Counted from the whole stretch's first letter, positions 1-63,612 are shown. The stretch is 63,612 nt of DNA, filler included, from Lenisia limosa (GCA_001655205.1; 15 parts of 15 records of this genome joined end to end with filler, not necessarily neighbours in it); one strand, 5' to 3'. Numbers and translations are program-made. The notes: generated by a model not told the origin, from the letters alone.

Positions 1-1530
1 ACATAATCAAGGAAGTTTGCATCATTATTTCGGCGGCAGTAGTCAGCTAGCTACAAAGTATAAATGTGGGAAAGAGACACCCCTCAAAAGAACCCTTAAA
101 CCAAACCTGAACGATTGCTCTAATGTGCCAAGGAAAGTCAGAAGCAAGCTTGACTAATTCATCAAGACCAAGTTCGTGGACCGGAGCTTCAAGTAGTTCA
201 TCATTATCCACCATCTATAGGGGAGTAAGTCTTCAACCAAGTAGAAAAATAACGCTAACTTGACTCATTGGGCGTATGGCATATGCTGTGCTCTTTTTGA
301 AGTTGCTCTACAAGGTCAATAACCCCACACAGTTGGTGACTTACCCTGGGAAGAATCTGCATTTCCATATGTGTGTGCAATTGAAGAGGCCACTGGAAAG
401 AGTCAACGATGCTATTTGTTTGATGGAACCTTGCATCAAGAGGACCCCCCCCCCTCTCACATCCGAATTAGCATTGACTAAAAGTTGTCGTGTCTGTTTG
501 TACCAGGTATTAAGTTGATCCTCCACGGCTTTGAACTTACGTCCGTGTTGATCCTTCAGTGCCTTCTGTGTAATCTTGAACTTTGACCTGTGTATTTGAG
601 TCAAGAAAGGCAAGAAGCAAACTTGTCCGTCACAGGATTGAGAAGCGAAATATCTGGCTTGAGGAGGTCACCAAACACAGAGCCTGAATAGGCAGAGCCC
701 TAATTTTAGTAAGATATATCGATATACTACATAAATATGATATATATCTATTATATCTATATATATATATATATGATATGTATATACAGAGACCGGGAGA
801 AGGCTTGTCCTTTTTTCCTTGGAAAATCACACAGCAAATCGGTCAAGACTTATCCCGGTTCGCCCTCTCCCACCCTTGCAATAGCACACTGAAGCTCTTC
901 TGCTTGTGTCTCTGCATTTTGTTTCGTAAACCTATGTTGTCAGAGAGTAAATTAGTAACACATGCTTCCGCCCTACTCAGATACAACTCTATCAAACTCC
1001 AGGTCTTCTTCCATCTTTTTAATGAGCTGCTCAGTGTCATCGTCAGGAGGCTTCTGCCCCTTTTTCTTATTCTTTTCTAATAGGTGAGGCTGGTTAAAGG
1101 ATCAAAAAAAGGTAAAACTGATCTAAATAATAATAATAAAAAAAAACACCAGCAAACTTTGAGAAGTAGTCACAACTTCTTCCTCTTCTTCAACAGGCTC
1201 CTCCTCCTCCTCCTCTTCTTCTTCCTCTTCCTCCTCATCATCATCATCGTTATTCATTAGCTAAAAAATAAAAATAAAAACATTGGTAAAGTAACATCAC
1301 TCAGTAAAAAAATATACAAAAATCCGGCTAAAAACACCTTCGGACAGGTAACTATAAAAATAGAGTAGTTACATAAAAAACCTGCTTGCTCACCATTGAA
1401 AACCCTGACTTTTGAACGACAAACGCCTCCTCTTCACAAGACTCCTCACTTGATTCTGTCTCACTTTCACTCTTTTGAGCAAGGATGTCATGTCTGTTCA
1501 GCCGTTTGCGCTGGCGAAGAGACATAGTGA
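1..1530 (-). CDS. Multi-exon gene of unknown function with an acidic D/E-rich segment; boundaries approximate, runs off the window
   Basis: Minus-strand exon-like pieces bounded by GT/AG, e.g. MNNDDDDEEEEEEEE..VVTTSQ (~1160-1260), DDDTEQLIKKMEEDLEFDRV (~990-1045), GSVFGDLLKPDISLLNPVTDK (~630-690). No family recognised. Confidence 0.35.
790..872. mobile_element. Family E short inverted-repeat element (copy 1)
   Basis: ACCGGGA...CTTGGAAAATCACACAGCAAATCGGTCAAGACTTATCCCGGT; the same core recurs at ~33225-33295, ~34080-34125 and ~35594-35670. Confidence 0.6.
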
Positions 1531-1776
1531 TGCCTGAACAGTAGCTTTCCTCCTTTTTTTGACCTTCTATCTTTCTATATAGCTATAGCAGAAGAAGAAT
1601 TAATATCCGGGGAATTAACAAGCAGAGAGGGAGAGAGGGGGGCTGAGAGGGCAAGGCAAGGTAGCGCTGGCGCCAATTTCCTCCCCTGCCACCCCTCTTT
1701 GTCAAGTTAGGTTCATTCAATTAGTCACAGAAGCACAGAAGACACAGGCAGATACAGACAGAAGTCACACACAAAT

Positions 1777-2800
1777 ATGTCAGGACAAGCAGTGCCACAA
1801 GTTGCAACAGTGACACAAGATTGTCTCTGCACTGAAATCATTCGATGGGTTGTTGTTGAATCTCCCTTAAAGCTTGATGAAGATGTCACAACAGAACAGA
1901 GGGAAGCTATTTTTCGAGGAGAAAAGTCAAATAGCAAAGTATCAGAAGAGACACTCGGCAAACTGGAGACGATAGGTTTCTCTATCGGGGAGAAGTTGGC
2001 TGAAAGGTGGGTTGCCCTTTTTAGACGGAAGAAATATATTTCCAGTTATTGATCGTTTTTTTGATTTACAACATAGGGTGCGTGGTCATGATAAGACGAG
2101 GTTTGTTCAACCACTCGATACAATGAAATGGATATGCAAGGACTTTTTTTCGGTTGTTTTCCTTCAGACGATCAGCTCTCTCAAAACTGACCATAAGGTT
2201 GGAGTGATCTGGTTTTTGGTGATAGATATCTTTTTAATTAGTAGAATTCCATAAGGCCCATTGCGGATAAACACTTTTCTTTTTTCCTAATTCGAAAAAC
2301 TCTTCTCTTGACAATGACGACTATAGGGAACATTTAGAGTAGCTGTCGATAACTTCAACTGGTTCCAATACATAACCTCTTCATCCCATGAAGCTTGTGT
2401 AAGATGTAAGATTGGCTCAGATGATCAAATAAGGTCAACTGTAAATATTATGTTGGATTCTGTCACAATATCACCAAAGAAGATGTAAAATAAATGCAAA
2501 AATGTGAACTTAAGTCATCAGAATGATCAGAGCAGAGACAGTATCAAACACAAGTTGCGAGGTTACGATTTTTGTCTTTTATAGAACAATATTTATTCAT
2601 TACAGCTGCATCTTTCTTCTCGGTGTTGGCATGCGGTATCATCCGAGGAGCATTGGCCAACCTTGGTCTCTCATGTACATCTGTAGTGTCAGAAAACAGC
2701 CAATTCCCAGAATGTTTGTGGGGTTGCCATCTTCTGTAAACAGGTAGGCATATCATATGTACTTGTAGGACAAATGATTGCGTAATAGCTGGATGGTAGC
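1777..2800 (+). CDS. TRAPPC6: TRAPP complex subunit 6 (Trs33/TRAPPC6), spliced; 3' end approximate
   Basis: Exons give LETIGFSIGEKLAER|VRGHDKTRFVQPLDTMKWICKDFFSVVFLQTISSLKTDHK|GTFRVAVDNF...LACGIIRGALANLGL..FPEC. This matches TRAPPC6 motifs (KFICKDFW..F.KQIDNLRTNHQG; CGLIRGGLSNLG). GT-AG introns, e.g. 2007-2076. Confidence 0.87.
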
Positions 2801-3291
2801 TCTGCAAGATCCTTTGTTTTTTTTCTCTCGTCTCTCAATATCGCAGAAGATCTTGTGTTTTTATATCTTATCAAAGCGAAAGTGCGTTTGTTATGTTCTT
2901 GAGACAATAAACAGTTGCTATTAATTGATTGACAGGTTCTTACAGTGTTTTTTATTTGCATGTTTCCGAAGGTCACTTAACTTAGGTGCGTTTACCATTA
3001 GAAGCTGAAGGTCACAAACTATGTCAAGTCTCAATCTGGAGTAACCCTTCACCAATAAGAATACCCCATGTCTTATTCAACCTTCTTTTTATTTATTGTC
3101 CCTCGTTTGAGGAATTATTCAACAGTGGACATGATTGGGAAAGAGTTATACATTTTTGAAATCAACTTAAATAGGGAACCTTGTTTTTTTAATTAGCGCA
3201 TCTTCATGCCCTTCAGCTTACGCTCCATCTCCTAAACATCATCAGTGTCTCATAGAAAGACATTTTAAAATAATCGGTCCCATCAGTAAGC

Positions 3292-4158
3292 TTACTCTGC
3301 GTTCAACAACCCAGGGGGCAAGGACAACAAAAGTGGACACGCCGTCCTTGACCTTCTCCTCGAGAACAAACTCAACGTTCTTGTGCTTGTCCTAAAGAAT
3401 GAAAAGCCAGGAGGGGTAAGTTGGTTAAAATGGGGCCAGAAACTCACATCTTCCTCGACTACGACCTTCTCCTCAGCCGCGTCAATCTTCTCCATGGTGT
3501 AGGCGGGGCCCTTGCCAGCACCCTCCTAAAACCATCAATTGTGCTCGGATGGTGGTAAAGAGCTGGGCAATGCAAACCTCTGAAGACTTGACCTTCTTCT
3601 TGTCAGCCTTGGCGGCAACAATGCTGGAGAACTCATGGAGAGCATCAACAACACTAGGGAGGTTCTTGGACTCATAGAGATCACTAAGATATAAGAATTT
3701 GACACAAAAATTTAACAGCATCCAAAGAAATCAAACTCACGGTACAGCGAAGAGTTGCTCAGGTCTCATTCCTTTAAGGTTAAGAAAGAATAACAATCAA
3801 TTTAGAGGGGTGGGAGGGGGGAGGGGGAGAAGCGTCAAACTCCAACAAACCTAAAACAATAGCAGCGTTGATAAACTTCTCAATGTTTTCACGGTGGTAG
3901 GCAGGTTGTGAGCCGCTGTGAATCTTAGGAATGATATTTTCCTGGAAGACATTTGCAATTTGGCAAAGCCTAACACCATCAGAAAGGAGCTCGAAGATGT
4001 CATCAGTTTCGAACTATACAGTAGTAAAAAAAAAAAGTGAATCGGCAACAAACCGAGGTATCGAGAACTTCTTCAAGCCAGGCAACAATCTCAGCACTGC
4101 GGACGAGGAACTGGTAAGCCTTCTGCTTCTTGCGTGAAACAGTCATTTTTCCGTCCAT
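3292..4158 (-). CDS. Small calponin-homology (CH) domain protein with an IQGAP/calponin-type CH domain, about 190 aa
   Basis: Spliced translation MDGKMTVSRKKQKAYQFLVRSAEIVAWLEEVLDTS|FETDDIFELLSDGVRLCKLANVFQENIIPKIHSGSQPAYHRENIEKFINAAIVLG|MRPEQLFAV|SDLYESKNLPSVVDALHEF. ATG at 4158, stop at 3292. Confidence 0.8.
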
Positions 4159-4473
4159 TTTCTTTCCCATTGTAAATTTGAAATAAGTATACGAGTTAAC
4201 GTAAGTAATAAGTGTTAATAATGGTTTTATTTTTCAGGGGACAACATTTTTTTTGCTCAAATAGTCACGTGTACGTGACGCAATTTTCTCTTTCACCCTT
4301 CCCTTATTTTTTCTCCCCTTTTTTCTTTCTTCTCCTCTTCAAAAGCCACTCAAAAGCAAAGCAGAAAAGAGTTTTTTTAAAAAACCAGCACTTAATCAAT
4401 TCAAACACCACTTCCCGTCGGCAAATGTGGCCATCGGTCCTCCGCCCATCGCCAGGTGTCCACCATCAAGAAG

Positions 4474-4750
4474 TATAAAGGTCTTTTTGGCGTTCCATTC
4501 AGGGTATCTTTTAGTTGTCGCATGCATTATTTTGTTTCAACTATAGCTTCATTTTTCTCCCCTGCGTTCCGAATATGACTCGTATACGTTGATATTTTTC
4601 GACTTCAATTCAATAACTTCCAATAATCTTTTCTGCTGATTAGCAATGGCAAAGGCAAGTAAGTTGCCGTGATTATTCATTGAATTTGAATGTATTGCCT
4701 CTCACGAAGTAGTGTTCATCCGTCCTGGGTATGTGATATCGGCCCCCACT
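4474..4750 (+). promoter_or_regulatory. Possible TATA box and 5' end of a gene divergent from the CH gene (ATG 4646, MAKA then GTAAG donor), cut by a linker
   Basis: TATAAA at 4474-4479; ATGGCAAAGGCAA|GTAAG at 4646. Too short to identify. Confidence 0.25.
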
Positions 4751-4850
4751 NNNNNNNNNNNNNNNNNNNNNNNNNNNNNNNNNNNNNNNNNNNNTTAATT
4801 AATTAANNNNNNNNNNNNNNNNNNNNNNNNNNNNNNNNNNNNNNNNNNNN
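4751..4850. other. Artificial contig-joining spacer (first of 14)
   Basis: 44 N + TTAATTAATTAA (stops in all six frames) + 44 N. The 12-mer recurs at 4795, 10648, 13239, 21586, 24369, 27495, 31338, 34217, 38833, 41987, 44171, 45284, 58621 and 61950. Confidence 0.97.
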
Positions 4851-7800
4851 AAAACAAAAAAAAGCCAGGACAGTCGCTTCTGTAAACAATGAAATAATTA
4901 GATTTGTGATACACCTGCTACCAAAACAACGTGTCAGTATAAGAGAACTAACCTGAAGTCGATGACAAGAGCGGTGAGGTCCAAAGAAGCACAGAAGTAG
5001 TCAAGAGGGACAGTGGTGTTGTCTGAGCAGGTGGCACAGATAGTGGGAGTGGTGATGTCGCACTCAGAACACATAACGTTGTTGATACCAGGGATGACCT
5101 CGGCCATGCAAGCGTTGACAGGGTCGACAGTGCACGTGGAGGGAGCGCCAGTGCAGACGTATCCAGGCTGAACCATGCAGGACTTGCAAGCGTCAGTGTC
5201 CTCAATGGTGTCGCACTCCTCACCAGCGTCGATGATGCCGTTGCCGCAAGGGACGTAGCAGCTTTCAGTACCGTCACCACAATAGGTTGAGAAGACGGCA
5301 ACAATGCCGGGGGTAGTCAGCGAGCAGGTCACTTCATCGGAGGTGGTGACTGTGTTGACGTCAGTGAGAGTCCACTGGAGGTTGACAGAGTCATACTTCA
5401 TGCAGGTGTAGCGGCAAAGGGTGCAAGCAGCGTCGAGAGCAGTGAGATTGGCCTTGGCGAAGGCGACAGTGGCAGGGTAGTTGATCTCAGTGGTAGGTGC
5501 GCCAGCAACGGAGGTCAGCACCTCCACGAAGGGGCCAACGGGAACCACAGGGTAGCTGGGGGACAGGTTAGTGCTATCTCCGAAGGCGGTGAGAGTCTCC
5601 TTGCTGATAACGCGGACGTCGTAGACAATGTCATCATCAGACACGGCAACGGTGAAGCCAGCCATGGTGGTGGTGAAGTTGCTGGTCATAGGGACACGGC
5701 GAACAAGAGCCTTGTAGCCGCTGTTCTCGAAGACGAGCTCCTCACCAGGGAAGGTGATGACATTGATGAGAGAGTCCTCCGTGACGGCCAGGACGGTTTC
5801 GCGGACTGACACGTCATTAGAGTCGACGTCGAGACGGCGGAGGTCGAAAGAGGCGCTGATCTCGTCTACAGCAGCCAGGATGCTGTACAGGATCTCGATA
5901 CGCTCCTCAGCAGTGAACTCGAACGCGTCGCTCTGCAGGGCGGCAAGGATGATGTCGAAGGCGTTGGTGATGAGATCGGCATCGAGCTCGACAAGGGTCA
6001 TGGCGGACTTGAGATTGTCGAGAAGGACAGCGGGTTGGATGTCGGCGCTGAACTCGAGGAGGACTGGGAGGAGGTCGGTGACAATGGTCATGACGTCACG
6101 CTTTGACGACTGACCGAGAGAGGTTGCTACGGGGCCAACGGTGTTGGTGAGGGCGGACGGATCGCCGACTTCACGAGCCTCAGTCTCAGCATCATCAATA
6201 ATGTCGGTGGCGTTGGCGGCGGTGAAGGACTCAGGTGGAGTCACGATGAGGGTGGTGGAGGCCATGGCCATGGCACGATCGCTGTCGAAGACGTGGACGC
6301 GGACCTCAACGGTGCTGCTGAGTCCTGAAAAAGGTAAGACATGATGGAAAACGGAGATTTATAGAAGCAAAAATGAAACAGCATTGATTTACTTATTCCA
6401 GATACGTGTCTGTATATGTGGATGGGATTTAAGAATATTGTCCAGAGGCATACCAGCGGCGAGGATGGTAGTCAGGTAGATCTCATCAGACTCTTGAGCA
6501 AGAGGGGTGAGGGTGTCGTCCTCAGTCACGCGGAAGAACTGGTACCTCAAAGAGGTATCTTGACGGTCATCCCAATCGATAGCCTGGATGGGGTGAGTAG
6601 GGTATCAAGAAAAGAAATGGTCTTATTGAATTAAGGGTTGATTATGTATCTGCGATACAAGGCAGAAGAGGGTACATATATGACGAAACATTAATTGTGC
6701 AGAACATAATATGCCAGGCCTGCCTACGGTGAAAGTGACCTCTGTGGTCATTGCGACAGCCTCATCGTGAGAGCACACCACGGACCCGGCGAAGGGAGGA
6801 GAGTTGATCTCGAACATGAAGGAGGACTCTGCGGTTTGGCCATTGGGGTCAGTGACGTCGAGGTTCAGAACGAAGGTCCATGAGGTGGATGGGAGGTTCT
6901 GGGTGTTGATCTGGATCGAGGAATCTGAGCCGCTATCGGCAACAGTGGTGATGTCATCAACGCCTTCGATGCTCCAGGCAAAGATCATGTCAGTCAAAGC
7001 GAAGGGAGACGTCACATCAGCGACGAAGTTCTTGTTAAGAGTCTTGATGGTGGTTTCGGGCTCAATGATGGATGCACTAGGCGCACTGCCGATGGTGGGT
7101 GAGATGATTTGCGACGCCTCAGAGATGACTCCGGAATCAGTGTCAGTAACCGAGAAGGTCATGACGTACTCACCGGGGAGGAACGTGAGGGCCGGGATGG
7201 TGACCTCGTCCGTCTGGGCGAAGACGAGAGGAGTGCCGGTCATATCCTCACAAGCCTTATCGGTGGCAGCGTTAATGCAAGACCATGCCTTGACAAGGTT
7301 CAGTGAGTCAGGAGAAGTGAGAGCGGCAGAAACAACAAACTCGTCAGCTTGGCTGAAGGTTCTTCTCAACCCACCAATGACATTGGCGATGGGGTCGACA
7401 CGTTCTCTGATGACATCAATGGTGACCTTGCTGGACAGGGCAGGGTTGGTGACCATGGAAACAGTGAGAGTGAGCTCGCAAGACACTCCAAAGTCGGCGT
7501 GCTGGGTATCGAGGGTCACACGAGGTCCGTCGGTGTTACCAACAATGAGACTTGGGCATTCGGAAGCCCAGGCGTACTGAACGATACGGTTGCCGCCTTC
7601 GAGACAGCGTGACACACTGACCATGGCGTTGAGACGATGGATTTGGTATGCGGGGAACGCTCCATGCGGAACACCAAGAACCGTGACCACGGGGATGGGC
7701 TGCTCGCTGACGGTGAAGGTGTGCATCACCTCAACAGTGCTGCCGAGATATGATGTGATGGAAAGAGTCGCATTGTAGTCCATGCCGGGACGGAGAAGCT

Positions 7801-10603
7801 CAGCCGCAATGAAGAAGCGGGCGTCGTCAATCTCGGCGCTCTCAATGATGTCGCCGGTGATAGACCATTGGTAGACGGGCTTGCGGCCACCAAGGTTACG
7901 GACGGAGGCAACAAGCTCAAGACCCTCGCCACAGAACGCGACAACTTCAGGTCCGTTGATGCTGACAACCGGCTCGATGAGCTCGGAAGGCGGCTCAATC
8001 ACGGCAGTGCCAACGACAGAGGGAACAGTCTTAGTGGGGCACACTGTCATCTTGGTTCCAGTCAAGACCAGCTCGTCACCAACTACAAAGGTGGCGGTAG
8101 CATCGGGGAGAATGATCAGGGACGATCCTTCATGGTAGACAGGGGAGTTGACACCGACAAGGGCGGCAGATTGTGGGGTGAGAATGGTTGACGCCGGGCC
8201 GGGAATGAAGGAGAAGGGCTTCGACATGGTCAGTCTGATGGTGTGGTCGCTGAGGACCTTAGCACGGATCAACTGGGCGTCCTCCACGTCTTCGCAGGAG
8301 ACGGGGACGGCAAGGCGGGTAGTGTAGCGGTAGTCTTCATCAGCGTCACGGTCCATGAGTGCAAGATCCGCGTCAAGCATGCCCGTGGAAATCTCCTCGT
8401 TGGACGGAATGACAACGGCGTTCTTGAGGAGGCAGTTCACAGTGTCGAGCTGCATGTCCATCGCAAGGAGCATGTTGTTGTTTGAGGTGCGAATAGTGAT
8501 GCCAGGGCAATGGGAAGAGTTGAAGTCGAGGCGGCCGAGGACGGAAAGGAAGGCAGTAATGCTGTTATCGATATCAGGATCGGAGACAACGATGTTGGCG
8601 AAGATGGCAGCGCCGGAAGCACCAGTAGGTATCACCTCACCCTTGGTGACAGTGAAAAGGTCGGGGACATTCTGGACGCTGACCTCGCTGAAGGCGCTGT
8701 CGGAAGAGACAACCAGGCCATCGACGTCAAGGGCAGCAATGGTGAAGGTCACAGTGAAGCTCTGGAGGGAGTCCTTCAGGGGCTTGACACGAAGGCCGTA
8801 GCCGAGGAGTTCAATGACGTCATCGAGGTCACCAACGTAGCTCACCATGTCAGCAAAGGCCATGCCTTCGAAGGCAGCCTTGCCACCGTCGCCGGCAACA
8901 AGCTCAACACGGACTTGATGGGGCTCGCTTCCGACCACAGCCACGGAGCTGTTGAGACGGCATGACGTGCTGTCCTCTAGACAGGTCACGGAGGTGTCGA
9001 GAGTGGCAATGAGATCAATGTTGAAGACACCGAAGCTTCCGAGAAGAATGGCGTCGCCAGTGGCCTCCTCTGAGGTGCCGTACAGAGCGGTGGCGCCGTT
9101 GCCGATCACGGGACGGCAGATGGTGGTACCGATGGTGAGAGAAGCGCCAGTGGCCTGGACAACAGCGGTCCACTCGTCGTTGGCAGTCCATGATCCCGAA
9201 AGGTTGAGACTGCTGATGTCGTCCGTGCAGTTGAGGGCCATGTTGACTGAAGCGGTCACGTCAATGTCGAAGGTGACGGTAATGACGTCTCCAACGGAGA
9301 GAGCGTTGTCAGCGTTATCGGGGTCGGAAATGACGAGACTCGTCATTCTGGGGCGACTGGCCATGGTCATGAACTGGACCTCTAAAGAAGTGAGACCACG
9401 GTGTGTCGAGAGCGGTGTGTAATGAATAAAACAATGCTGTGAATGAGGTTTAACGATGATACCAGCCCACCATCAGCGGGGCCGGAGCCGGCAATATTGG
9501 TAGCAAAGACCTTAACGTCGATTTGAGTGTTTTCAACAAGACCGAAAAGGGTGGTGGAAGTATCAGCCTAGAAAGGTCAAAAGATTGTTGTGGAGAAAGA
9601 GTATTTGAAATAGAGAGCATATACTACTTCAGAATAAAACCTATGGATACTAGCAAAAAAAAAAAAAAAAAAGATAGATATCTGCTGATAGAGAAGCAAA
9701 TGCAATATAGAATCATACCATCATGTTGGAAATGATTACTTCATCATCGGCGAAAACGGTAACAATGTAGACCGCGGCGAATTGAGAGGGATTCCACTTG
9801 ATCATAGCAGTGGTGGTGGTGACTGCCTCAGCAACAAGGCCTAATTGGAATTACTTTTGCTAAATAATAGAATGTCAATGATATATGATACACTATACGG
9901 CTCTCAACTAATCATAATCTCGAAAAAAATTAAACAGTGCGTACCAGTAACAGTGAGTGGAATAGGAACACTGGTTGTGAAAACAGCAGGATCAGACAGG
10001 GGTGAGCAGACACCATCCATGCAGTAGCTAGGGGGTTAAACAAAACTAAGGTGGATGCAAATTTGAAGAGGGGGAAATCATAAAAACAAATCAAAACAGT
10101 CAAAGCCTACTTGAAGGTGATGGAGTATTCGGTATTGGCGGTGAGAGAGGCAACCTCCTCAATGTTATCCTCGATGCTCAAAACAACACTGCCAGTGCTG
10201 CCACTGGAAATGTTGGCTTGGATATCAGCTCCAGAAGGAACCGGGAACTCAACAGTGACTGCGTTGGTACCAATTTTGCTGATGTAGGCAGGAGAAGGCT
10301 TGGCAAGGGGCTTGGCAAGGGTAGTGATCTCGACGTCGCTGGCTGCGGGGACGATAAAGTCGGAAGTGGACACGAGAGTGACAGAAATGAGGTAGTGAGT
10401 CAGAGGCTTGAGTCCGGAGATGGTGGTGCTGGTCTCTCCAGAAGCGACAGGGAACCGAAGAACGGTTGCTCCACTCTTGGCCAGGACAATGTAGCTCTTG
10501 GCGGCGGAGTTGGCGGTCCAGGCAACAAGGAGGGAGTTGTAGGTCACATCAGAAGCTGAGATTCCAACGACTGGGCTGGGAGGGGCTTCCTGGGGGGGGG
10601 GGG
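4851..10603 (-). CDS. Large surface/secreted protein: FN3 repeats, Ig/PKD-like region, REJ domain, GAIN/GPS-like region, Cys-rich (Myxococcus-type/DUF4215-like) repeat; truncated at both ends
   Basis: ORFs 10107-10547 (TYNSLLVAWTA..TISGLKPLTHYLISV, FN3), 6623-9370 (YAWASEC, NSPPFAGSVVCS..AMTTEVTFT|AIDWDD, REJ-like) and 4934-6271 (CMKYDSVNLQW..VTCSLTTPGIVAVF, GPS-like; CGNGIIDAGEECD). Strong C/G-ending codon bias. Confidence 0.85.
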
Positions 10604-10703
10604 NNNNNNNNNNNNNNNNNNNNNNNNNNNNNNNNNNNNNNNNNNNNTTAATTAATTAANNNNNNNNNNNNNNNNNNNNNNNNNNNNNNNNNNNNNNNNN
10701 NNN

Positions 10704-13194
10704 CCTCCATGATGGATGACGTCATGGCGGCGAGTCACGGAACGGACGTTGGTCAGTTCATTCCCAGCTCCCTGTTATCCCCCGAGGAGAGCCCCTCACC
10801 GCGTGGGGGGAGGGGGTGATTGAAATAGGTCTCCAAACAGATTCATTACTAGCCAGAAGACAAGAATTCACCCCTCCCGGGACGGGCTTTTTTTGTATTT
10901 GTTTGTGTCCAACTATCGTGTGTTATCAACCAGCAGAGTTGATTTTGGGTTTTGTTTTTTTAAAAAAAAATCTCATAAATTTCTCATTTTACCCCCCCCC
11001 CCCANNNNNNNNNNNNNNNNNNNNNNNNNNNNNNNNNNNNNNNNNNNNNNNNNNNNNNNNNNNNNNNNNNNNNNNNNNNNNNNNNNNNNNNNNNNNNNNN
11101 NNNNNNNNNNNNNNNNNNNNNNNNNNNNNNNNNNNNNNNNNNCTCGGGCTCGTTTTTCATGCGGGATGACCGGGTATGAAGCCATATTGTTAGGACTAGA
11201 GAAAAAATAGTACATTAGAAATCTAGAGAAACAAATTTAAATCGTAGGATACTATAAACAAATTACCAGGGCCTATTTCTTACATTATGATCGGGTATGT
11301 ATGGCCTATTGTATGGGCGTTTTTCATCCATGATGACAGGGTATGTACACATTCTATATCATAGATTATGTAATATGGGCTTATTTAATGCGCGTTTACC
11401 CCATATCTACTTGTTATATGACGATGATATGGCCATGTGTCAAATGATAAGTGAAGATAACAGGAGGAGTGTATCAGAGTATCATGAGACTCGTTCAAGT
11501 GGTTATGAGGTACCATATCACGGTGTGGCAAATGATAGGTCATACGCGTGAAAATAATCCTAAAAGTGAATTGATTTCGAGTATGTATGGCGCGAAAATT
11601 GATATGATTCTTCCGTTCAAGACTACCCACAGTTGTTAATGCTTCATGACAGAGTGTATCATATGATATGATATATTTTTTCATGGATGATTACAGGGGA
11701 TATATGATGCGTAATCATTTCTTGAAGGATTCAGATGAAATGTGTGTCTTGCTCAATTTATTCAATTCACAATATCGCGTTCCTCTAGCCCAATTACAAT
11801 ATCTAACATAATAACCAAATCGCAAATCTAACCTCAAACAGGATGACGGACGGACTAACAAGAATCAAAAAGTTGACGATCTTCGCCAAAAAATGGGTAG
11901 AGGGGGGGGGGTAAAAATTTGCTATATGACCGGGTGGTTTGGAGTCTAAAGAAAGCTTATGGGGTTTATATTGTTGGGGGGAAGGGCTGTCCAAATTTTA
12001 TCAATTGCCTGAAATTCCTTCATCCATCTAGCGTATAATATGACCTCTTTTTTGTAATTGGGACTTCGTTCCCCAAAAAGACTGATTTTTTCGATAAATC
12101 ATCGATAAATATCGATATATTACCGATCTTTTTTTGGAAATCCTAGTCAAGATTATTCCTTCATCCATCAGCGAGGACTCATCTCCGGTCTCCATCATAC
12201 GATTTCACGCACCGCTACTCGTCAAACGCCAATATCGTGGAGGGGCTTGCACCAGTGAAGGTTGGATATTATGGGCTTGTACCAGTGAAGGTTGGATATT
12301 ATGGTTACCAGTGAAGGTTGGATTTTATGGAGTGTTCACAATCATTTTTTCTTTCGAAAATGATTCGCACAGGTCGCGTCTCTGAAGCCTATGTACACCT
12401 CCCGTCAGGAGCATCGAGCTTCGGGTTGGCTGATGGAGGCTATANNNNNNNNNNNNNNNNNNNNNNNNNNNNNNNNNNNNNNNNNNNNNNNNNNNNNNNN
12501 NNNNNNNNNNNNNNNNNNNNNNNNNNNNNNNNNNNNNNNNNNNNNNNNNNNNNNNNNNNNNNNNNNNNNNNNNNNNNNNNNNNNNNNNNNNNNNNNNNNN
12601 NNNNNNNATAGATGTAGTGTTGAATAGTAAAAAAAAAACATATCATATGATATTCAGATTCACCTATGAGGGCTTCCCTACGGTAAAGAATTTTTCGATA
12701 AATCTTCGATAAATATCGATGTTTTAGCGGTCTTTTTCGGACAACCTCTACATACGATGCGTATATTCACCCTCATTAGGCCTGAATCCTGGAGCCAAGC
12801 CCTATCACCCTCTCCCCCAAGAACATGCCATCCTACCCATCCTCCCCCAGGTATGGCTTTCTGCCTCTTATTGCAACTTTGTGTACATTTTCTAATGTGT
12901 TTTCAAAAATCTCGCCAACAGAGTTAATTTTGGGCTTTTTCATAAATTTTCACTCTTAACATGTGGGATGTGGTGCTGCAGAAGCGACTTGCTTGGCGTT
13001 GTTTGCTTTTGTTTCAACTCGTGTGTTACTAAACAACGAAGTTGAATTTGAGTTGTTTGTTTCTAAATTTTCCAATCTTACCCATCCCCAGCCCCAGCCC
13101 CATCCCACGCTGCCCCCTCTACAGGACGTCGCCCTACCCAGCACACAGCCGAAGGTCCTCTCGAAGATTCTGTCGGACCTCTACAGAGAGTCCG
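10704..13194 (+). CDS. Multi-exon gene fragment of unknown function
   Basis: Short GT/AG-bounded exons, e.g. DDGRTNKNQKVDDLRQKM (~11845-11897), GLNPGAKPYHPLPQEHAILPILPQ (~12780-12850), DVALPSTQPKVLSKILSDLYRES (~13125-13194). Confidence 0.4.
11160..11760. repeat. Family D long interspersed repeat (copy 1)
   Basis: Core GAGTGTATCAGAGTATCATGAGAC at ~11468 matches GAGTGTGTCAGAGTATCATTGAGAC at ~28797 and the reverse complement at ~59940-59965. Confidence 0.6.
12246..12328. repeat. Tandem repeat, ~30-bp unit x3 (ACCAGTGAAGGTTGGATATTATGGGCTTGT)
   Basis: Directly visible; intronic. Confidence 0.85.
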
Positions 13195-13392
13195 NNNNNN
13201 NNNNNNNNNNNNNNNNNNNNNNNNNNNNNNNNNNNNNNTTAATTAATTAANNNNNNNNNNNNNNNNNNNNNNNNNNNNNNNNNNNNNNNNNNNNTTTCGA
13301 TGAAGAATATTGGTGTAAGTAGTACAATTGGAAAATTTAAGCCCAAAATCAACTCTATTGGCTAACAACACACGAGGGCTTATAACAACAAG

Positions 13393-15541
13393 TTATATAA
13401 AACAAGTTTTCAACTCTAGGGCTATGAGGATGTTGTAGAAAATAGAGTGCTGGTAGCAAACCTCCATGAGGGCTTCTCTGACGTAAAGCAGCATAGCAAC
13501 AACCAAATGATCGACCAAGCTCAGATCCGGTCCATCAGCAAAGAGGGCGTCCCTGGGAAATGACCAGTCTGTGTAAAGAGCAATCTCTGCTCTTTTGGTA
13601 TAACGCAAAGAGCCGTCAATCAATAGCCTACCAGATTTTGAGGACATCCTCCAAATGGAACTCTCTTCCAACCAGCAGACGAAGCCACTTCCTGGAGAGT
13701 CACACAAGAATAACAGCAAAACGGACAAACATGCAGTAAAGTTGAGGCTCAACACCCTCCTTTTCAAGATGGTGGAACAGCTCGGGGTCAACCTGATGGG
13801 TAAATAGAAGACATTCACTTTAGGTTCCAAAACACTGAGACAATATCGATATTTATCGAGGATTTATCGAGGATTCAGTCTTTTGGGGAACCGAAAGGAA
13901 AACTCTGGGTAATAGAGGCATTCATAATCATGTCATTATTCACAGAGGTCAACCCCATGCCTTTCGGAGCAGTTCATTTTGGATGTAGTTCGCATGGACA
14001 ATGAGAGCGGACTGCGGGTCATCAGGGCTGGGTCTCTGGCCCTAGGGGTGAGATGTGTTGACTAAGCCGCCTAACAAATAGTTTAGGGGACTTAAATCCC
14101 CTAAGGTTCTTTGATACTAAAATCAACTGCATATAAACCATAGTTTGTGTGAACGGCAGTTAGCAAGAATGACAGGGTACCATGACAGCAATAAGTCTGG
14201 GAATACAGGCAAACGAAGAGCTACATACTCGTTGTCTTTGGATCGAAATGTACCATGGAGCCAAGGTGCTCATGATGATTGTGAAGAGGGTGTGAGCATC
14301 GTGCTCCACGTAGCCAGAGTTGAACTGAACTGCAAAAGCAGCTGGAGGGGGGGGGGGNNNNNNNNNNNNNNNNNNNNNNNNNNNNNNNNNNNNNNNNNNN
14401 NNNNNNNNNNNNNATAATTGTGATATAGACAGCCACAAACAAGAGGTGTCAGTAGCAAGCATTTCACGAGCCAAAACAAAGACGAGAGGGGCAAGAACTT
14501 CGTGCATTCCTTGCTTGTAAGACACCTGCAAAGGATTAACTAATATAATAACAAGCCCCAAAAGTCTCATACATAGCAAATGTATTGTATGTCAAGTAGA
14601 GCGTAGAAGATATTGTGACTCCATACCTCTGGGTGTGTGAGGGCGAAAACAGTCAAAACACGATGCATCAACTCTTGGACTTGTTGATTACGGAAGAATT
14701 CAACATCCTGGAGGGTGATGGTGAATGAAAACGTTTAGAAAAAAAAGGCAACTGTAGCAAAACATTAAGGATACATGAAGGTTCCCACGATGTGGCACTG
14801 CAGTTCATCCAATACTCCAATATATATGATACTGTTTCCCTCACCGGGAACGTTCGCTCAACGTCTTTGTTCACCTCGTCCTCGACTTCGGAAAGATGGT
14901 AGTACGCTGCAGCGTGAGAAATGATGTAGCAATAAGGAAGAGGGGATTGTTTCCCACCAGTCCATGGAGAGTCTTCATCTTGGTTCTCGGCTGCTGCGGC
15001 GCCATCAAGGGGATTGTGTGTGTTGGCGTCAAGCTCCTGGCCCTAAGCAGTCAAACCAGCTTCGCAAAAGGGAGCGAAGAGTCAGAAGTGAACCTTAGTG
15101 GCGTCCTTGACCTTGGTGATGTGTTTGTCGACCAACTGCGCGTATTCGTTGCGTTGTGCTGTGATGTGGTTGGCCCATTGGTCAGGCGACATCAGAGGAG
15201 GAAGAGCCCCAAGGAAAATCTGAAAATCATCAAACACATCATCTTAAACCCATCAATCTCCCACAACGCACCTTCCATGCAAGGGACCTAAGGCAGGATT
15301 CATGCAGTCCTCGAGTCAAAGCCATGGACTTGAGATGTTCGATCCCTCGAAGACTCCTTGAAGACTCGCCATCTGGAAACTCCTGCTGGTACTCCGCTTG
15401 GACATCAGCTCTGGGTGTCAAGTGAGAAAAGGGGAATAATGATACAGTAAATGAGAAAAAATCATCAAAACGCTTCAAATAATAATTTTAGCTGTATTTT
15501 AAGCATTTCAACAAGGCGGCAGCTTACAAGGTGACACTCAT
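13393..15541 (-). CDS. TBC1D5: Rab-GAP TBC domain protein, TBC1D5-like; 3' truncated
   Basis: MSVTL| ... SCLRSLAWKV ... EDEVNKDVERTFP ... YKQGMHEVLAPLVFVL ... FNSGYVEHDAHTLFTIIMSTLAPWY ... DPELFHHLEKEGVEPQLY ... DALFADGPDLSLVDHLVVAMLLYVREALM. This parallels TBC1D5 (YKQGMHELLAPIVFVL; WDALFAD..LVDYIFVAMLLYIRDAL). Confidence 0.9.
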
Positions 15542-15770
15542 GGTGGTAAAGAGTTTCGATCCAAAGGTCAAGATTTATCAACTATCTGCTATTCCAATAC
15601 AGTATATTATGTTATAATATTTCACAGCAGAAAGAGGGAGAAAATCTGAAAATTTGGGATAAAAGCTATTCGAATACATTTACAACCCCAGATCAGCTTA
15701 CTATTTATGTATATTTTTGTCAAAAAATGAGAGAAGAAAAGGTTATTGTATACTTGTCAGGATTTAAACA

Positions 15771-18700
15771 ATGCCTGCACAGATCCCAAACGTGGCGGTA
15801 ATGCCCGACAACGTTGGTTTTTTTATTTTGCTTCATTTGAAGAGCTAACACGTCTAGCTTGTTGGAGATCTCACCTTTTCTGAGACAGAGATCACCTTTA
15901 CCTATCACGATAGCGACAGAATCGACACGTACAGCGCCAACGATGTAAGAGATTCCTTCTCTTGGTCTTTCTCACACCCTAGGTGAAGGATATTAATTGG
16001 TTCAATGTTACTAAGGAGATTAACGGCCTCGCAATTCACCTCAACAACCAAAACCGTGTCACCTTCCATGGAGTGAGATCAAAAGTAAGCAAGCAATTGG
16101 GGATAAGTCTGTTTTTATTACGATTGTGTTTGGATATGTTGTTTGTTTGGTTGGAAGAGGACCTGTGTTAATATGGAATATTGTTCTCAAACGATTTGAT
16201 AGCCCAACCCTCGTAAGGCGCGCTTTTGTTCCTCTATCATGACCCTGAATCCCATATCATCTATGCTGTTTTATGGACTACATTATATAATGTATAATAT
16301 GTGTAGTTTTAACGCCGCCACCTTATATCTCTTCTGTAGTTTTAACGCCGCCACCTTCTATCTCTTCTGTAGTTATCCTGTATTATGTTGTGTTGTTTTT
16401 GTTTTTGTTTCCCCCGCTTTCTTTTCACCAAACGCTGGAGTGATGGGATGCGGTGCTGCAAAAGCGACTGGTCTGGGCTTTGTTTGTTTTGTTGTTATAA
16501 CCCTCATGTGTTGNNNNNNNNNNNNNNNNNNNNNNNNNNNNNNNNNNNNNNNNNNNNNNNNNNNNNNNGTTTAAAAATTTCGTTTTACTCCCCCCCTCCC
16601 ATTTAGCTTTACTCCAAATATTCTTTCTCGAAATTTCCTTCGTTTTACCCCCTTCCCCCCAGTTTTTAGACGACATAGACCAAGAGGTCCAGGCCATGGG
16701 CCACAAGCTGACCAAGGTGTCTCTGGCCTGCGAGGGCTGGAACTTTGGTGAAATCAAAATGAATGGTGCGTTGTCAAAAATATTTTTCGAAAAATTATCG
16801 AGAAATTCAATCTTTTTTGGGACCGTAGGGAAGCCCTGACGGTGTGTCGTACTCCGTTGTTGCGGGTCTCACAATGCAGATCATGAGGTGACCTTCGCCA
16901 CAGGTGCCGACAACTTCAAGGAGGCCTTCGCTCTCCCAATTTCATCCATCTCCCAGGCCAACACCATGGTATGTCCGCTTCTCTGCAGTACTGTGCTTTT
17001 CGCCAGCCTCACCCTTCTTCAGGGTAAAACGGACACAATCATTCAGTTTGACCGCGATTCAACAGCCAAAGAATCGGTAAGTGGGGGTCTTCACTTCAGT
17101 TTCATAAAATACCAGTAAAATGTCGATAGCTTTCGAGGATTTATCGAGAAATTCAGTCTTTTTTTGAACCAAAGTGAAGCCCTAGTGGGGGGGGGGGGNN
17201 NNNNNNNNNNNNNNNNNNNNNNNNNNNNNNNNNNNNNNNNNNNNNNNNNNNNNNNNNNNNNNNNNNNNNNNNNNNNNNNNNNNNNNNNNNNGATACCCCT
17301 TAACTCTTTAGGACATTCACGTTTGTGCATATATCCCTTAACTCTTTAGGACATTTACGTTTGTGAATATATCCCTTAACTCTTTAGGACATTCACGTTT
17401 GTGAAATGCGTTTCTTCGTTCCGCAGTCTACGAAATCCGAAATGAACCACGAAGTAGGTGGTTTTCTGCTAAGCACGGCCACAATCTCATTTTTCAATAT
17501 CTCAATCTCATTTCTCAGTATCTCGCCAACACACTGTCCAGTCTGTCATCAAGTTCTTCCACCTCCACCACCCTCGCTTCCTTCTCTCAGATGCCTTGTG
17601 TCATGCCAAAGTCTGCGGGGGGTGGGTATGTAACTATATAAATATAGCATAAGGATACAGTTCAGGGTTTAACTGAAGTACAGTTACCCATTTCAATTCT
17701 GGCAATTGCATATCTGATCATGGATCTGACTTACAGGGGACGATTCGATATCGAGTTCACAGCCACATCCCTCAACCTTCGTGGTGCCACCCAGCGCTAC
17801 CGCATTCTTCCCTCGCACATTTCCCGTCTTTTCGTTCTGCCAATGCCAACAGAAGACAGAATCTGCGTTGTCGTATGGGGGGGATTTATCGAGAAATTTA
17901 GTCTTTTTTCGAACGGAAGTGAAGCCCTAGTTATCTTCAATCCATAAGTCGTCGCGAGTACATAGTGTATAATTAATTACTGAAATCAGCTGTAAGAAAT
18001 GCGGAAGACGTCTTCACGGCTCCCACTTTTCACCATTTCTTAGGCCTCAGTGGAGCCTCCTCTTCGCCAAGGTGCCACGCAATACGGTCACATTGTTACA
18101 GTCTTTGACAAAGACGACAACTCTGCCGTCGAGGAGTTTGATGCGTGGGGGGGGGGGGNNNNNNNNNNTTTATGATGTCCAAAAATGAGAAAATTGCGCA
18201 ATCCATTCTAGATTTCTCAAGAAATTCACTATTATTTTGATACTGCCAGGAGGAATAACCGCAAACTCTGAAGCGAATGGCGAAGGTAAACTCGAGGAAT
18301 GACGGAACCGAGGAGCTCAAATGCTGGTCACCAAGCCATCTAGGGGGGGGGGGATTAAACAACAACAAAAAAAAGCATACTACATGGATTATGATTGTCT
18401 TGAGGCAGAAATGACAAACAAAGCATTTCTCCCCTCAAACTTATCCCTGGAATGTGCAATATCTGACATCCGACTAAGAGCCTCGTTGCGGTACATACTT
18501 TCCTAATATAGTAAGATACTTTCCTGAAAGATATTGTCCTAGTCTGGTTTTTGGAAATAAGAATGTCAATATTATGTGTATCAATTAATTGAAAGAAGAA
18601 AAATACAAATAATACACATTCTGCACAGAAAAATAAGAAAAGAACAAGGAAATAGCTAGTACAACAAAATTATGGTACTTTCCTGGACATCTGAGTATGA

Positions 18701-21541
18701 GGATGTAAATGAAGAGTTTTAGCATAATTATTACACCCCATTCCTCCTCAAATTAAGCCAACCTCCTCTCCAGAGGGTTGGAAGCAATAGCGCATTTTTG
18801 CTGATACTGCTGGTTCTTGAGGGCCCGGAGTCCTACGAGATAAAGAATTGTATCTCATTTCAATTCGGTTTTCAAAAACAAAAACCAGAATTCAACACAA
18901 TAAAAATATAAAAAAGTAAAATGAAAAGAATTACATAAACCCCGGCTTACATTACGGACTTTTGCTGTGTATTAGCAGAATGTTTTCTAAAAAGTTAATC
19001 CTTGGAGAGGAACACAGAAGTTTATGTAGCCGTACCTTGGTAAAAACACCCTCTTCTGTGAATATTAGAACTCTCATCATAATACTGATCAAATTCGTAA
19101 AACGTATATTATATGCAAATATTGCTACTATCCCCACCAAGCCAGATTTAGCCACAACCAACTTATAACTAGCCAAGAACCGCGCAAGGTTGCCGAAGTC
19201 TTCCGATGCAAGACTAAGAGCTGCCAATTGGGTGTGGAGGAAGAAGAAGCCCTCAGACTCGGCAGGGGTGTCTGCAGCATGGGCATGGAATGACACCGTG
19301 CTGATGGGCGAGTTCATATACTGTAAGGTGTGGTGAGACTCAATGTTGCGTTGATGCATAAAGAGCTATTTTGTGTAGAATGGTGAACATGATATATATT
19401 TTTACTACATACTAGTATGTGGGTCCTCAAAGCTCCGGACAGCATTCTAAATTCACCGGACACATCAAAACTCCCGGNNNNNNNNNNGGATTTATCGAGA
19501 AATTCAGTCTTTTTTCGAACCGAAGAAGCCCTAATGGTAAGGTGTATAACAAGGCTTCTGCTACTATGTCAAATAGTTAATCTGCATGGACCCCATGAGA
19601 TATGTGCTGGTCTTTTACTCTACAGAGAGGAAGTTGAGAAGATCGCTGGAGAGAAGTGGAGTGCAGCCAAATTTGAAGGTCCCAGATTCCAGGTATGAAT
19701 TCGTCTCATGACAGGAGGGTTGGATAAAATCTTTCGATGATGATTGCTCTTGCTCCCTTCTCGTTTGTCCGCGGTTCATGTTGCAGTCCTTCGCGCACAT
19801 TCTGTCTATGGTGACAAAGCTGAAGGTTACTACCCCTGGAAATGTCTTCACCAGGTATGCTTGGAGTAGTCTTTGTTTTCAATGAGATCCCATTTGAGTT
19901 TTCAGTGATATTGTTTCAATAGATGATGTACTTTTGATGGTGCGCACTCATCCAATATCTCTTTATCAGCGTGATGGTGGCTGGCTTCGGTCAGATTCTA
20001 TAATATCTCTTGTCAACGTAATTGAGTGGCCGGCTTTGGTCAGAGACAATAATCCAAAATCTCCTATCAGCGTAATGGTGGCCGGCTTCGGTCAGATACC
20101 GGCTATTTTTCTCATCTCTTCATATTTTTTATTAATTTATGCATGNNNNNNNNNNNNNNNNNNNNNNNNNNNNNNNNNNNNNNNNNNNNNNNNNNNNNNN
20201 NNNNNNNNNNNNNCCCCGCAGCAATGGCGTCAACGCAGTAAAGTGCTCACTCAAGGCCAACGATGGTTTCCTGTTCCCTCTCAAAAAGGTGGGAGTTGCT
20301 TCTAATTTATGCCAACATGGGGTAGTAGAGGATATCGGAGGGAGCCGACCTCGGAGGGAGCCGACCTCGTGTTATCTTTCATATGCTTTTTCCAGTTGTG
20401 ACATTTCAGAGTTTCTTCTTCCTCAACAAAGCCACCGAAGTTCGTTTCGACCAAATCTGTTTGGGGGCATGGTTAATGTTTAAAGCGGGAGTCCAATTAA
20501 TGGTGATTTTAAGGAAGTTCTCCTCAAACCCCATCTAAGTACTGTAACATGTAGTCAAAGCTGTTGTTAAACATGAGAAGCAGAGAGGAAGAGAGAGGAG
20601 CCATCCAACTGGGTTCAATTTATTTATTAAGCATTTTAAGAACAAAGAGCCCAGGCGATAGACTTCAGGAGAAACACACTGGTGTAGGATGATGAAACCT
20701 CCAGATTTAGTGCATCTTTAGCTTTCTGTTTCTGTTAGTTTGGCTTAGAATACTTACTTTTATTAATCAAGAGGCTTGTCATCACGTCAGGGCACTTTGA
20801 TCCAGATTTTCACTGAGATCTCAAAAACTACTCCCCTTNNNNNNNNNNNNNNNNNNNNNNNNNNNNNNNNNNNNNNNNNNNNNNNNNNNNNNNNNNNNNN
20901 NNNNNNNNNNNNNNNNNNNNNNNNNNNNNNNNNNNNNNNNNNNNNNNNNNNNNNNNNNNNNNNNNNNNNNNNNNNGTATAAACTAGGTTACAAAAATTAA
21001 TTAGACTTCCGCTTTTACACCTTCGATACCAACAGTTGATTTTGGGCTTTTTTTTATTTCATAAATTTTCCAATTTTGGACGTGATAACAAATTCAGCAC
21101 ACGTGGAGTTCCAAAGAGTGTCGTCAGTTTCAACCGGAGTCAATGTGTCCTTTGATCTTGCAATCACTCTCCACAAGTCCGTTGTCACCTTTACAAACAT
21201 TCATCGGTATGAATGTGACTTGCTGTTAATATGGTAACAATATGATAAGTTGCCTTTTTTTTTTCTTTTTTTTTTTTCACATGACCATTTCTGACGATTT
21301 TAGTGATGAGTATGACAATCTTGTTGAGTACTGCAAGGAAAGAGGTCTTCGTATCAGGAACTTGAAGGAGCTTGTAAGCTACTCGATATATTTGTGCCAT
21401 GTTTCTGTTTGCTCATTCTGCCTGTTATGTTTTGCCATTTTTATGCGACCAGGAAAACGCAGCCCGGGCCGCTGTGACTGAGGAGGTCGACATGGGGGGT
21501 GATGACGATGATGATGACGACCAGAGTGTCCAGATGTCCGA
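15771..21541 (+). CDS. SSRP1: FACT complex subunit SSRP1/Pob3; many introns, 3' truncated
   Basis: EGWNFGEIK; EMRFFVP; TYRGRFDIEF..RLFVLP; ICVV|ASVEPPLRQGATQYGHIV; LSMVTKLKVTTPGN; AVKCSLKANDGFLFPLKK; SFDLAITLHK..FTNIHR|DEYDNLVEYCKERGLRIRN; then an acidic tail. Motifs are in the same order as in SSRP1. Confidence 0.92.
16430..16670 (+). mobile_element. Family B intronic repeat in SSRP1, ending at a 3' splice site
   Basis: GGGATGCGGTGCTGCAAAAGCGACTGGTCTGGGCTTTGTTTG..TTATAACCCTCATGTGTTG..TTTTACTCCCCC..TTTTACCCCCTTCCCCCAG. Confidence 0.75.
17292..17405. repeat. Tandem repeat, ~38-bp unit x3 (ATATCCCTTAACTCTTTAGGACATTCACGTTTGTGAAT), in an SSRP1 intron
   Basis: Directly visible. Confidence 0.85.
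18170..19360 (-). CDS. Opposite-strand multi-exon gene fragment lying inside the SSRP1 span (nested gene or mis-scaffolded contig)
   Basis: Exon-like pieces YMNSPISTVSFHAHAADTPAESEGFFFLHTQLAALSLASEDFGNLARFLASYKLVVAKSGL, GLRALKNQQYQQKCAIASNPLGEE, YRNEALSRMSDIAHSRDK. Bracketed by 10-N gaps at 18159-18168 and 19478-19487. Confidence 0.4.
19950..20125. repeat. Family C interspersed repeat, two partial copies in an SSRP1 intron
   Basis: ATCAGCGTGATGGTGGCTGGCTTCGGTCAGAT..TTTTTCTCATCTCT; its reverse complement matches the 23625-23715 copy. Confidence 0.6.
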
Positions 21542-22094
21542 NNNNNNNNNNNNNNNNNNNNNNNNNNNNNNNNNNNNNNNNNNNNTTAATTAATTAANNN
21601 NNNNNNNNNNNNNNNNNNNNNNNNNNNNNNNNNNNNNNNNNTCATTATCAATACATAATAGAATACTACATAAGTCACTCCAAGGAAGGCCTATTCTTCA
21701 ATAATGAAACTGCTTTCCGAGACAACTTCATTTGAACCCTGCTTTATCAAAACTATTCGTCATTGAAATTTCCTTCGTTTTACGTCTTTTTTTTGTTGTT
21801 GTTGTTTGGGGTTTCAGATTCTTCGGTTCCTGATACCTTTACGCCATTTCTTCATCGAAATTTTCTTCTTTTTACTGGGATGCGGTGCTGCAGGCAACTA
21901 GCCTGGGNNNNNNNNNNNNNNNNNNNNNNNNNNNNNNNNNNNNNNNNNNNNNNNNNNNNNNNNNNNNNNNNNNNNNNNNNNNNNNNNNNNNNNNNNNNNN
22001 NNNNNNNNNNNNNNNNNNNNNNATCAGCCAACAGATGATTTGGGGTTTTTTGTTTCATTAATTTTCCAATTTTACTCCCTTCCCCAGTCCGACT

Positions 22095-24200
22095 TTCACT
22101 CCATCCTCACGGTCGCTGCTGTCGGATCAGAAAGACAGGACTTGTGCAATGGCGGGGGTGCCAAAGTCGCTGTGCGTATGTCACAAGGGTTCCTAGCACA
22201 AGGCATTATGTGTGTGGTAGTGGTTCTGAGTACGTCGCTATGTGTGTGTAGGGTGTTGCTAGGGGATTTTGACTGGGGAGTTGTAACAAATCGTATTAAC
22301 TGGTATTAAGATCGTGTGGATTGATGTTTTAGTGTTTTTCTTATTATTATGCAGTTTTTTTCTGAACCGTTTTTAAGAATCTCAAAACAAATCATATGTA
22401 TGTTGAAATGAGAAATAAAATTTTATTACTATAGCAATGAAAAATAAGGTCAAGTAAAATAGGTATCTGGCCGAAGCCGTCCACACCGATGCAGCTCAGA
22501 GATATTGGATATTGCAAAACACCTGTTTGAAGGATATCAGCACCATATACATTTTAAAACACCACCAATCGTGGTTAGGAACAAGAAAAACAAGGAATTA
22601 TACAGCCACATACAAACACAGCACTACACCAACACCTCTTCAGTCGATTCCGACACCATTTTCACGGTTTTTCGTCTCTTGAAGAAGCTCTTCTTCGAGT
22701 CCAGCACCAGCTCATCAAACTCCTTTGCGAGCTGTGGAAGCTGTGGGGGGGGGGGGTAAAANNNNNNNNNNNNNNNNNNNNNNNNNNNNNNNNNNNNNNN
22801 NNNNNNNNNNNNNNNNNNNNNNNNNNNNNNNNNNNNNNNNNNNNNNNNNNNNNNNNNNNNNNNNNNNNNNNNNTTCTCCAACAACCAACCTGTTTAATAG
22901 TCTCAGAAGGCACCATAACAAGCATTCGCCGCATCCGAGAGCCTTCCTCGCGAATTTGCGTCAACTTCGGCGAAATTATACCCTCTACACAGGTCAAATT
23001 ACGCGCTACCAACATAGATCATAGATCATAGATCATAGATCATAGATCATAGATCATAGATCATAGATCATAGATCATTGGTGATTTGATAACTCCCCCT
23101 CCCACTGTATCCGACCGCGAAGAAAAGACACAAAGAAGATGTCAAGAAGATTTGCTGGGAGTAAGTTGCGTTGAGCGCTTCTTTGAACTTGTCCTAATCG
23201 AGTCAGTAGGATGTTGTTATCATTTTGAAGGTCTCTCTCCCCACTCCCCATATTTCTATACTGATGGTTATTACAGAATAGATACACTTTTGGGAGCTCA
23301 GAGAAGCTTAGCGCCAAATAGGGTTTCATGGCACCAGCTTCACTCTGATCCAGAAAATCACCGAATTTCTCGATAAATCATCAATATATTGCGATAGTTT
23401 TCGATCTTTAGTTCTGGAGTGAAGCCCATCAAGTCCCAATAATTTGAGTACTACAGAGGCAACGGAATCACACCAGTTAAATCTTCAATACTTATCTTTT
23501 TCGTCCAAAAATTAGAGTTTTGAGGAAACATACCAGGTAAAGCTGTGTCAGAGTCTTCATGCCAGGGAAGAGGTAGTTTTGAGTATTGGTCCATAGAAGC
23601 CTGATAATTGAGCTATTGATGATATGTAGAGATGAGAAATAAAACAAGGTTGTATCTGGCCGAAGCCATCCACACCATCACGCTTATATACTAATTAACC
23701 AATCATTTGCCTTACAACTCTGTGTCACAGCTTTCTGCGTGCCTCGTAGTAGTATTTATGATATAGAGATGAGAAGCGGTACAGCAATACCCACGTAATA
23801 TTACGTTCATAGAGCAAGCAAGGGGGACTCAAAGCTTACGGGAGATATTGTGACGGTTGGGGGTGAGTCGAGTTGTACGGCGCCTCAAGGAAGTAGCCGG
23901 ATGCAGAGTCCAGCATCATTCGACCGGTTACTGTAGGTGACGGATGTGAGAGAAGGGGATGAGGCTATTGTTAAAGGGTGAAAGGGAGTGCATGTTATAC
24001 ACATTATACACAAAATACACATTATCACATTTTCCTTAAGATACTCCTCCCACATTCAAGACCATATATTAGACGAGCGTTGACACCAAGTAGTTCGTCA
24101 GGCACATCTGAACTGTCAAAGCAACCGCATGAAATTATCAATATTATGTGTTTTTTCTATTTTGTCTCTTTTCAAAAGCTGCTGGCTCATAATATTTGAT
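22095..24200 (-). CDS. Probable multi-exon gene of unknown function
   Basis: Exons with C-run+AG acceptors on the minus strand, e.g. LPQLAKEFDELVLDSKKSFFKRRKTVKMVSESTEE (22636-22740) and VTGRMMLDSASGYFLEAPYNSTHPNRHNIS (~23840-23935). Strand of some pieces is ambiguous. Confidence 0.35.
23013..23078. repeat. Perfect 7-bp microsatellite (CATAGAT)n, about 9 copies
   Basis: Directly visible. Confidence 0.95.
23625..23715. repeat. Family C interspersed repeat (reference copy)
   Basis: AGAGATGAGAAATAAAACAAGGTTGTATCTGGCCGAAGCCATCCACACCATCACGCTTATATACTAATTAACCAATCATTTGCC. Other copies at ~22455, ~27180, ~31180 (rc), ~32985 (rc) and ~40820. Confidence 0.75.
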
Positions 24201-24424
24201 AAGAAAATAATTGATAAAAAAAATTCATGAGGAAAGCTTTTAAAAAGAAAAAAAAAACAGAACTAAATTATCGGCTCTGCTGAGAAACTATAACTGGCTC
24301 AGCTAGAGCTAGTGATCTAAGCCANNNNNNNNNNNNNNNNNNNNNNNNNNNNNNNNNNNNNNNNNNNNTTAATTAATTAANNNNNNNNNNNNNNNNNNNN
24401 NNNNNNNNNNNNNNNNNNNNNNNN

Positions 24425-27400
24425 TCTTGATGTCCGACACTTCCGTTGCCGATGACACGTGCATTGAACGCATGTCTGTCAAATAGCCCTTCGGGTCCAC
24501 AACGGTCTGCCCAGTGACTTGGTCACCGGCCTTGTCAAGGTTCACGGAAAGCATCTGTTCACGTGCCTGTCCGACAGCCGTGAGGTTTTGCTCTAGAATG
24601 TCAAGACGTAAATGCCAAGTTCTGGAGGAAAACTAGAGGACTGTCACATTGTTATGACCATGTTCTCAGAATATCCCAATTTGGACTTGAAAGTGCTTTA
24701 TCCCCCCCCCCCCCNNNNNNNNNNNNNNNNNNNNNNNNNNNNNNNNNNNNNNNNNNNNNNNNNNNNNNNNNNNNNNNNNNNNNNNNNNNNNNNNNNNNNN
24801 NNNNNNNNNNNNNNNNNNNNNNNNNNNNNNNNNTCACAGCGTTTCTAAATGCATCCGTGGTTAGTAAGGCTCCGGACAATTTTTTGACAAAATTAATTTC
24901 AAAATTTGAAGTCGGACATAGTGCAACGAGAACCCTAGTTCAGACATTTTAATTTCTAATTTTGTAAATTAATTCTCTCAAAAAATTAATTGCACGGAGC
25001 CCTAGTGGTTAGGCATAAGGCGGAATCAAAAGAACACTGTATATTTTTTAACAACAGTCACTTAAAAAAGACAACCCAACCCTATTATTAGATGAGCCTG
25101 GCATTATCATCTTCAACCCCGTTCTGCATGTTATACAGCTAGTATCCCCATGTATTCTTTTGTATCCCGAGATTGTTATTTTAACAGTCTTTATCCGACT
25201 TTAGGGAAGTCCTACTTACTCAGATTAGGAAAACCCACCTTTTTCGTTTCACGTGAGTCGATGGTGTTGACTTTCTCCTTCTCCAGTCTTGCAGACTCGA
25301 GCAAATTGTCGGGAACCGCGGAGAACCTGGATGGTCAGAAGCAATGCTCCAAACTGTTTGATTTTTTTTTTGCAAAAGAAGAAGTCATTTCTCATTTGCA
25401 TTGTATCGAAATACTATTTACAACAACAACAATAATAATAATAAACAAAATGAAAAGAAAGAGAGAAAGAAGGAAACAAAGAAGGAAACAAAGAAGGAAA
25501 CAAAGAAGGAAAGAAAAAAGGGGAAAAGAGAGAGAAAGAGAGAGAAAGAGGCTTACACCCCCCACGATTCGTATTTGATTCGTTTGATGCTGCCATCGGA
25601 GGCGACGGGGATGTTGTTCCACTCAGTGTGGCTTACTAAAACGTAAGAAAAGACAAGAAGAAAAGACACAGGTCCAAGTCTAATGTTCACTCCGATTTTG
25701 AAAATGACCGAATTTCTCGATAAATCCTCGAAATATATCGATAATTTACCTTAATTTTGAAGAGTGAAGCCCTAATAATAACAAAATAGAAGACCCTTAA
25801 CACACCATCAGTCAGGTTTCTCTTGAGGTCAGAAAACTGGGCCTGGATGGTCTGTTCTTCTTCCATTTGTTTGAGGTCGGCAAGGCTCTCTTGCCCAGCA
25901 ATTTTGTTCTTGTTCTTCTGTAATAGTGAGCGAAACTGTCTCGTTTGCAAGATCGGTAAGTTTTAAGGAGATACTGTTAGGGCTTTCCTTCGATCCCTAA
26001 AAAGACTGAATTTCTCGTTGTACCAGTCTTTTTGGGACTGCAGGGAAGTCCTTGATATCATAGAGGAAAGCAACCTATTGACGATGGTTTGGTAGTTGTA
26101 GCATATTGTGAGATAAAATGCGTGAGAGAAAGGACACGCAGTACGCACTAATGTAGCATTCTAGAATAAGACAGAATAATGAACTTTTCATTTTTGAATC
26201 TTATAATTCTCGGATCTGTGTTCTACATAACCAACCAGCCGCTTCTTAGTGTCCATGTACTCGTCAATAGCCTCGTAAATACTGTCTGCTTCCTTGTCGT
26301 CGGTATCGTAGCTACGAGGTTAGACTATAACTCCCAATTAGTGCTTCGCTTCCATTCGAAAAAGACTGAATGTCTCGATAAATCCTCAAAAATTATCGAT
26401 ATTTTGTCTTGTTCGAACCGAAATGAAGCCCTACTCACAATGAATTACATAAAATTTTTTGGCTCCACTCCAGTACCAAAAAGACCGACAAAATATCGTT
26501 AATTATCGAGGACTATCAAGAAGTCAGTAATATTTGTTATCGAAGTGAAGCCCTACATACACTCTGTCATCTCAAATTTTGATCCCTTATCATTGCTATA
26601 ATAGCTTCGTGGTAGGCTTGGGAAGAGTTATGTAGAATATTTATTATGTGTGCATACAAGGGGCTTGACTGCAATAAGTGAATTGCATCCTATTAGAAAA
26701 GTGACTCACTCCCCCCCTCCAACAACGCCAACATTTTTGAGTGGAAAAGTGACCCCCCCCCCNNNNNNNNNNNNNNNNNNNNNNNNNNNNNNNNNNNNNN
26801 NNNNNNNNNNNNNNNNNNNNNNNNNNNNNNNNNNNNNNTTTTGAGTGGAAAAGGGACTTGGCGTCATCGAGACTGGTGATTTCACGTCCGTCCTGATCCA
26901 TGCCCAAACCCTGCTGCTCGGCGAGTTTCCTTTCATTCTTCTCCTGGAAGGCTCTGCAAAGGGTCAGGAAAAGAGAAGTAATAGAAGGTTGGCTCTGATT
27001 GCAAGCTAATAGTATTCTATTATAATAATATTAGAAGATGCAATATGCCCTCGAGATTTTTCGAAAATTATCCATTTTCGGGGTGAATGAAAGCGTGTTT
27101 AATTTCTCATCTCTATATAGTATCTCATATATCAAATACATATGTATTCTGACACTGAGTTACCAAGTAATATAGCTATAAATGAGAAAAAAAAAAACAA
27201 GGTTGTATCTGGCAGAAGCCATTCACACCATCACGCTTACAGGAGATAGTGGTTATAGTGCTATACTAATTCAATTCATCATTTGCCTAAATACATACAA
27301 GATGATATGATATAGTTCTAGGATGTGCAATAAAATGGTTGCATTTGGCCAAAGCCATCGACATCAGGGAGGGACTAGATCCAACCTTTTCCATTTGTCT

Positions 27401-27450
27401 CCACGTCCTCCACCATCAAGACCAGAACCGTCAATATTGGCACTAATGGA
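24425..27450 (-). CDS. PRPF6: Pre-mRNA splicing factor PRP6/Prp1, N-terminal part; both ends truncated or uncertain
   Basis: SYDTDDKEADSIYEAIDEYMDTKKR; EQTIQAQFSDLKRNL; TEWNNIPVASDG; FSAVPDNLL; DQVTGQTVVDPKGYLTDMRSM..DIK. Matches PRPF6 (DDEEADAIY; IQQQFSDLKRKL; SGQTVVDPKGYLTDL). Confidence 0.9.
24865..25004. mobile_element. Family F MITE (140 bp) with a perfect 8-bp TSD, in a PRPF6 intron
   Basis: TIRs TAAGGCTCCGGACA...TGCACGGAGCCCTA, flanked by GTGGTTAG at 24857-24864 and 25005-25012. Related ends at ~19430 and ~29073. Confidence 0.88.
26339..26433. mobile_element. Family A MITE (95 bp) with 8-bp TSD (7/8 match)
   Basis: TAGTGCTTCGCTTCCATTCGAAAAAGACTGAA..CGATAAATCCTC..TTCGAACCGAAATGAAGCCCTA, flanked by CTCCCAAT / CTCACAAT. 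Confidence 0.85.
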
Positions 27451-27689
27451 NNNNNNNNNNNNNNNNNNNNNNNNNNNNNNNNNNNNNNNNNNNNTTAATT
27501 AATTAANNNNNNNNNNNNNNNNNNNNNNNNNNNNNNNNNNNNNNNNNNNNGGGGGGGGGTAAAACAAAAGAAATTTCGATGAAGAAGCGTAAAGATACTA
27601 ATCACAGACCGGGTAATCTAAAACACCAAACAACGTGTTATCTCAGGGTTTTGTTTCTCTCTTTTGTCAATTTGTGCAAAAAATGTTTT

Positions 27690-30445
27690 TACCCCCCCTC
27701 AACCTTGGCAATGACTTCAGTATCTGTGTCACTTTCAAAGACATGGTGTTTCTTTTCCTGGAGCGTAAAAGGGGGTCTTGTACATATGGATTTAAAAATA
27801 CTGAAGTCTACACAAACTCACCAACAAACTCACCAACAACCATCTTACCTCCACCGCTTATCCTTCCCTCCCAAAGCCAACAGCATCCCCTCCCCCAACC
27901 ACCACCACAATCAGACATCTAGTCATCTACTTACCTATCCAATCAAACAATAATAAAACATGAACTCCCAAAAAACAAAAAAAACATACAAAAACTNNNN
28001 NNNNNNNNNNNNNNNNNNNNNNNNNNNNNNNNNNNNNNNNNNNNNNNNNNNNNNNNNNNNNNNNNNNNNNNNNNNNNNNNNNNNNNNNNNNNNNNNNNNN
28101 NNNNNNNNNNNNNNNNNNNNNNNNNNNNNNNNNNNNNNNNNNNNNNNNNNNNNNNNNNNNNNNNNNNNNNNNNNNGACAATTACGAAGGAAGTGGAAGCG
28201 TCGCTACTATGGGGATGCGCGTTGACCTGATGTGTAACGGATTTAGAAAATGACTGACTCATTATTATCGAGCTTGACGAAAGAACGGAATAATATACTG
28301 AGGGCATTAACATTATACCCAACAGTTACCCCCCCCCCCCCNNNNNNNNNNNNNNNNNNNNNNNNNNNNNNNNNNNNNNNNNNNNNNNNNNNNNNNNNNN
28401 NNNNNNNNNNNNNNNNNNNNNNNNNNNNNNNNNNNNNNNNNNNNNNNNNNNNNNNNNNNNNNNNNNNNNNNNNNNNNNNNNNNNNNNNNNNNNNNNNNNN
28501 NNNNNNNNNNNNNNNNNNNNNNNNNNNNNATGCAAAAAAATGGTGGGAGGAACCTGTGTGGAATTAAAAATGATTTGGAATTAAAAAGAACCTGTGGAAT
28601 GAAAAATGATTGGAAATATTGTCTGTTATGTAGTATAAACGACTTTCGACTCGATAAGAGGTTATAACTGAGTTGAGAATAATTTATACTTGTGAAAATG
28701 ACTTAACAAGTGTTAACCCATATCCACTAGTGATATGACCATATGACCGACTTTCGAGGCGAAATGATGAACGAAGATACACGAGGGTTTATCCCGAGTG
28801 TGTCAGAGTATCATTGAGACTTGTCGGTCAATTATCATACGAGTGAATGAGGTGTGAAAATGATCTAAAAAGTGATATGATAATAGAAAGTATTAACTCC
28901 AGAGGAATTTTTGCGGTTTCAGTGGAGGAATTATTTAACAAAATCTGTCAGGTTACTGTAATTGATAAATGATTTAATACGTGTTAGTGTGTAGAAATGA
29001 TTATGTGGTCATTTATATCATCACTATAATAAAATTGATCTATCCATCATATGTTTTACAACTCCATACACAAGGCTCCGATTGATGAATTAATTGTTAA
29101 TATCAGCGTGGAATATTGTGACAATTTTGCTGCTCTGTTTCGGATGAATTGTTAATTGTTAATTCATTGCAGTGGACTTGGTTCCACAATGATTCATATT
29201 CATAGACCGTAAGACGAGAAGCTTTCATTTAGAACCAAAAAAGGGAATGTACAGAATGTCATACCTCTTCCATTGTACCCCATAATTAATAATGTATTTA
29301 TATGTACGATCAATGGTAGAGAATAACACACACGTGTACACGACGTACCTGGGTGGTGGGCAGGAGAGGACGAGAGGCGTCAACGCGAAGTTTTAGAGCG
29401 TCAATATTACCCACAGACTGTCTTTGGTGAAATAATGTTCAACAAACGTTGTGATGCTTAAATTTAACGGAGAACAAAAAGGAGCAAGCGAGGCATGCGA
29501 AAAGTAAAACGTGATAATCGACCCCCCCCCCCNNNNNNNNNNNNNNNNNNNNNNNNNNNNNNNNNNNNNNNNNNNNNNNNNNNNNNNNNGGAATCGTAAT
29601 TTTAATCTAAATGTAGCAACAATCTTACAATTTTGGAGAAAGTATACCCCAGACCTTGATAATCAGGGGGATGCGTTGTCCACGCGCGTCGGTATCCGGG
29701 CCATCAATGCATACTCCTGCACTGTCGTATCTGGGGGGTGGGGGGTAAGGTACTAATCACGAACCGAATTATCTGAAACTCCAAATAAACAAAAAAAAAA
29801 CCTGGGGGGGATACGGACATCGGAAAAAATGCAAAGCTAAAAATAGCTAACTATGTGATATGGGGGGAGGGGGGTGTAACATAAGATTGTTTTGAAAAAC
29901 AAAAGAGAGGANNNNNNNNNNAGGTACGTATGGAAAATGGGAACGATTATGATTAAAAATGAACCCAAAAGCAACAACGGTGAGATGAGTCAATAATGTT
30001 CTCTGTGACATAAAAGGTTGTAGATGAAGGGCCTATTATGATCAAAACAGGAAGATTGAGGTAAGAAACACAACTCCTCACCCGTTATTCATATCATTGC
30101 AATAAAAGTCAACCAGTTAAGAATTACATTTATCAAATGTGGAGTTTTCACACGTGTTTCCTAAAACTGAAACACCCGAAATGTTGATCCCTTCAGAGAA
30201 AGGGAAACAAGCCAGATTCGATTTTTGAAGAATGGTTCAAATCCCAACACCATAGCCCATAAATTTCACATTCATACCCTCTGTATTCAAGCTTGCGGAG
30301 ACCCTCAACGCAGAGATCTGCAGCCTCTGAGCTGGAACAAGGAACTCCGTAGCAACAATATCCAAAAATACCTGCAGAACATTATGATTCACGTAATAGT
30401 GTAAACATTAAGGAGGAAAAGAAGACCGTGGGGCTCACCACACAT
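27690..30445 (-). CDS. GFPT1: Glutamine:fructose-6-phosphate amidotransferase (GFAT), N-terminal glutaminase domain; 3' truncated
   Basis: MC|GIFGYCCYGVP..LCVEGLRKLEYRG; QVNAHPHSSDASTSFVIV; HVFESDTDTEVIAK. Matches GFAT (MCGIFAY..GLQRLEYRGYDSAG; NSHPQRSD; FESETDTETIAK). Confidence 0.88.
28620..29100. repeat. Family D long repeat (copy 2), inside a GFAT intron
   Basis: GAAATGATGAACGAAGATACACGAGGGTTTATCCCGAGTGTGTCAGAGTATCATT is the near-exact reverse complement of 59940-59996. Confidence 0.7.
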
Positions 30446-30729
30446 CTTCTTTCAAGAAGCTCGCCGATTATAAGTGGTTCTAGTTTCCTGTCCTCCTTCA
30501 ATTCAAAATAATAATACTAATAATGAAATAATACTCACTTCAAATGCGTAAAAGCAGTTTTTCAAAATATTTAGATTGTTATTTTAACTAAATTTAACTA
30601 AAGTAGTTTTGCTTTTTCACCTAAAAAAACAGCTGAGAAACACAGTTTAACGTTCAGCTTTTGATAGGTATATTCTAGTTGTTGTCTTTAAGCTGTTGAA
30701 GAAAACCCGGAGTCGGGATATTTGCCAAG

Positions 30730-31130
30730 ATGGAGAAGCAGTGGACCCCTTTCCACAAGTTCGGCGTTGCTCTATACCCCTTTTGTGAAGATGGAAAATA
30801 CCACACCAAGCTTTCCGTCGGGAACGAGGTCGAGGTCTTCGAACAGGTTTGCTGCTTGTTTGTTGATCGTGTTCTTGTTAATTGTGAGGGATTTTCCCCC
30901 CAACATAAAGGTGGTTCTGTGTTGTCAAACTAATTTACATTGCTACTCTCGGTTTCCACCATGTAATCATGTTCCATTTTTCGTTGATCATGTTGTAGTT
31001 TGAAGGATGGGCAAAGGGAATCAATCTTGACACCAACGAAAAGGGAGTGTTCCCCATCAGCTACGTCAATTTGAGAGAATCCTTCCGTTATTCTGACGAG
31101 GAGGATGCACAGACTACTACTGGGTTTGTT
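30730..31130 (+). CDS. N-terminal SH3 domain of a DOCK1-5-type Rac GEF; truncated, head-to-head with GFAT
   Basis: MEKQWTPFHKFGVALYPFCEDGKYHTKLSVGNEVEVFEQ|FEGWAKGINLDTNEKGVFPISYVNLRE resembles DOCK1 (W.P...KYGVAFYNY..GWYRG..KGIFPASYIHLKE). Confidence 0.65.
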
Positions 31131-31429
31131 GGGAGAATGCTGGGGAGGCACGCAGAAAGCTGTGTACACAGAGATGTCAGGCAAATGATTGGGTGAAAAT
31201 AATATTATACTATAATCCAATTTCCCGTATAAGCTTGATGATGTGGACGGCTTCGGCCAGATATAGCCTTAATTTCTTATTGCTATATTGTATNNNNNNN
31301 NNNNNNNNNNNNNNNNNNNNNNNNNNNNNNNNNNNNNTTAATTAATTAANNNNNNNNNNNNNNNNNNNNNNNNNNNNNNNNNNNNNNNNNNNNAATAAGC
31401 CTCGTTACCCCATACTTGCCATCTCTTCC

Positions 31430-33740
31430 CCCATGCCCCATACTTGCCATTGAGCCTCTTGTCGCATTCGTGCTCAGCGTCTACCAGAACCTCGTAACAG
31501 GCCAACATGTGGGTCTAAAGGGTGAACTGGTTGAATTCTCATCTAAAACAACTTCTCAGCAATTGCATAAAATCAAAAGAGAATACTACAGGAGTTTTAC
31601 TTCGTTAGAACACAAAATAAATTCTCAAAAAACCCTCAAAAACTATCGATATTTATCCCAACTAAAGCCCTTCCTTCACCTCAAAGTCGCGGTGGAGGTC
31701 GGCATATCTCGAGGTGTCCCTCTGGTTGTTCGGGTTCAGGNNNNNNNNNNNNNNNNNNNNNNNNNNNNNNNNNNNNNNNNNNNNNNNNNNNNNNNNNNNN
31801 NNNNNNNNNNNNNNNNNNNNNNNNNNNNNNNNNNNNNNNNNNNNNNNNNNNNNNNNNNNNNNNNNNNNNNNNNNNNNNNNNNNNNNNNNNNNNNNNNNNN
31901 NNNNNNNNNNNNNNNNNNNNNNNNNNGAATTCTATCATATTGGCTTTTTTAGTTCATAAAATGCCCCCAACATTGATGATGGCGAGAAGAGGGTCAATGT
32001 GGTCCTGAACAACGTTGTCGAGAGAGGTGATCATTTCGTCGCCGGCTGTGGCTGCAAAGAGGGTGAGGGGGGGGGGGGNNNNNNNNNNNNNNNNNNNNNN
32101 NNNNNNNNNNNNNNNNNNNNNNNNNNNNNNNNNNNNNNNNNNNNNNNNNNNNNNNNNNNNNNNNNNNNNNNNNNNNNNNNNNNNNNNNNNNNNNNNNNNN
32201 NNNNNNNNNNNNNNNNNNNTGTCGTTTTTTGAACTGAAGTGAAGCCCTAGTTATATTACAAAACCGCCCAAACCATCCCACACCCACACTATTCAGAGAA
32301 GATATCAATGTATGACAATCATCACCCCACCCCCACTGTTCATGGAACTCGCGACGGATGATGTGTCATTGGCAGAGGCTAAAAATAGGTGACAAGTTGG
32401 AACCCCTGCAGTTATTTCCAGAGCTCCATTTCAGACACATTAAAAGTATGTCAAGTAATTACGAATATTATTATTGCATGTGAACCAGATGAAAAAGGAC
32501 AGCTTTGTCTAAATAAGTCTATTGCTGGCTGCATTGAGCTTGACTAAAAAAAAAACACAGAAAAGTTATAATAGCGGCCCTATTTACCCTCCCACTAGCG
32601 GCCCTATTTACCCTCCCACTAGCGGCCTGCATGGTGTTGTTCAGTTCGGGTTTGCGGAGCTGGGGAAGAGTACAGAGGTGGCGGAAGTTAGAGAATGCGC
32701 TTGTGGGGATGATGAGGTCTTCTCCTGAATCGTGATTGTGGTAAATGATACAGTGAAGCGATGCAATCGTGATTTTAGTGCAAGACTGGGTGCGAGCCTA
32801 AAAAAGAACGGTGTTTTGAGGATCTATCAAAATTCTGCAGTTGTTCGGACAAACGTGAAGCCAGACGATATGTAATGTATATGTAGGTATGTAGGTACTA
32901 TGTACAGGACATACTGCGGGCGAGGACTTTTCTTAATCCCACCCTTCAAATTAGTTAGGGCTAGAGTCCTAACTAATTTAGACAAATGGTTGGCTGAATC
33001 AATATTATACTAATGTCAAATATCTCTTATAAGCGTGAAGGTTTGAATGGCTTCCAGATACAGCCTTGTTTTATTTCTCATCTCTAACTATATTTTTCAT
33101 AATAGCACCCGGGGCCTACCGCCGGTGTCTGATGAGGTTTCCCTGTTCGCAAGGAGGTCAATTTGTCTGAATTGTTAGGAAGATGAACAGAGTGATGAAC
33201 ATGATCTCCATCCTATCCACAGTGACCAGGATAAGTCTTGACCGATTTGCTTTTTGATTTCCCAAGGCAAATCGGTCAAGACTGTACATTGTGACATTCT
33301 TACCCCTCCCCCCCTGTTTTGTTNNNNNNNNNNNNNNNNNNNNNNNNNNNNNNNNNNNNNNNNNNNNNNNNNNNNNNNNNNNNNNNNNNNNNNNNNNNNN
33401 NNNNNNNNNNNNNNNNNNNNNNNNNNNNNNNNNNNNNNNNNNNNNNNNNNNNNNNNNNNNNNNNNNNNNNNNNNNNNNNNNNNNNNNNNNNNNNNNNNNN
33501 NNNNNNNNNNNNNNNNNNNNNNNNNNNNNNNNNNNCGGTTATAGATGTTATTTATAATTCATAGTTAGAGAGGTGTGCATAAATCAATACCCTCGCACCT
33601 CGTATGGCATATCGAACCAGTTAGGCATGGTGTAGAGGTCCAGGTTGGATTTAACCAGGCCGTCAATCCAGTCCTGGGAGGAGGGTAAGGAATTTGTGCG
33701 AATCAACCCGCAAAGGCTGGGTGGATGGTTAGAATGACGN
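31430..33740 (-). CDS. Multi-exon gene fragment of unknown function
   Basis: Clean AG/GT-bounded exons with C-ending codons: DWIDGLVKSNLDLYTMPNWFDMPYE (~33600-33675), ATAGDEMITSLDNVVQDHIDPLLAIIN (~31970-32050), LNPNNQRDTSRYADLHRDFE (~31680-31740). Confidence 0.45.
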
Positions 33741-34439
33741 NNNNNNNNNNNNNNNNNNNNNNNNNNNNNNNNNNNNNNNNNNNNNNNNNNNNNNNNNNNN
33801 NNNNNNNNNNNNNNNNNNNNNNNNNNNNNNNNNNNNNNNNNNNNNNNNNNNNNNNNNNNNNNNNNNNNNNNNNNNNNNNNNNNNNNNNNNNNNNNNNNNN
33901 NNNNNNNNNNNNNNNNNNNNNNNNNNNNNNNNNNNNNNNNNNNNNNNNNNNNNNNNNNNNNNNNNNNNNNNNNNNNNNNNNNNNNNNNNNNNNNNNNNNN
34001 NNNNNNNNNNNNNAAAACGACTTTTAGCTTGGCATTTGACACGACAGGATTTATAAAGACATTGGTCATGTTAAGCTCTGGTGATTTCCTTCAGAAATCG
34101 GTCAAGACTTACATGATCACCATAAGGGGGATGCTAATTGGTTTAATATAGCCTTGTATAATCATTTCAACANNNNNNNNNNNNNNNNNNNNNNNNNNNN
34201 NNNNNNNNNNNNNNNNTTAATTAATTAANNNNNNNNNNNNNNNNNNNNNNNNNNNNNNNNNNNNNNNNNNNNTATATGATATATTTGATATACTATATGA
34301 TATATTATGATAAAAATGAGAAACTCCATTCCAACACATACAGAAGATAATGTTAATTCACAGCACCTAACAAAGACACTAAAAGAGGTAATAATCAACA
34401 TTTCACAGTAATAATTATGTTCAATAACACAACCACACT

Positions 34440-35400
34440 AACCTTGGTCTGGTGTCGGCTGAATTAAGCGACTCTGTTTTTAGAGCCAAGAAATGCACTT
34501 CTATTCAAACCGATAAATCAATGAGTTATGGGGCAGATTTAGCTTCAAAAATAGCCAAACAAAAAAAATAAGAGGGTTAAACATCCAAACCTTTCTTAAA
34601 GAGGTGTTGAGTAATAACAAAAACTGGGAAAAGGAAATGAACTGGACTCTGAACCGAACTTTAGAAAGAATTTAACTCTTATTATATTTTCCATTTCTGA
34701 GTCAAAAGTACGATAACCTTTTTTAGAAGAACCTGTGATGGGTCAAAAATCAAAACCGACACGATATCTATAAATTGACACGGTTTTGGCACATCAGATA
34801 ATATGACTATATGATCGGAAGTTCAAAACAAAAAATATCTTTGTTCAAAAACATGCACTACCTGTTGGTGATTGTGGATTGCTTCTCTGATGATAAGTCG
34901 GTCCTAATTAGAGTAATCGATTGAATTGTTTTTACTCAATTTCGATAAAGACAGTGTGTGGATAAAAAAAAACATGAGCAAAAATAAATATTATACATAC
35001 TATCATAGTATACAATATGATACTCATAAAATGTATTTGAGCTGTAGCAATTTAATGAAATTCACGAAACCAACTTTTGATCTTCTTAAAGAGGCAGAAC
35101 AACCCGAAACAGGGCACTTTCCGTTCTTGAAGATGCCTCCATCAACCTCATCCATATTGTTGCATTTGATGTGAAATAAACCTCATTGTACCTACCAAGG
35201 CCAGCGACTATAGATGATTCAAAAAGTGGAGCTGAATAGTTAGAATAATAAACAGAGTAAAAGCAGAGCTGGAGAGAATAAACACCCACCATCGGAACAC
35301 AGATTATCAACCCCATGACCTTCACAGTGCTTCGAAAAAGATGATTTGGAGGAAATCAAGACTCCACAAGCTCCGATAACAAAAAACACATAAAGAAACA
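34440..35400 (-). CDS. Possible AT-rich spliced gene with a RING-like Cys motif (weak MAT1/Tfb3 resemblance)
   Basis: Frame reading FHIKCNNMDEVDGGIFKNGKCPVSGCSASLRRSK at ~35070-35175. Downstream MAT1 motifs not found. Confidence 0.25.
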
Positions 35401-35593
35401 AACAATATTTGTAGTAAGAACATGTATTTCGAATATTAATCTCGTATACGATGATAGGTAGCAAAATGGTAACTTCAACATTTGACAATATGGAAGAGAG
35501 AGCATGTGTACATTTAAAGTATATTTCATAGCTCAAAAAAAGTAAAAAAAACACAATTTAATTGTATCTAATATGTATAATATATATACATAA

Positions 35594-35670
35594 AGTGACT
35601 GGGATAAGTGTTGACCGATATTTCTTGGAAAATCAGAGAGCAAATCGGTCAAGACTTAAACCGGTCACTA
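35594..35670. mobile_element. Family E inverted-repeat element (full copy)
   Basis: AGTGACTGGGATAAGTGTTGACCGAT...AGCAAATCGGTCAAGACTTAAACCGGTCACT; about 25-bp imperfect terminal inverted repeats. Confidence 0.7.
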
Positions 35671-36802
35671 CATATTTGCATATATAGTATATATTATATA
35701 CACTATCAACATAATACACTTTTGACATATGTAAAATACCATGGGAGATAATGGAAATAATCTTTTAACTTACATATTTCTTTGGAGTTTTGTTGGGCAA
35801 GTTGTTGCATCCTAAATGATATTATTTGAAACGTGTATTACCATGAAACACCAAGCAAATGAACTTAAACTCTCAATCTAAACAAAGATATTCACTACTA
35901 GCTGCTTTTTTCGATTGAGCGCAATTGTGCCAGCTGTGTTTTTATTTGTCAATATCGGCATATTTCGATCTAATTTTCGAAGTGAGATTTACGAATTTAG
36001 ACGATTTTCAAAAAATATTGAGTGAATTCCGAGTGCACCAGGTGCGTGTGAATTTGGTCCATGCCCCCCGTGGCCCGTGGTGTCTTGGTGAAGGCCCGAT
36101 CATAGGAGGGTGCGGCGGCGGGAGATAAATGATTTTGATGGCTAATTTTCAGAGTTGATGGTCATAATAAAGAATTTTCTTGTGCCACTTTTTAAAATGT
36201 TATATCATGACTAAAAGTGTTATTGTTTCTTGGCGTCAAGTTTTGGAATCCAAAAAAGGTGACTTGGGATTGATGAATGACGCGTCATTGTTTTCCGGAA
36301 TTTATGCCGCTAACACAACATTTACATCTGTTTATTTGATATCGTAAGGAGAAGAGCGCTGAAGGCGAGATTTAGCACTGTTTTTCCCTGTGATTCTGAC
36401 TGTGTTTCCTCTCGGTCTTATCTATCTATATCGAGTATTATTATTCTGAATAATTATGTTATATGCCGTTCACTTTTAGAACAACTTGATTTCATTAAAA
36501 CCTACCACTATTATTCTCCTAACAGTTTCAGAAGACGTACCTTGAAGCGGAGAGAAGGTTCAGACTTGCATTTTTTTCTGAAGATTCCCTTTTATATGAT
36601 ATATTATATCGAATATTTCTCGATTTGACTCGATTTTGACATTTTGATGGTGATTCAATTCCGATGAAAAAAATATATACGAAATTAGGCTTTGCCACCC
36701 CCTATGACCGGGCCTGGTGTTTAGGATTAGGGAACCATTGACATTGAGGACAAGTTTAGGGAGAGTTTAGGGAGAGTTTAGGACAAGTGGAGAAGCGGAA
36801 TC

Positions 36803-37667
36803 ATGAAAGAAACTGTTTTGAGTAAACCTCAAGTCTTAAAGAGGTTACATTTATCTCTTGAGCAATTTCGTTCCTTGTGTCTTATTCGAGGCATCCACCC
36901 TCGGCAGTATAAACAAAAGAAATATTTTTATCGCAAAGCTGATGTGCATTCGTTGATCAGGTCTGAAGAAATTCAAGCTGTAAGGAAAAAACAAGCAATT
37001 GATTATTCCTCTCTTCTTCAAATGAGATTTCCTGCGTTTATTGATATTTTACCCCACTTAAGTGATATTGTCCATGGTGTATTAATTCACTCACAGAATA
37101 TAACTATTCTTTCAAAGCTATACTCCGAGTTTTTTTTAAAATTAATCAGATTATCAAGAATTGGGGCTTTTCAAAAGTGCTTCATTTCTGTAAAAGGTAT
37201 TTACCTTGGTGTCTCTATTGAGCAAATTGTTTTTTGGAGTATTTTTATTTGTCCCAACTTTGGATCCAGCCGTATTCTTCAACTATTTCAACACCATCAA
37301 AGGCTTTCTCGAAGTTGTGTTATGAAGAAACGGCTCTTTTGTTTATTTGCCATCATTTGTCCAGGTTTAATTCGGTTAAAGGAACTGTCTTAAGCTCTAT
37401 GACTTTTTCTTTTTCCAATGAAGTTCAAGAAATTTTTTCTTTTCTGGTGCTTGGTCTTGGAGGTACAATTGTTAATGAAGGAGGAGATTGCTTGGTGTGT
37501 GAGAAAATTCCGAAGAAATATGTATGACATTTATCAGTTATTAGAATTTCAATATCACCTATGTTCATCCCCAGTGGATCGCAGATGTTTTCAATTCTCA
37601 AAAAATGTTAAATTTGGAGCTCTATTCTCCTCGCAATAGTCCTCCTCCGCATGTTTCTCCGTTTTAA
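36803..37667 (+). CDS. PES1: Divergent, C-terminally truncated pescadillo/Nop7-like gene with tiny intron(s) or a frameshift
   Basis: KRLHLSLEQFRSLCLIRGIHP; QMRFPAFIDIL; FISVKGIY; BRCT-like LSSMTFSFSNEVQEIFSFLVLGLGG. A 23-nt GT-AG intron at 37522-37544 restores YVHPQWIADVFNSQ..PPPHVSPF-stop (cf. YVQPQWVFDSVN..PPHLSPF). Confidence 0.75.
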
Positions 37668-39480
37668 TGAACTTGTTTTGTTTACGAATTGAAGAGTCTT
37701 TGTCGTTAAAATTTTTTATCGTCTACTGTTCGAATAAGAAATACCCATTACCGTGCTATTACCCACTGATATTCAATAACATTCAATAGTACCACTTAGT
37801 ATTCAATATTACCACAATATTAAAGCTACAACCTTGTTTTTTATTTCCCATTGCTAGATCCTAAAATTTAGTATAATATGATATTCCCACTTACTCCAAT
37901 GATCCCACCCCCCGCGCAAAACCCCGTCATTATTGGGATATCCCGTCATTATTGAATAAACGGTGTCATAACACCACAAGAATTNNNNNNNNNNNNNNNN
38001 NNNNNNNNNNNNNNNNNNNNNNNNNNNNNNNNNNNNNNNNNNNNNNNNNNNNNNNNNNNNNNNNNNNNNNNNNNNNNNNNNNNNNNNNNNNNNNNNNNNN
38101 NNNNNNNNNNNNNNNNNNNNNNNNNNNNNNNNNNNNNNNNNNNNNNNNNNNNNNNNNNNNNNNNNNNNNNNNNNNNNNNNNNNNNNNNNNNNNNNNNNNN
38201 NNNNNNNNNNNNNNNNNNNNNNNNNNNNNNNNNNNNNNNNNNNNNNNNNNNNNNNNNNNNNNNAGACATCCAAGGCTACTGTTTGTCACTTTTTTTTTTA
38301 CCAAAAAAAAGACATCTAGGGCCTCGGATGTATGCAACAAAATAGAAAACTTGGTCCGGTAAAACTTGATTAGTAAAAGTTTGTGGGNNNNNNNNNNNNN
38401 NNNNNNNNNNNNNNNNNNNNNNNNNNNNNNNNNNNNNNNNNNNNNNNNNNNNNNNNNNNNNNNNNNNNNNNNNNNNNNNNNNNNNNNNNNNNNNNNNNNN
38501 NNNNNNNNNNNNNNNNNNNNNNNNNNNNNNNNNNNNNNNNNNNNNNNNNNNNNNNNNNNNNNNNNNNNNNNNNNNNNNNNNNNNNNNNNNNNNNNNNNNN
38601 NNNNNNNNNNNNNNNNNNNNNNNNNNNNCTCATAAAATCAACACTACTTTTTCTTTCGGGGCTTCTTATTCTGCTTCTCCTTCAGCTTTTCAATCACATT
38701 AGTTGTTGGAACAAGGATACCCCCTTGATTGATCATCGTTTTTGCCCTTTTCCGATCGGCTTTGAGCTCCTCAGCAGAAGCAATAATCNNNNNNNNNNNN
38801 NNNNNNNNNNNNNNNNNNNNNNNNNNNNNNNNTTAATTAATTAANNNNNNNNNNNNNNNNNNNNNNNNNNNNNNNNNNNNNNNNNNNNTTTTTTTTCCCC
38901 ATTGTTATATAATAAATATTATACTCTAATATAGCCAGCTATATGATAATAATACATGCGTACATAGTATGATACCTGATTGATAATAACCCCAATGATT
39001 CCTTTAGCCTGAGTACCCTACCGACCAGAAGCCACAAGCCTAAAAGTTTAAGCTTCCAATGTATTAATATATCATATATATATCATCCTCCACCAGTGAT
39101 CCAAAAATATTAAAGAATCAAACACAGGAGGATGAAGTAGGCCGAAATACTACGTAGCTTCTATCCTATTTAGTAAGGTTAATTACAGCAATGGACAAAG
39201 CCTTGTGTTCCCCGATAACAACCAACTACTCTTTCTATTTTCTGTGTGCTGAGAGGATAAGCATTCTGAGCTTGGAAGCTACCCACACTTGATGTATCAA
39301 AAAAAGAGATGAAAATGTGGCTGCCGTTACTGGATCTGTTGAATTCACCATGTCATAGTTCTGAGCAATTCTGACAAACAATGACGCAAGTAATCAAAAG
39401 CAATTGACTCCTCCGTGTAACCCAGAAAACAATAAATAGGAACAGACGGAAACATCAAACTAACAAACTAATTAAAAAGA

Positions 39481-41942
39481 CTACTCTGGCTTAGGCAGAG
39501 GCTTAGGCTTAGGGAGGGGTTTTGGCAGGGGCTTAGGCAGCGGTTTACTGGGAAGTGGCTTCTTCTAGTCTTGTAAGAGAGAGTGTGTGAGGGGAGTAAA
39601 ATGGACAATTTATGAAACAAAAAAGACCAATATCAACTCTGTTGGTTGACAACACACGAGGGTTGATAACAACAAAACANNNNNNNNNNNNNNNNNNNNN
39701 NNNNNNNNNNNNNNNNNNNNNNNNNNNNNNNNNNNNNNNNNNNNNTATGAAAGAAAATACAATAAAATAAAAAAGAGGGGGAGGGGTGGATCAACTCTGT
39801 TGGCGAATAACATAACAAAGAATAGGCCAGTCGCTCCACATACAGTTAGAACTCATAAGATACTGATTCCAAGAATAAGCCCATGATTATGGGTATGGCT
39901 TCACTTCAGTCTGAAAAAGACCGAACCGAAGTGAAGCTTTAGTTTTAAGGTATATCCATTCTTTTTGCTTCCAAAGATTTCTAATGTACATAATAATATT
40001 ATTTCTCTTGTTTCAAAAACAAAAAAACACAAAATCCAAGTGCTAACCGAGGGGGGTGCTCTAGAGGGAAGTGGTCTGGAAGGAAGCGTTTTGGGGGGTG
40101 GCCCAGCCGGGAGTTTACGGGGAGGCACCGCTGCGAGGGTAATGGATGATGGGGGAGTAAAATTGAAAAATTTATGAAACAAAAAAAGCTAAAATTTAAC
40201 TTGTTGACTGACAACACACAGTGGGGTAAAACGATGGAAATTTCAATGAAGAACATGGCGTAAAGTTATTAATCACGAACCGAGTAATCTGAATATCCAA
40301 AAAAAAGCAAACAAGCGGGGGATAAAAAAAAACAAATAAAGCCCAGGCTAGTCGCTTCTGCAGCACCGCATCTCATTACTCCAGCGTGGGGGGGGGGGGN
40401 NNNNNNNNNNNNNNNNNNNNNNNNNNNNNNNNNNNNNNNNNNNNNNNNNNNNNNNNNNNNNNNNNNNNNNNNNNNNNNNNNNNNAGTGATTACGAAACAA
40501 AAAATAAAGAGCCGAAAATTAAAATATTTTAACGAAGGAAGTTTCAATGAGTTGGGGATTATTCTATGCAAATGGGTTGGTATCGAGGAATTCGGTCTTT
40601 TTTGGGACCGTAGGGACCCCCCCCTAATCAAACCTGAAGGGGGAAATTTTGAGGGGGGCTTAGACACAGCGGTCTCTGCAGTGGTAAGAGAAACAAAAAT
40701 TTTCACAAGAGAAATAATATACATAAGAGGGAAACAAAGTACATAGGGATACCATAAACAAATTACCATGCTTCGGGAAAAGAACACGGGGAAGTAAAAA
40801 AGGGGGGCAATTTATGAAACATCACGCTTATATGTAGAGATGGCTGATAAAACAAGGATATATATCTGGCAAATACTAATTCACCCAATCATTTAACTAA
40901 TAACTCTATTATGTCTGCCTTAAGCAGAAAAAAAATAATGATAAAATTGATGGTCTAGGGCAAACCTTGAACAGCCTCATTTTCAGCAGTTTCGGATTCA
41001 GCTTTGGCCTCTTCCTTCTTCTCTTCCTTTTCTTCCTTCCCTTCCTCCTTATCTTCTTCTTTCTCTTCCCTTTCTTCCTTTTCTTCTTTCTCTTCTTCCT
41101 TTTCTTCTTCCTCTTCTTCCTTTTCTTTTTGTTTCTCTTCTTCCTTTTCTTCTTGTTTCTCTTCTTCCTTTTCTTCTTGTTTCTCTTCTTCCTTTTCTTC
41201 AATATTATCTTCTACCTTCTCTTCCCCCTTTTCTTCTTCAACATTCTGAGCCTGATGCTCGTTAATTTCTTCCTTTTCTTGTTTGGCTTTGTTCGTTTCT
41301 TCTTCTTTAACTTGATCTTCTTCTTTCACATCTTCCTGTACTTCCTCTTCCTTCTTTTCTTGGTCTACAGTTTCTTCCTTTTCTTCCTTTTCTTCATCCT
41401 TCTCTTCACCCTTCTCTTCTTCCTTCCCCGCTTCCTCTTCCACTTCTCTCTTCTCTTCCTCTTCTTCCTTCACATCATCTTTCTTCTCTTCTTCTTTTTC
41501 TTCCTTCTTCTCTTCCACTTCTTTCTTCTCTTCTTCTTTTTCTTCCTTCTTCTCTTCCATTTCTTTCTTCTCTTCTTCCTTTTCTTCCTTTTTAGCCCCA
41601 CGTGAAGGTAGTGCTCCTCCGGGTGGCCCTCCACCCCGTCCACGGCCTCGACCTAAGAGAATTATCAGGAAAATATAATGACATAAATTGCTGAGATGAC
41701 AGAGAATTATTTGAGAAAATATAACGACATAAACTGCTGAGGTAACGGAGAATTATTAAGACAAGTATGAAGGAATCAATACCACACCTAAAAATATTCT
41801 CAAAACCACCCTAAAATTCAGTGTTATAATAACATCTTAAAACCACCATATTAATACCCCCCCCACCCCGCATGCCCCCCCGGCCGCGATTTGCCCACGG
41901 AACCGGCGTGGGCTCTTCTGCCTTCTTCTCTTGTCGGGGAGG
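39481..41942 (-). CDS. Low-complexity protein: RG/Gly-rich, long Glu/Lys-rich coil, Pro-rich C-terminus; 5' truncated
   Basis: GRGRGRGGGPPGG then 200+ aa E/K ORF 40955-41560; exons AVPPRKLPAGPPPKTLPSRPLPSRAPP and KKPLPSKPLPKPLPKPLPKPKPLPKPE-stop. Confidence 0.6.
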
Positions 41943-42042
41943 NNNNNNNNNNNNNNNNNNNNNNNNNNNNNNNNNNNNNNNNNNNNTTAATTAATTAANN
42001 NNNNNNNNNNNNNNNNNNNNNNNNNNNNNNNNNNNNNNNNNN

Positions 42043-43930
42043 ATCCACGGCCTGGGCATCTGAGGCAGGGTTCCAGGACGGGTCGATAACAATGACGCGA
42101 TCGGCTGAAGTCAGCGTCAGGCCCAGGCCGCCAACCTGTGGGTTTAGTGTTCTTTGTTTTGAATCAATAAAATACAAACGAATATGATACGATGCTATCT
42201 GTACAGCTGTGAGGGTTGGTGTTCCATGTTCGAAACTGCCTGAATGTGAAAGAAGATATATCATAATATAGTGTATCATACTATATAATATCAACTAAAA
42301 AATCTACGTCTGAAATAACTCTCTGATATTAAATAAAATATAGGGTATCAAATAAACACAAAGGGAAAATCAATATTCTCTTTAAATGACTCCCACTGTC
42401 AGTTTTCCACCACCCACCTGAGTTGTCAAAAGGAAAGCGAAGATCGAATCGTCTGCTTCAAATTCATCGATGATAGACTACAGGGTTAATAGTTTCTTTC
42501 ATCAAGCAAGAGCGGTAAACTTATAATGATAGTAAATAGAAAATGGCCAGTTTTCTTCATTCAGACTTTTCGGCCAAAACATAGACACAAAGGAAAATGG
42601 AAAAAGAAGCAATCCCTTCAACCTGCCTTTGGGTTGGAGATACAATAGATCCATCAAGCCTCAAACAGCTGCGGAAATAATGAGGATGGTTGCAAGAGGC
42701 GGTGGTTAAGATTATTGAAAACTCTGTTGATAACATGTGTCTTGTTCAAATAAATGAGCTTAATAGGTGATCCGAGATACGCAATAATGTTGTTATTAAT
42801 ATTACTATTCCGAAATAATGTTGTTATTAATATCACTATTCCGAAATATAACGCCTAACAACGTTCACTACATCTCAAAAGGTGTTCTAATGTTGATGAT
42901 ATGACATTTTTATTTTTACTATACATCACTTTGATTTCAAGAAAAATATTAATATTGTACTGGTCATTTTGGTCACAAAAATAGTTTTAGATGCAGAAGT
43001 GTGTTTAACAATGGTTTTATTTCAATACAAGTGTACACTTAGAATATCAAACCAAACAAACTTATATTGAATTTGTTATATCGTAATAAAAAATTCACGC
43101 TAATTTAAGCCAAAAAATTTAGATTACTGAGCCTCTTTAAGAAGCCTAAAACCCCAACCCTCCGCGTCCCTGGTAAGAGTTCCTTATCTATATCTAGGAT
43201 GCTAATATATAATAGAGCTTCAACAAAGAAGAAGTGTTTTGAGTCCTTTCAGGACTCTAAAGCACTGTCATCTAACATTGACACTGTAAATTGTGGTTGA
43301 ACAAACATTCAATACTCGAATTGTCACAACATACTATAAGCATATATCTATACTACCTCTATCACATTGTAAATAAACACTTGTGGTAACAGTTTGGGAT
43401 GGTATTCATGGAGTGCACACATGGAGGTGAAATAAAATACGGCTCTTTCATCATATTCAATTCCCCAATGTAGGCCAGCGTACCGTCCATCCATATTCCG
43501 AAGTACGCGGCCTGCTGCATCAAGCATGGCAAGGGACCGACTGAATATGGCCACTCGATGGTCTGTCCAAATGATTGTTTTAAAGAAGTATCACACGTCA
43601 AGGTCATATTTTAATTGCATTATATTATATATTAAAACAATCCAATCATTCGCTTTAAAATTCTGACGCATAGTTTAATAACTACAATACGGCCCTTCGG
43701 GGGTTTAGGAGAGGCTATTAGGGGGTTTAGGAGAGGCTATTACGGGGTTTAGGAGAGGCTATTACGGGGTTTAGGAGAGGCTATTACGGGGTTTGCTTTG
43801 TTGTGTGTGTTCTTATGTAAAGAAAACAATATTCAATTGCAGATATAAATTACCCACCCCCTCCCGACTATCAGCGCTCAAAAGCGGAAGAAGATGTTCA
43901 AGGAAGGCCATTTTAACTGTGCTTTCCTCT
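42043..43930 (-). CDS. ERCC6L: SNF2-family helicase C-terminal domain, ERCC6L/PICH-like; fragment
   Basis: [13 protein letters not shown]; [14 protein letters not shown]; [12 protein letters not shown]|[31 protein letters not shown] (PICH: [37 protein letters not shown]). Confidence 0.8.
43699..43795. repeat. Tandem repeat, 22-bp unit x4 (GGGGTTTAGGAGAGGCTATTAC), intronic
   Basis: Directly visible. Confidence 0.9.
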
Positions 43931-44239
43931 GACTGCAAGGTAAAGATATTGTAGAGGGCGGAGTAAAACTTTAAAAAAAACAGTGAAACAAAAAGGCCCA
44001 CAATCAGCTCAGTTGGCTAGCAATACATTTGGGTTGAAAACAACAAGACAAACAAAGCCTCGACCTGTCGCTTCTGCAGACCCGTATCCCGTCACTGTGT
44101 AGAAGGGGTTGTTTTTTCAGTCAAGCNNNNNNNNNNNNNNNNNNNNNNNNNNNNNNNNNNNNNNNNNNNNTTAATTAATTAANNNNNNNNNNNNNNNNNN
44201 NNNNNNNNNNNNNNNNNNNNNNNNNNCCCCCCCCCCCCC

Positions 44240-44970
44240 CCAGCCAACAGAAAGGAGCTCATTGTTGCTGGAGAGGAAGGGAGGAAGGGCTCTTTTGGCA
44301 AGGGAGGTGAGACCTTCAAGGACAAACGGCAATTGATCGTCATTCGTCATTTCCTGTTAAACGTAAAGGGGAAATGAGGGGGCCACCGAAGTGGCGATGA
44401 AGTAGAGAGAGGGATAAAGAGGGAGGGGAACACGAGTAATAAGACGAAAAAGTAGGGCTTCACTTCGGTTCGAAAAATACTGGTGAAATATCGATAAATT
44501 AAATTTTTTTTCAAACCGAGGTGTAGCCCGACGGAAAAGATTCTTACGTATGAATAATGACGAAGAAGAGTTTTACATATTATAAGACGAAGATGAGTTA
44601 CGCCTACAAAGTCTTCAAAGGAGGAAAATACCAGTTTTTGGATTGATGACAAGTAGCTGTGGATTCTGAGGAGGAATAAATAGGAACAGTTCGTAATTGA
44701 ATTGTCCTGAAAATTAACTTTACATAAAACCTGGGGATACAAAAAAACACATAAAACACAAGAAAACACTAAAATCTCCCCCTCCGAAAATGTTCAAGGA
44801 AACTGAATTTGACTACAATCAATTATCAAGACAACATTACCCCAAGAAAAACTACAAAAGACAGACAATTCACCCCCCTTCTCGCTTCCGAGAAAACAGT
44901 TATATTGCCCCCAGAGCCCACTCAGTTGCTTCATTGAAGGCAGGCAGAAACTGTGAGTTCTGAGCAGTGA
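44240..44970 (-). CDS. Gene fragment of unknown function
   Basis: Exon-like TNDDQLPFVLEGLTSLAKRALPPFLSSNNELLSV at ~44245-44350. Confidence 0.3.
44453..44531. mobile_element. Family A MITE (79 bp) with 8-bp TSD (7/8 match)
   Basis: TAGGGCTTCACTTCGGTTCG...CAAACCGAGGTGTAGCCCGA, flanked by CGAAAAAG / CGGAAAAG. Confidence 0.82.
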
Positions 44971-45339
44971 AATGAATCAAGTAAAAGGTAAGAAATAGAG
45001 AGAGAGAAAAAAGTAACCAAGGGAACAGTGTGAAGATAACTCAGGCAAAATAATGTGGAAGATGAAGGAAGACAACTACCACTGAAATATATTAGTTCTG
45101 AACCAGTGAAAAAAATAGCTAGGAAAAGAAATGAAAAAAGTTACCAAAGAAACAAATAACAAGAGTGCTTTAGTAAAGAATCGCAGGTCAATGTACTTGA
45201 GAGATAAAAATAAGATATTGCAAGCCCCCCCCCCCCCCCNNNNNNNNNNNNNNNNNNNNNNNNNNNNNNNNNNNNNNNNNNNNTTAATTAATTAANNNNN
45301 NNNNNNNNNNNNNNNNNNNNNNNNNNNNNNNNNNNNNNN

Positions 45340-48300
45340 GCGCGTTTTGTTGGAAGCAGTGCTGTTCACTTCACAGGTTCAAACTACGCTTACACCACAT
45401 ACTACGACAACTACGCCTATGCTATGGCAACTTCGTGGGGGAGGAGGGTCCAACCTATCTTCCCTGTTTCTGTAGTTAGTCTCATTGGACAATAGCCATC
45501 AAATTTTCCGTCACCCCCCCCCCCCNNNNNNNNNNNNNNNNNNNNNNNNNNNNNNNNNNNNNNNNNNNNNNNNNNNNNNNNNNNNNNNNNNNNNNNNNNN
45601 NNNNNNNNNNNNNNNNNNNNNNNNNNNNNNNNNNNNNNNNNNNNNNNNNNNNNNGGTGGATGAGCGTCAATCATTACCGCGACAAATGGGGCAACCTCAA
45701 CTACCTAACCGGCAACTACAGTAGGTTGTCCGTTTACTAGCCACAAAGAACTGAGCACATCAGCGTCTTACTGATTTTTAGTCTTCTGTCACGGAGCCAC
45801 GGAGCTGTCATACCTCAACTTCTGTGTGTATCGCTACTACGACTTCCAAATTGTTGTTGGAGGCAGCGGCTTCGACACCAACTTCAGCGTTCAGGACAAG
45901 GAATGGCACCACTACGCTATCACCTTCGTGGGTCGCTTCCCTTCTCAATCCTTACTCACTCTGTAGCATGCTGAAGCCGGAATCCTTGAGTTCTACGTTG
46001 ACGCTGTGAAGGTCTATGAAGGCACAAGAACTAAACGTGGGCATGGTAGCTGTTTTGACTTGACTTCTTCGCTTTTTACCCTGTTCACGGTTATTAGGCT
46101 ACATCGGTGAAGGACGCTTCTTCCTAGGAGCCCGGCCGTATAACGCCGACAGTGTTCTCCTCGACACCGCCTCCAGTCACAGCTACGGAAGTGGGGGGGT
46201 CACAGCTACGGAAGTGGGGGGTATTTTTTAAGGTTTTTTTTCAAAAAAAAAAACAGGCCCACTTATCACCTCCCCCACTCCCCCCAGTCTCCATTGACGA
46301 CCTTCGGATTTGGAGCACTATCAGACGTCAGGACCTTTTCGAGAAGGAGTTGGAGCGAAAACTCTGCAGCGACTGGGGCAATGAGGCTATTCTCGACCAA
46401 ACCGGTGCGTTGTCGTCATATACTACAGTTGACCCTTCTCTGCTGCTAAACCCCACAGACCTGTACGCTTCCTTCAACTTCGAGGATATGCCTGAGGAGC
46501 CGCCCACACCAGTGAAACTCTGGTTTGATGAGCCCCTTTATCAGAACGCCAGCAACACTAATGCTACTCTCTACGTAGGGGGCCCTTTTTCTACTTATTC
46601 TTCTTATAGTACTTATTGCTCTCTTTTTTTGAAGCTTTTTCCTGTTTCACCCACATTTATGGTCTCAGGACGGAACATACACCTTTGAGATGACCCCTGA
46701 AACCGTGCCCGAGTTTGCCAACGTCACTCTCACCAACGCCGGCTTTGTCATTGAGTTCGACTTCTTAGTCAATGTCAGCGACTCGAGTGGGTGCTTCCGA
46801 CTGCTATCCGAGTTTCAACCGTTTTGATGTCTATACTCTTTTGTGTCTTTATGTGATAGTTGTTCTCTGTTGTCCTTTATTTCTCACCATCAGGCAATCG
46901 CTATTTGATGACGTCACCGGACAACCCATGGGGCCACATTAGAATGTACCTCCGAAGCAGACGACTCTATTTCTACACAACGTGGGGGGTTGATAATTAT
47001 GATACTGCGTTCCATAGCCCCATTTCTACACAGATTGAATGAGGTATCAGCTGTTAAATTCGGTTCCATCCGTATTGATACACCTTTGCACTCATCTACC
47101 AGGCAAAACAAGTACACTGCACCTCTGGTCGTTGGCAACTGGTACCACTACAAATGCGTGGTGAGTGTCTCTCTTTTCTTGTCTCCTGAACGGCTTATGC
47201 CTTTCTTTCACCACGACTTATCCACAAGATGCATCATCTTGGCGATATGGAACTGTTTCTCGATGGAGCTCTCTTTGTAAGCCAATCAACACCATATAAA
47301 CCTACTTTACGCTCCTGTCACCCCCCAGGCGACAGTGCCGATGACACTACCCTCAACAACGTCGAGCTTCAGATCAGGGCCAAGGCACTTCACATTCCTC
47401 CAGCACTACTCCAGCACTCCTTACTATGTGAGCCTCTATACGATATCGTGACCTTATCCGCCCTTGCGAACTTACCCCCCCCCCCCCNNNNNNNNNNNNN
47501 NNNNNNNNNNNNNNNNNNNNNNNNNNNNNNNNNNNNNNNNNNNNNNNNNNNNNNNNNNNNNNNNNNNNNNNNNNNNNNNNNNNNNNNNNNNNNNACGCAT
47601 CGGTCATTAAGGACAGCATGCCCGGCGAGAACCATCTGTACCCTGTCGGGTATGTGAGTGGATCTTTTTACAGCCCATCGAAGCTCAAAATCACCAAAGC
47701 CTCTTGAACCGTTCCTTATAACTAGGGATTCCCTACGGTCCCAAAAAAGACTGAATTTTCTCGAGAAATCCTCGATAAATCTTGATACTTGACCGGTCTT
47801 TTTCGGACCGGAGGGGAGACTTCTAACCCCTCAGACGTGGCGGCGGAGGCTCAATCGAGGCTGTTGCTCCGCTTATGTCGGACTCCTGTGGTGTTCCCAC
47901 CTGGGAGGGCAGGCTGTGTGACGACCCGGTATGCCCGGACACTGGGGCTTAATTTCAACGCAGGGCGTCACATGCGGCTTTGTTTTGCTATTATCAACCC
48001 TCATGTGCTGTCAGCTAACAGAGTTGATTTTACTTTTTTTTATTATTTCATAAATTTTCCAATTTTACGCCCCTTCCCCCCAGGTGTGCCACGAACAATG
48101 CCACGCGACAATGGGCCGCTGCGACCTGCCGGGTGAGTGTAAGTGCGTCAACGAGTACGTCTCAGGCGAATTTTGTGACACTGCAATCTGCAAGTGAGCA
48201 CCCGGGTACTCATTTGTTATCCGATACTCGAGGCACAATTGACCTCTGAATGTGGATGTGTTTTACTCCTTTCAGGGATGGGTGCAAGGAAACTCACGGA

Positions 48301-51300
48301 CACTGCACGGACAGTCCCAATGACTGCATGTGTTACAACGGTGGGGGATAGTGTCGCATTACACTGCTCTCATTGGGCTTCAGAAGATAACAAATCCATT
48401 ATGTATATGACGATATGATATTGATAGGGAGTCACTCCGAACGAAATAGACAGGTAAAATATCGAAGATTTTTCGATCGGAGTGAAGCCCTAGATATTGA
48501 CTATCACATTGTGATCGAGAAAGGCTCACTGTTTAGGATGGGAGGGAGAAACCTGCAACATCGACGCATGCATGCAGCTTGGTGGGTGGCGTGCTCTGGC
48601 CATGACATCATAAATGGCAATTCAACTTAGGATGCGGTGTTGCAGAAGCGATTGGCCTGGTCTTTGTTTGTTGTTATCAACCCTCGTGTGTTGGTCAGCC
48701 AACAGAGTTGATTTTGAGCTTTTTGTTTCATAAATTTTCTAATTCTACTTCCCATCTACCAAGGCGCAAATGGCAATTCCTTTCCTCTAACTAGGCAGGA
48801 ACGGCTCGCGAGTGTCTGTCTACTACAGAGTTCCCATCGTGCGGCTGGTGCATGACCAGCGCTGATCCGGACCAACATTGTCGCAATGGTGACGCCGATG
48901 GACCCGTAAGCGCCCCAGGTGTCAATATGATTTTTTCCATTGTAGCAAGTGCCAATATGATTTCTTCCATTGTTGCCAGGGCTTCACTTTGGTTGGAAAA
49001 AAGACTGAAATTTNNNNNNNNNNNNNNNNNNNNNNNNNNNNNNNNNNNNNNNNNNNNNNNNNNNNNNNNNNNNNNNNNNNNNNNNNNNNNNNNNNNNNNN
49101 NNNNNNNNNNNNNNNNNNNNNNNNNNNNNNNNNNNNNNNNNNNNNNNNNNNNNNNNNNNNNNNNNNNNNNNNNNNNNNNNNNNNNNNNNNNNNNNNNNNN
49201 NNNNNNNNNNCATGTTGACAGTATCGCCTGCAACGGCACGTGGATCTTCTCCTCTTCCAAGGTCGTGAGTACTGAAAGTGGGGGGGGGGTAAAGTCGGGA
49301 TGATGCAACAAATAATGGCATAGTATGATTTGCTCTAATTCGAACAGGTTCGGACACAGACGTGCTGCAACCCGAACACACTGAGGTGTACCTGAGGCCA
49401 GGACAGGAACTCAACATCACTGTCGCTGTCGTTCCCATCCCCGTGCCTCTTGACCTGTACTTCCTCCATGTGGGAGGCTCTATAATTTATTTTCAGAAAA
49501 AGGGTTGATGAGCATTACTCACCCCCTTCCCCCCAGGATGTGTCAGGCTCTATGGCTGACGACATTTCGACTCTCCAAGCCCTGGCTAGCGACCTTGTCG
49601 AAAGGGTGCGAACCGAGCTGCAGAGCGACAGCGTGTTCGGAGTGGGCGCCTTCAATGAGAAGCCCATGCATCCCTTTGGAAGAACGTCAGGCTGCAACGA
49701 GGTGGGGGAAGGGGGTTGAGGTTACGAAAGTGCTGAATATCTGATGAATGCCGAAAAAGGTTTCGTTTAGAGGAAAGGAACCCTGAATTTGAAAGACCTT
49801 CATTCCTTAGGCGGACGAGTCTGTCGGCAGAGGCTGTGACAACGTTGTGTGGGAACCGAAGATTGCGCTTTCATCCGACTTGGACCAGGTACCTTTTTCA
49901 GAAATGTTGATTATCAATTAGAACCAATCCCATGAAACTGTATCAGCACTGTTTACCTCGAGTAGTTCACGGACGGTCTCAGTCAGCTCATCACGGACCA
50001 AAACAACGATACGCCCGAGTCTTCTCTTGAGGCTCTCTTGCATCTTGCCGTCGCCGGCACTGGTGGGAATCTTGAAGTCTACAATAAGCTAGTCTTTAAA
50101 ACCTGACAATATCTATCACGGGCTTTATGTAACTTTTCAGGCAAGGACAGCTGCAGTAACAGCTCCGAGCCAGCCTGTAAGGCCTGCGAAGATATGGTGA
50201 GACCAGAGTACGGTGCTCCTGTTCCTAAATATTATCACCATCATAAATAACAATCGTACAGGTGCAATGGAGAGAGGGTGCGCGACACATGACCCTCATC
50301 CTCACTGATGCTCTCTTCAAGGTTGGTTCCGCAGTAATTTGTGCCCTTCTCCATAAAAGGAAAGTTCCTATCAGGAGCCTTCCTCCATATAAGGAAAGTC
50401 ACCCTCCAGGTTGCTGGCGACGCCCAGCTTGGCATGGTCTTCAGACCCAACAACGGCGACTGCATTGTCGACGGCTGGCCACCCGGTGTGTTTTGTTCGG
50501 ACATTATGCTAATAAACACAACGCATGGTCACACCCTAGGTACTGGCGAAGACTACCCCACCCTCGGTCTTCTGCGAGAGAAACTGAAATTGAAGAACGT
50601 GGTTCCAGTCTTTGCAGTGACCAGCTCAGTGCTTCCAGCCTACGAGGAACTTGTGGACTTCCTCGGCATCGGCCATGTCAAAACGATCGAATCTGACGCC
50701 TCGGTATGGNNNNNNNNNNNNNNNNNNNNNNNNNNNNNNNNNNNNNNNNNNNNNNNNNNNNNNNNNNNNNNNNNNNNNNNNNNNNNNNNNNNNNNNNNNN
50801 NNNNNNNNNNNNNNTTGAAGTGGTGACAGAATCGTACAACACAGTGGCTGAGATTATCAAGCTTGCGAGGAATGACGAAGATGACGTTTATAACGAGGTC
50901 TGCTGGCAATGTCGTAAGATCTCAATAATGCTGACAGCGTTTGTTCCTTCACAATTGCCGTTCACATGTAACGCCCTAGATCAAGACCTTCTCCCCCGTT
51001 GCAGGATACACAGGAATCAAAACCGGCGACAGAGTCGAATTCAACATCACAATGCTCACTGATAGGTTTGAAACAACTCCTTTCACAATCAGCTGTTATC
51101 TGCTGCCAAATGACTGCTTTTCGAGTGAATAAGGCTGATGATTGTAGGACCACCCCGGCCTCGAGCAATGCTAAGGTCCTTGTTTTTGGATTCCCATCCT
51201 TCAGGTTCACCATCAACAGAGAGGTTAGTACCCCGTTAACCCCCCTGAACTGACCATGCAGCTTCTTCTGGAGTGCGAGACCAACAGCGCCTGTCCGGGT

Positions 51301-54300
51301 GGCGACTCTCCTGTCTGCTCCGGACAAGGCGTCTGCGACTGCGGAAAAGTGGGCTCCCCCCTTCCTGTTTCCATTACCCACGCCGCCATTGACATTTTAG
51401 TGTCTCTGTAACGACACGTACAGCGGATCACAGTGCGACTGTTGGGAAGCAGGACCGTGCGTCGATAACTGCAATGGTGAGCTTACGAAATGTCAATTTG
51501 CTTCGTTCCATTGTTTTGAGCCTCACGTGTATTTTGAGCATGATCTCAATGATATCGCAGGACACGGCGCGTGTGTCTGCCAGGAATGCGAATGCTTCGA
51601 CAACTGGTCCGGTGACACGTGTAACTGTACAACCGACATCAGTAACTGCATCGACAGTGCCGGCACCGTCTGCAGCGGCAATGGAGAGTGCGAAGTCAGC
51701 CAGGAACCCTGCCCACCTTTTTTGCAGCACTGTCTTTATTGCAATCATAACCGTGTAGTGTGGAGTCTGTAAGTGCTTCGAGAACTACGAGGGCGACACA
51801 TGCGCTTGTAGTACACAGGCTGCCCCCAACGGCTGCACTGACGCCCTTCATGGAACTGACGTGAGCTGTGGTGGAATGGCAGTCAGCTATGTGGTGCAAA
51901 GAGCCAAAGATCAGTTTTTCATAATCCTCTTCAGGTCTGCGGTGTTTGCCATTGTTTCGACCCCTACGGCGGTAGAACTGGTGGGTTCTAAACCCCGACA
52001 CATATCTATGATATGACACACATTCCTCCTGCTCACGACATAGGACAGCCCAATGATTGCAGTTGCGACTTAAGACCTTGTCCAAACGACNNNNNNNNNN
52101 NNNNNNNNNNNNNNNNNNNNNNNNNNNNNNNNNNNNNNNNNNNNNNNNNNNNNNNNNNNNNNNNNNNNNNNNNNNNNNNNNNNNNNNNNNNNNNNNNNNN
52201 NNNNNNNNNNNNNNNNNNNNNNNNNNNNNNNTTTAACTCCTCACAGGTAATGGCATTTGCGATTGCTTCTCCTGTAACTGGTAAGCCTATCTTTCAGTGC
52301 TATTCTGATACTGAAACTGTTTGTTGGTGTTATCAATTATGTCTCCCTCTCAGCACTGCCCCTTGGACTGGTGATGACTGCTCCTGTAACCCCTCCCTTG
52401 AATGCGGCACCGGCTGCTCCACCCATGGAGAATGCTCATGTGGAGTNNNNNNNNNNNNNNNNNNNNNNNNNNNNNNNNNNNNNNNNNNNNNNNNNNNNNN
52501 NNNNNNNNNNNNNNNNNNNNNNNNNNNNNNNNNNNNNNNNNNNNNNNNNNNNNNNNNNNNNNNNNNNNNNNNNNNNNNNNNNNNNNNNNNNNNNNNNNNN
52601 NNNNNNNNTAGTGCACCTGTGATGCTGGTTACTCCCACACCAACGCTACTGCCAATGGTATGCCAAGAGGGTAAAATCAAATTAAGATGGTTGTGAAAGC
52701 GATATCTGGTTCATCACTATCTTACCCTTTTTTATTATTATTATTATTTTTATTTTTTTTGACTGTTGTTTCCGTTTAGACTGCGGCTGCTCGCAGTTCC
52801 CATGTCCACGCTACGACGACCTAGAATGCGGTGGCAAGGGCACGTGCTCATGTGGCATGGTGAGCTTTTTCCTCTCATCTTCCCGCTGTTATGCCATATT
52901 CCTGTTAGAATTCCATTACTCCCCCCCCCCCCAGNNNNNNNNNNNNNNNNNNNNNNNNNNNNNNNNNNNNNNNNNNNNNNNNNNNNNNNNNNNNNNNNNN
53001 NNNNNNNNNNNNNNNNNNNNNNNNNNNNNNNNNNTCAATGCGACTTGCCCAATCGGCTCGAACGGCCAAGTCTGTAGTGGTGCGTGGAGGGGCTTTACTG
53101 ATAATATGACGGGATGCTTTCCTTCCTTGGCCTCACCATCAGGCAATGGGGAGTGCACCTGTGGAGAATGCGTGTGCAACCCTGCCTATGAAACGGAAGA
53201 CTGCTCGTGCCTCACGTCACCCTGCCAGGTACAGGGCTGTTGCTGGGAAACAAGGGTGACGGTGCACTCGACTAGTGAAGGTACTGACCCCTCAGAACGA
53301 CTGCAACAGTGGGACCAGCAATGGCGTCTGCGAGTGCGGCGAATGTCTCTGCAACGAGCCCTATGTGGTGTATGAGGAAGGCGTCTTCGTGGCCAACTTC
53401 TATGATCCTCCTCTCTACGACTGCTCGTGTGACCCTACTGGTGGGCTTGGCTACGAGTGCTTGTGATATGTTGGCCATTCTGGAGTGGNNNNNNNNNNNN
53501 NNNNNNNNNNNNNNNNNNNNNNNNNNNNNNNNNNNNNNNNNNNNNNNNNNNNNNNNNNNNNNNNNNNNNNNNNNNNNNNNNNNNNNNNNNNNNNNNNNNN
53601 NNNNNNNNNNNNNNNNNNNNNNNNNNNNNNNNNNNNNNNNNNNNNNNNNNNNNNNNNNNNNNNNNNNNNNNNNNNNNNNNNNNNNNNATGTAACGGTGTG
53701 TGTGAATGCCGACCGGGCGAATGGGGAAATGACAACTGCAACTGCAGCCTTGCCGCTTGCCCCAAGGTTGGTGGCTGCTCTTGGCTCTGTAAACAAAAGC
53801 CATGACCAACCCTGACTGTTCAGGGTGGGGACAATGATGACGAGTGCAGCGGCCATGGCACATGCGAGTGTGGCGAATGTGAGGGGAGGACTTTAATCCT
53901 AATCATCACAACTAACATTTTTTGTCACTTAGGCTTACCTATTAGGCAAGTGCGACCCTGGTTTTTCAGGCTCCAGCTGCGACTGCGAAGATGATAAGGC
54001 GTGTGACCCGGAATGCGGCGACAGAGGAGACTGCATCTGCGGCTCATGTGTCTGCAACGAGCTCTGGAGAATGCCCCAGGTTTGCTCAGCTTCGGCTGCG
54101 TGACTCACCTCCAGCATGGCTGCAACTGCTCTGCGGTGGCGTGTGAGTCGCATCTTGGTCTCACATGTGGCGGGCATGGAACGTGCGACTGCGGAACTGT
54201 GGGTGGACTTGCCTTATTTGGAATGTGGAACTGTAGGCAAATATGCCGCAATTGCCTTATTTGGAATGTGGAACTGTAGGCAAATATGCCGCAATTGCCT

Positions 54301-55641
54301 TATTTGGAACTCAGCCTGCCTCTGAGCACCCTCCCGAACCACTTATCCCCCCCCCCCTAGTGTGTCTGTGACGACGGCTACTACGGCGGCGCATGTGCTT
54401 GTCCCCTAACCTGTCCCGGCGAGGCCCCCACGAACTCGTCGACACCCTTCTGCAACGGACGAGCTGAGTGCATCTGCGGACGGTTTGGGGGTTTCACTGG
54501 TTCAACACTGAAATTACCGCAGCTCACCAATACCGCTGAAATTACAGCAGCTCACCAACTCAGATGCGGTACCTGCGACGCGGGATGGGAACACCCCACG
54601 GACGGCTCAGATGAAGCATGCCAATGCCCGTCATGCCCCACTGTGTCTGGTGCGGGCGAATGCAACGGCCAAACCTGCGACTGTGGAACTGTAAGCAAAG
54701 GCGCGTGTGCATGGCGTATCATTGTGTGATGACCCTCACCTCGCAGTGCGACTGTGACACAGGCTTCACTGGCGACGATTGCAGTTGCGATGAGAGAACT
54801 TACGCGTGTCCCGGCATTTCGGTTGACATCCACGGCGCCGTACTCGCCACCTGCAGCGGTCATGGCGTGGGTGGGGCCGAGTGAATAGCTTGTGATTAAA
54901 AGAATCCCTCAGTTGCCATTTGAACTCACTCTTCAGAACTGCACATGCGCCACATGCGACTGTGATGAGGGTTGGGGAAGCTACGACTGTTCGCTTTGCA
55001 TCGGCGACGACTGCAGTGACCCGTGTGCCTTGTTTTCGAGCTGCGACGACTGTGTTGCTAACGGCTGTGTCTACTGCTCTGTGGGTTCAGCAGTTGTTCT
55101 TTTGTTCCCGCAATGCGAACATTGACACGTATAATTCCAATAGGGTCTCTCAATGTGTTCTTCTGTTGATAGCGTCAACTGTGAATCTCCTGAAACTGAC
55201 TCAGAGGCTTGCCAGGCTCAAGGAATCGAAATCGACACTCGTGCGTCTGGCATTGATTACTTGCCACATAAAGCAACTGTTGCACTCTGACTTACCTTCC
55301 AGAAACTGTTGCCACCGGCGTGGGAGTGCTAGTGGGAATTGTCGGTGTGTCGGCTGCAGGCCTCATAGGGTGGAAGGTTTGCTTCGTTAATACATTGCTT
55401 GATACTTACACACCAGGCTGTTACCGCTGCACAAGACCAGAAGAAATGGCGAGACTTCCAAAAGGCCAAAAGAGAAGTCCAGTGGAACGCCAACGAAAAC
55501 TCCTTGTATAATGTGAGGGGGGGGGGCTATATTTGATCAACAATGTTCACAATGTTTGAAATGCTAACCTTTCAGTCCACAAAGGCAACCCCCACAGCCA
55601 CTAGCAATCCGCTCTATGACACAGATGCCATGGACGATTAG
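45340..55641 (+). CDS. ITGB: Integrin beta subunit with N-terminal LamG/pentraxin-like and EGF extension, PSI, vWA (beta-I), hybrid, about 15+ I-EGF, TM and NxxY/NPxY tail; 5' truncated, dozens of introns
   Basis: PSI: CLSTTEFPSCGWC. Beta-I: PLDLYFLH|DVSGSMADDISTL, FGVGAFNEKP, NNDTPESSLEALLHLAV, WREGARHMTLILTDALFK|VAGDAQLGMVFRPNNGDC, DYPTLGLLREKLKLKNVVPVFAVT. Repeated CSGxGxCxCGxCxC. TM: GVGVLVGIVGVSAAGLIGWK. Tail: ..WRDFQKAKREVQWNANENSLYN|STKATPTATSNPLYDTDAMDD-stop (55639-55641). Confidence 0.95.
47723..47819. mobile_element. Family A MITE in an integrin intron with 8-bp TSD (7/8 match)
   Basis: TAGGGATTCCCTACGGTCCCAAAAAAGACTGAA..CTCGATAAATC..TTTTTCGGACCGGAGGGGAGA, flanked by CTTATAAC / CTTCTAAC. 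Confidence 0.75.
48624..48767 (+). mobile_element. Family B element in an integrin intron, flanked by a 12-bp direct repeat
   Basis: GATGCGGTGTTGCAGAAGCGATTGGCCTGG..TTATCAACCCTCGTGTGTTGGTCAGCCAACAGAGTTGATTTTGAGC..CATAAATTTTCTAATTCTAC; AAATGGCAATTC at 48612-48623 and 48768-48779. Confidence 0.8.
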
Positions 55642-55724
55642 GTTTTGATACTCTTTCTGGGTTATTTTGATATGCTTTTCTTTCCTCTATATATAGTTCA
55701 ACTTTCTTTTGGGGGGTATTAGAA

Positions 55725-58340
55725 AGCCAGTCGATCCTGGTCAACAAAGAGCACATGACAACATATGAGATTGTATTCTACACTAAAGAACTTAGTATAC
55801 GAAGGACTGGTGGTATTTGGGAATAGCAACCCATATCATTCCACGATCGGGGGAATCCTGGGAGGCATAAGAGTTTACGAGCGACAAAAATGACAACAGA
55901 TGGACCACTCTTACAATGCCACCTGTGTTTTGCGCTTGAGAGACAAAACCCGTTTTAGTTGAGCCTGTCAAAACTGGGGCTAGGGTTAGCGAGGCAACCG
56001 ATAAGGACCATTTGTCAAAGATACCCCCTCCCCACCGATTTGCCAGCCTCCAAGGTCAGCCACACTCATGAAGAACACGAGAGGGACGTCATCAAAGGCC
56101 GTGTCGTAAGTGACCGTAACAGTGTCCTAAAGATTAACGGGGAATTCGTAGTCAAGGTACTCATGCACTCCCATCCCACTGTTGGCATCAGTATAGTTCC
56201 CGTCAGAGATCCTAGAAAATGACAAAGATGACACAAAATAGAAATACGTTAGCGTGTAAGAGGCAATTTCGACAGGATAGCCAACCAGGAGGAAGAAAGC
56301 CAGTGGTGAAGCAGGCAAAGTCCAGGAAATTGGTCTCGGAGCTGTGTGTTAATCGAGTGGAAAAAATGCTACTGCACCCCTCTGCTCACTAGTGAGGGTA
56401 TCTCCAAAGGTAAATTGTGTCCTTTGTTGAGAAGTCAAAGCTTCGCACCTGTATAGTAAAGGGGGTTCAATACTATCGGTAAAAGGCCAGTAACAGAACA
56501 CAACAGCTCAGAATTTTCCCACCTGGGGGGAGTTGGCGACAAAGGTTGGTTCGGTTGCTGTCACAAGGCAAGTGGGCGGTTCATTCATCGGTACAATACT
56601 GTAGGAACTTTCAGCTAAAATATTAAGCAAAGGACAAGCTCATTGTGCCACCCTCCCTCTTACGTAGTGTGATGGCTTGACGTCCACTCTGAAGTCGTTA
56701 AATGGGGGGTTGGATATCAAAAAATGGTTCACACTAGAAAGCATCCCTTCGTAACCTATAATAGAATCATAACTTCATCTTTGATCAATGATCACCCGGT
56801 GCGTTCCTTCATATCCACCCTAGCGACCAACATTAATCACAATTTTAGTGATTTTGTGGGATTTTTACCAATTTACCCAGTCCCTCCTACCCTCATCAGA
56901 GGGCAATATGCTGAGTCGGTTGCGAATGGTAGAAGCATAATGTCATAAACGGTTGTGCTTCCAGTTTCAGTCTAGAGAATAAATTATGCTGCAATAGTAC
57001 ACACACAATTCCCCCTAACATAAGTCTTGTCTAGACTCCAAATATAGAAACCAGCACTTGTAGCATTGATGACCATTGGGAAGATTGGACCAGTGGGATT
57101 GTGGGCAGTTACGAAGACGAGAGGTGTGGCGGAGTATTGCGTCAAGTCAATACGTGTGCGCCCCCCAGTTGCAGCCTGTGAGTGTAACTTTTTCTTCAGC
57201 AGGCTGCTAAACCAGCATGTAAGGATTNNNNNNNNNNNNNNNNNNNNNNNNNNNNNNNNNNNNNNNNNNNNNNNNNNNNNNNNNNNNNNNNNNNNNNNNN
57301 NNNNNNNNNNNNNNNNNNNNNNTGAATCTGGTTAAAACCAAGACAACCAAAGATTTCGTCAATACAGATAAAAGTAGGTTGATAGTATGCTAGAGAAAAG
57401 CCGTAAAAGCACTTGTAACAAAAGGTCTTACATTCGCCTATGTAAGTGCATTGACCAAAACTCCGAGGTAAAAATCTGGTTTACCAACCTGCTTTAAATC
57501 CAGAGAAAGCGTCGGTTTTGAGGAGATTAAAGAGTATAATGAGAGTAATATACTTCCTCGTACCACTCGAAGGAACTTGGGGGTCGGACAGGACAGCGAC
57601 GTCAAAGACTGAAGATAGGCGATTGTATTGGACGATTCAAGTATTTCCTGCAAAGTTGGTGGTTGAGAAGGGATGAAGGAAATCGTGTCAGTAACCTGTG
57701 AGACTTGGCTGATATTCTATTCTGACTAGTGATGCGTATCGTTTTGCATTTCTTCTACCCACATCATCCCNNNNNNNNNNNNNNNNNNNNNNNNNNNNNN
57801 NNNNNNNNNNNNNNNNNNNNNNNNNNNNNNNNNNNNNNNNNNNNNNNNNNNNNNNNNNNNNNCGAATTTCTAAATTGTAAGGGAAAGAATACCGTTAACC
57901 AAGTCCCTAAGGGATAAGAACGGTTTCAATAGCAGTTATACAGAGAAATGAAAAGAGAAACACAAACCCATATTTAAGAAGTTAACTTAGACATAACACT
58001 GTTCCCACTTTTGTGGTCAAATCATCTTCAACAATGGGCAACGCAGATGTCCTATCAAAGTGAAAAGGGGCAATTCCATACAAAGAGCAAACGAGAAGGA
58101 CAAATCCCATGACAATCTGTTCCCATGGCTACCGAATGTTTAAGTCAGACGCAATCGCCGATGGTGATACTGTAAAGGGACTACAAAGGTGAAGCTCTCT
58201 TACACAACGTCCAACAAGGCTGATTATTGGTCTTTTGATACCTTTTCTCCACTTTTCTGTTTCATCAACTCACCTTGGTGCCACACTTGCCGAAAGGCAT
58301 GCACAAATCAAGAAGATAAAAGCCTTCATCGTCATGATCC
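55725..58340 (-). CDS. Multi-exon probable secreted/membrane protein of unknown family, convergent with the integrin beta gene
   Basis: Signal-like MTMKAFIFLICACLS (~58290-58340); exons AATGGRTRIDLTQYSATPLVFVTAHNPTGP, IVPMNEPPTCLVTATEP, DTVTVTYDTAFDDVPLVFFMSVAD. Confidence 0.4.
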
Positions 58341-58676
58341 TAGAGGGAAAATATTAGCAAGTGTGATCAATCATAGTCGTTGAATTTGTTAATCATTAGG
58401 TCGAAAAACAAACACGAGTCTGCATTTGGAAGAAGGAATAATATTTCCACACAGTTAATATGGGTTGTTATTGTCAAAGAACAGGATCCCAAGTTGGTTG
58501 ATCCGTCGCATACAACATATTTGGGTCAGCTCGCCACGGGGTGGTGCCCTAAGGGTAAAATACTATACAATTATGGNNNNNNNNNNNNNNNNNNNNNNNN
58601 NNNNNNNNNNNNNNNNNNNNTTAATTAATTAANNNNNNNNNNNNNNNNNNNNNNNNNNNNNNNNNNNNNNNNNNNN

Positions 58677-60448
58677 AATTGGATGACACCATCTAAGTCG
58701 GCCATATCCTGAAGATCTACTGCTACAATTTTGACATCCCTGAAGAGGTAAAAAATCGATAATATTGACATGAAAGAGGTAAATAATAGTATTGATATGA
58801 AAGAGGTAAATAATAATATTGACACGAAGAGGTAAACAAAGGTAATTGTAAAATTGTAAAAGAATGTTCACTTTTTTTTTTCTTTTTTTTTTTTTTTGAC
58901 ATGAANNNNNNNNNNNNNNNNNNNNNNNNNNNNNNNNNNNNNNNNNNNNNNNNNNNNNNNNNNNNNNNNNNNNNNNNNNNNNNNNNNNNNNNNNNNNNNN
59001 NNNNNNNNNNNNNNNNNNNNNNNNNNNNNNNNNNNNNNNNNNNNNNNNNNNNNNNNNNNNNNNNNNNNNNNNNNNNNNNNNNNNNNNNNNNNNNNNNNNN
59101 NNNNNNNNNNNNNNNNNNNNNNNNNNNNNNNNNNNNNNNNNNNNNNNNNNNNNNNNNNNNNNNNNNNNNNNNNNNNNNNNNNNNNNNNNNNNGTGCGGCA
59201 CAAAGGTCCACGGCACGAGTCACGCCTGTTACGTGTGATGTTGCGTGGATGTGACGCGTATATTGTGTGAATATGATGATAAGATAGGATGAATGTTGCG
59301 TGATGTATTGCGTGAATATTGCGTGTTGCGTGAATAAGGAGTGAAATATTGGGGAGGGCATTCTGTCCACAAGCCTCAAATATCACGTATTGATAGCTGT
59401 CAATTTATTACCAAAAAAGCCCCATTTTATCTTTTGTATGCGCAGAATTTAATCCTGCTCATGAAGAGATCCTGTTAAAGGACAAGCAGATTCTTTCACA
59501 TGCATCAACAGTGACAACCCTGTCATTGTCTACACTCTACGACATTATCGCAACACCTGACACAAGCAACAACACCATATTATGCAGCACCACATATGGC
59601 ATTCTTATGAAGACTTCCCATTGGGCTAAAAAAAAGTTGAATTTCATGATAATTCCTGATAAATCCTTGATATATTTGGAAATTATATCGGTTCTTTTTT
59701 TAAGAAATAAACTTAAACATCCGATAAGCTCTTAACAGCAGAAAGATAAACTCTTAAAACAACCGAAAGTAAGCTCTTAAAAATAAGTTGTCAAACTATA
59801 AAATAAGCCCAATGCGTTAGCAAAGTGGGTGTACTCTATTCTATCATTTCACTATTGGGTCATTCACACGTGTGAACTATCATTTTCCACGCAGTGATAT
59901 GATCCTATCACTCATCGTGTGATAATTGACAACACGTCGTAATGATACTCTGATACACTTGGGATGAACCCTTGTGTTATCTTCGTTCATCATTTCTACT
60001 CTACGGTCGGTCAGATGATCATAATGAGTGAAATCCAATATCTCTCATAAACCCTTTTCTTTCATATTTCTACATAAAACATAAAATAGAAAATATCACA
60101 CTAAAGTTCTGACAGTGGGGCTTACAGTAAATGCCAGTCCAAAAGCTACTCAACTATAGTGTAATACGATGTTATCCTCTGATTCTTCTTCTCTCCCTCA
60201 AACTGTCATTAACCATTTGACCGGAATCATTCTAACAACTTAATAGCCCACCATCCCACCTTTAAGGAGGTTAAACTCCTCGTCAACTTGAAGAAGCTTA
60301 AAAGCTGATCGAGCACGCCATCCCTCTTGTTTTGCCTGACGATAGTACTGAAGAAGGTGAGCTCTCAAAATGTCGTATTACGCCGTGAAAATAATGTTAA
60401 GCCATGATAGCTCACGATATCACGCTTGTCTTTGGAGTTTCGTCCCAT
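58677..60448 (-). CDS. FTSJ1: tRNA 2'-O-methyltransferase Trm7/FTSJ1; 3' truncated
   Basis: MGRNSKDK|..[29 protein letters not shown]|[11 protein letters not shown]..|[20 protein letters not shown]; near-identical to FTSJ1 signature motifs. Confidence 0.92.
59860..60040. repeat. Family D long repeat (copy 3, reverse orientation) in an FTSJ1 intron
   Basis: AATGATACTCTGATACACTTGGGATGAACCCTTGTGTTATCTTCGTTCATCATTTC is the reverse complement of the 28760-28815 core. Confidence 0.7.
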
Positions 60449-60949
60449 TGTATCAAGAGAAGGAAAATTAAAGCCGTTTTAGAAACTGCCAAACCTGATC
60501 TAAAGTATAACTTCTCACACTATTCACTATTTTAATCGACTAAAGAGGAGAAGAGGGAAGAGCGGTTTCCTTAAATAGGCAACGTTGACGCCATTATTTG
60601 CGCGTGTCAGTTTCTGGCTGCTGTTTTGAATCCTGTTTTCTTGTCTCTTCTTTTCTTTGTCAACTTCTTGTCCTTCAGTTGTCTTTCTTCTTCTCATTTA
60701 ATTGATGATGTACTCTACATTTCATGCAACGTACATATCATACATACATATCATGTATTCATAAATATATGAATAAATCTTCACTGTGAGAAATGGGTGT
60801 AAAATCAAGACAATTCACAATACATTACACCAACACCACTAAACCTCTATTCTATTCATGAGATCTAAATTGGTGAGAAAGGGCATGGCTACTTAGTAGC
60901 AATCTTAGATATATTTGTGATGTGTTTCATCAAGATGAGTCAAAGCGTC

Positions 60950-61200
60950 TGTAGTTGCAAAAACGAAATCCTCTTACCCAGTCCATCTTTCAGGGACACG
61001 CGGAGGTGAGCTAAATTAGAAAATTAGAATTGGTAAAACTTGGGAGAAAGATGGGGGGTCAAGTTAAAAAAATTTATGCCATAAAAAAAAATAAAAATAA
61101 TAACTTTGTTGGCACCCCTACAAGCACACGTATATCCCCTCTCACCGTTGACCTCCGCGAGGGGGGCTCCTGCGTCTCATTGGTGAGCGCGAATGCCTAA
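60950..61200 (-). CDS. Small exons with RS/SP-rich content; possible 3' part of an SR-like gene
   Basis: TAG|GCATTC...AACG|GTGAG exon reading HSRSPMRRRSPLAEVN; next exon SPPRVPERWTG|GTAAG. Confidence 0.3.
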
Positions 61201-62005
61201 ATAAGGTCAATTAAAGATCCAGAACCGATTTAGATTAAGGGTAATAAAAGTTATTATTGACAAAAGCGAACAATAGTTGTGATTTTTAAAAAGCAGTAAA
61301 AAGATGCCGTCACCCAAAGTTTATGTCGGGGCATTGCACCCCCCCCCNNNNNNNNNNNNNNNNNNNNNNNNNNNNNNNNNNNNNNNNNNNNNNNNNNNNN
61401 NNNNNNNNNNNNNNNNNNNNNNNNNNNNNNNNNNNNNNNNNNNNNNNNNNNNNNNNNNNNNNNNNNNNNNNNNNNNNNNNNNNNNNNNNNNNNNNNNNNN
61501 NNNNNNNNNNNNNNNNNNNNNNNNNNNNNNNNNNNNNNNNNNNNNNNNNNNNNNNNNNNNNNNNNNNNNNNNNNNNNNNNNNNNNNNNNNNNNNNNNTTA
61601 ATACTCTTTACAAAAAAGTATTCAAATCCGATATTGGTGACATATAAAGATATTTGAATCTAATGTTGATATTGATTACAAAAAGGTATTGGAATCTATA
61701 CTTTGCTGGTCTTTTCCCTTCGGTTTTAATGATTGTTTAAATGGCATGGCATGGTGATGTCATAATCTCTGGTCAGGGACACAGCACAATTCAACCCCCT
61801 TGGGCTGAAGCTCTTCGTTGCCCAATTCAACTCCGTTCAGATTATTCGGTTCGTGATTAGTGTCTTCACGTCAATATTCTTCATCGAAATTTCCAATTTC
61901 ACACCNNNNNNNNNNNNNNNNNNNNNNNNNNNNNNNNNNNNNNNNNNNNTTAATTAATTAANNNNNNNNNNNNNNNNNNNNNNNNNNNNNNNNNNNNNNN
62001 NNNNN

Positions 62006-63207
62006 ACCCACGAGGCTGATGGTGGCGGCCACGTGTCACTCATACCGCTGTCTCCGGTTGCCTGCTTCTACACTCAGTTAGTATTGGTAAATAATGAAAA
62101 TGGGGAAAAGACAACAATTGTCTTATCACCCCCCCCCCCAAATATAATTTAATTTCATAAATTTAGTATGGCTTCTTGGATGCGGTGAACACTCGGTCCG
62201 AAACAATGATGATTTTCGATAAATCCTCTAAAACATCCGATATTTTACAGGGGTTTTTCAGGCCGAAGTGAAGCCTTACTTCTTAGGCTTCCCTACGTTC
62301 CGAAAACACCGATAATATATCGTATTTATCGATATTTGTCGAGACAATATATTTTTTCAAAGCGTTCCTGAAGACTTTTTAGCAATGCATAAGATTATTC
62401 CACTACATGTGATCAAGCGACGTGTAACTTTCTTTAAAATGGCTGCAAATGCGATGCAAGGCATCAAGGTTGAGTTCTCGCAGAGTTCCAACCTGATGGA
62501 CTACGACGACGCCAAGTTGCTCATGGAATACACTGAAGTAGTCCATCAGGTTTGAAATCCTGGGGGAACTCGGTCTGGTAACGTCGTCTCACTTGGGTGA
62601 TTCCTCATTGGCCAAATGACACAGCAAATGAGTCGCCAAGTCGAGAGATATCTTAGGGGTGTAGTCGAGAGAGATATCTTAGAGATATCTTAGGGGGAGT
62701 AGTCGCCAAGTAGAGAGATATCTAAGTGGCGTAGTCGCCAAGTAGAGAGATATCTAAGTGGCGTAGTCGCCAGATATCTAAGTGGCGTAGTCGCCAAGTA
62801 GAGAGATATCTAAGTGGCGTAGTCGCCAAGTAGAGAGATATCTAAGTGGCGTAGTCGCCAAGTCGAGAGATATCTAAGTGGCGTAGTCGCCAAGTAGAGA
62901 GATATCTAAGTGGCGTAGTCGCCAAGTAGAGAGATATCTAAGTGGCGTAGTTTTTCGCATGCTGTTCTTGTCAGTAATTGTCCACATTGTCTTTGTCATT
63001 TTTTCTTTCTCATTTTGTACTATAGCATGGCAAATGGTAAGCCTTCAAGTCCTGGAGGTGTTCCAGTCCCGATATATTGCTGCAGAGGAAGCTGTCAGAC
63101 GGAGAATTGGAGAATTACTGGAAAACTGTTCATTTTGGCCATTAATCTCTAACTGCAAAAGGGGCACCATTCCAACGAATAAGAACCAAAAAGAAGAAAA
63201 AAAATAA
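62006..63207 (+). CDS. Possible spliced gene of unknown function; strand not certain
   Basis: MAANAMQGIKVEFSQSSNLMDYDDAKLLMEYTEVVHQ|GT at 62439-62549; last exon-like ORF ending at 63207. Confidence 0.3.
62630..62950. repeat. Minisatellite, 32-bp unit (GTAGTCGCCAAGTAGAGAGATATCTAAGTGGC): 7 full copies, 1 internally deleted, ~2 degenerate
   Basis: Directly visible head-to-tail units with no spacers. Confidence 0.93.
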
Positions 63208-63612
63208 ACAAGGTATCATGTATCAAAGTCACAATTATGAAAAGAAAAATAAGTATTTTGGTGCCCCCCCCCACCCTAATATACAATTGACCTACCAAGA
63301 ATTCCTTGATTCCTGCGGATGACCGGCTTTCTGGATTGTGAGATTAAATTATTCAACTTTACTAAATTTTGATATGTATTGTATATTGAATTAATTCTAC
63401 AGATATGAAAAATTCAGTTGATTCTATTCAATAAAATTCAATAAAATAGGTTCTCTAAAATAAAAAGAAATTCAAACGATTATTAAAATTATTTCTATCT
63501 TCAAATAAATTCCGCAACCAAACAAACGCGATTTTATGATGGGCTTAGAGGACGTGGGTGCGAGGGGCGGGGTGTTACTCGAGGGTTGTGGTGAGATGTA
63601 CACTGGCGGTTT

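Follow-up and report, generated by a model that had tools for sequence, protein, structure and literature searches.

Integrins are central to the debate on the origin of animal cell-matrix adhesion, and animals place EGF and LamG domains in integrin ligands such as laminin. The locus at 45340-55641 of the Lenisia limosa window (the whole stretch of DNA analysed, 63,612 nucleotides with filler) raises the question of whether such domains were joined to the integrin beta subunit itself. The original prediction described a protist integrin beta with a complete metal-binding head, an extra LamG and EGF module ahead of the PSI domain, and a greatly extended I-EGF stalk. The locus proved to be a real, expressed gene of roughly 60 exons on the + strand, on which all exons and introns given below lie. 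The gene is almost certainly an integrin beta.

The gaps in the locus were closed with L001, a 14,003-bp SPAdes contig from ENA that is free of Ns and was found through a 77-aa ORF product (P0001). All 11 blocks shared by L001 and the window piece are 100% identical, and the two assemblies were probably built from the same reads. The true lengths of the eight intragenic N-gaps are 49, 48, 137, 58, 52, 75, 46, and 140 nt, each shorter than the corresponding N-run. Two of the gaps were sized independently at 52 and 76 letters by DNA contigs from run X1, and the gap at 53489-53687 is spanned by an RNA contig. The gaps had concealed a complete exon as well as portions of six more. In the spliced model on L001 the frame is unbroken over each of the eight gaps.

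This model has 60 exons, a minimum for the gene, separated by 59 short GT-AG introns, with no frame break in the reading path; the exon finder was trained on this very locus, and its frame choices are partly circular. The product is 2,015 aa or longer. The 5' end of the model is open, lying outside both assemblies, and neither a start codon nor a signal peptide was seen. From the N- to the C-terminus, the modelled order is EGF-like repeats, a LamG-like unit, a weak second unit, three EGF-like modules, PSI, hybrid/beta-I, 16 I-EGF modules, a transmembrane (TM) helix, and an integrin tail. Flat-score and over-rewarded variants of the exon finder were discarded, as they read in-frame introns as coding. 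One exon end at window 54049 (L001 9519), 30 nt shorter, was dropped in favour of window 54079 (L001 9549), which leaves a 35-nt intron, regains the CxCxxCxC...W pattern, and has a better donor.

In the stalk part of the gene, transcription and splicing follow the model. All five testable predicted introns, which lie in the stalk, were confirmed by polyA RNA contigs: 51224-51261, 51349-51400, the intron from the gap-hidden exon (L001 9056-9093) to the next exon, 53767-53823, and 53879-53945. The RNA contig over 51165-51221 splices onward downstream, and 41% of the sampled words of 53688-55641 are present in RNA run X2. The RNA depth is strongly 3'-biased, falling from 59 to 5.8 to 0 toward the 5' end, with no RNA upstream of 51165. 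The PSI/EGF junction and all of the N-terminal introns are thus predictions.

The integrin head was recognised by both profile and pairwise comparison. Pfam Integrin_beta matched two ORF pieces with 29.2 and 44.7 bits (cut-off 24.8), and PSI gave a sub-threshold match (E=0.0057). Along its whole length of 440 aa, the spliced head aligns with integrin beta-7 of the coelacanth Latimeria (P0085, 775 aa), head residues 1-440 against 42-490, with 27% identity (E=7e-43 pairwise, 1e-40 against the 124-hit set). The two proteins are collinear through PSI, hybrid, beta-I, hybrid, and I-EGF1, with beta-I inserted in the hybrid domain and PSI ahead of it. The PSI domain occupies exons 48799-48905 and 49211-49277, and the 49014-49210 gap between them is entirely intronic. 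The N-terminal half of the hybrid domain lies at 49348-49469, and the C-terminal half at 50815-51223, in an exon ending at 50913 whose start lies 7 nt inside a gap, and in exons 51005-51065 and 51148-51223, the last of them touched by the RNA contig over 51165-51221. The beta-I (VWA) domain between the halves is built from seven exons (49537-49701, 49811-49888, 49966-50062, 50141-50196, 50262-50321, 50410-50485, and 50540-50703). The 54-nt intron at 50486-50539 corresponds exactly to an 18-aa gap in the homologues.

All ligands of the three metal sites are present in beta-I, at the same positions, column for column, as in Latimeria beta-7. The MIDAS comprises DVSGS, the E of NNDTPE, and the D of TDA; the ADMIDAS comprises SMADD; the SyMBS comprises the E of FNEK together with N-x-D-x-P-E. 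The aligned motifs are DVSGSMADD/DLSYSMKDD, FNEK/FVDK, NNDTPE/NLDSPE, and TDA/TDD (here/P0085). The completeness of these sites, as originally predicted, was borne out residue by residue, and the positions first given were all correct, with DVSGS at 49537, NNDTPE at 50002-50019, and the stop codon at 55639-55641. Compared with Latimeria beta-7, the gene here has a PSI domain with five Cys, a shorter specificity loop, an 18-aa Cys-rich insert before the TDA strand, an extra N-terminal extension, and no recognisable beta-tail domain.

The stalk (51262-55080, 24 exons) has 703 aa and 138 Cys. It contains 13 strict CXCXXCXC motifs, the type typical of obazoan integrin betas, and three variants, which gives 16 I-EGF-type modules of eight Cys each. 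Pfam matches were EGF_integrin and I-EGF_1 (both weak) and EGF_Teneurin. The predicted count of 15-16 modules agrees with this number; the further modules expected in the gaps are already inside the 16. Animal integrin betas have four I-EGFs, and the stalk here reaches four times their stalk length. A membrane-proximal Cys-rich segment (55144-55240 and the end of exon 54937-55080), read from the sequence pattern alone, has a PSI-like cysteine spacing; Pfam gave no match on this segment, and Integrin_B_tail was not recognised. The TM helix VATGVGVLVGIVGVSAAGLIGW (55303-55376), identified by eye in the sequence, carries a GxxxG motif, is followed by K, and is phase-consistent with a 40-nt intron. 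The cytoplasmic tail (exons 55417-55512 and 55576-55641) matches Pfam Integrin_b_cyt with 23.5 bits (cut-off 23.4), with a proximal W...NSLY and a distal NPLY motif in the spliced model. The PSI domain, TM helix, and integrin-type tail of the original prediction are thus all present, and the TM and tail also match those of animal integrin betas.

The N-terminal module is larger than first noted, as L001 adds at least six further exons upstream of the window piece, most of them Cys-rich and EGF-like. Two LamG-like units had been proposed. The first one (45377-46574; exons 45377-45434, gap to 45720, 45782-45927, 45967-46036, 46098-46190, and the start of 46288-46574) is probably present, judging from Laminin_G_3 signals and the order of its motifs, AVHFTGSNY, TVEWWMSV, WHHYAITF, ILEFYVDA, FFLGAR, and SIDDLRIW, which is that of LamG_3. 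Pfam Laminin_G_3 (PF13385) matched one 63-aa exon ORF at E=0.07 (13.7 bits, cut-off 27.6). In a language-model atlas, the nearest named clusters of two non-overlapping unit 1 exons were Laminin_G_3-carrying in 75/100 and 53/100 cases; the atlas scores of 0.80-0.87 were graded as leads only. At E<=10, the ten N-terminal ORF pieces gave no Pfam match besides this Laminin_G_3 one. PDB sequence searches with two LamG-candidate pieces returned noise, and blastp and phmmer found no match to the LamG region among 124 fetched proteins.

The proposed second unit found no support. The linker and this putative unit (46288-46574, 46669-46786, 46894-46981, 47103-47160, 47229-47447, and gap to 47649) are the least certain part of the model, and exon 47229-47447 has a weak coding score. 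The second unit gave no Pfam match, and its atlas search was noise. Only a WxHY...LxFxxDG stretch aligns with unit 1, a likeness matched by 21 of 500 shuffles. Downstream, about three EGF-like six-cysteine modules are encoded by exons 47835-47928, 48084-48193, 48276-48340, and 48537-48581, with good donor and acceptor scores. The predicted EGF repeats ahead of PSI are there by their Cys pattern; their Pfam matches, EGF_DL_JAG (E=0.041) and EGF_2, are both sub-threshold.

The main question is whether these exons and the integrin core form one gene. Because RNA coverage is 3'-biased and zero upstream of the hybrid domain, we infer the EGF/PSI link from the genomic sequence, and on this basis the LamG/EGF exons are likely to belong to the same protein as the integrin core. 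The predicted 217-nt intron (48582-48798) between the last EGF exon and the PSI exon has the donor GTGGGTGG, a strong one (score 3.2), and a CTAAC branch 9-13 nt before the AG, the usual distance. Both the end of EGF exon 48537-48581 and the start of the PSI exon are in phase 1, and the PSI exon starts immediately behind an in-frame TAG, which rules it out as a first exon. In the 450 nt or so before the PSI exon, no ATG-started ORF has a usable in-phase donor or a hydrophobic signal; the best-scoring one has a donor of -3.0 and encodes a 15-aa peptide with no hydrophobic core. An apparent signal-peptide ORF in the junction intron (MAIQLRMRCC...) was rejected as a translated high-copy repeat with no usable in-phase donor.

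Alternatively, there might be two adjacent genes, a secreted EGF/LamG matrix-type protein and then a separate canonical long-stalk integrin beta with an unrecognised first exon. The upstream gene would end by read-through of the 48581 donor, and it could do so, since the unspliced exon 48537-48581 runs into an in-frame stop 30 nt downstream (ORF ending ...LGGWRALAMTS). This arrangement would fit the lack of a junction-spanning transcript. It would also fit the statement of Kang et al. (10.1101/2020.04.29.069435) that the integrin betas of non-metazoan obazoans, breviates included, are canonical with expanded stalks, and that LamG3 has not been observed in any obazoan integrin beta. What remained would then be an ordinary long-stalk protist integrin beta, of a kind already described. 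However, the phase of the PSI exon behind a stop and the missing upstream start argue against two genes. Room for a 3'UTR, a promoter, a 5'UTR, and a signal-peptide exon would also be needed within the 217-nt spacer, and no RNA was found at the supposed upstream 3' end, although the polyA RNA is 3'-biased. Two genes are therefore considered unlikely. The claim that the LamG/EGF exons lie in the same gene is probably right, given the phase fit, the absence of an alternative start, and the short spacer.

Half of the spacer is filled by a copy (48667-48764) of a dispersed repeat of about 100 bp (families D6, D13, and D15), which has hundreds of genomic copies. The repeat also occurs within two more introns of the locus. 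An intronic copy on the + strand spans 47984-48084 and ends with a C-run and an AG acceptor. Chimeric assembly is possible in principle at such a repeat, and separate LamG/EGF and integrin loci might have been merged at 48667-48764. The DNA word depth at the repeat, 7,554-25,567 against about 30 nearby, exceeds the baseline by a factor of hundreds; run X1 contigs built at k=31 end at 48658/48710, and many contigs hop between repeat copies. Nevertheless, such an artefact is very improbable. The join is identical in the two assemblies, the flanking DNA depths are alike (about 40-58 and about 35-37), the splice phases match across the join, and the copy at 47984-48084 lies between two exons continuing one EGF pattern.

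Homologues of the head were also searched. The phmmer search of the beta-I exon ORF against 1.84 billion representatives identified mostly cyanobacterial and other bacterial Integrin_beta proteins; besides its own 77-aa fragment, neither a close relative nor an annotated full-length protein was returned. A JGI metagenome scan with the beta-I exon gave no relatives, and neither search retrieved a homologue with the same architecture. The best matches to beta-I and hybrid were cyanobacterial Integrin_beta-domain proteins (Okeania, Oscillatoriales; P0008, P0112/P0125), with 31-39% identity and E down to 2e-53. These proteins lack PSI, I-EGF stalk, TM, and tail; in their place are repeats of RTX, cadherin-like, or bacterial Ig type. 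Ig_SibA, cadherin-like, and RTX domains, present in P0002-P0022 and P0093/P0135, gave no Pfam match on any ORF piece of the locus. An integrin-like gene that is decaying or has lost its function, or a VWA adhesin of SibA-like or bacterial type, would fit these top matches, the NSLY in place of the proximal NPxY, and the PSI domain with five rather than seven Cys, but this reading is largely refuted and scarcely credible. The path is open through 60 exons with all metal ligands intact, a stalk, TM, and tail of this kind are specific to eukaryotes, transcription and correct splicing were observed, and Ig_SibA, RTX, and cadherin repeats are absent.

Whether the architecture had already been described was an open point of the original prediction; neither the long stalk nor LamG/EGF domains on an integrin beta are new. 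Long-stalk integrin betas are known in the breviates (Pygsuia/Lenisia), the apusomonad Thecamonas, and the filasterean Capsaspora (10.1101/2020.04.29.069435). With these the gene shares PSI, conserved MIDAS/ADMIDAS/SyMBS, tandem CXCXXCXC repeats, TM, and an NPxY tail, a likeness of motif type only. Together with the integrin known from Lenisia, the stalk motif tentatively points to a breviate. Compared by description only, the known long-stalk proteins start at PSI, whereas at least 824 aa of EGF/LamG sequence apparently precede PSI here. Integrin betas with LamG3 and EGF domains are known in variosean Amoebozoa as 'Type II' proteins of 1,405-3,641 aa with LamG3, EGF-like, vWD, Ig-like, and cNMP-binding domains; they have hypervariable MIDAS/ADMIDAS, Ig-like regions at the EGF-stalk position, and an EGF-like domain replacing PSI (10.1101/2020.04.29.069435). 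The gene here is likewise very large and would join LamG3-type and N-terminal EGF-like domains to an integrin beta VWA head, if the exons do encode one polypeptide. Unlike 'Type II', it has canonical metal sites, an I-EGF stalk, and PSI, and no vWD or cNMP domain was seen. The LamG/EGF arm is probably a domain fusion convergent with, or independent of, 'Type II'. The joint occurrence of a canonical head, a stalk of the obazoan type, and a LamG/EGF arm may be new. The full reading, a metal-competent obazoan-type integrin beta with its own EGF-LamG-EGF arm before PSI, with no earlier fusion of this sort outside variosean Amoebozoa and an origin separate from 'Type II', is given an even chance.

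If the fusion is true, it would be an independent case of an integrin joined to ECM-type domains, and exon shuffling between ECM-type modules and integrins would have been already active in unicellular relatives of animals. Transcript-based surveys would then under-report N-terminal architecture, as the 3'-biased RNA here ends well short of the head. The gene would also provide a concrete construct for asking whether the MIDAS site and a lectin-like arm act together.

In function the core most likely resembles animal integrins: it would pair with an alpha subunit and bind its ligand via a Mg/Mn ion at the MIDAS, with Ca at the flanking sites exerting control. The suggestion that the receptor depends less on an alpha subunit is purely speculative. 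The EGF/LamG modules would be suspended from PSI in the region of the 'knee' and form another binding arm, lectin-like or matrix-like in character. With a stalk of fourfold animal length, the head would be several times farther from the membrane. The tail, of the talin-type NxxY/NPxY, would couple to talin and actin. The sequence following the TM helix, AVTAAQDQKKWRDF, resembles that of breviate betas in having no clear LLxxxHDRKE motif.

The piece studied (window 45340-58576) is a + strand eukaryotic locus of many exons and has a GC content of about 45-50%. A phmmer search with a beta-I ORF piece identified P0001, a 77-aa product that is 100% identical to the query. This product is encoded on L001, a 14,003-bp SPAdes contig of an ENA assembly; the contig has no N. 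L001 and the piece agree at 100% identity in 11 of 11 blocks, and L001 extends 1,347 bp further 5'. According to L001, the true sizes behind the eight intragenic N-runs are 49, 48, 137, 58, 52, 75, 46, and 140 bases. Two gap sizes were also obtained independently from Logan DNA contigs of run X1 (52 and 76 letters), and a third gap is spanned by an RNA contig. The frame is open over every gap once the real bases are inserted. One whole exon (L001 9056-9093) and portions of six more were hidden in the gaps. No ORF was recognised in the ~2.9 kb 3' of the stop codon (window 55642-58576).

Exons were chained by a program that enforced GT-AG, tracked phase, and checked stops; its codon and splice-site weights were trained on hand-verified beta-I and stalk exons of the same gene, which makes the codon model partly circular. 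The resulting model (v2) contains 60 exons with a median length of 93.5 nt, separated by 59 introns of 35-245 nt (median 70 nt). Its coding sequence of 6,050 nt is open at the 5' end and encodes 2,015 aa, with a stop codon at 55639-55641. The introns share a signature of G at donor +5, a CTNAC branch 8-12 nt 5' of the acceptor, and YAG. X2, a polyA RNA run that shares its study with the DNA run, contains 41% of the words sampled from 53688-55641, and 0 of those from 49211-50709. At all five testable introns (51224-51261, 51349-51400, the intron before L001 9153, 53767-53823, and 53879-53945), the predicted junctions are exactly matched by X2 contigs. Several homologue alignments show a gap of exactly 18 residues at the position of the 54-nt intron 50486-50539. 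The integrin beta gene recognised by the original prediction is real and expressed, and is spliced as modelled at these five stalk introns.

Pfam analysis showed two Integrin_beta matches above threshold and Integrin_b_cyt at threshold; PSI and several EGF families were sub-threshold. Along its full length, the spliced head of 440 aa aligns with P0085, the coelacanth (Latimeria) integrin beta-7 (E=7e-43 pairwise, 1e-40 against the 124-hit set). For MIDAS and ADMIDAS, DVSGSMADD is aligned with DLSYSMKDD of P0085; for SyMBS and the MIDAS Glu, FNEK is aligned with FVDK, and NNDTPE with NLDSPE. TDA is aligned with TDD, and an 18-aa Cys-rich insert lies before the TDA strand. The stalk has 703 aa and 138 Cys, in 16 eight-cysteine modules (13 strict CXCXXCXC and three variants). 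Integrin structures contain a long-range disulfide from PSI to I-EGF1; the seven Cys of the first stalk module and the five Cys of PSI may reflect the requirement of this bond. C-terminal to the stalk there are a Cys-rich membrane-proximal segment, a TM helix with GxxxG, and the tail ...QDQKKWRDFQKAKREVQWNANENSLYN...NPLYDTDAMDD. The coordinates proposed earlier for these features were all correct.

Long CXCXXCXC stalk expansions have been described in breviates, apusomonads, and Capsaspora; obazoan integrin betas are otherwise canonical-looking, and the legs of the Pygsuia alpha subunits are equally long (Kang et al., bioRxiv 10.1101/2020.04.29.069435). The length of the stalk is thus nothing new. 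The reading of a canonical integrin beta is upheld by the head alignment and the metal sites; the stalk as a novelty is not. The 'Type II' integrin betas of variosean amoebae have 1,405-3,641 aa, with LamG3, EGF-like, vWD, Ig-like, and cNMP domains, hypervariable MIDAS/ADMIDAS, and Ig-like regions instead of an EGF stalk; LamG3 'has never been observed in Obazoa' integrin betas (bioRxiv 10.1101/2020.04.29.069435). By this published description, the present gene differs from Type II in its obazoan stalk motif, canonical metal sites, and PSI, and so falls outside that definition. It resembles the described breviate and apusomonad integrin betas, plus an added N-terminal arm. What would be new, if real, is confined to the probable fusion of LamG/EGF modules to an integrin of canonical obazoan type.

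The exons from 45377 on contain motifs that follow one another as in the Laminin_G_3 profile. PF13385 was matched sub-threshold (E=0.07) by one exon ORF, and no other Pfam family matched that ORF. Among the 100 nearest named clusters in a protein-language-model atlas, those in Laminin_G_3-carrying sets numbered 75 for one and 53 for the other of two non-overlapping exons, followed by LamG_1/2, sialidase-lectin, and pentraxin; the atlas scores (0.80-0.87) are to be read as leads only. Two LamG units had been proposed upstream of PSI. By these sequence matches, the first is probably LamG-like. The second (WYHYKCV...MELFLDG) was left unconfirmed, with no Pfam match, noise among its atlas neighbours, a poor coding score for one exon, and a self-alignment to the first unit equalled by 21 of 500 shuffles. 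Downstream, at 47835-48581 (+ strand), there are three EGF-like modules of six cysteines each. L001 has at least six further exons 5' of the piece, mostly Cys-rich and EGF-like. Even the first exon visible in L001 opens with an acceptor, which places the true N-terminus beyond the contig.

The LamG/EGF exons and the integrin core are fairly likely to be a single gene. Alternatively, the upstream LamG/EGF part might be separate from the integrin gene: the EGF exon 48537-48581, if unspliced, meets a stop 30 nt later, and RNA depth falls toward the 5' end from 59 (53.7 kb) to 5.8 (51.2 kb) and 0 upstream. The partial circularity of the codon model also weighs against the single-gene reading. The splice features argue for a single gene. 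An upstream coding exon is required by the phase-1 start of the PSI exon directly behind an in-frame TAG. The 450 nt upstream of it contain no ATG-started ORF with an in-phase donor above -3.0 or a hydrophobic core. The exon 48537-48581 ends in phase 1 with a good donor, and the PSI acceptor has a well-placed CTAAC. The spacer between them is intron-sized (217 nt) and half repeat, and the same repeat lies in two other introns of the locus. A repeat-seeded mis-join of the two parts could in principle arise, the spacer repeat having hundreds of copies, but the join is the same in two assemblies, with similar DNA depth on both sides. The ORF MAIQLRM... was rejected as a start exon; it is a translated dispersed repeat.

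The integrin core implies metal-dependent ligand binding on the top face of beta-I, presumably in partnership with an alpha subunit, and a cytoplasmic tail with a talin-type motif. The earlier suggestion that the receptor is less dependent on an alpha subunit is unsupported. By simple module counting, sixteen I-EGFs would put several times the animal distance between head and membrane. Near the knee, the N-terminal arm would branch off from the PSI domain, and its EGF-flanked LamG lectin-like domain hints at a further binding site, possibly for carbohydrate or matrix.

In the representative library, no annotated full-length product of this gene was found. The relatives of the beta-I ORF there were mainly cyanobacterial, plus a Mantamonas SibA-like protein and vertebrate integrins. 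The cyanobacterial Integrin_beta-domain proteins (Okeania, Oscillatoriales) share 31-39% identity with the beta-I plus hybrid part of the head (window 48799-51223; E down to 2e-53), and their matches reach into the hybrid-domain strands. The vertebrate integrin beta match to the head (27%, 1e-40) is weaker than the cyanobacterial match to beta-I and hybrid. In the CRuMs protist Mantamonas plastica (EukProt), P0135/P0093 is an 1,838-aa protein whose Integrin_beta VWA head leads into Ig_SibA and bacterial cadherin-like repeats; this is an architecture of the SibA type in an organism that does not belong to Dictyostelia.

The introns have several further features. In 16 of the 59, GT is followed by 6-14 G, or the terminal AG is preceded by 6-12 C (e.g., window 50704-50720, 52447 onward, and 53489 onward). 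Most of the intragenic gaps coincide with or adjoin such a homopolymer run, and this accounts for how fragmented the original assembly is. Three introns carry a ~100-bp dispersed repeat at their 3' end (window 47984-48084, L001 3850-3950; window 48667-48764, L001 4533-4630; partial copy L001 92-136), and two copies supply the C-run and AG acceptor itself. Its DNA word depth is 7,500-25,000 versus ~30 nearby, indicating hundreds of near-identical genomic copies; it looks like an introner-like, intron-generating element. A second intronic pair (~80 bp, 78% identical; window 47724-47802, L001 3590-3668; window 48978-49013 into a gap, L001 4844-4921) has a depth of ~600-1,400 versus ~30. Short tandem duplications also occur within introns: 43 nt x2 (window 54209-54294, L001 9679-9764), and 36 nt x3, 24 nt x5, and 23 nt x2 (L001 1-108, 382-525, and 2095-2139). 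The L001 contig terminates in the 36-nt tandem array.
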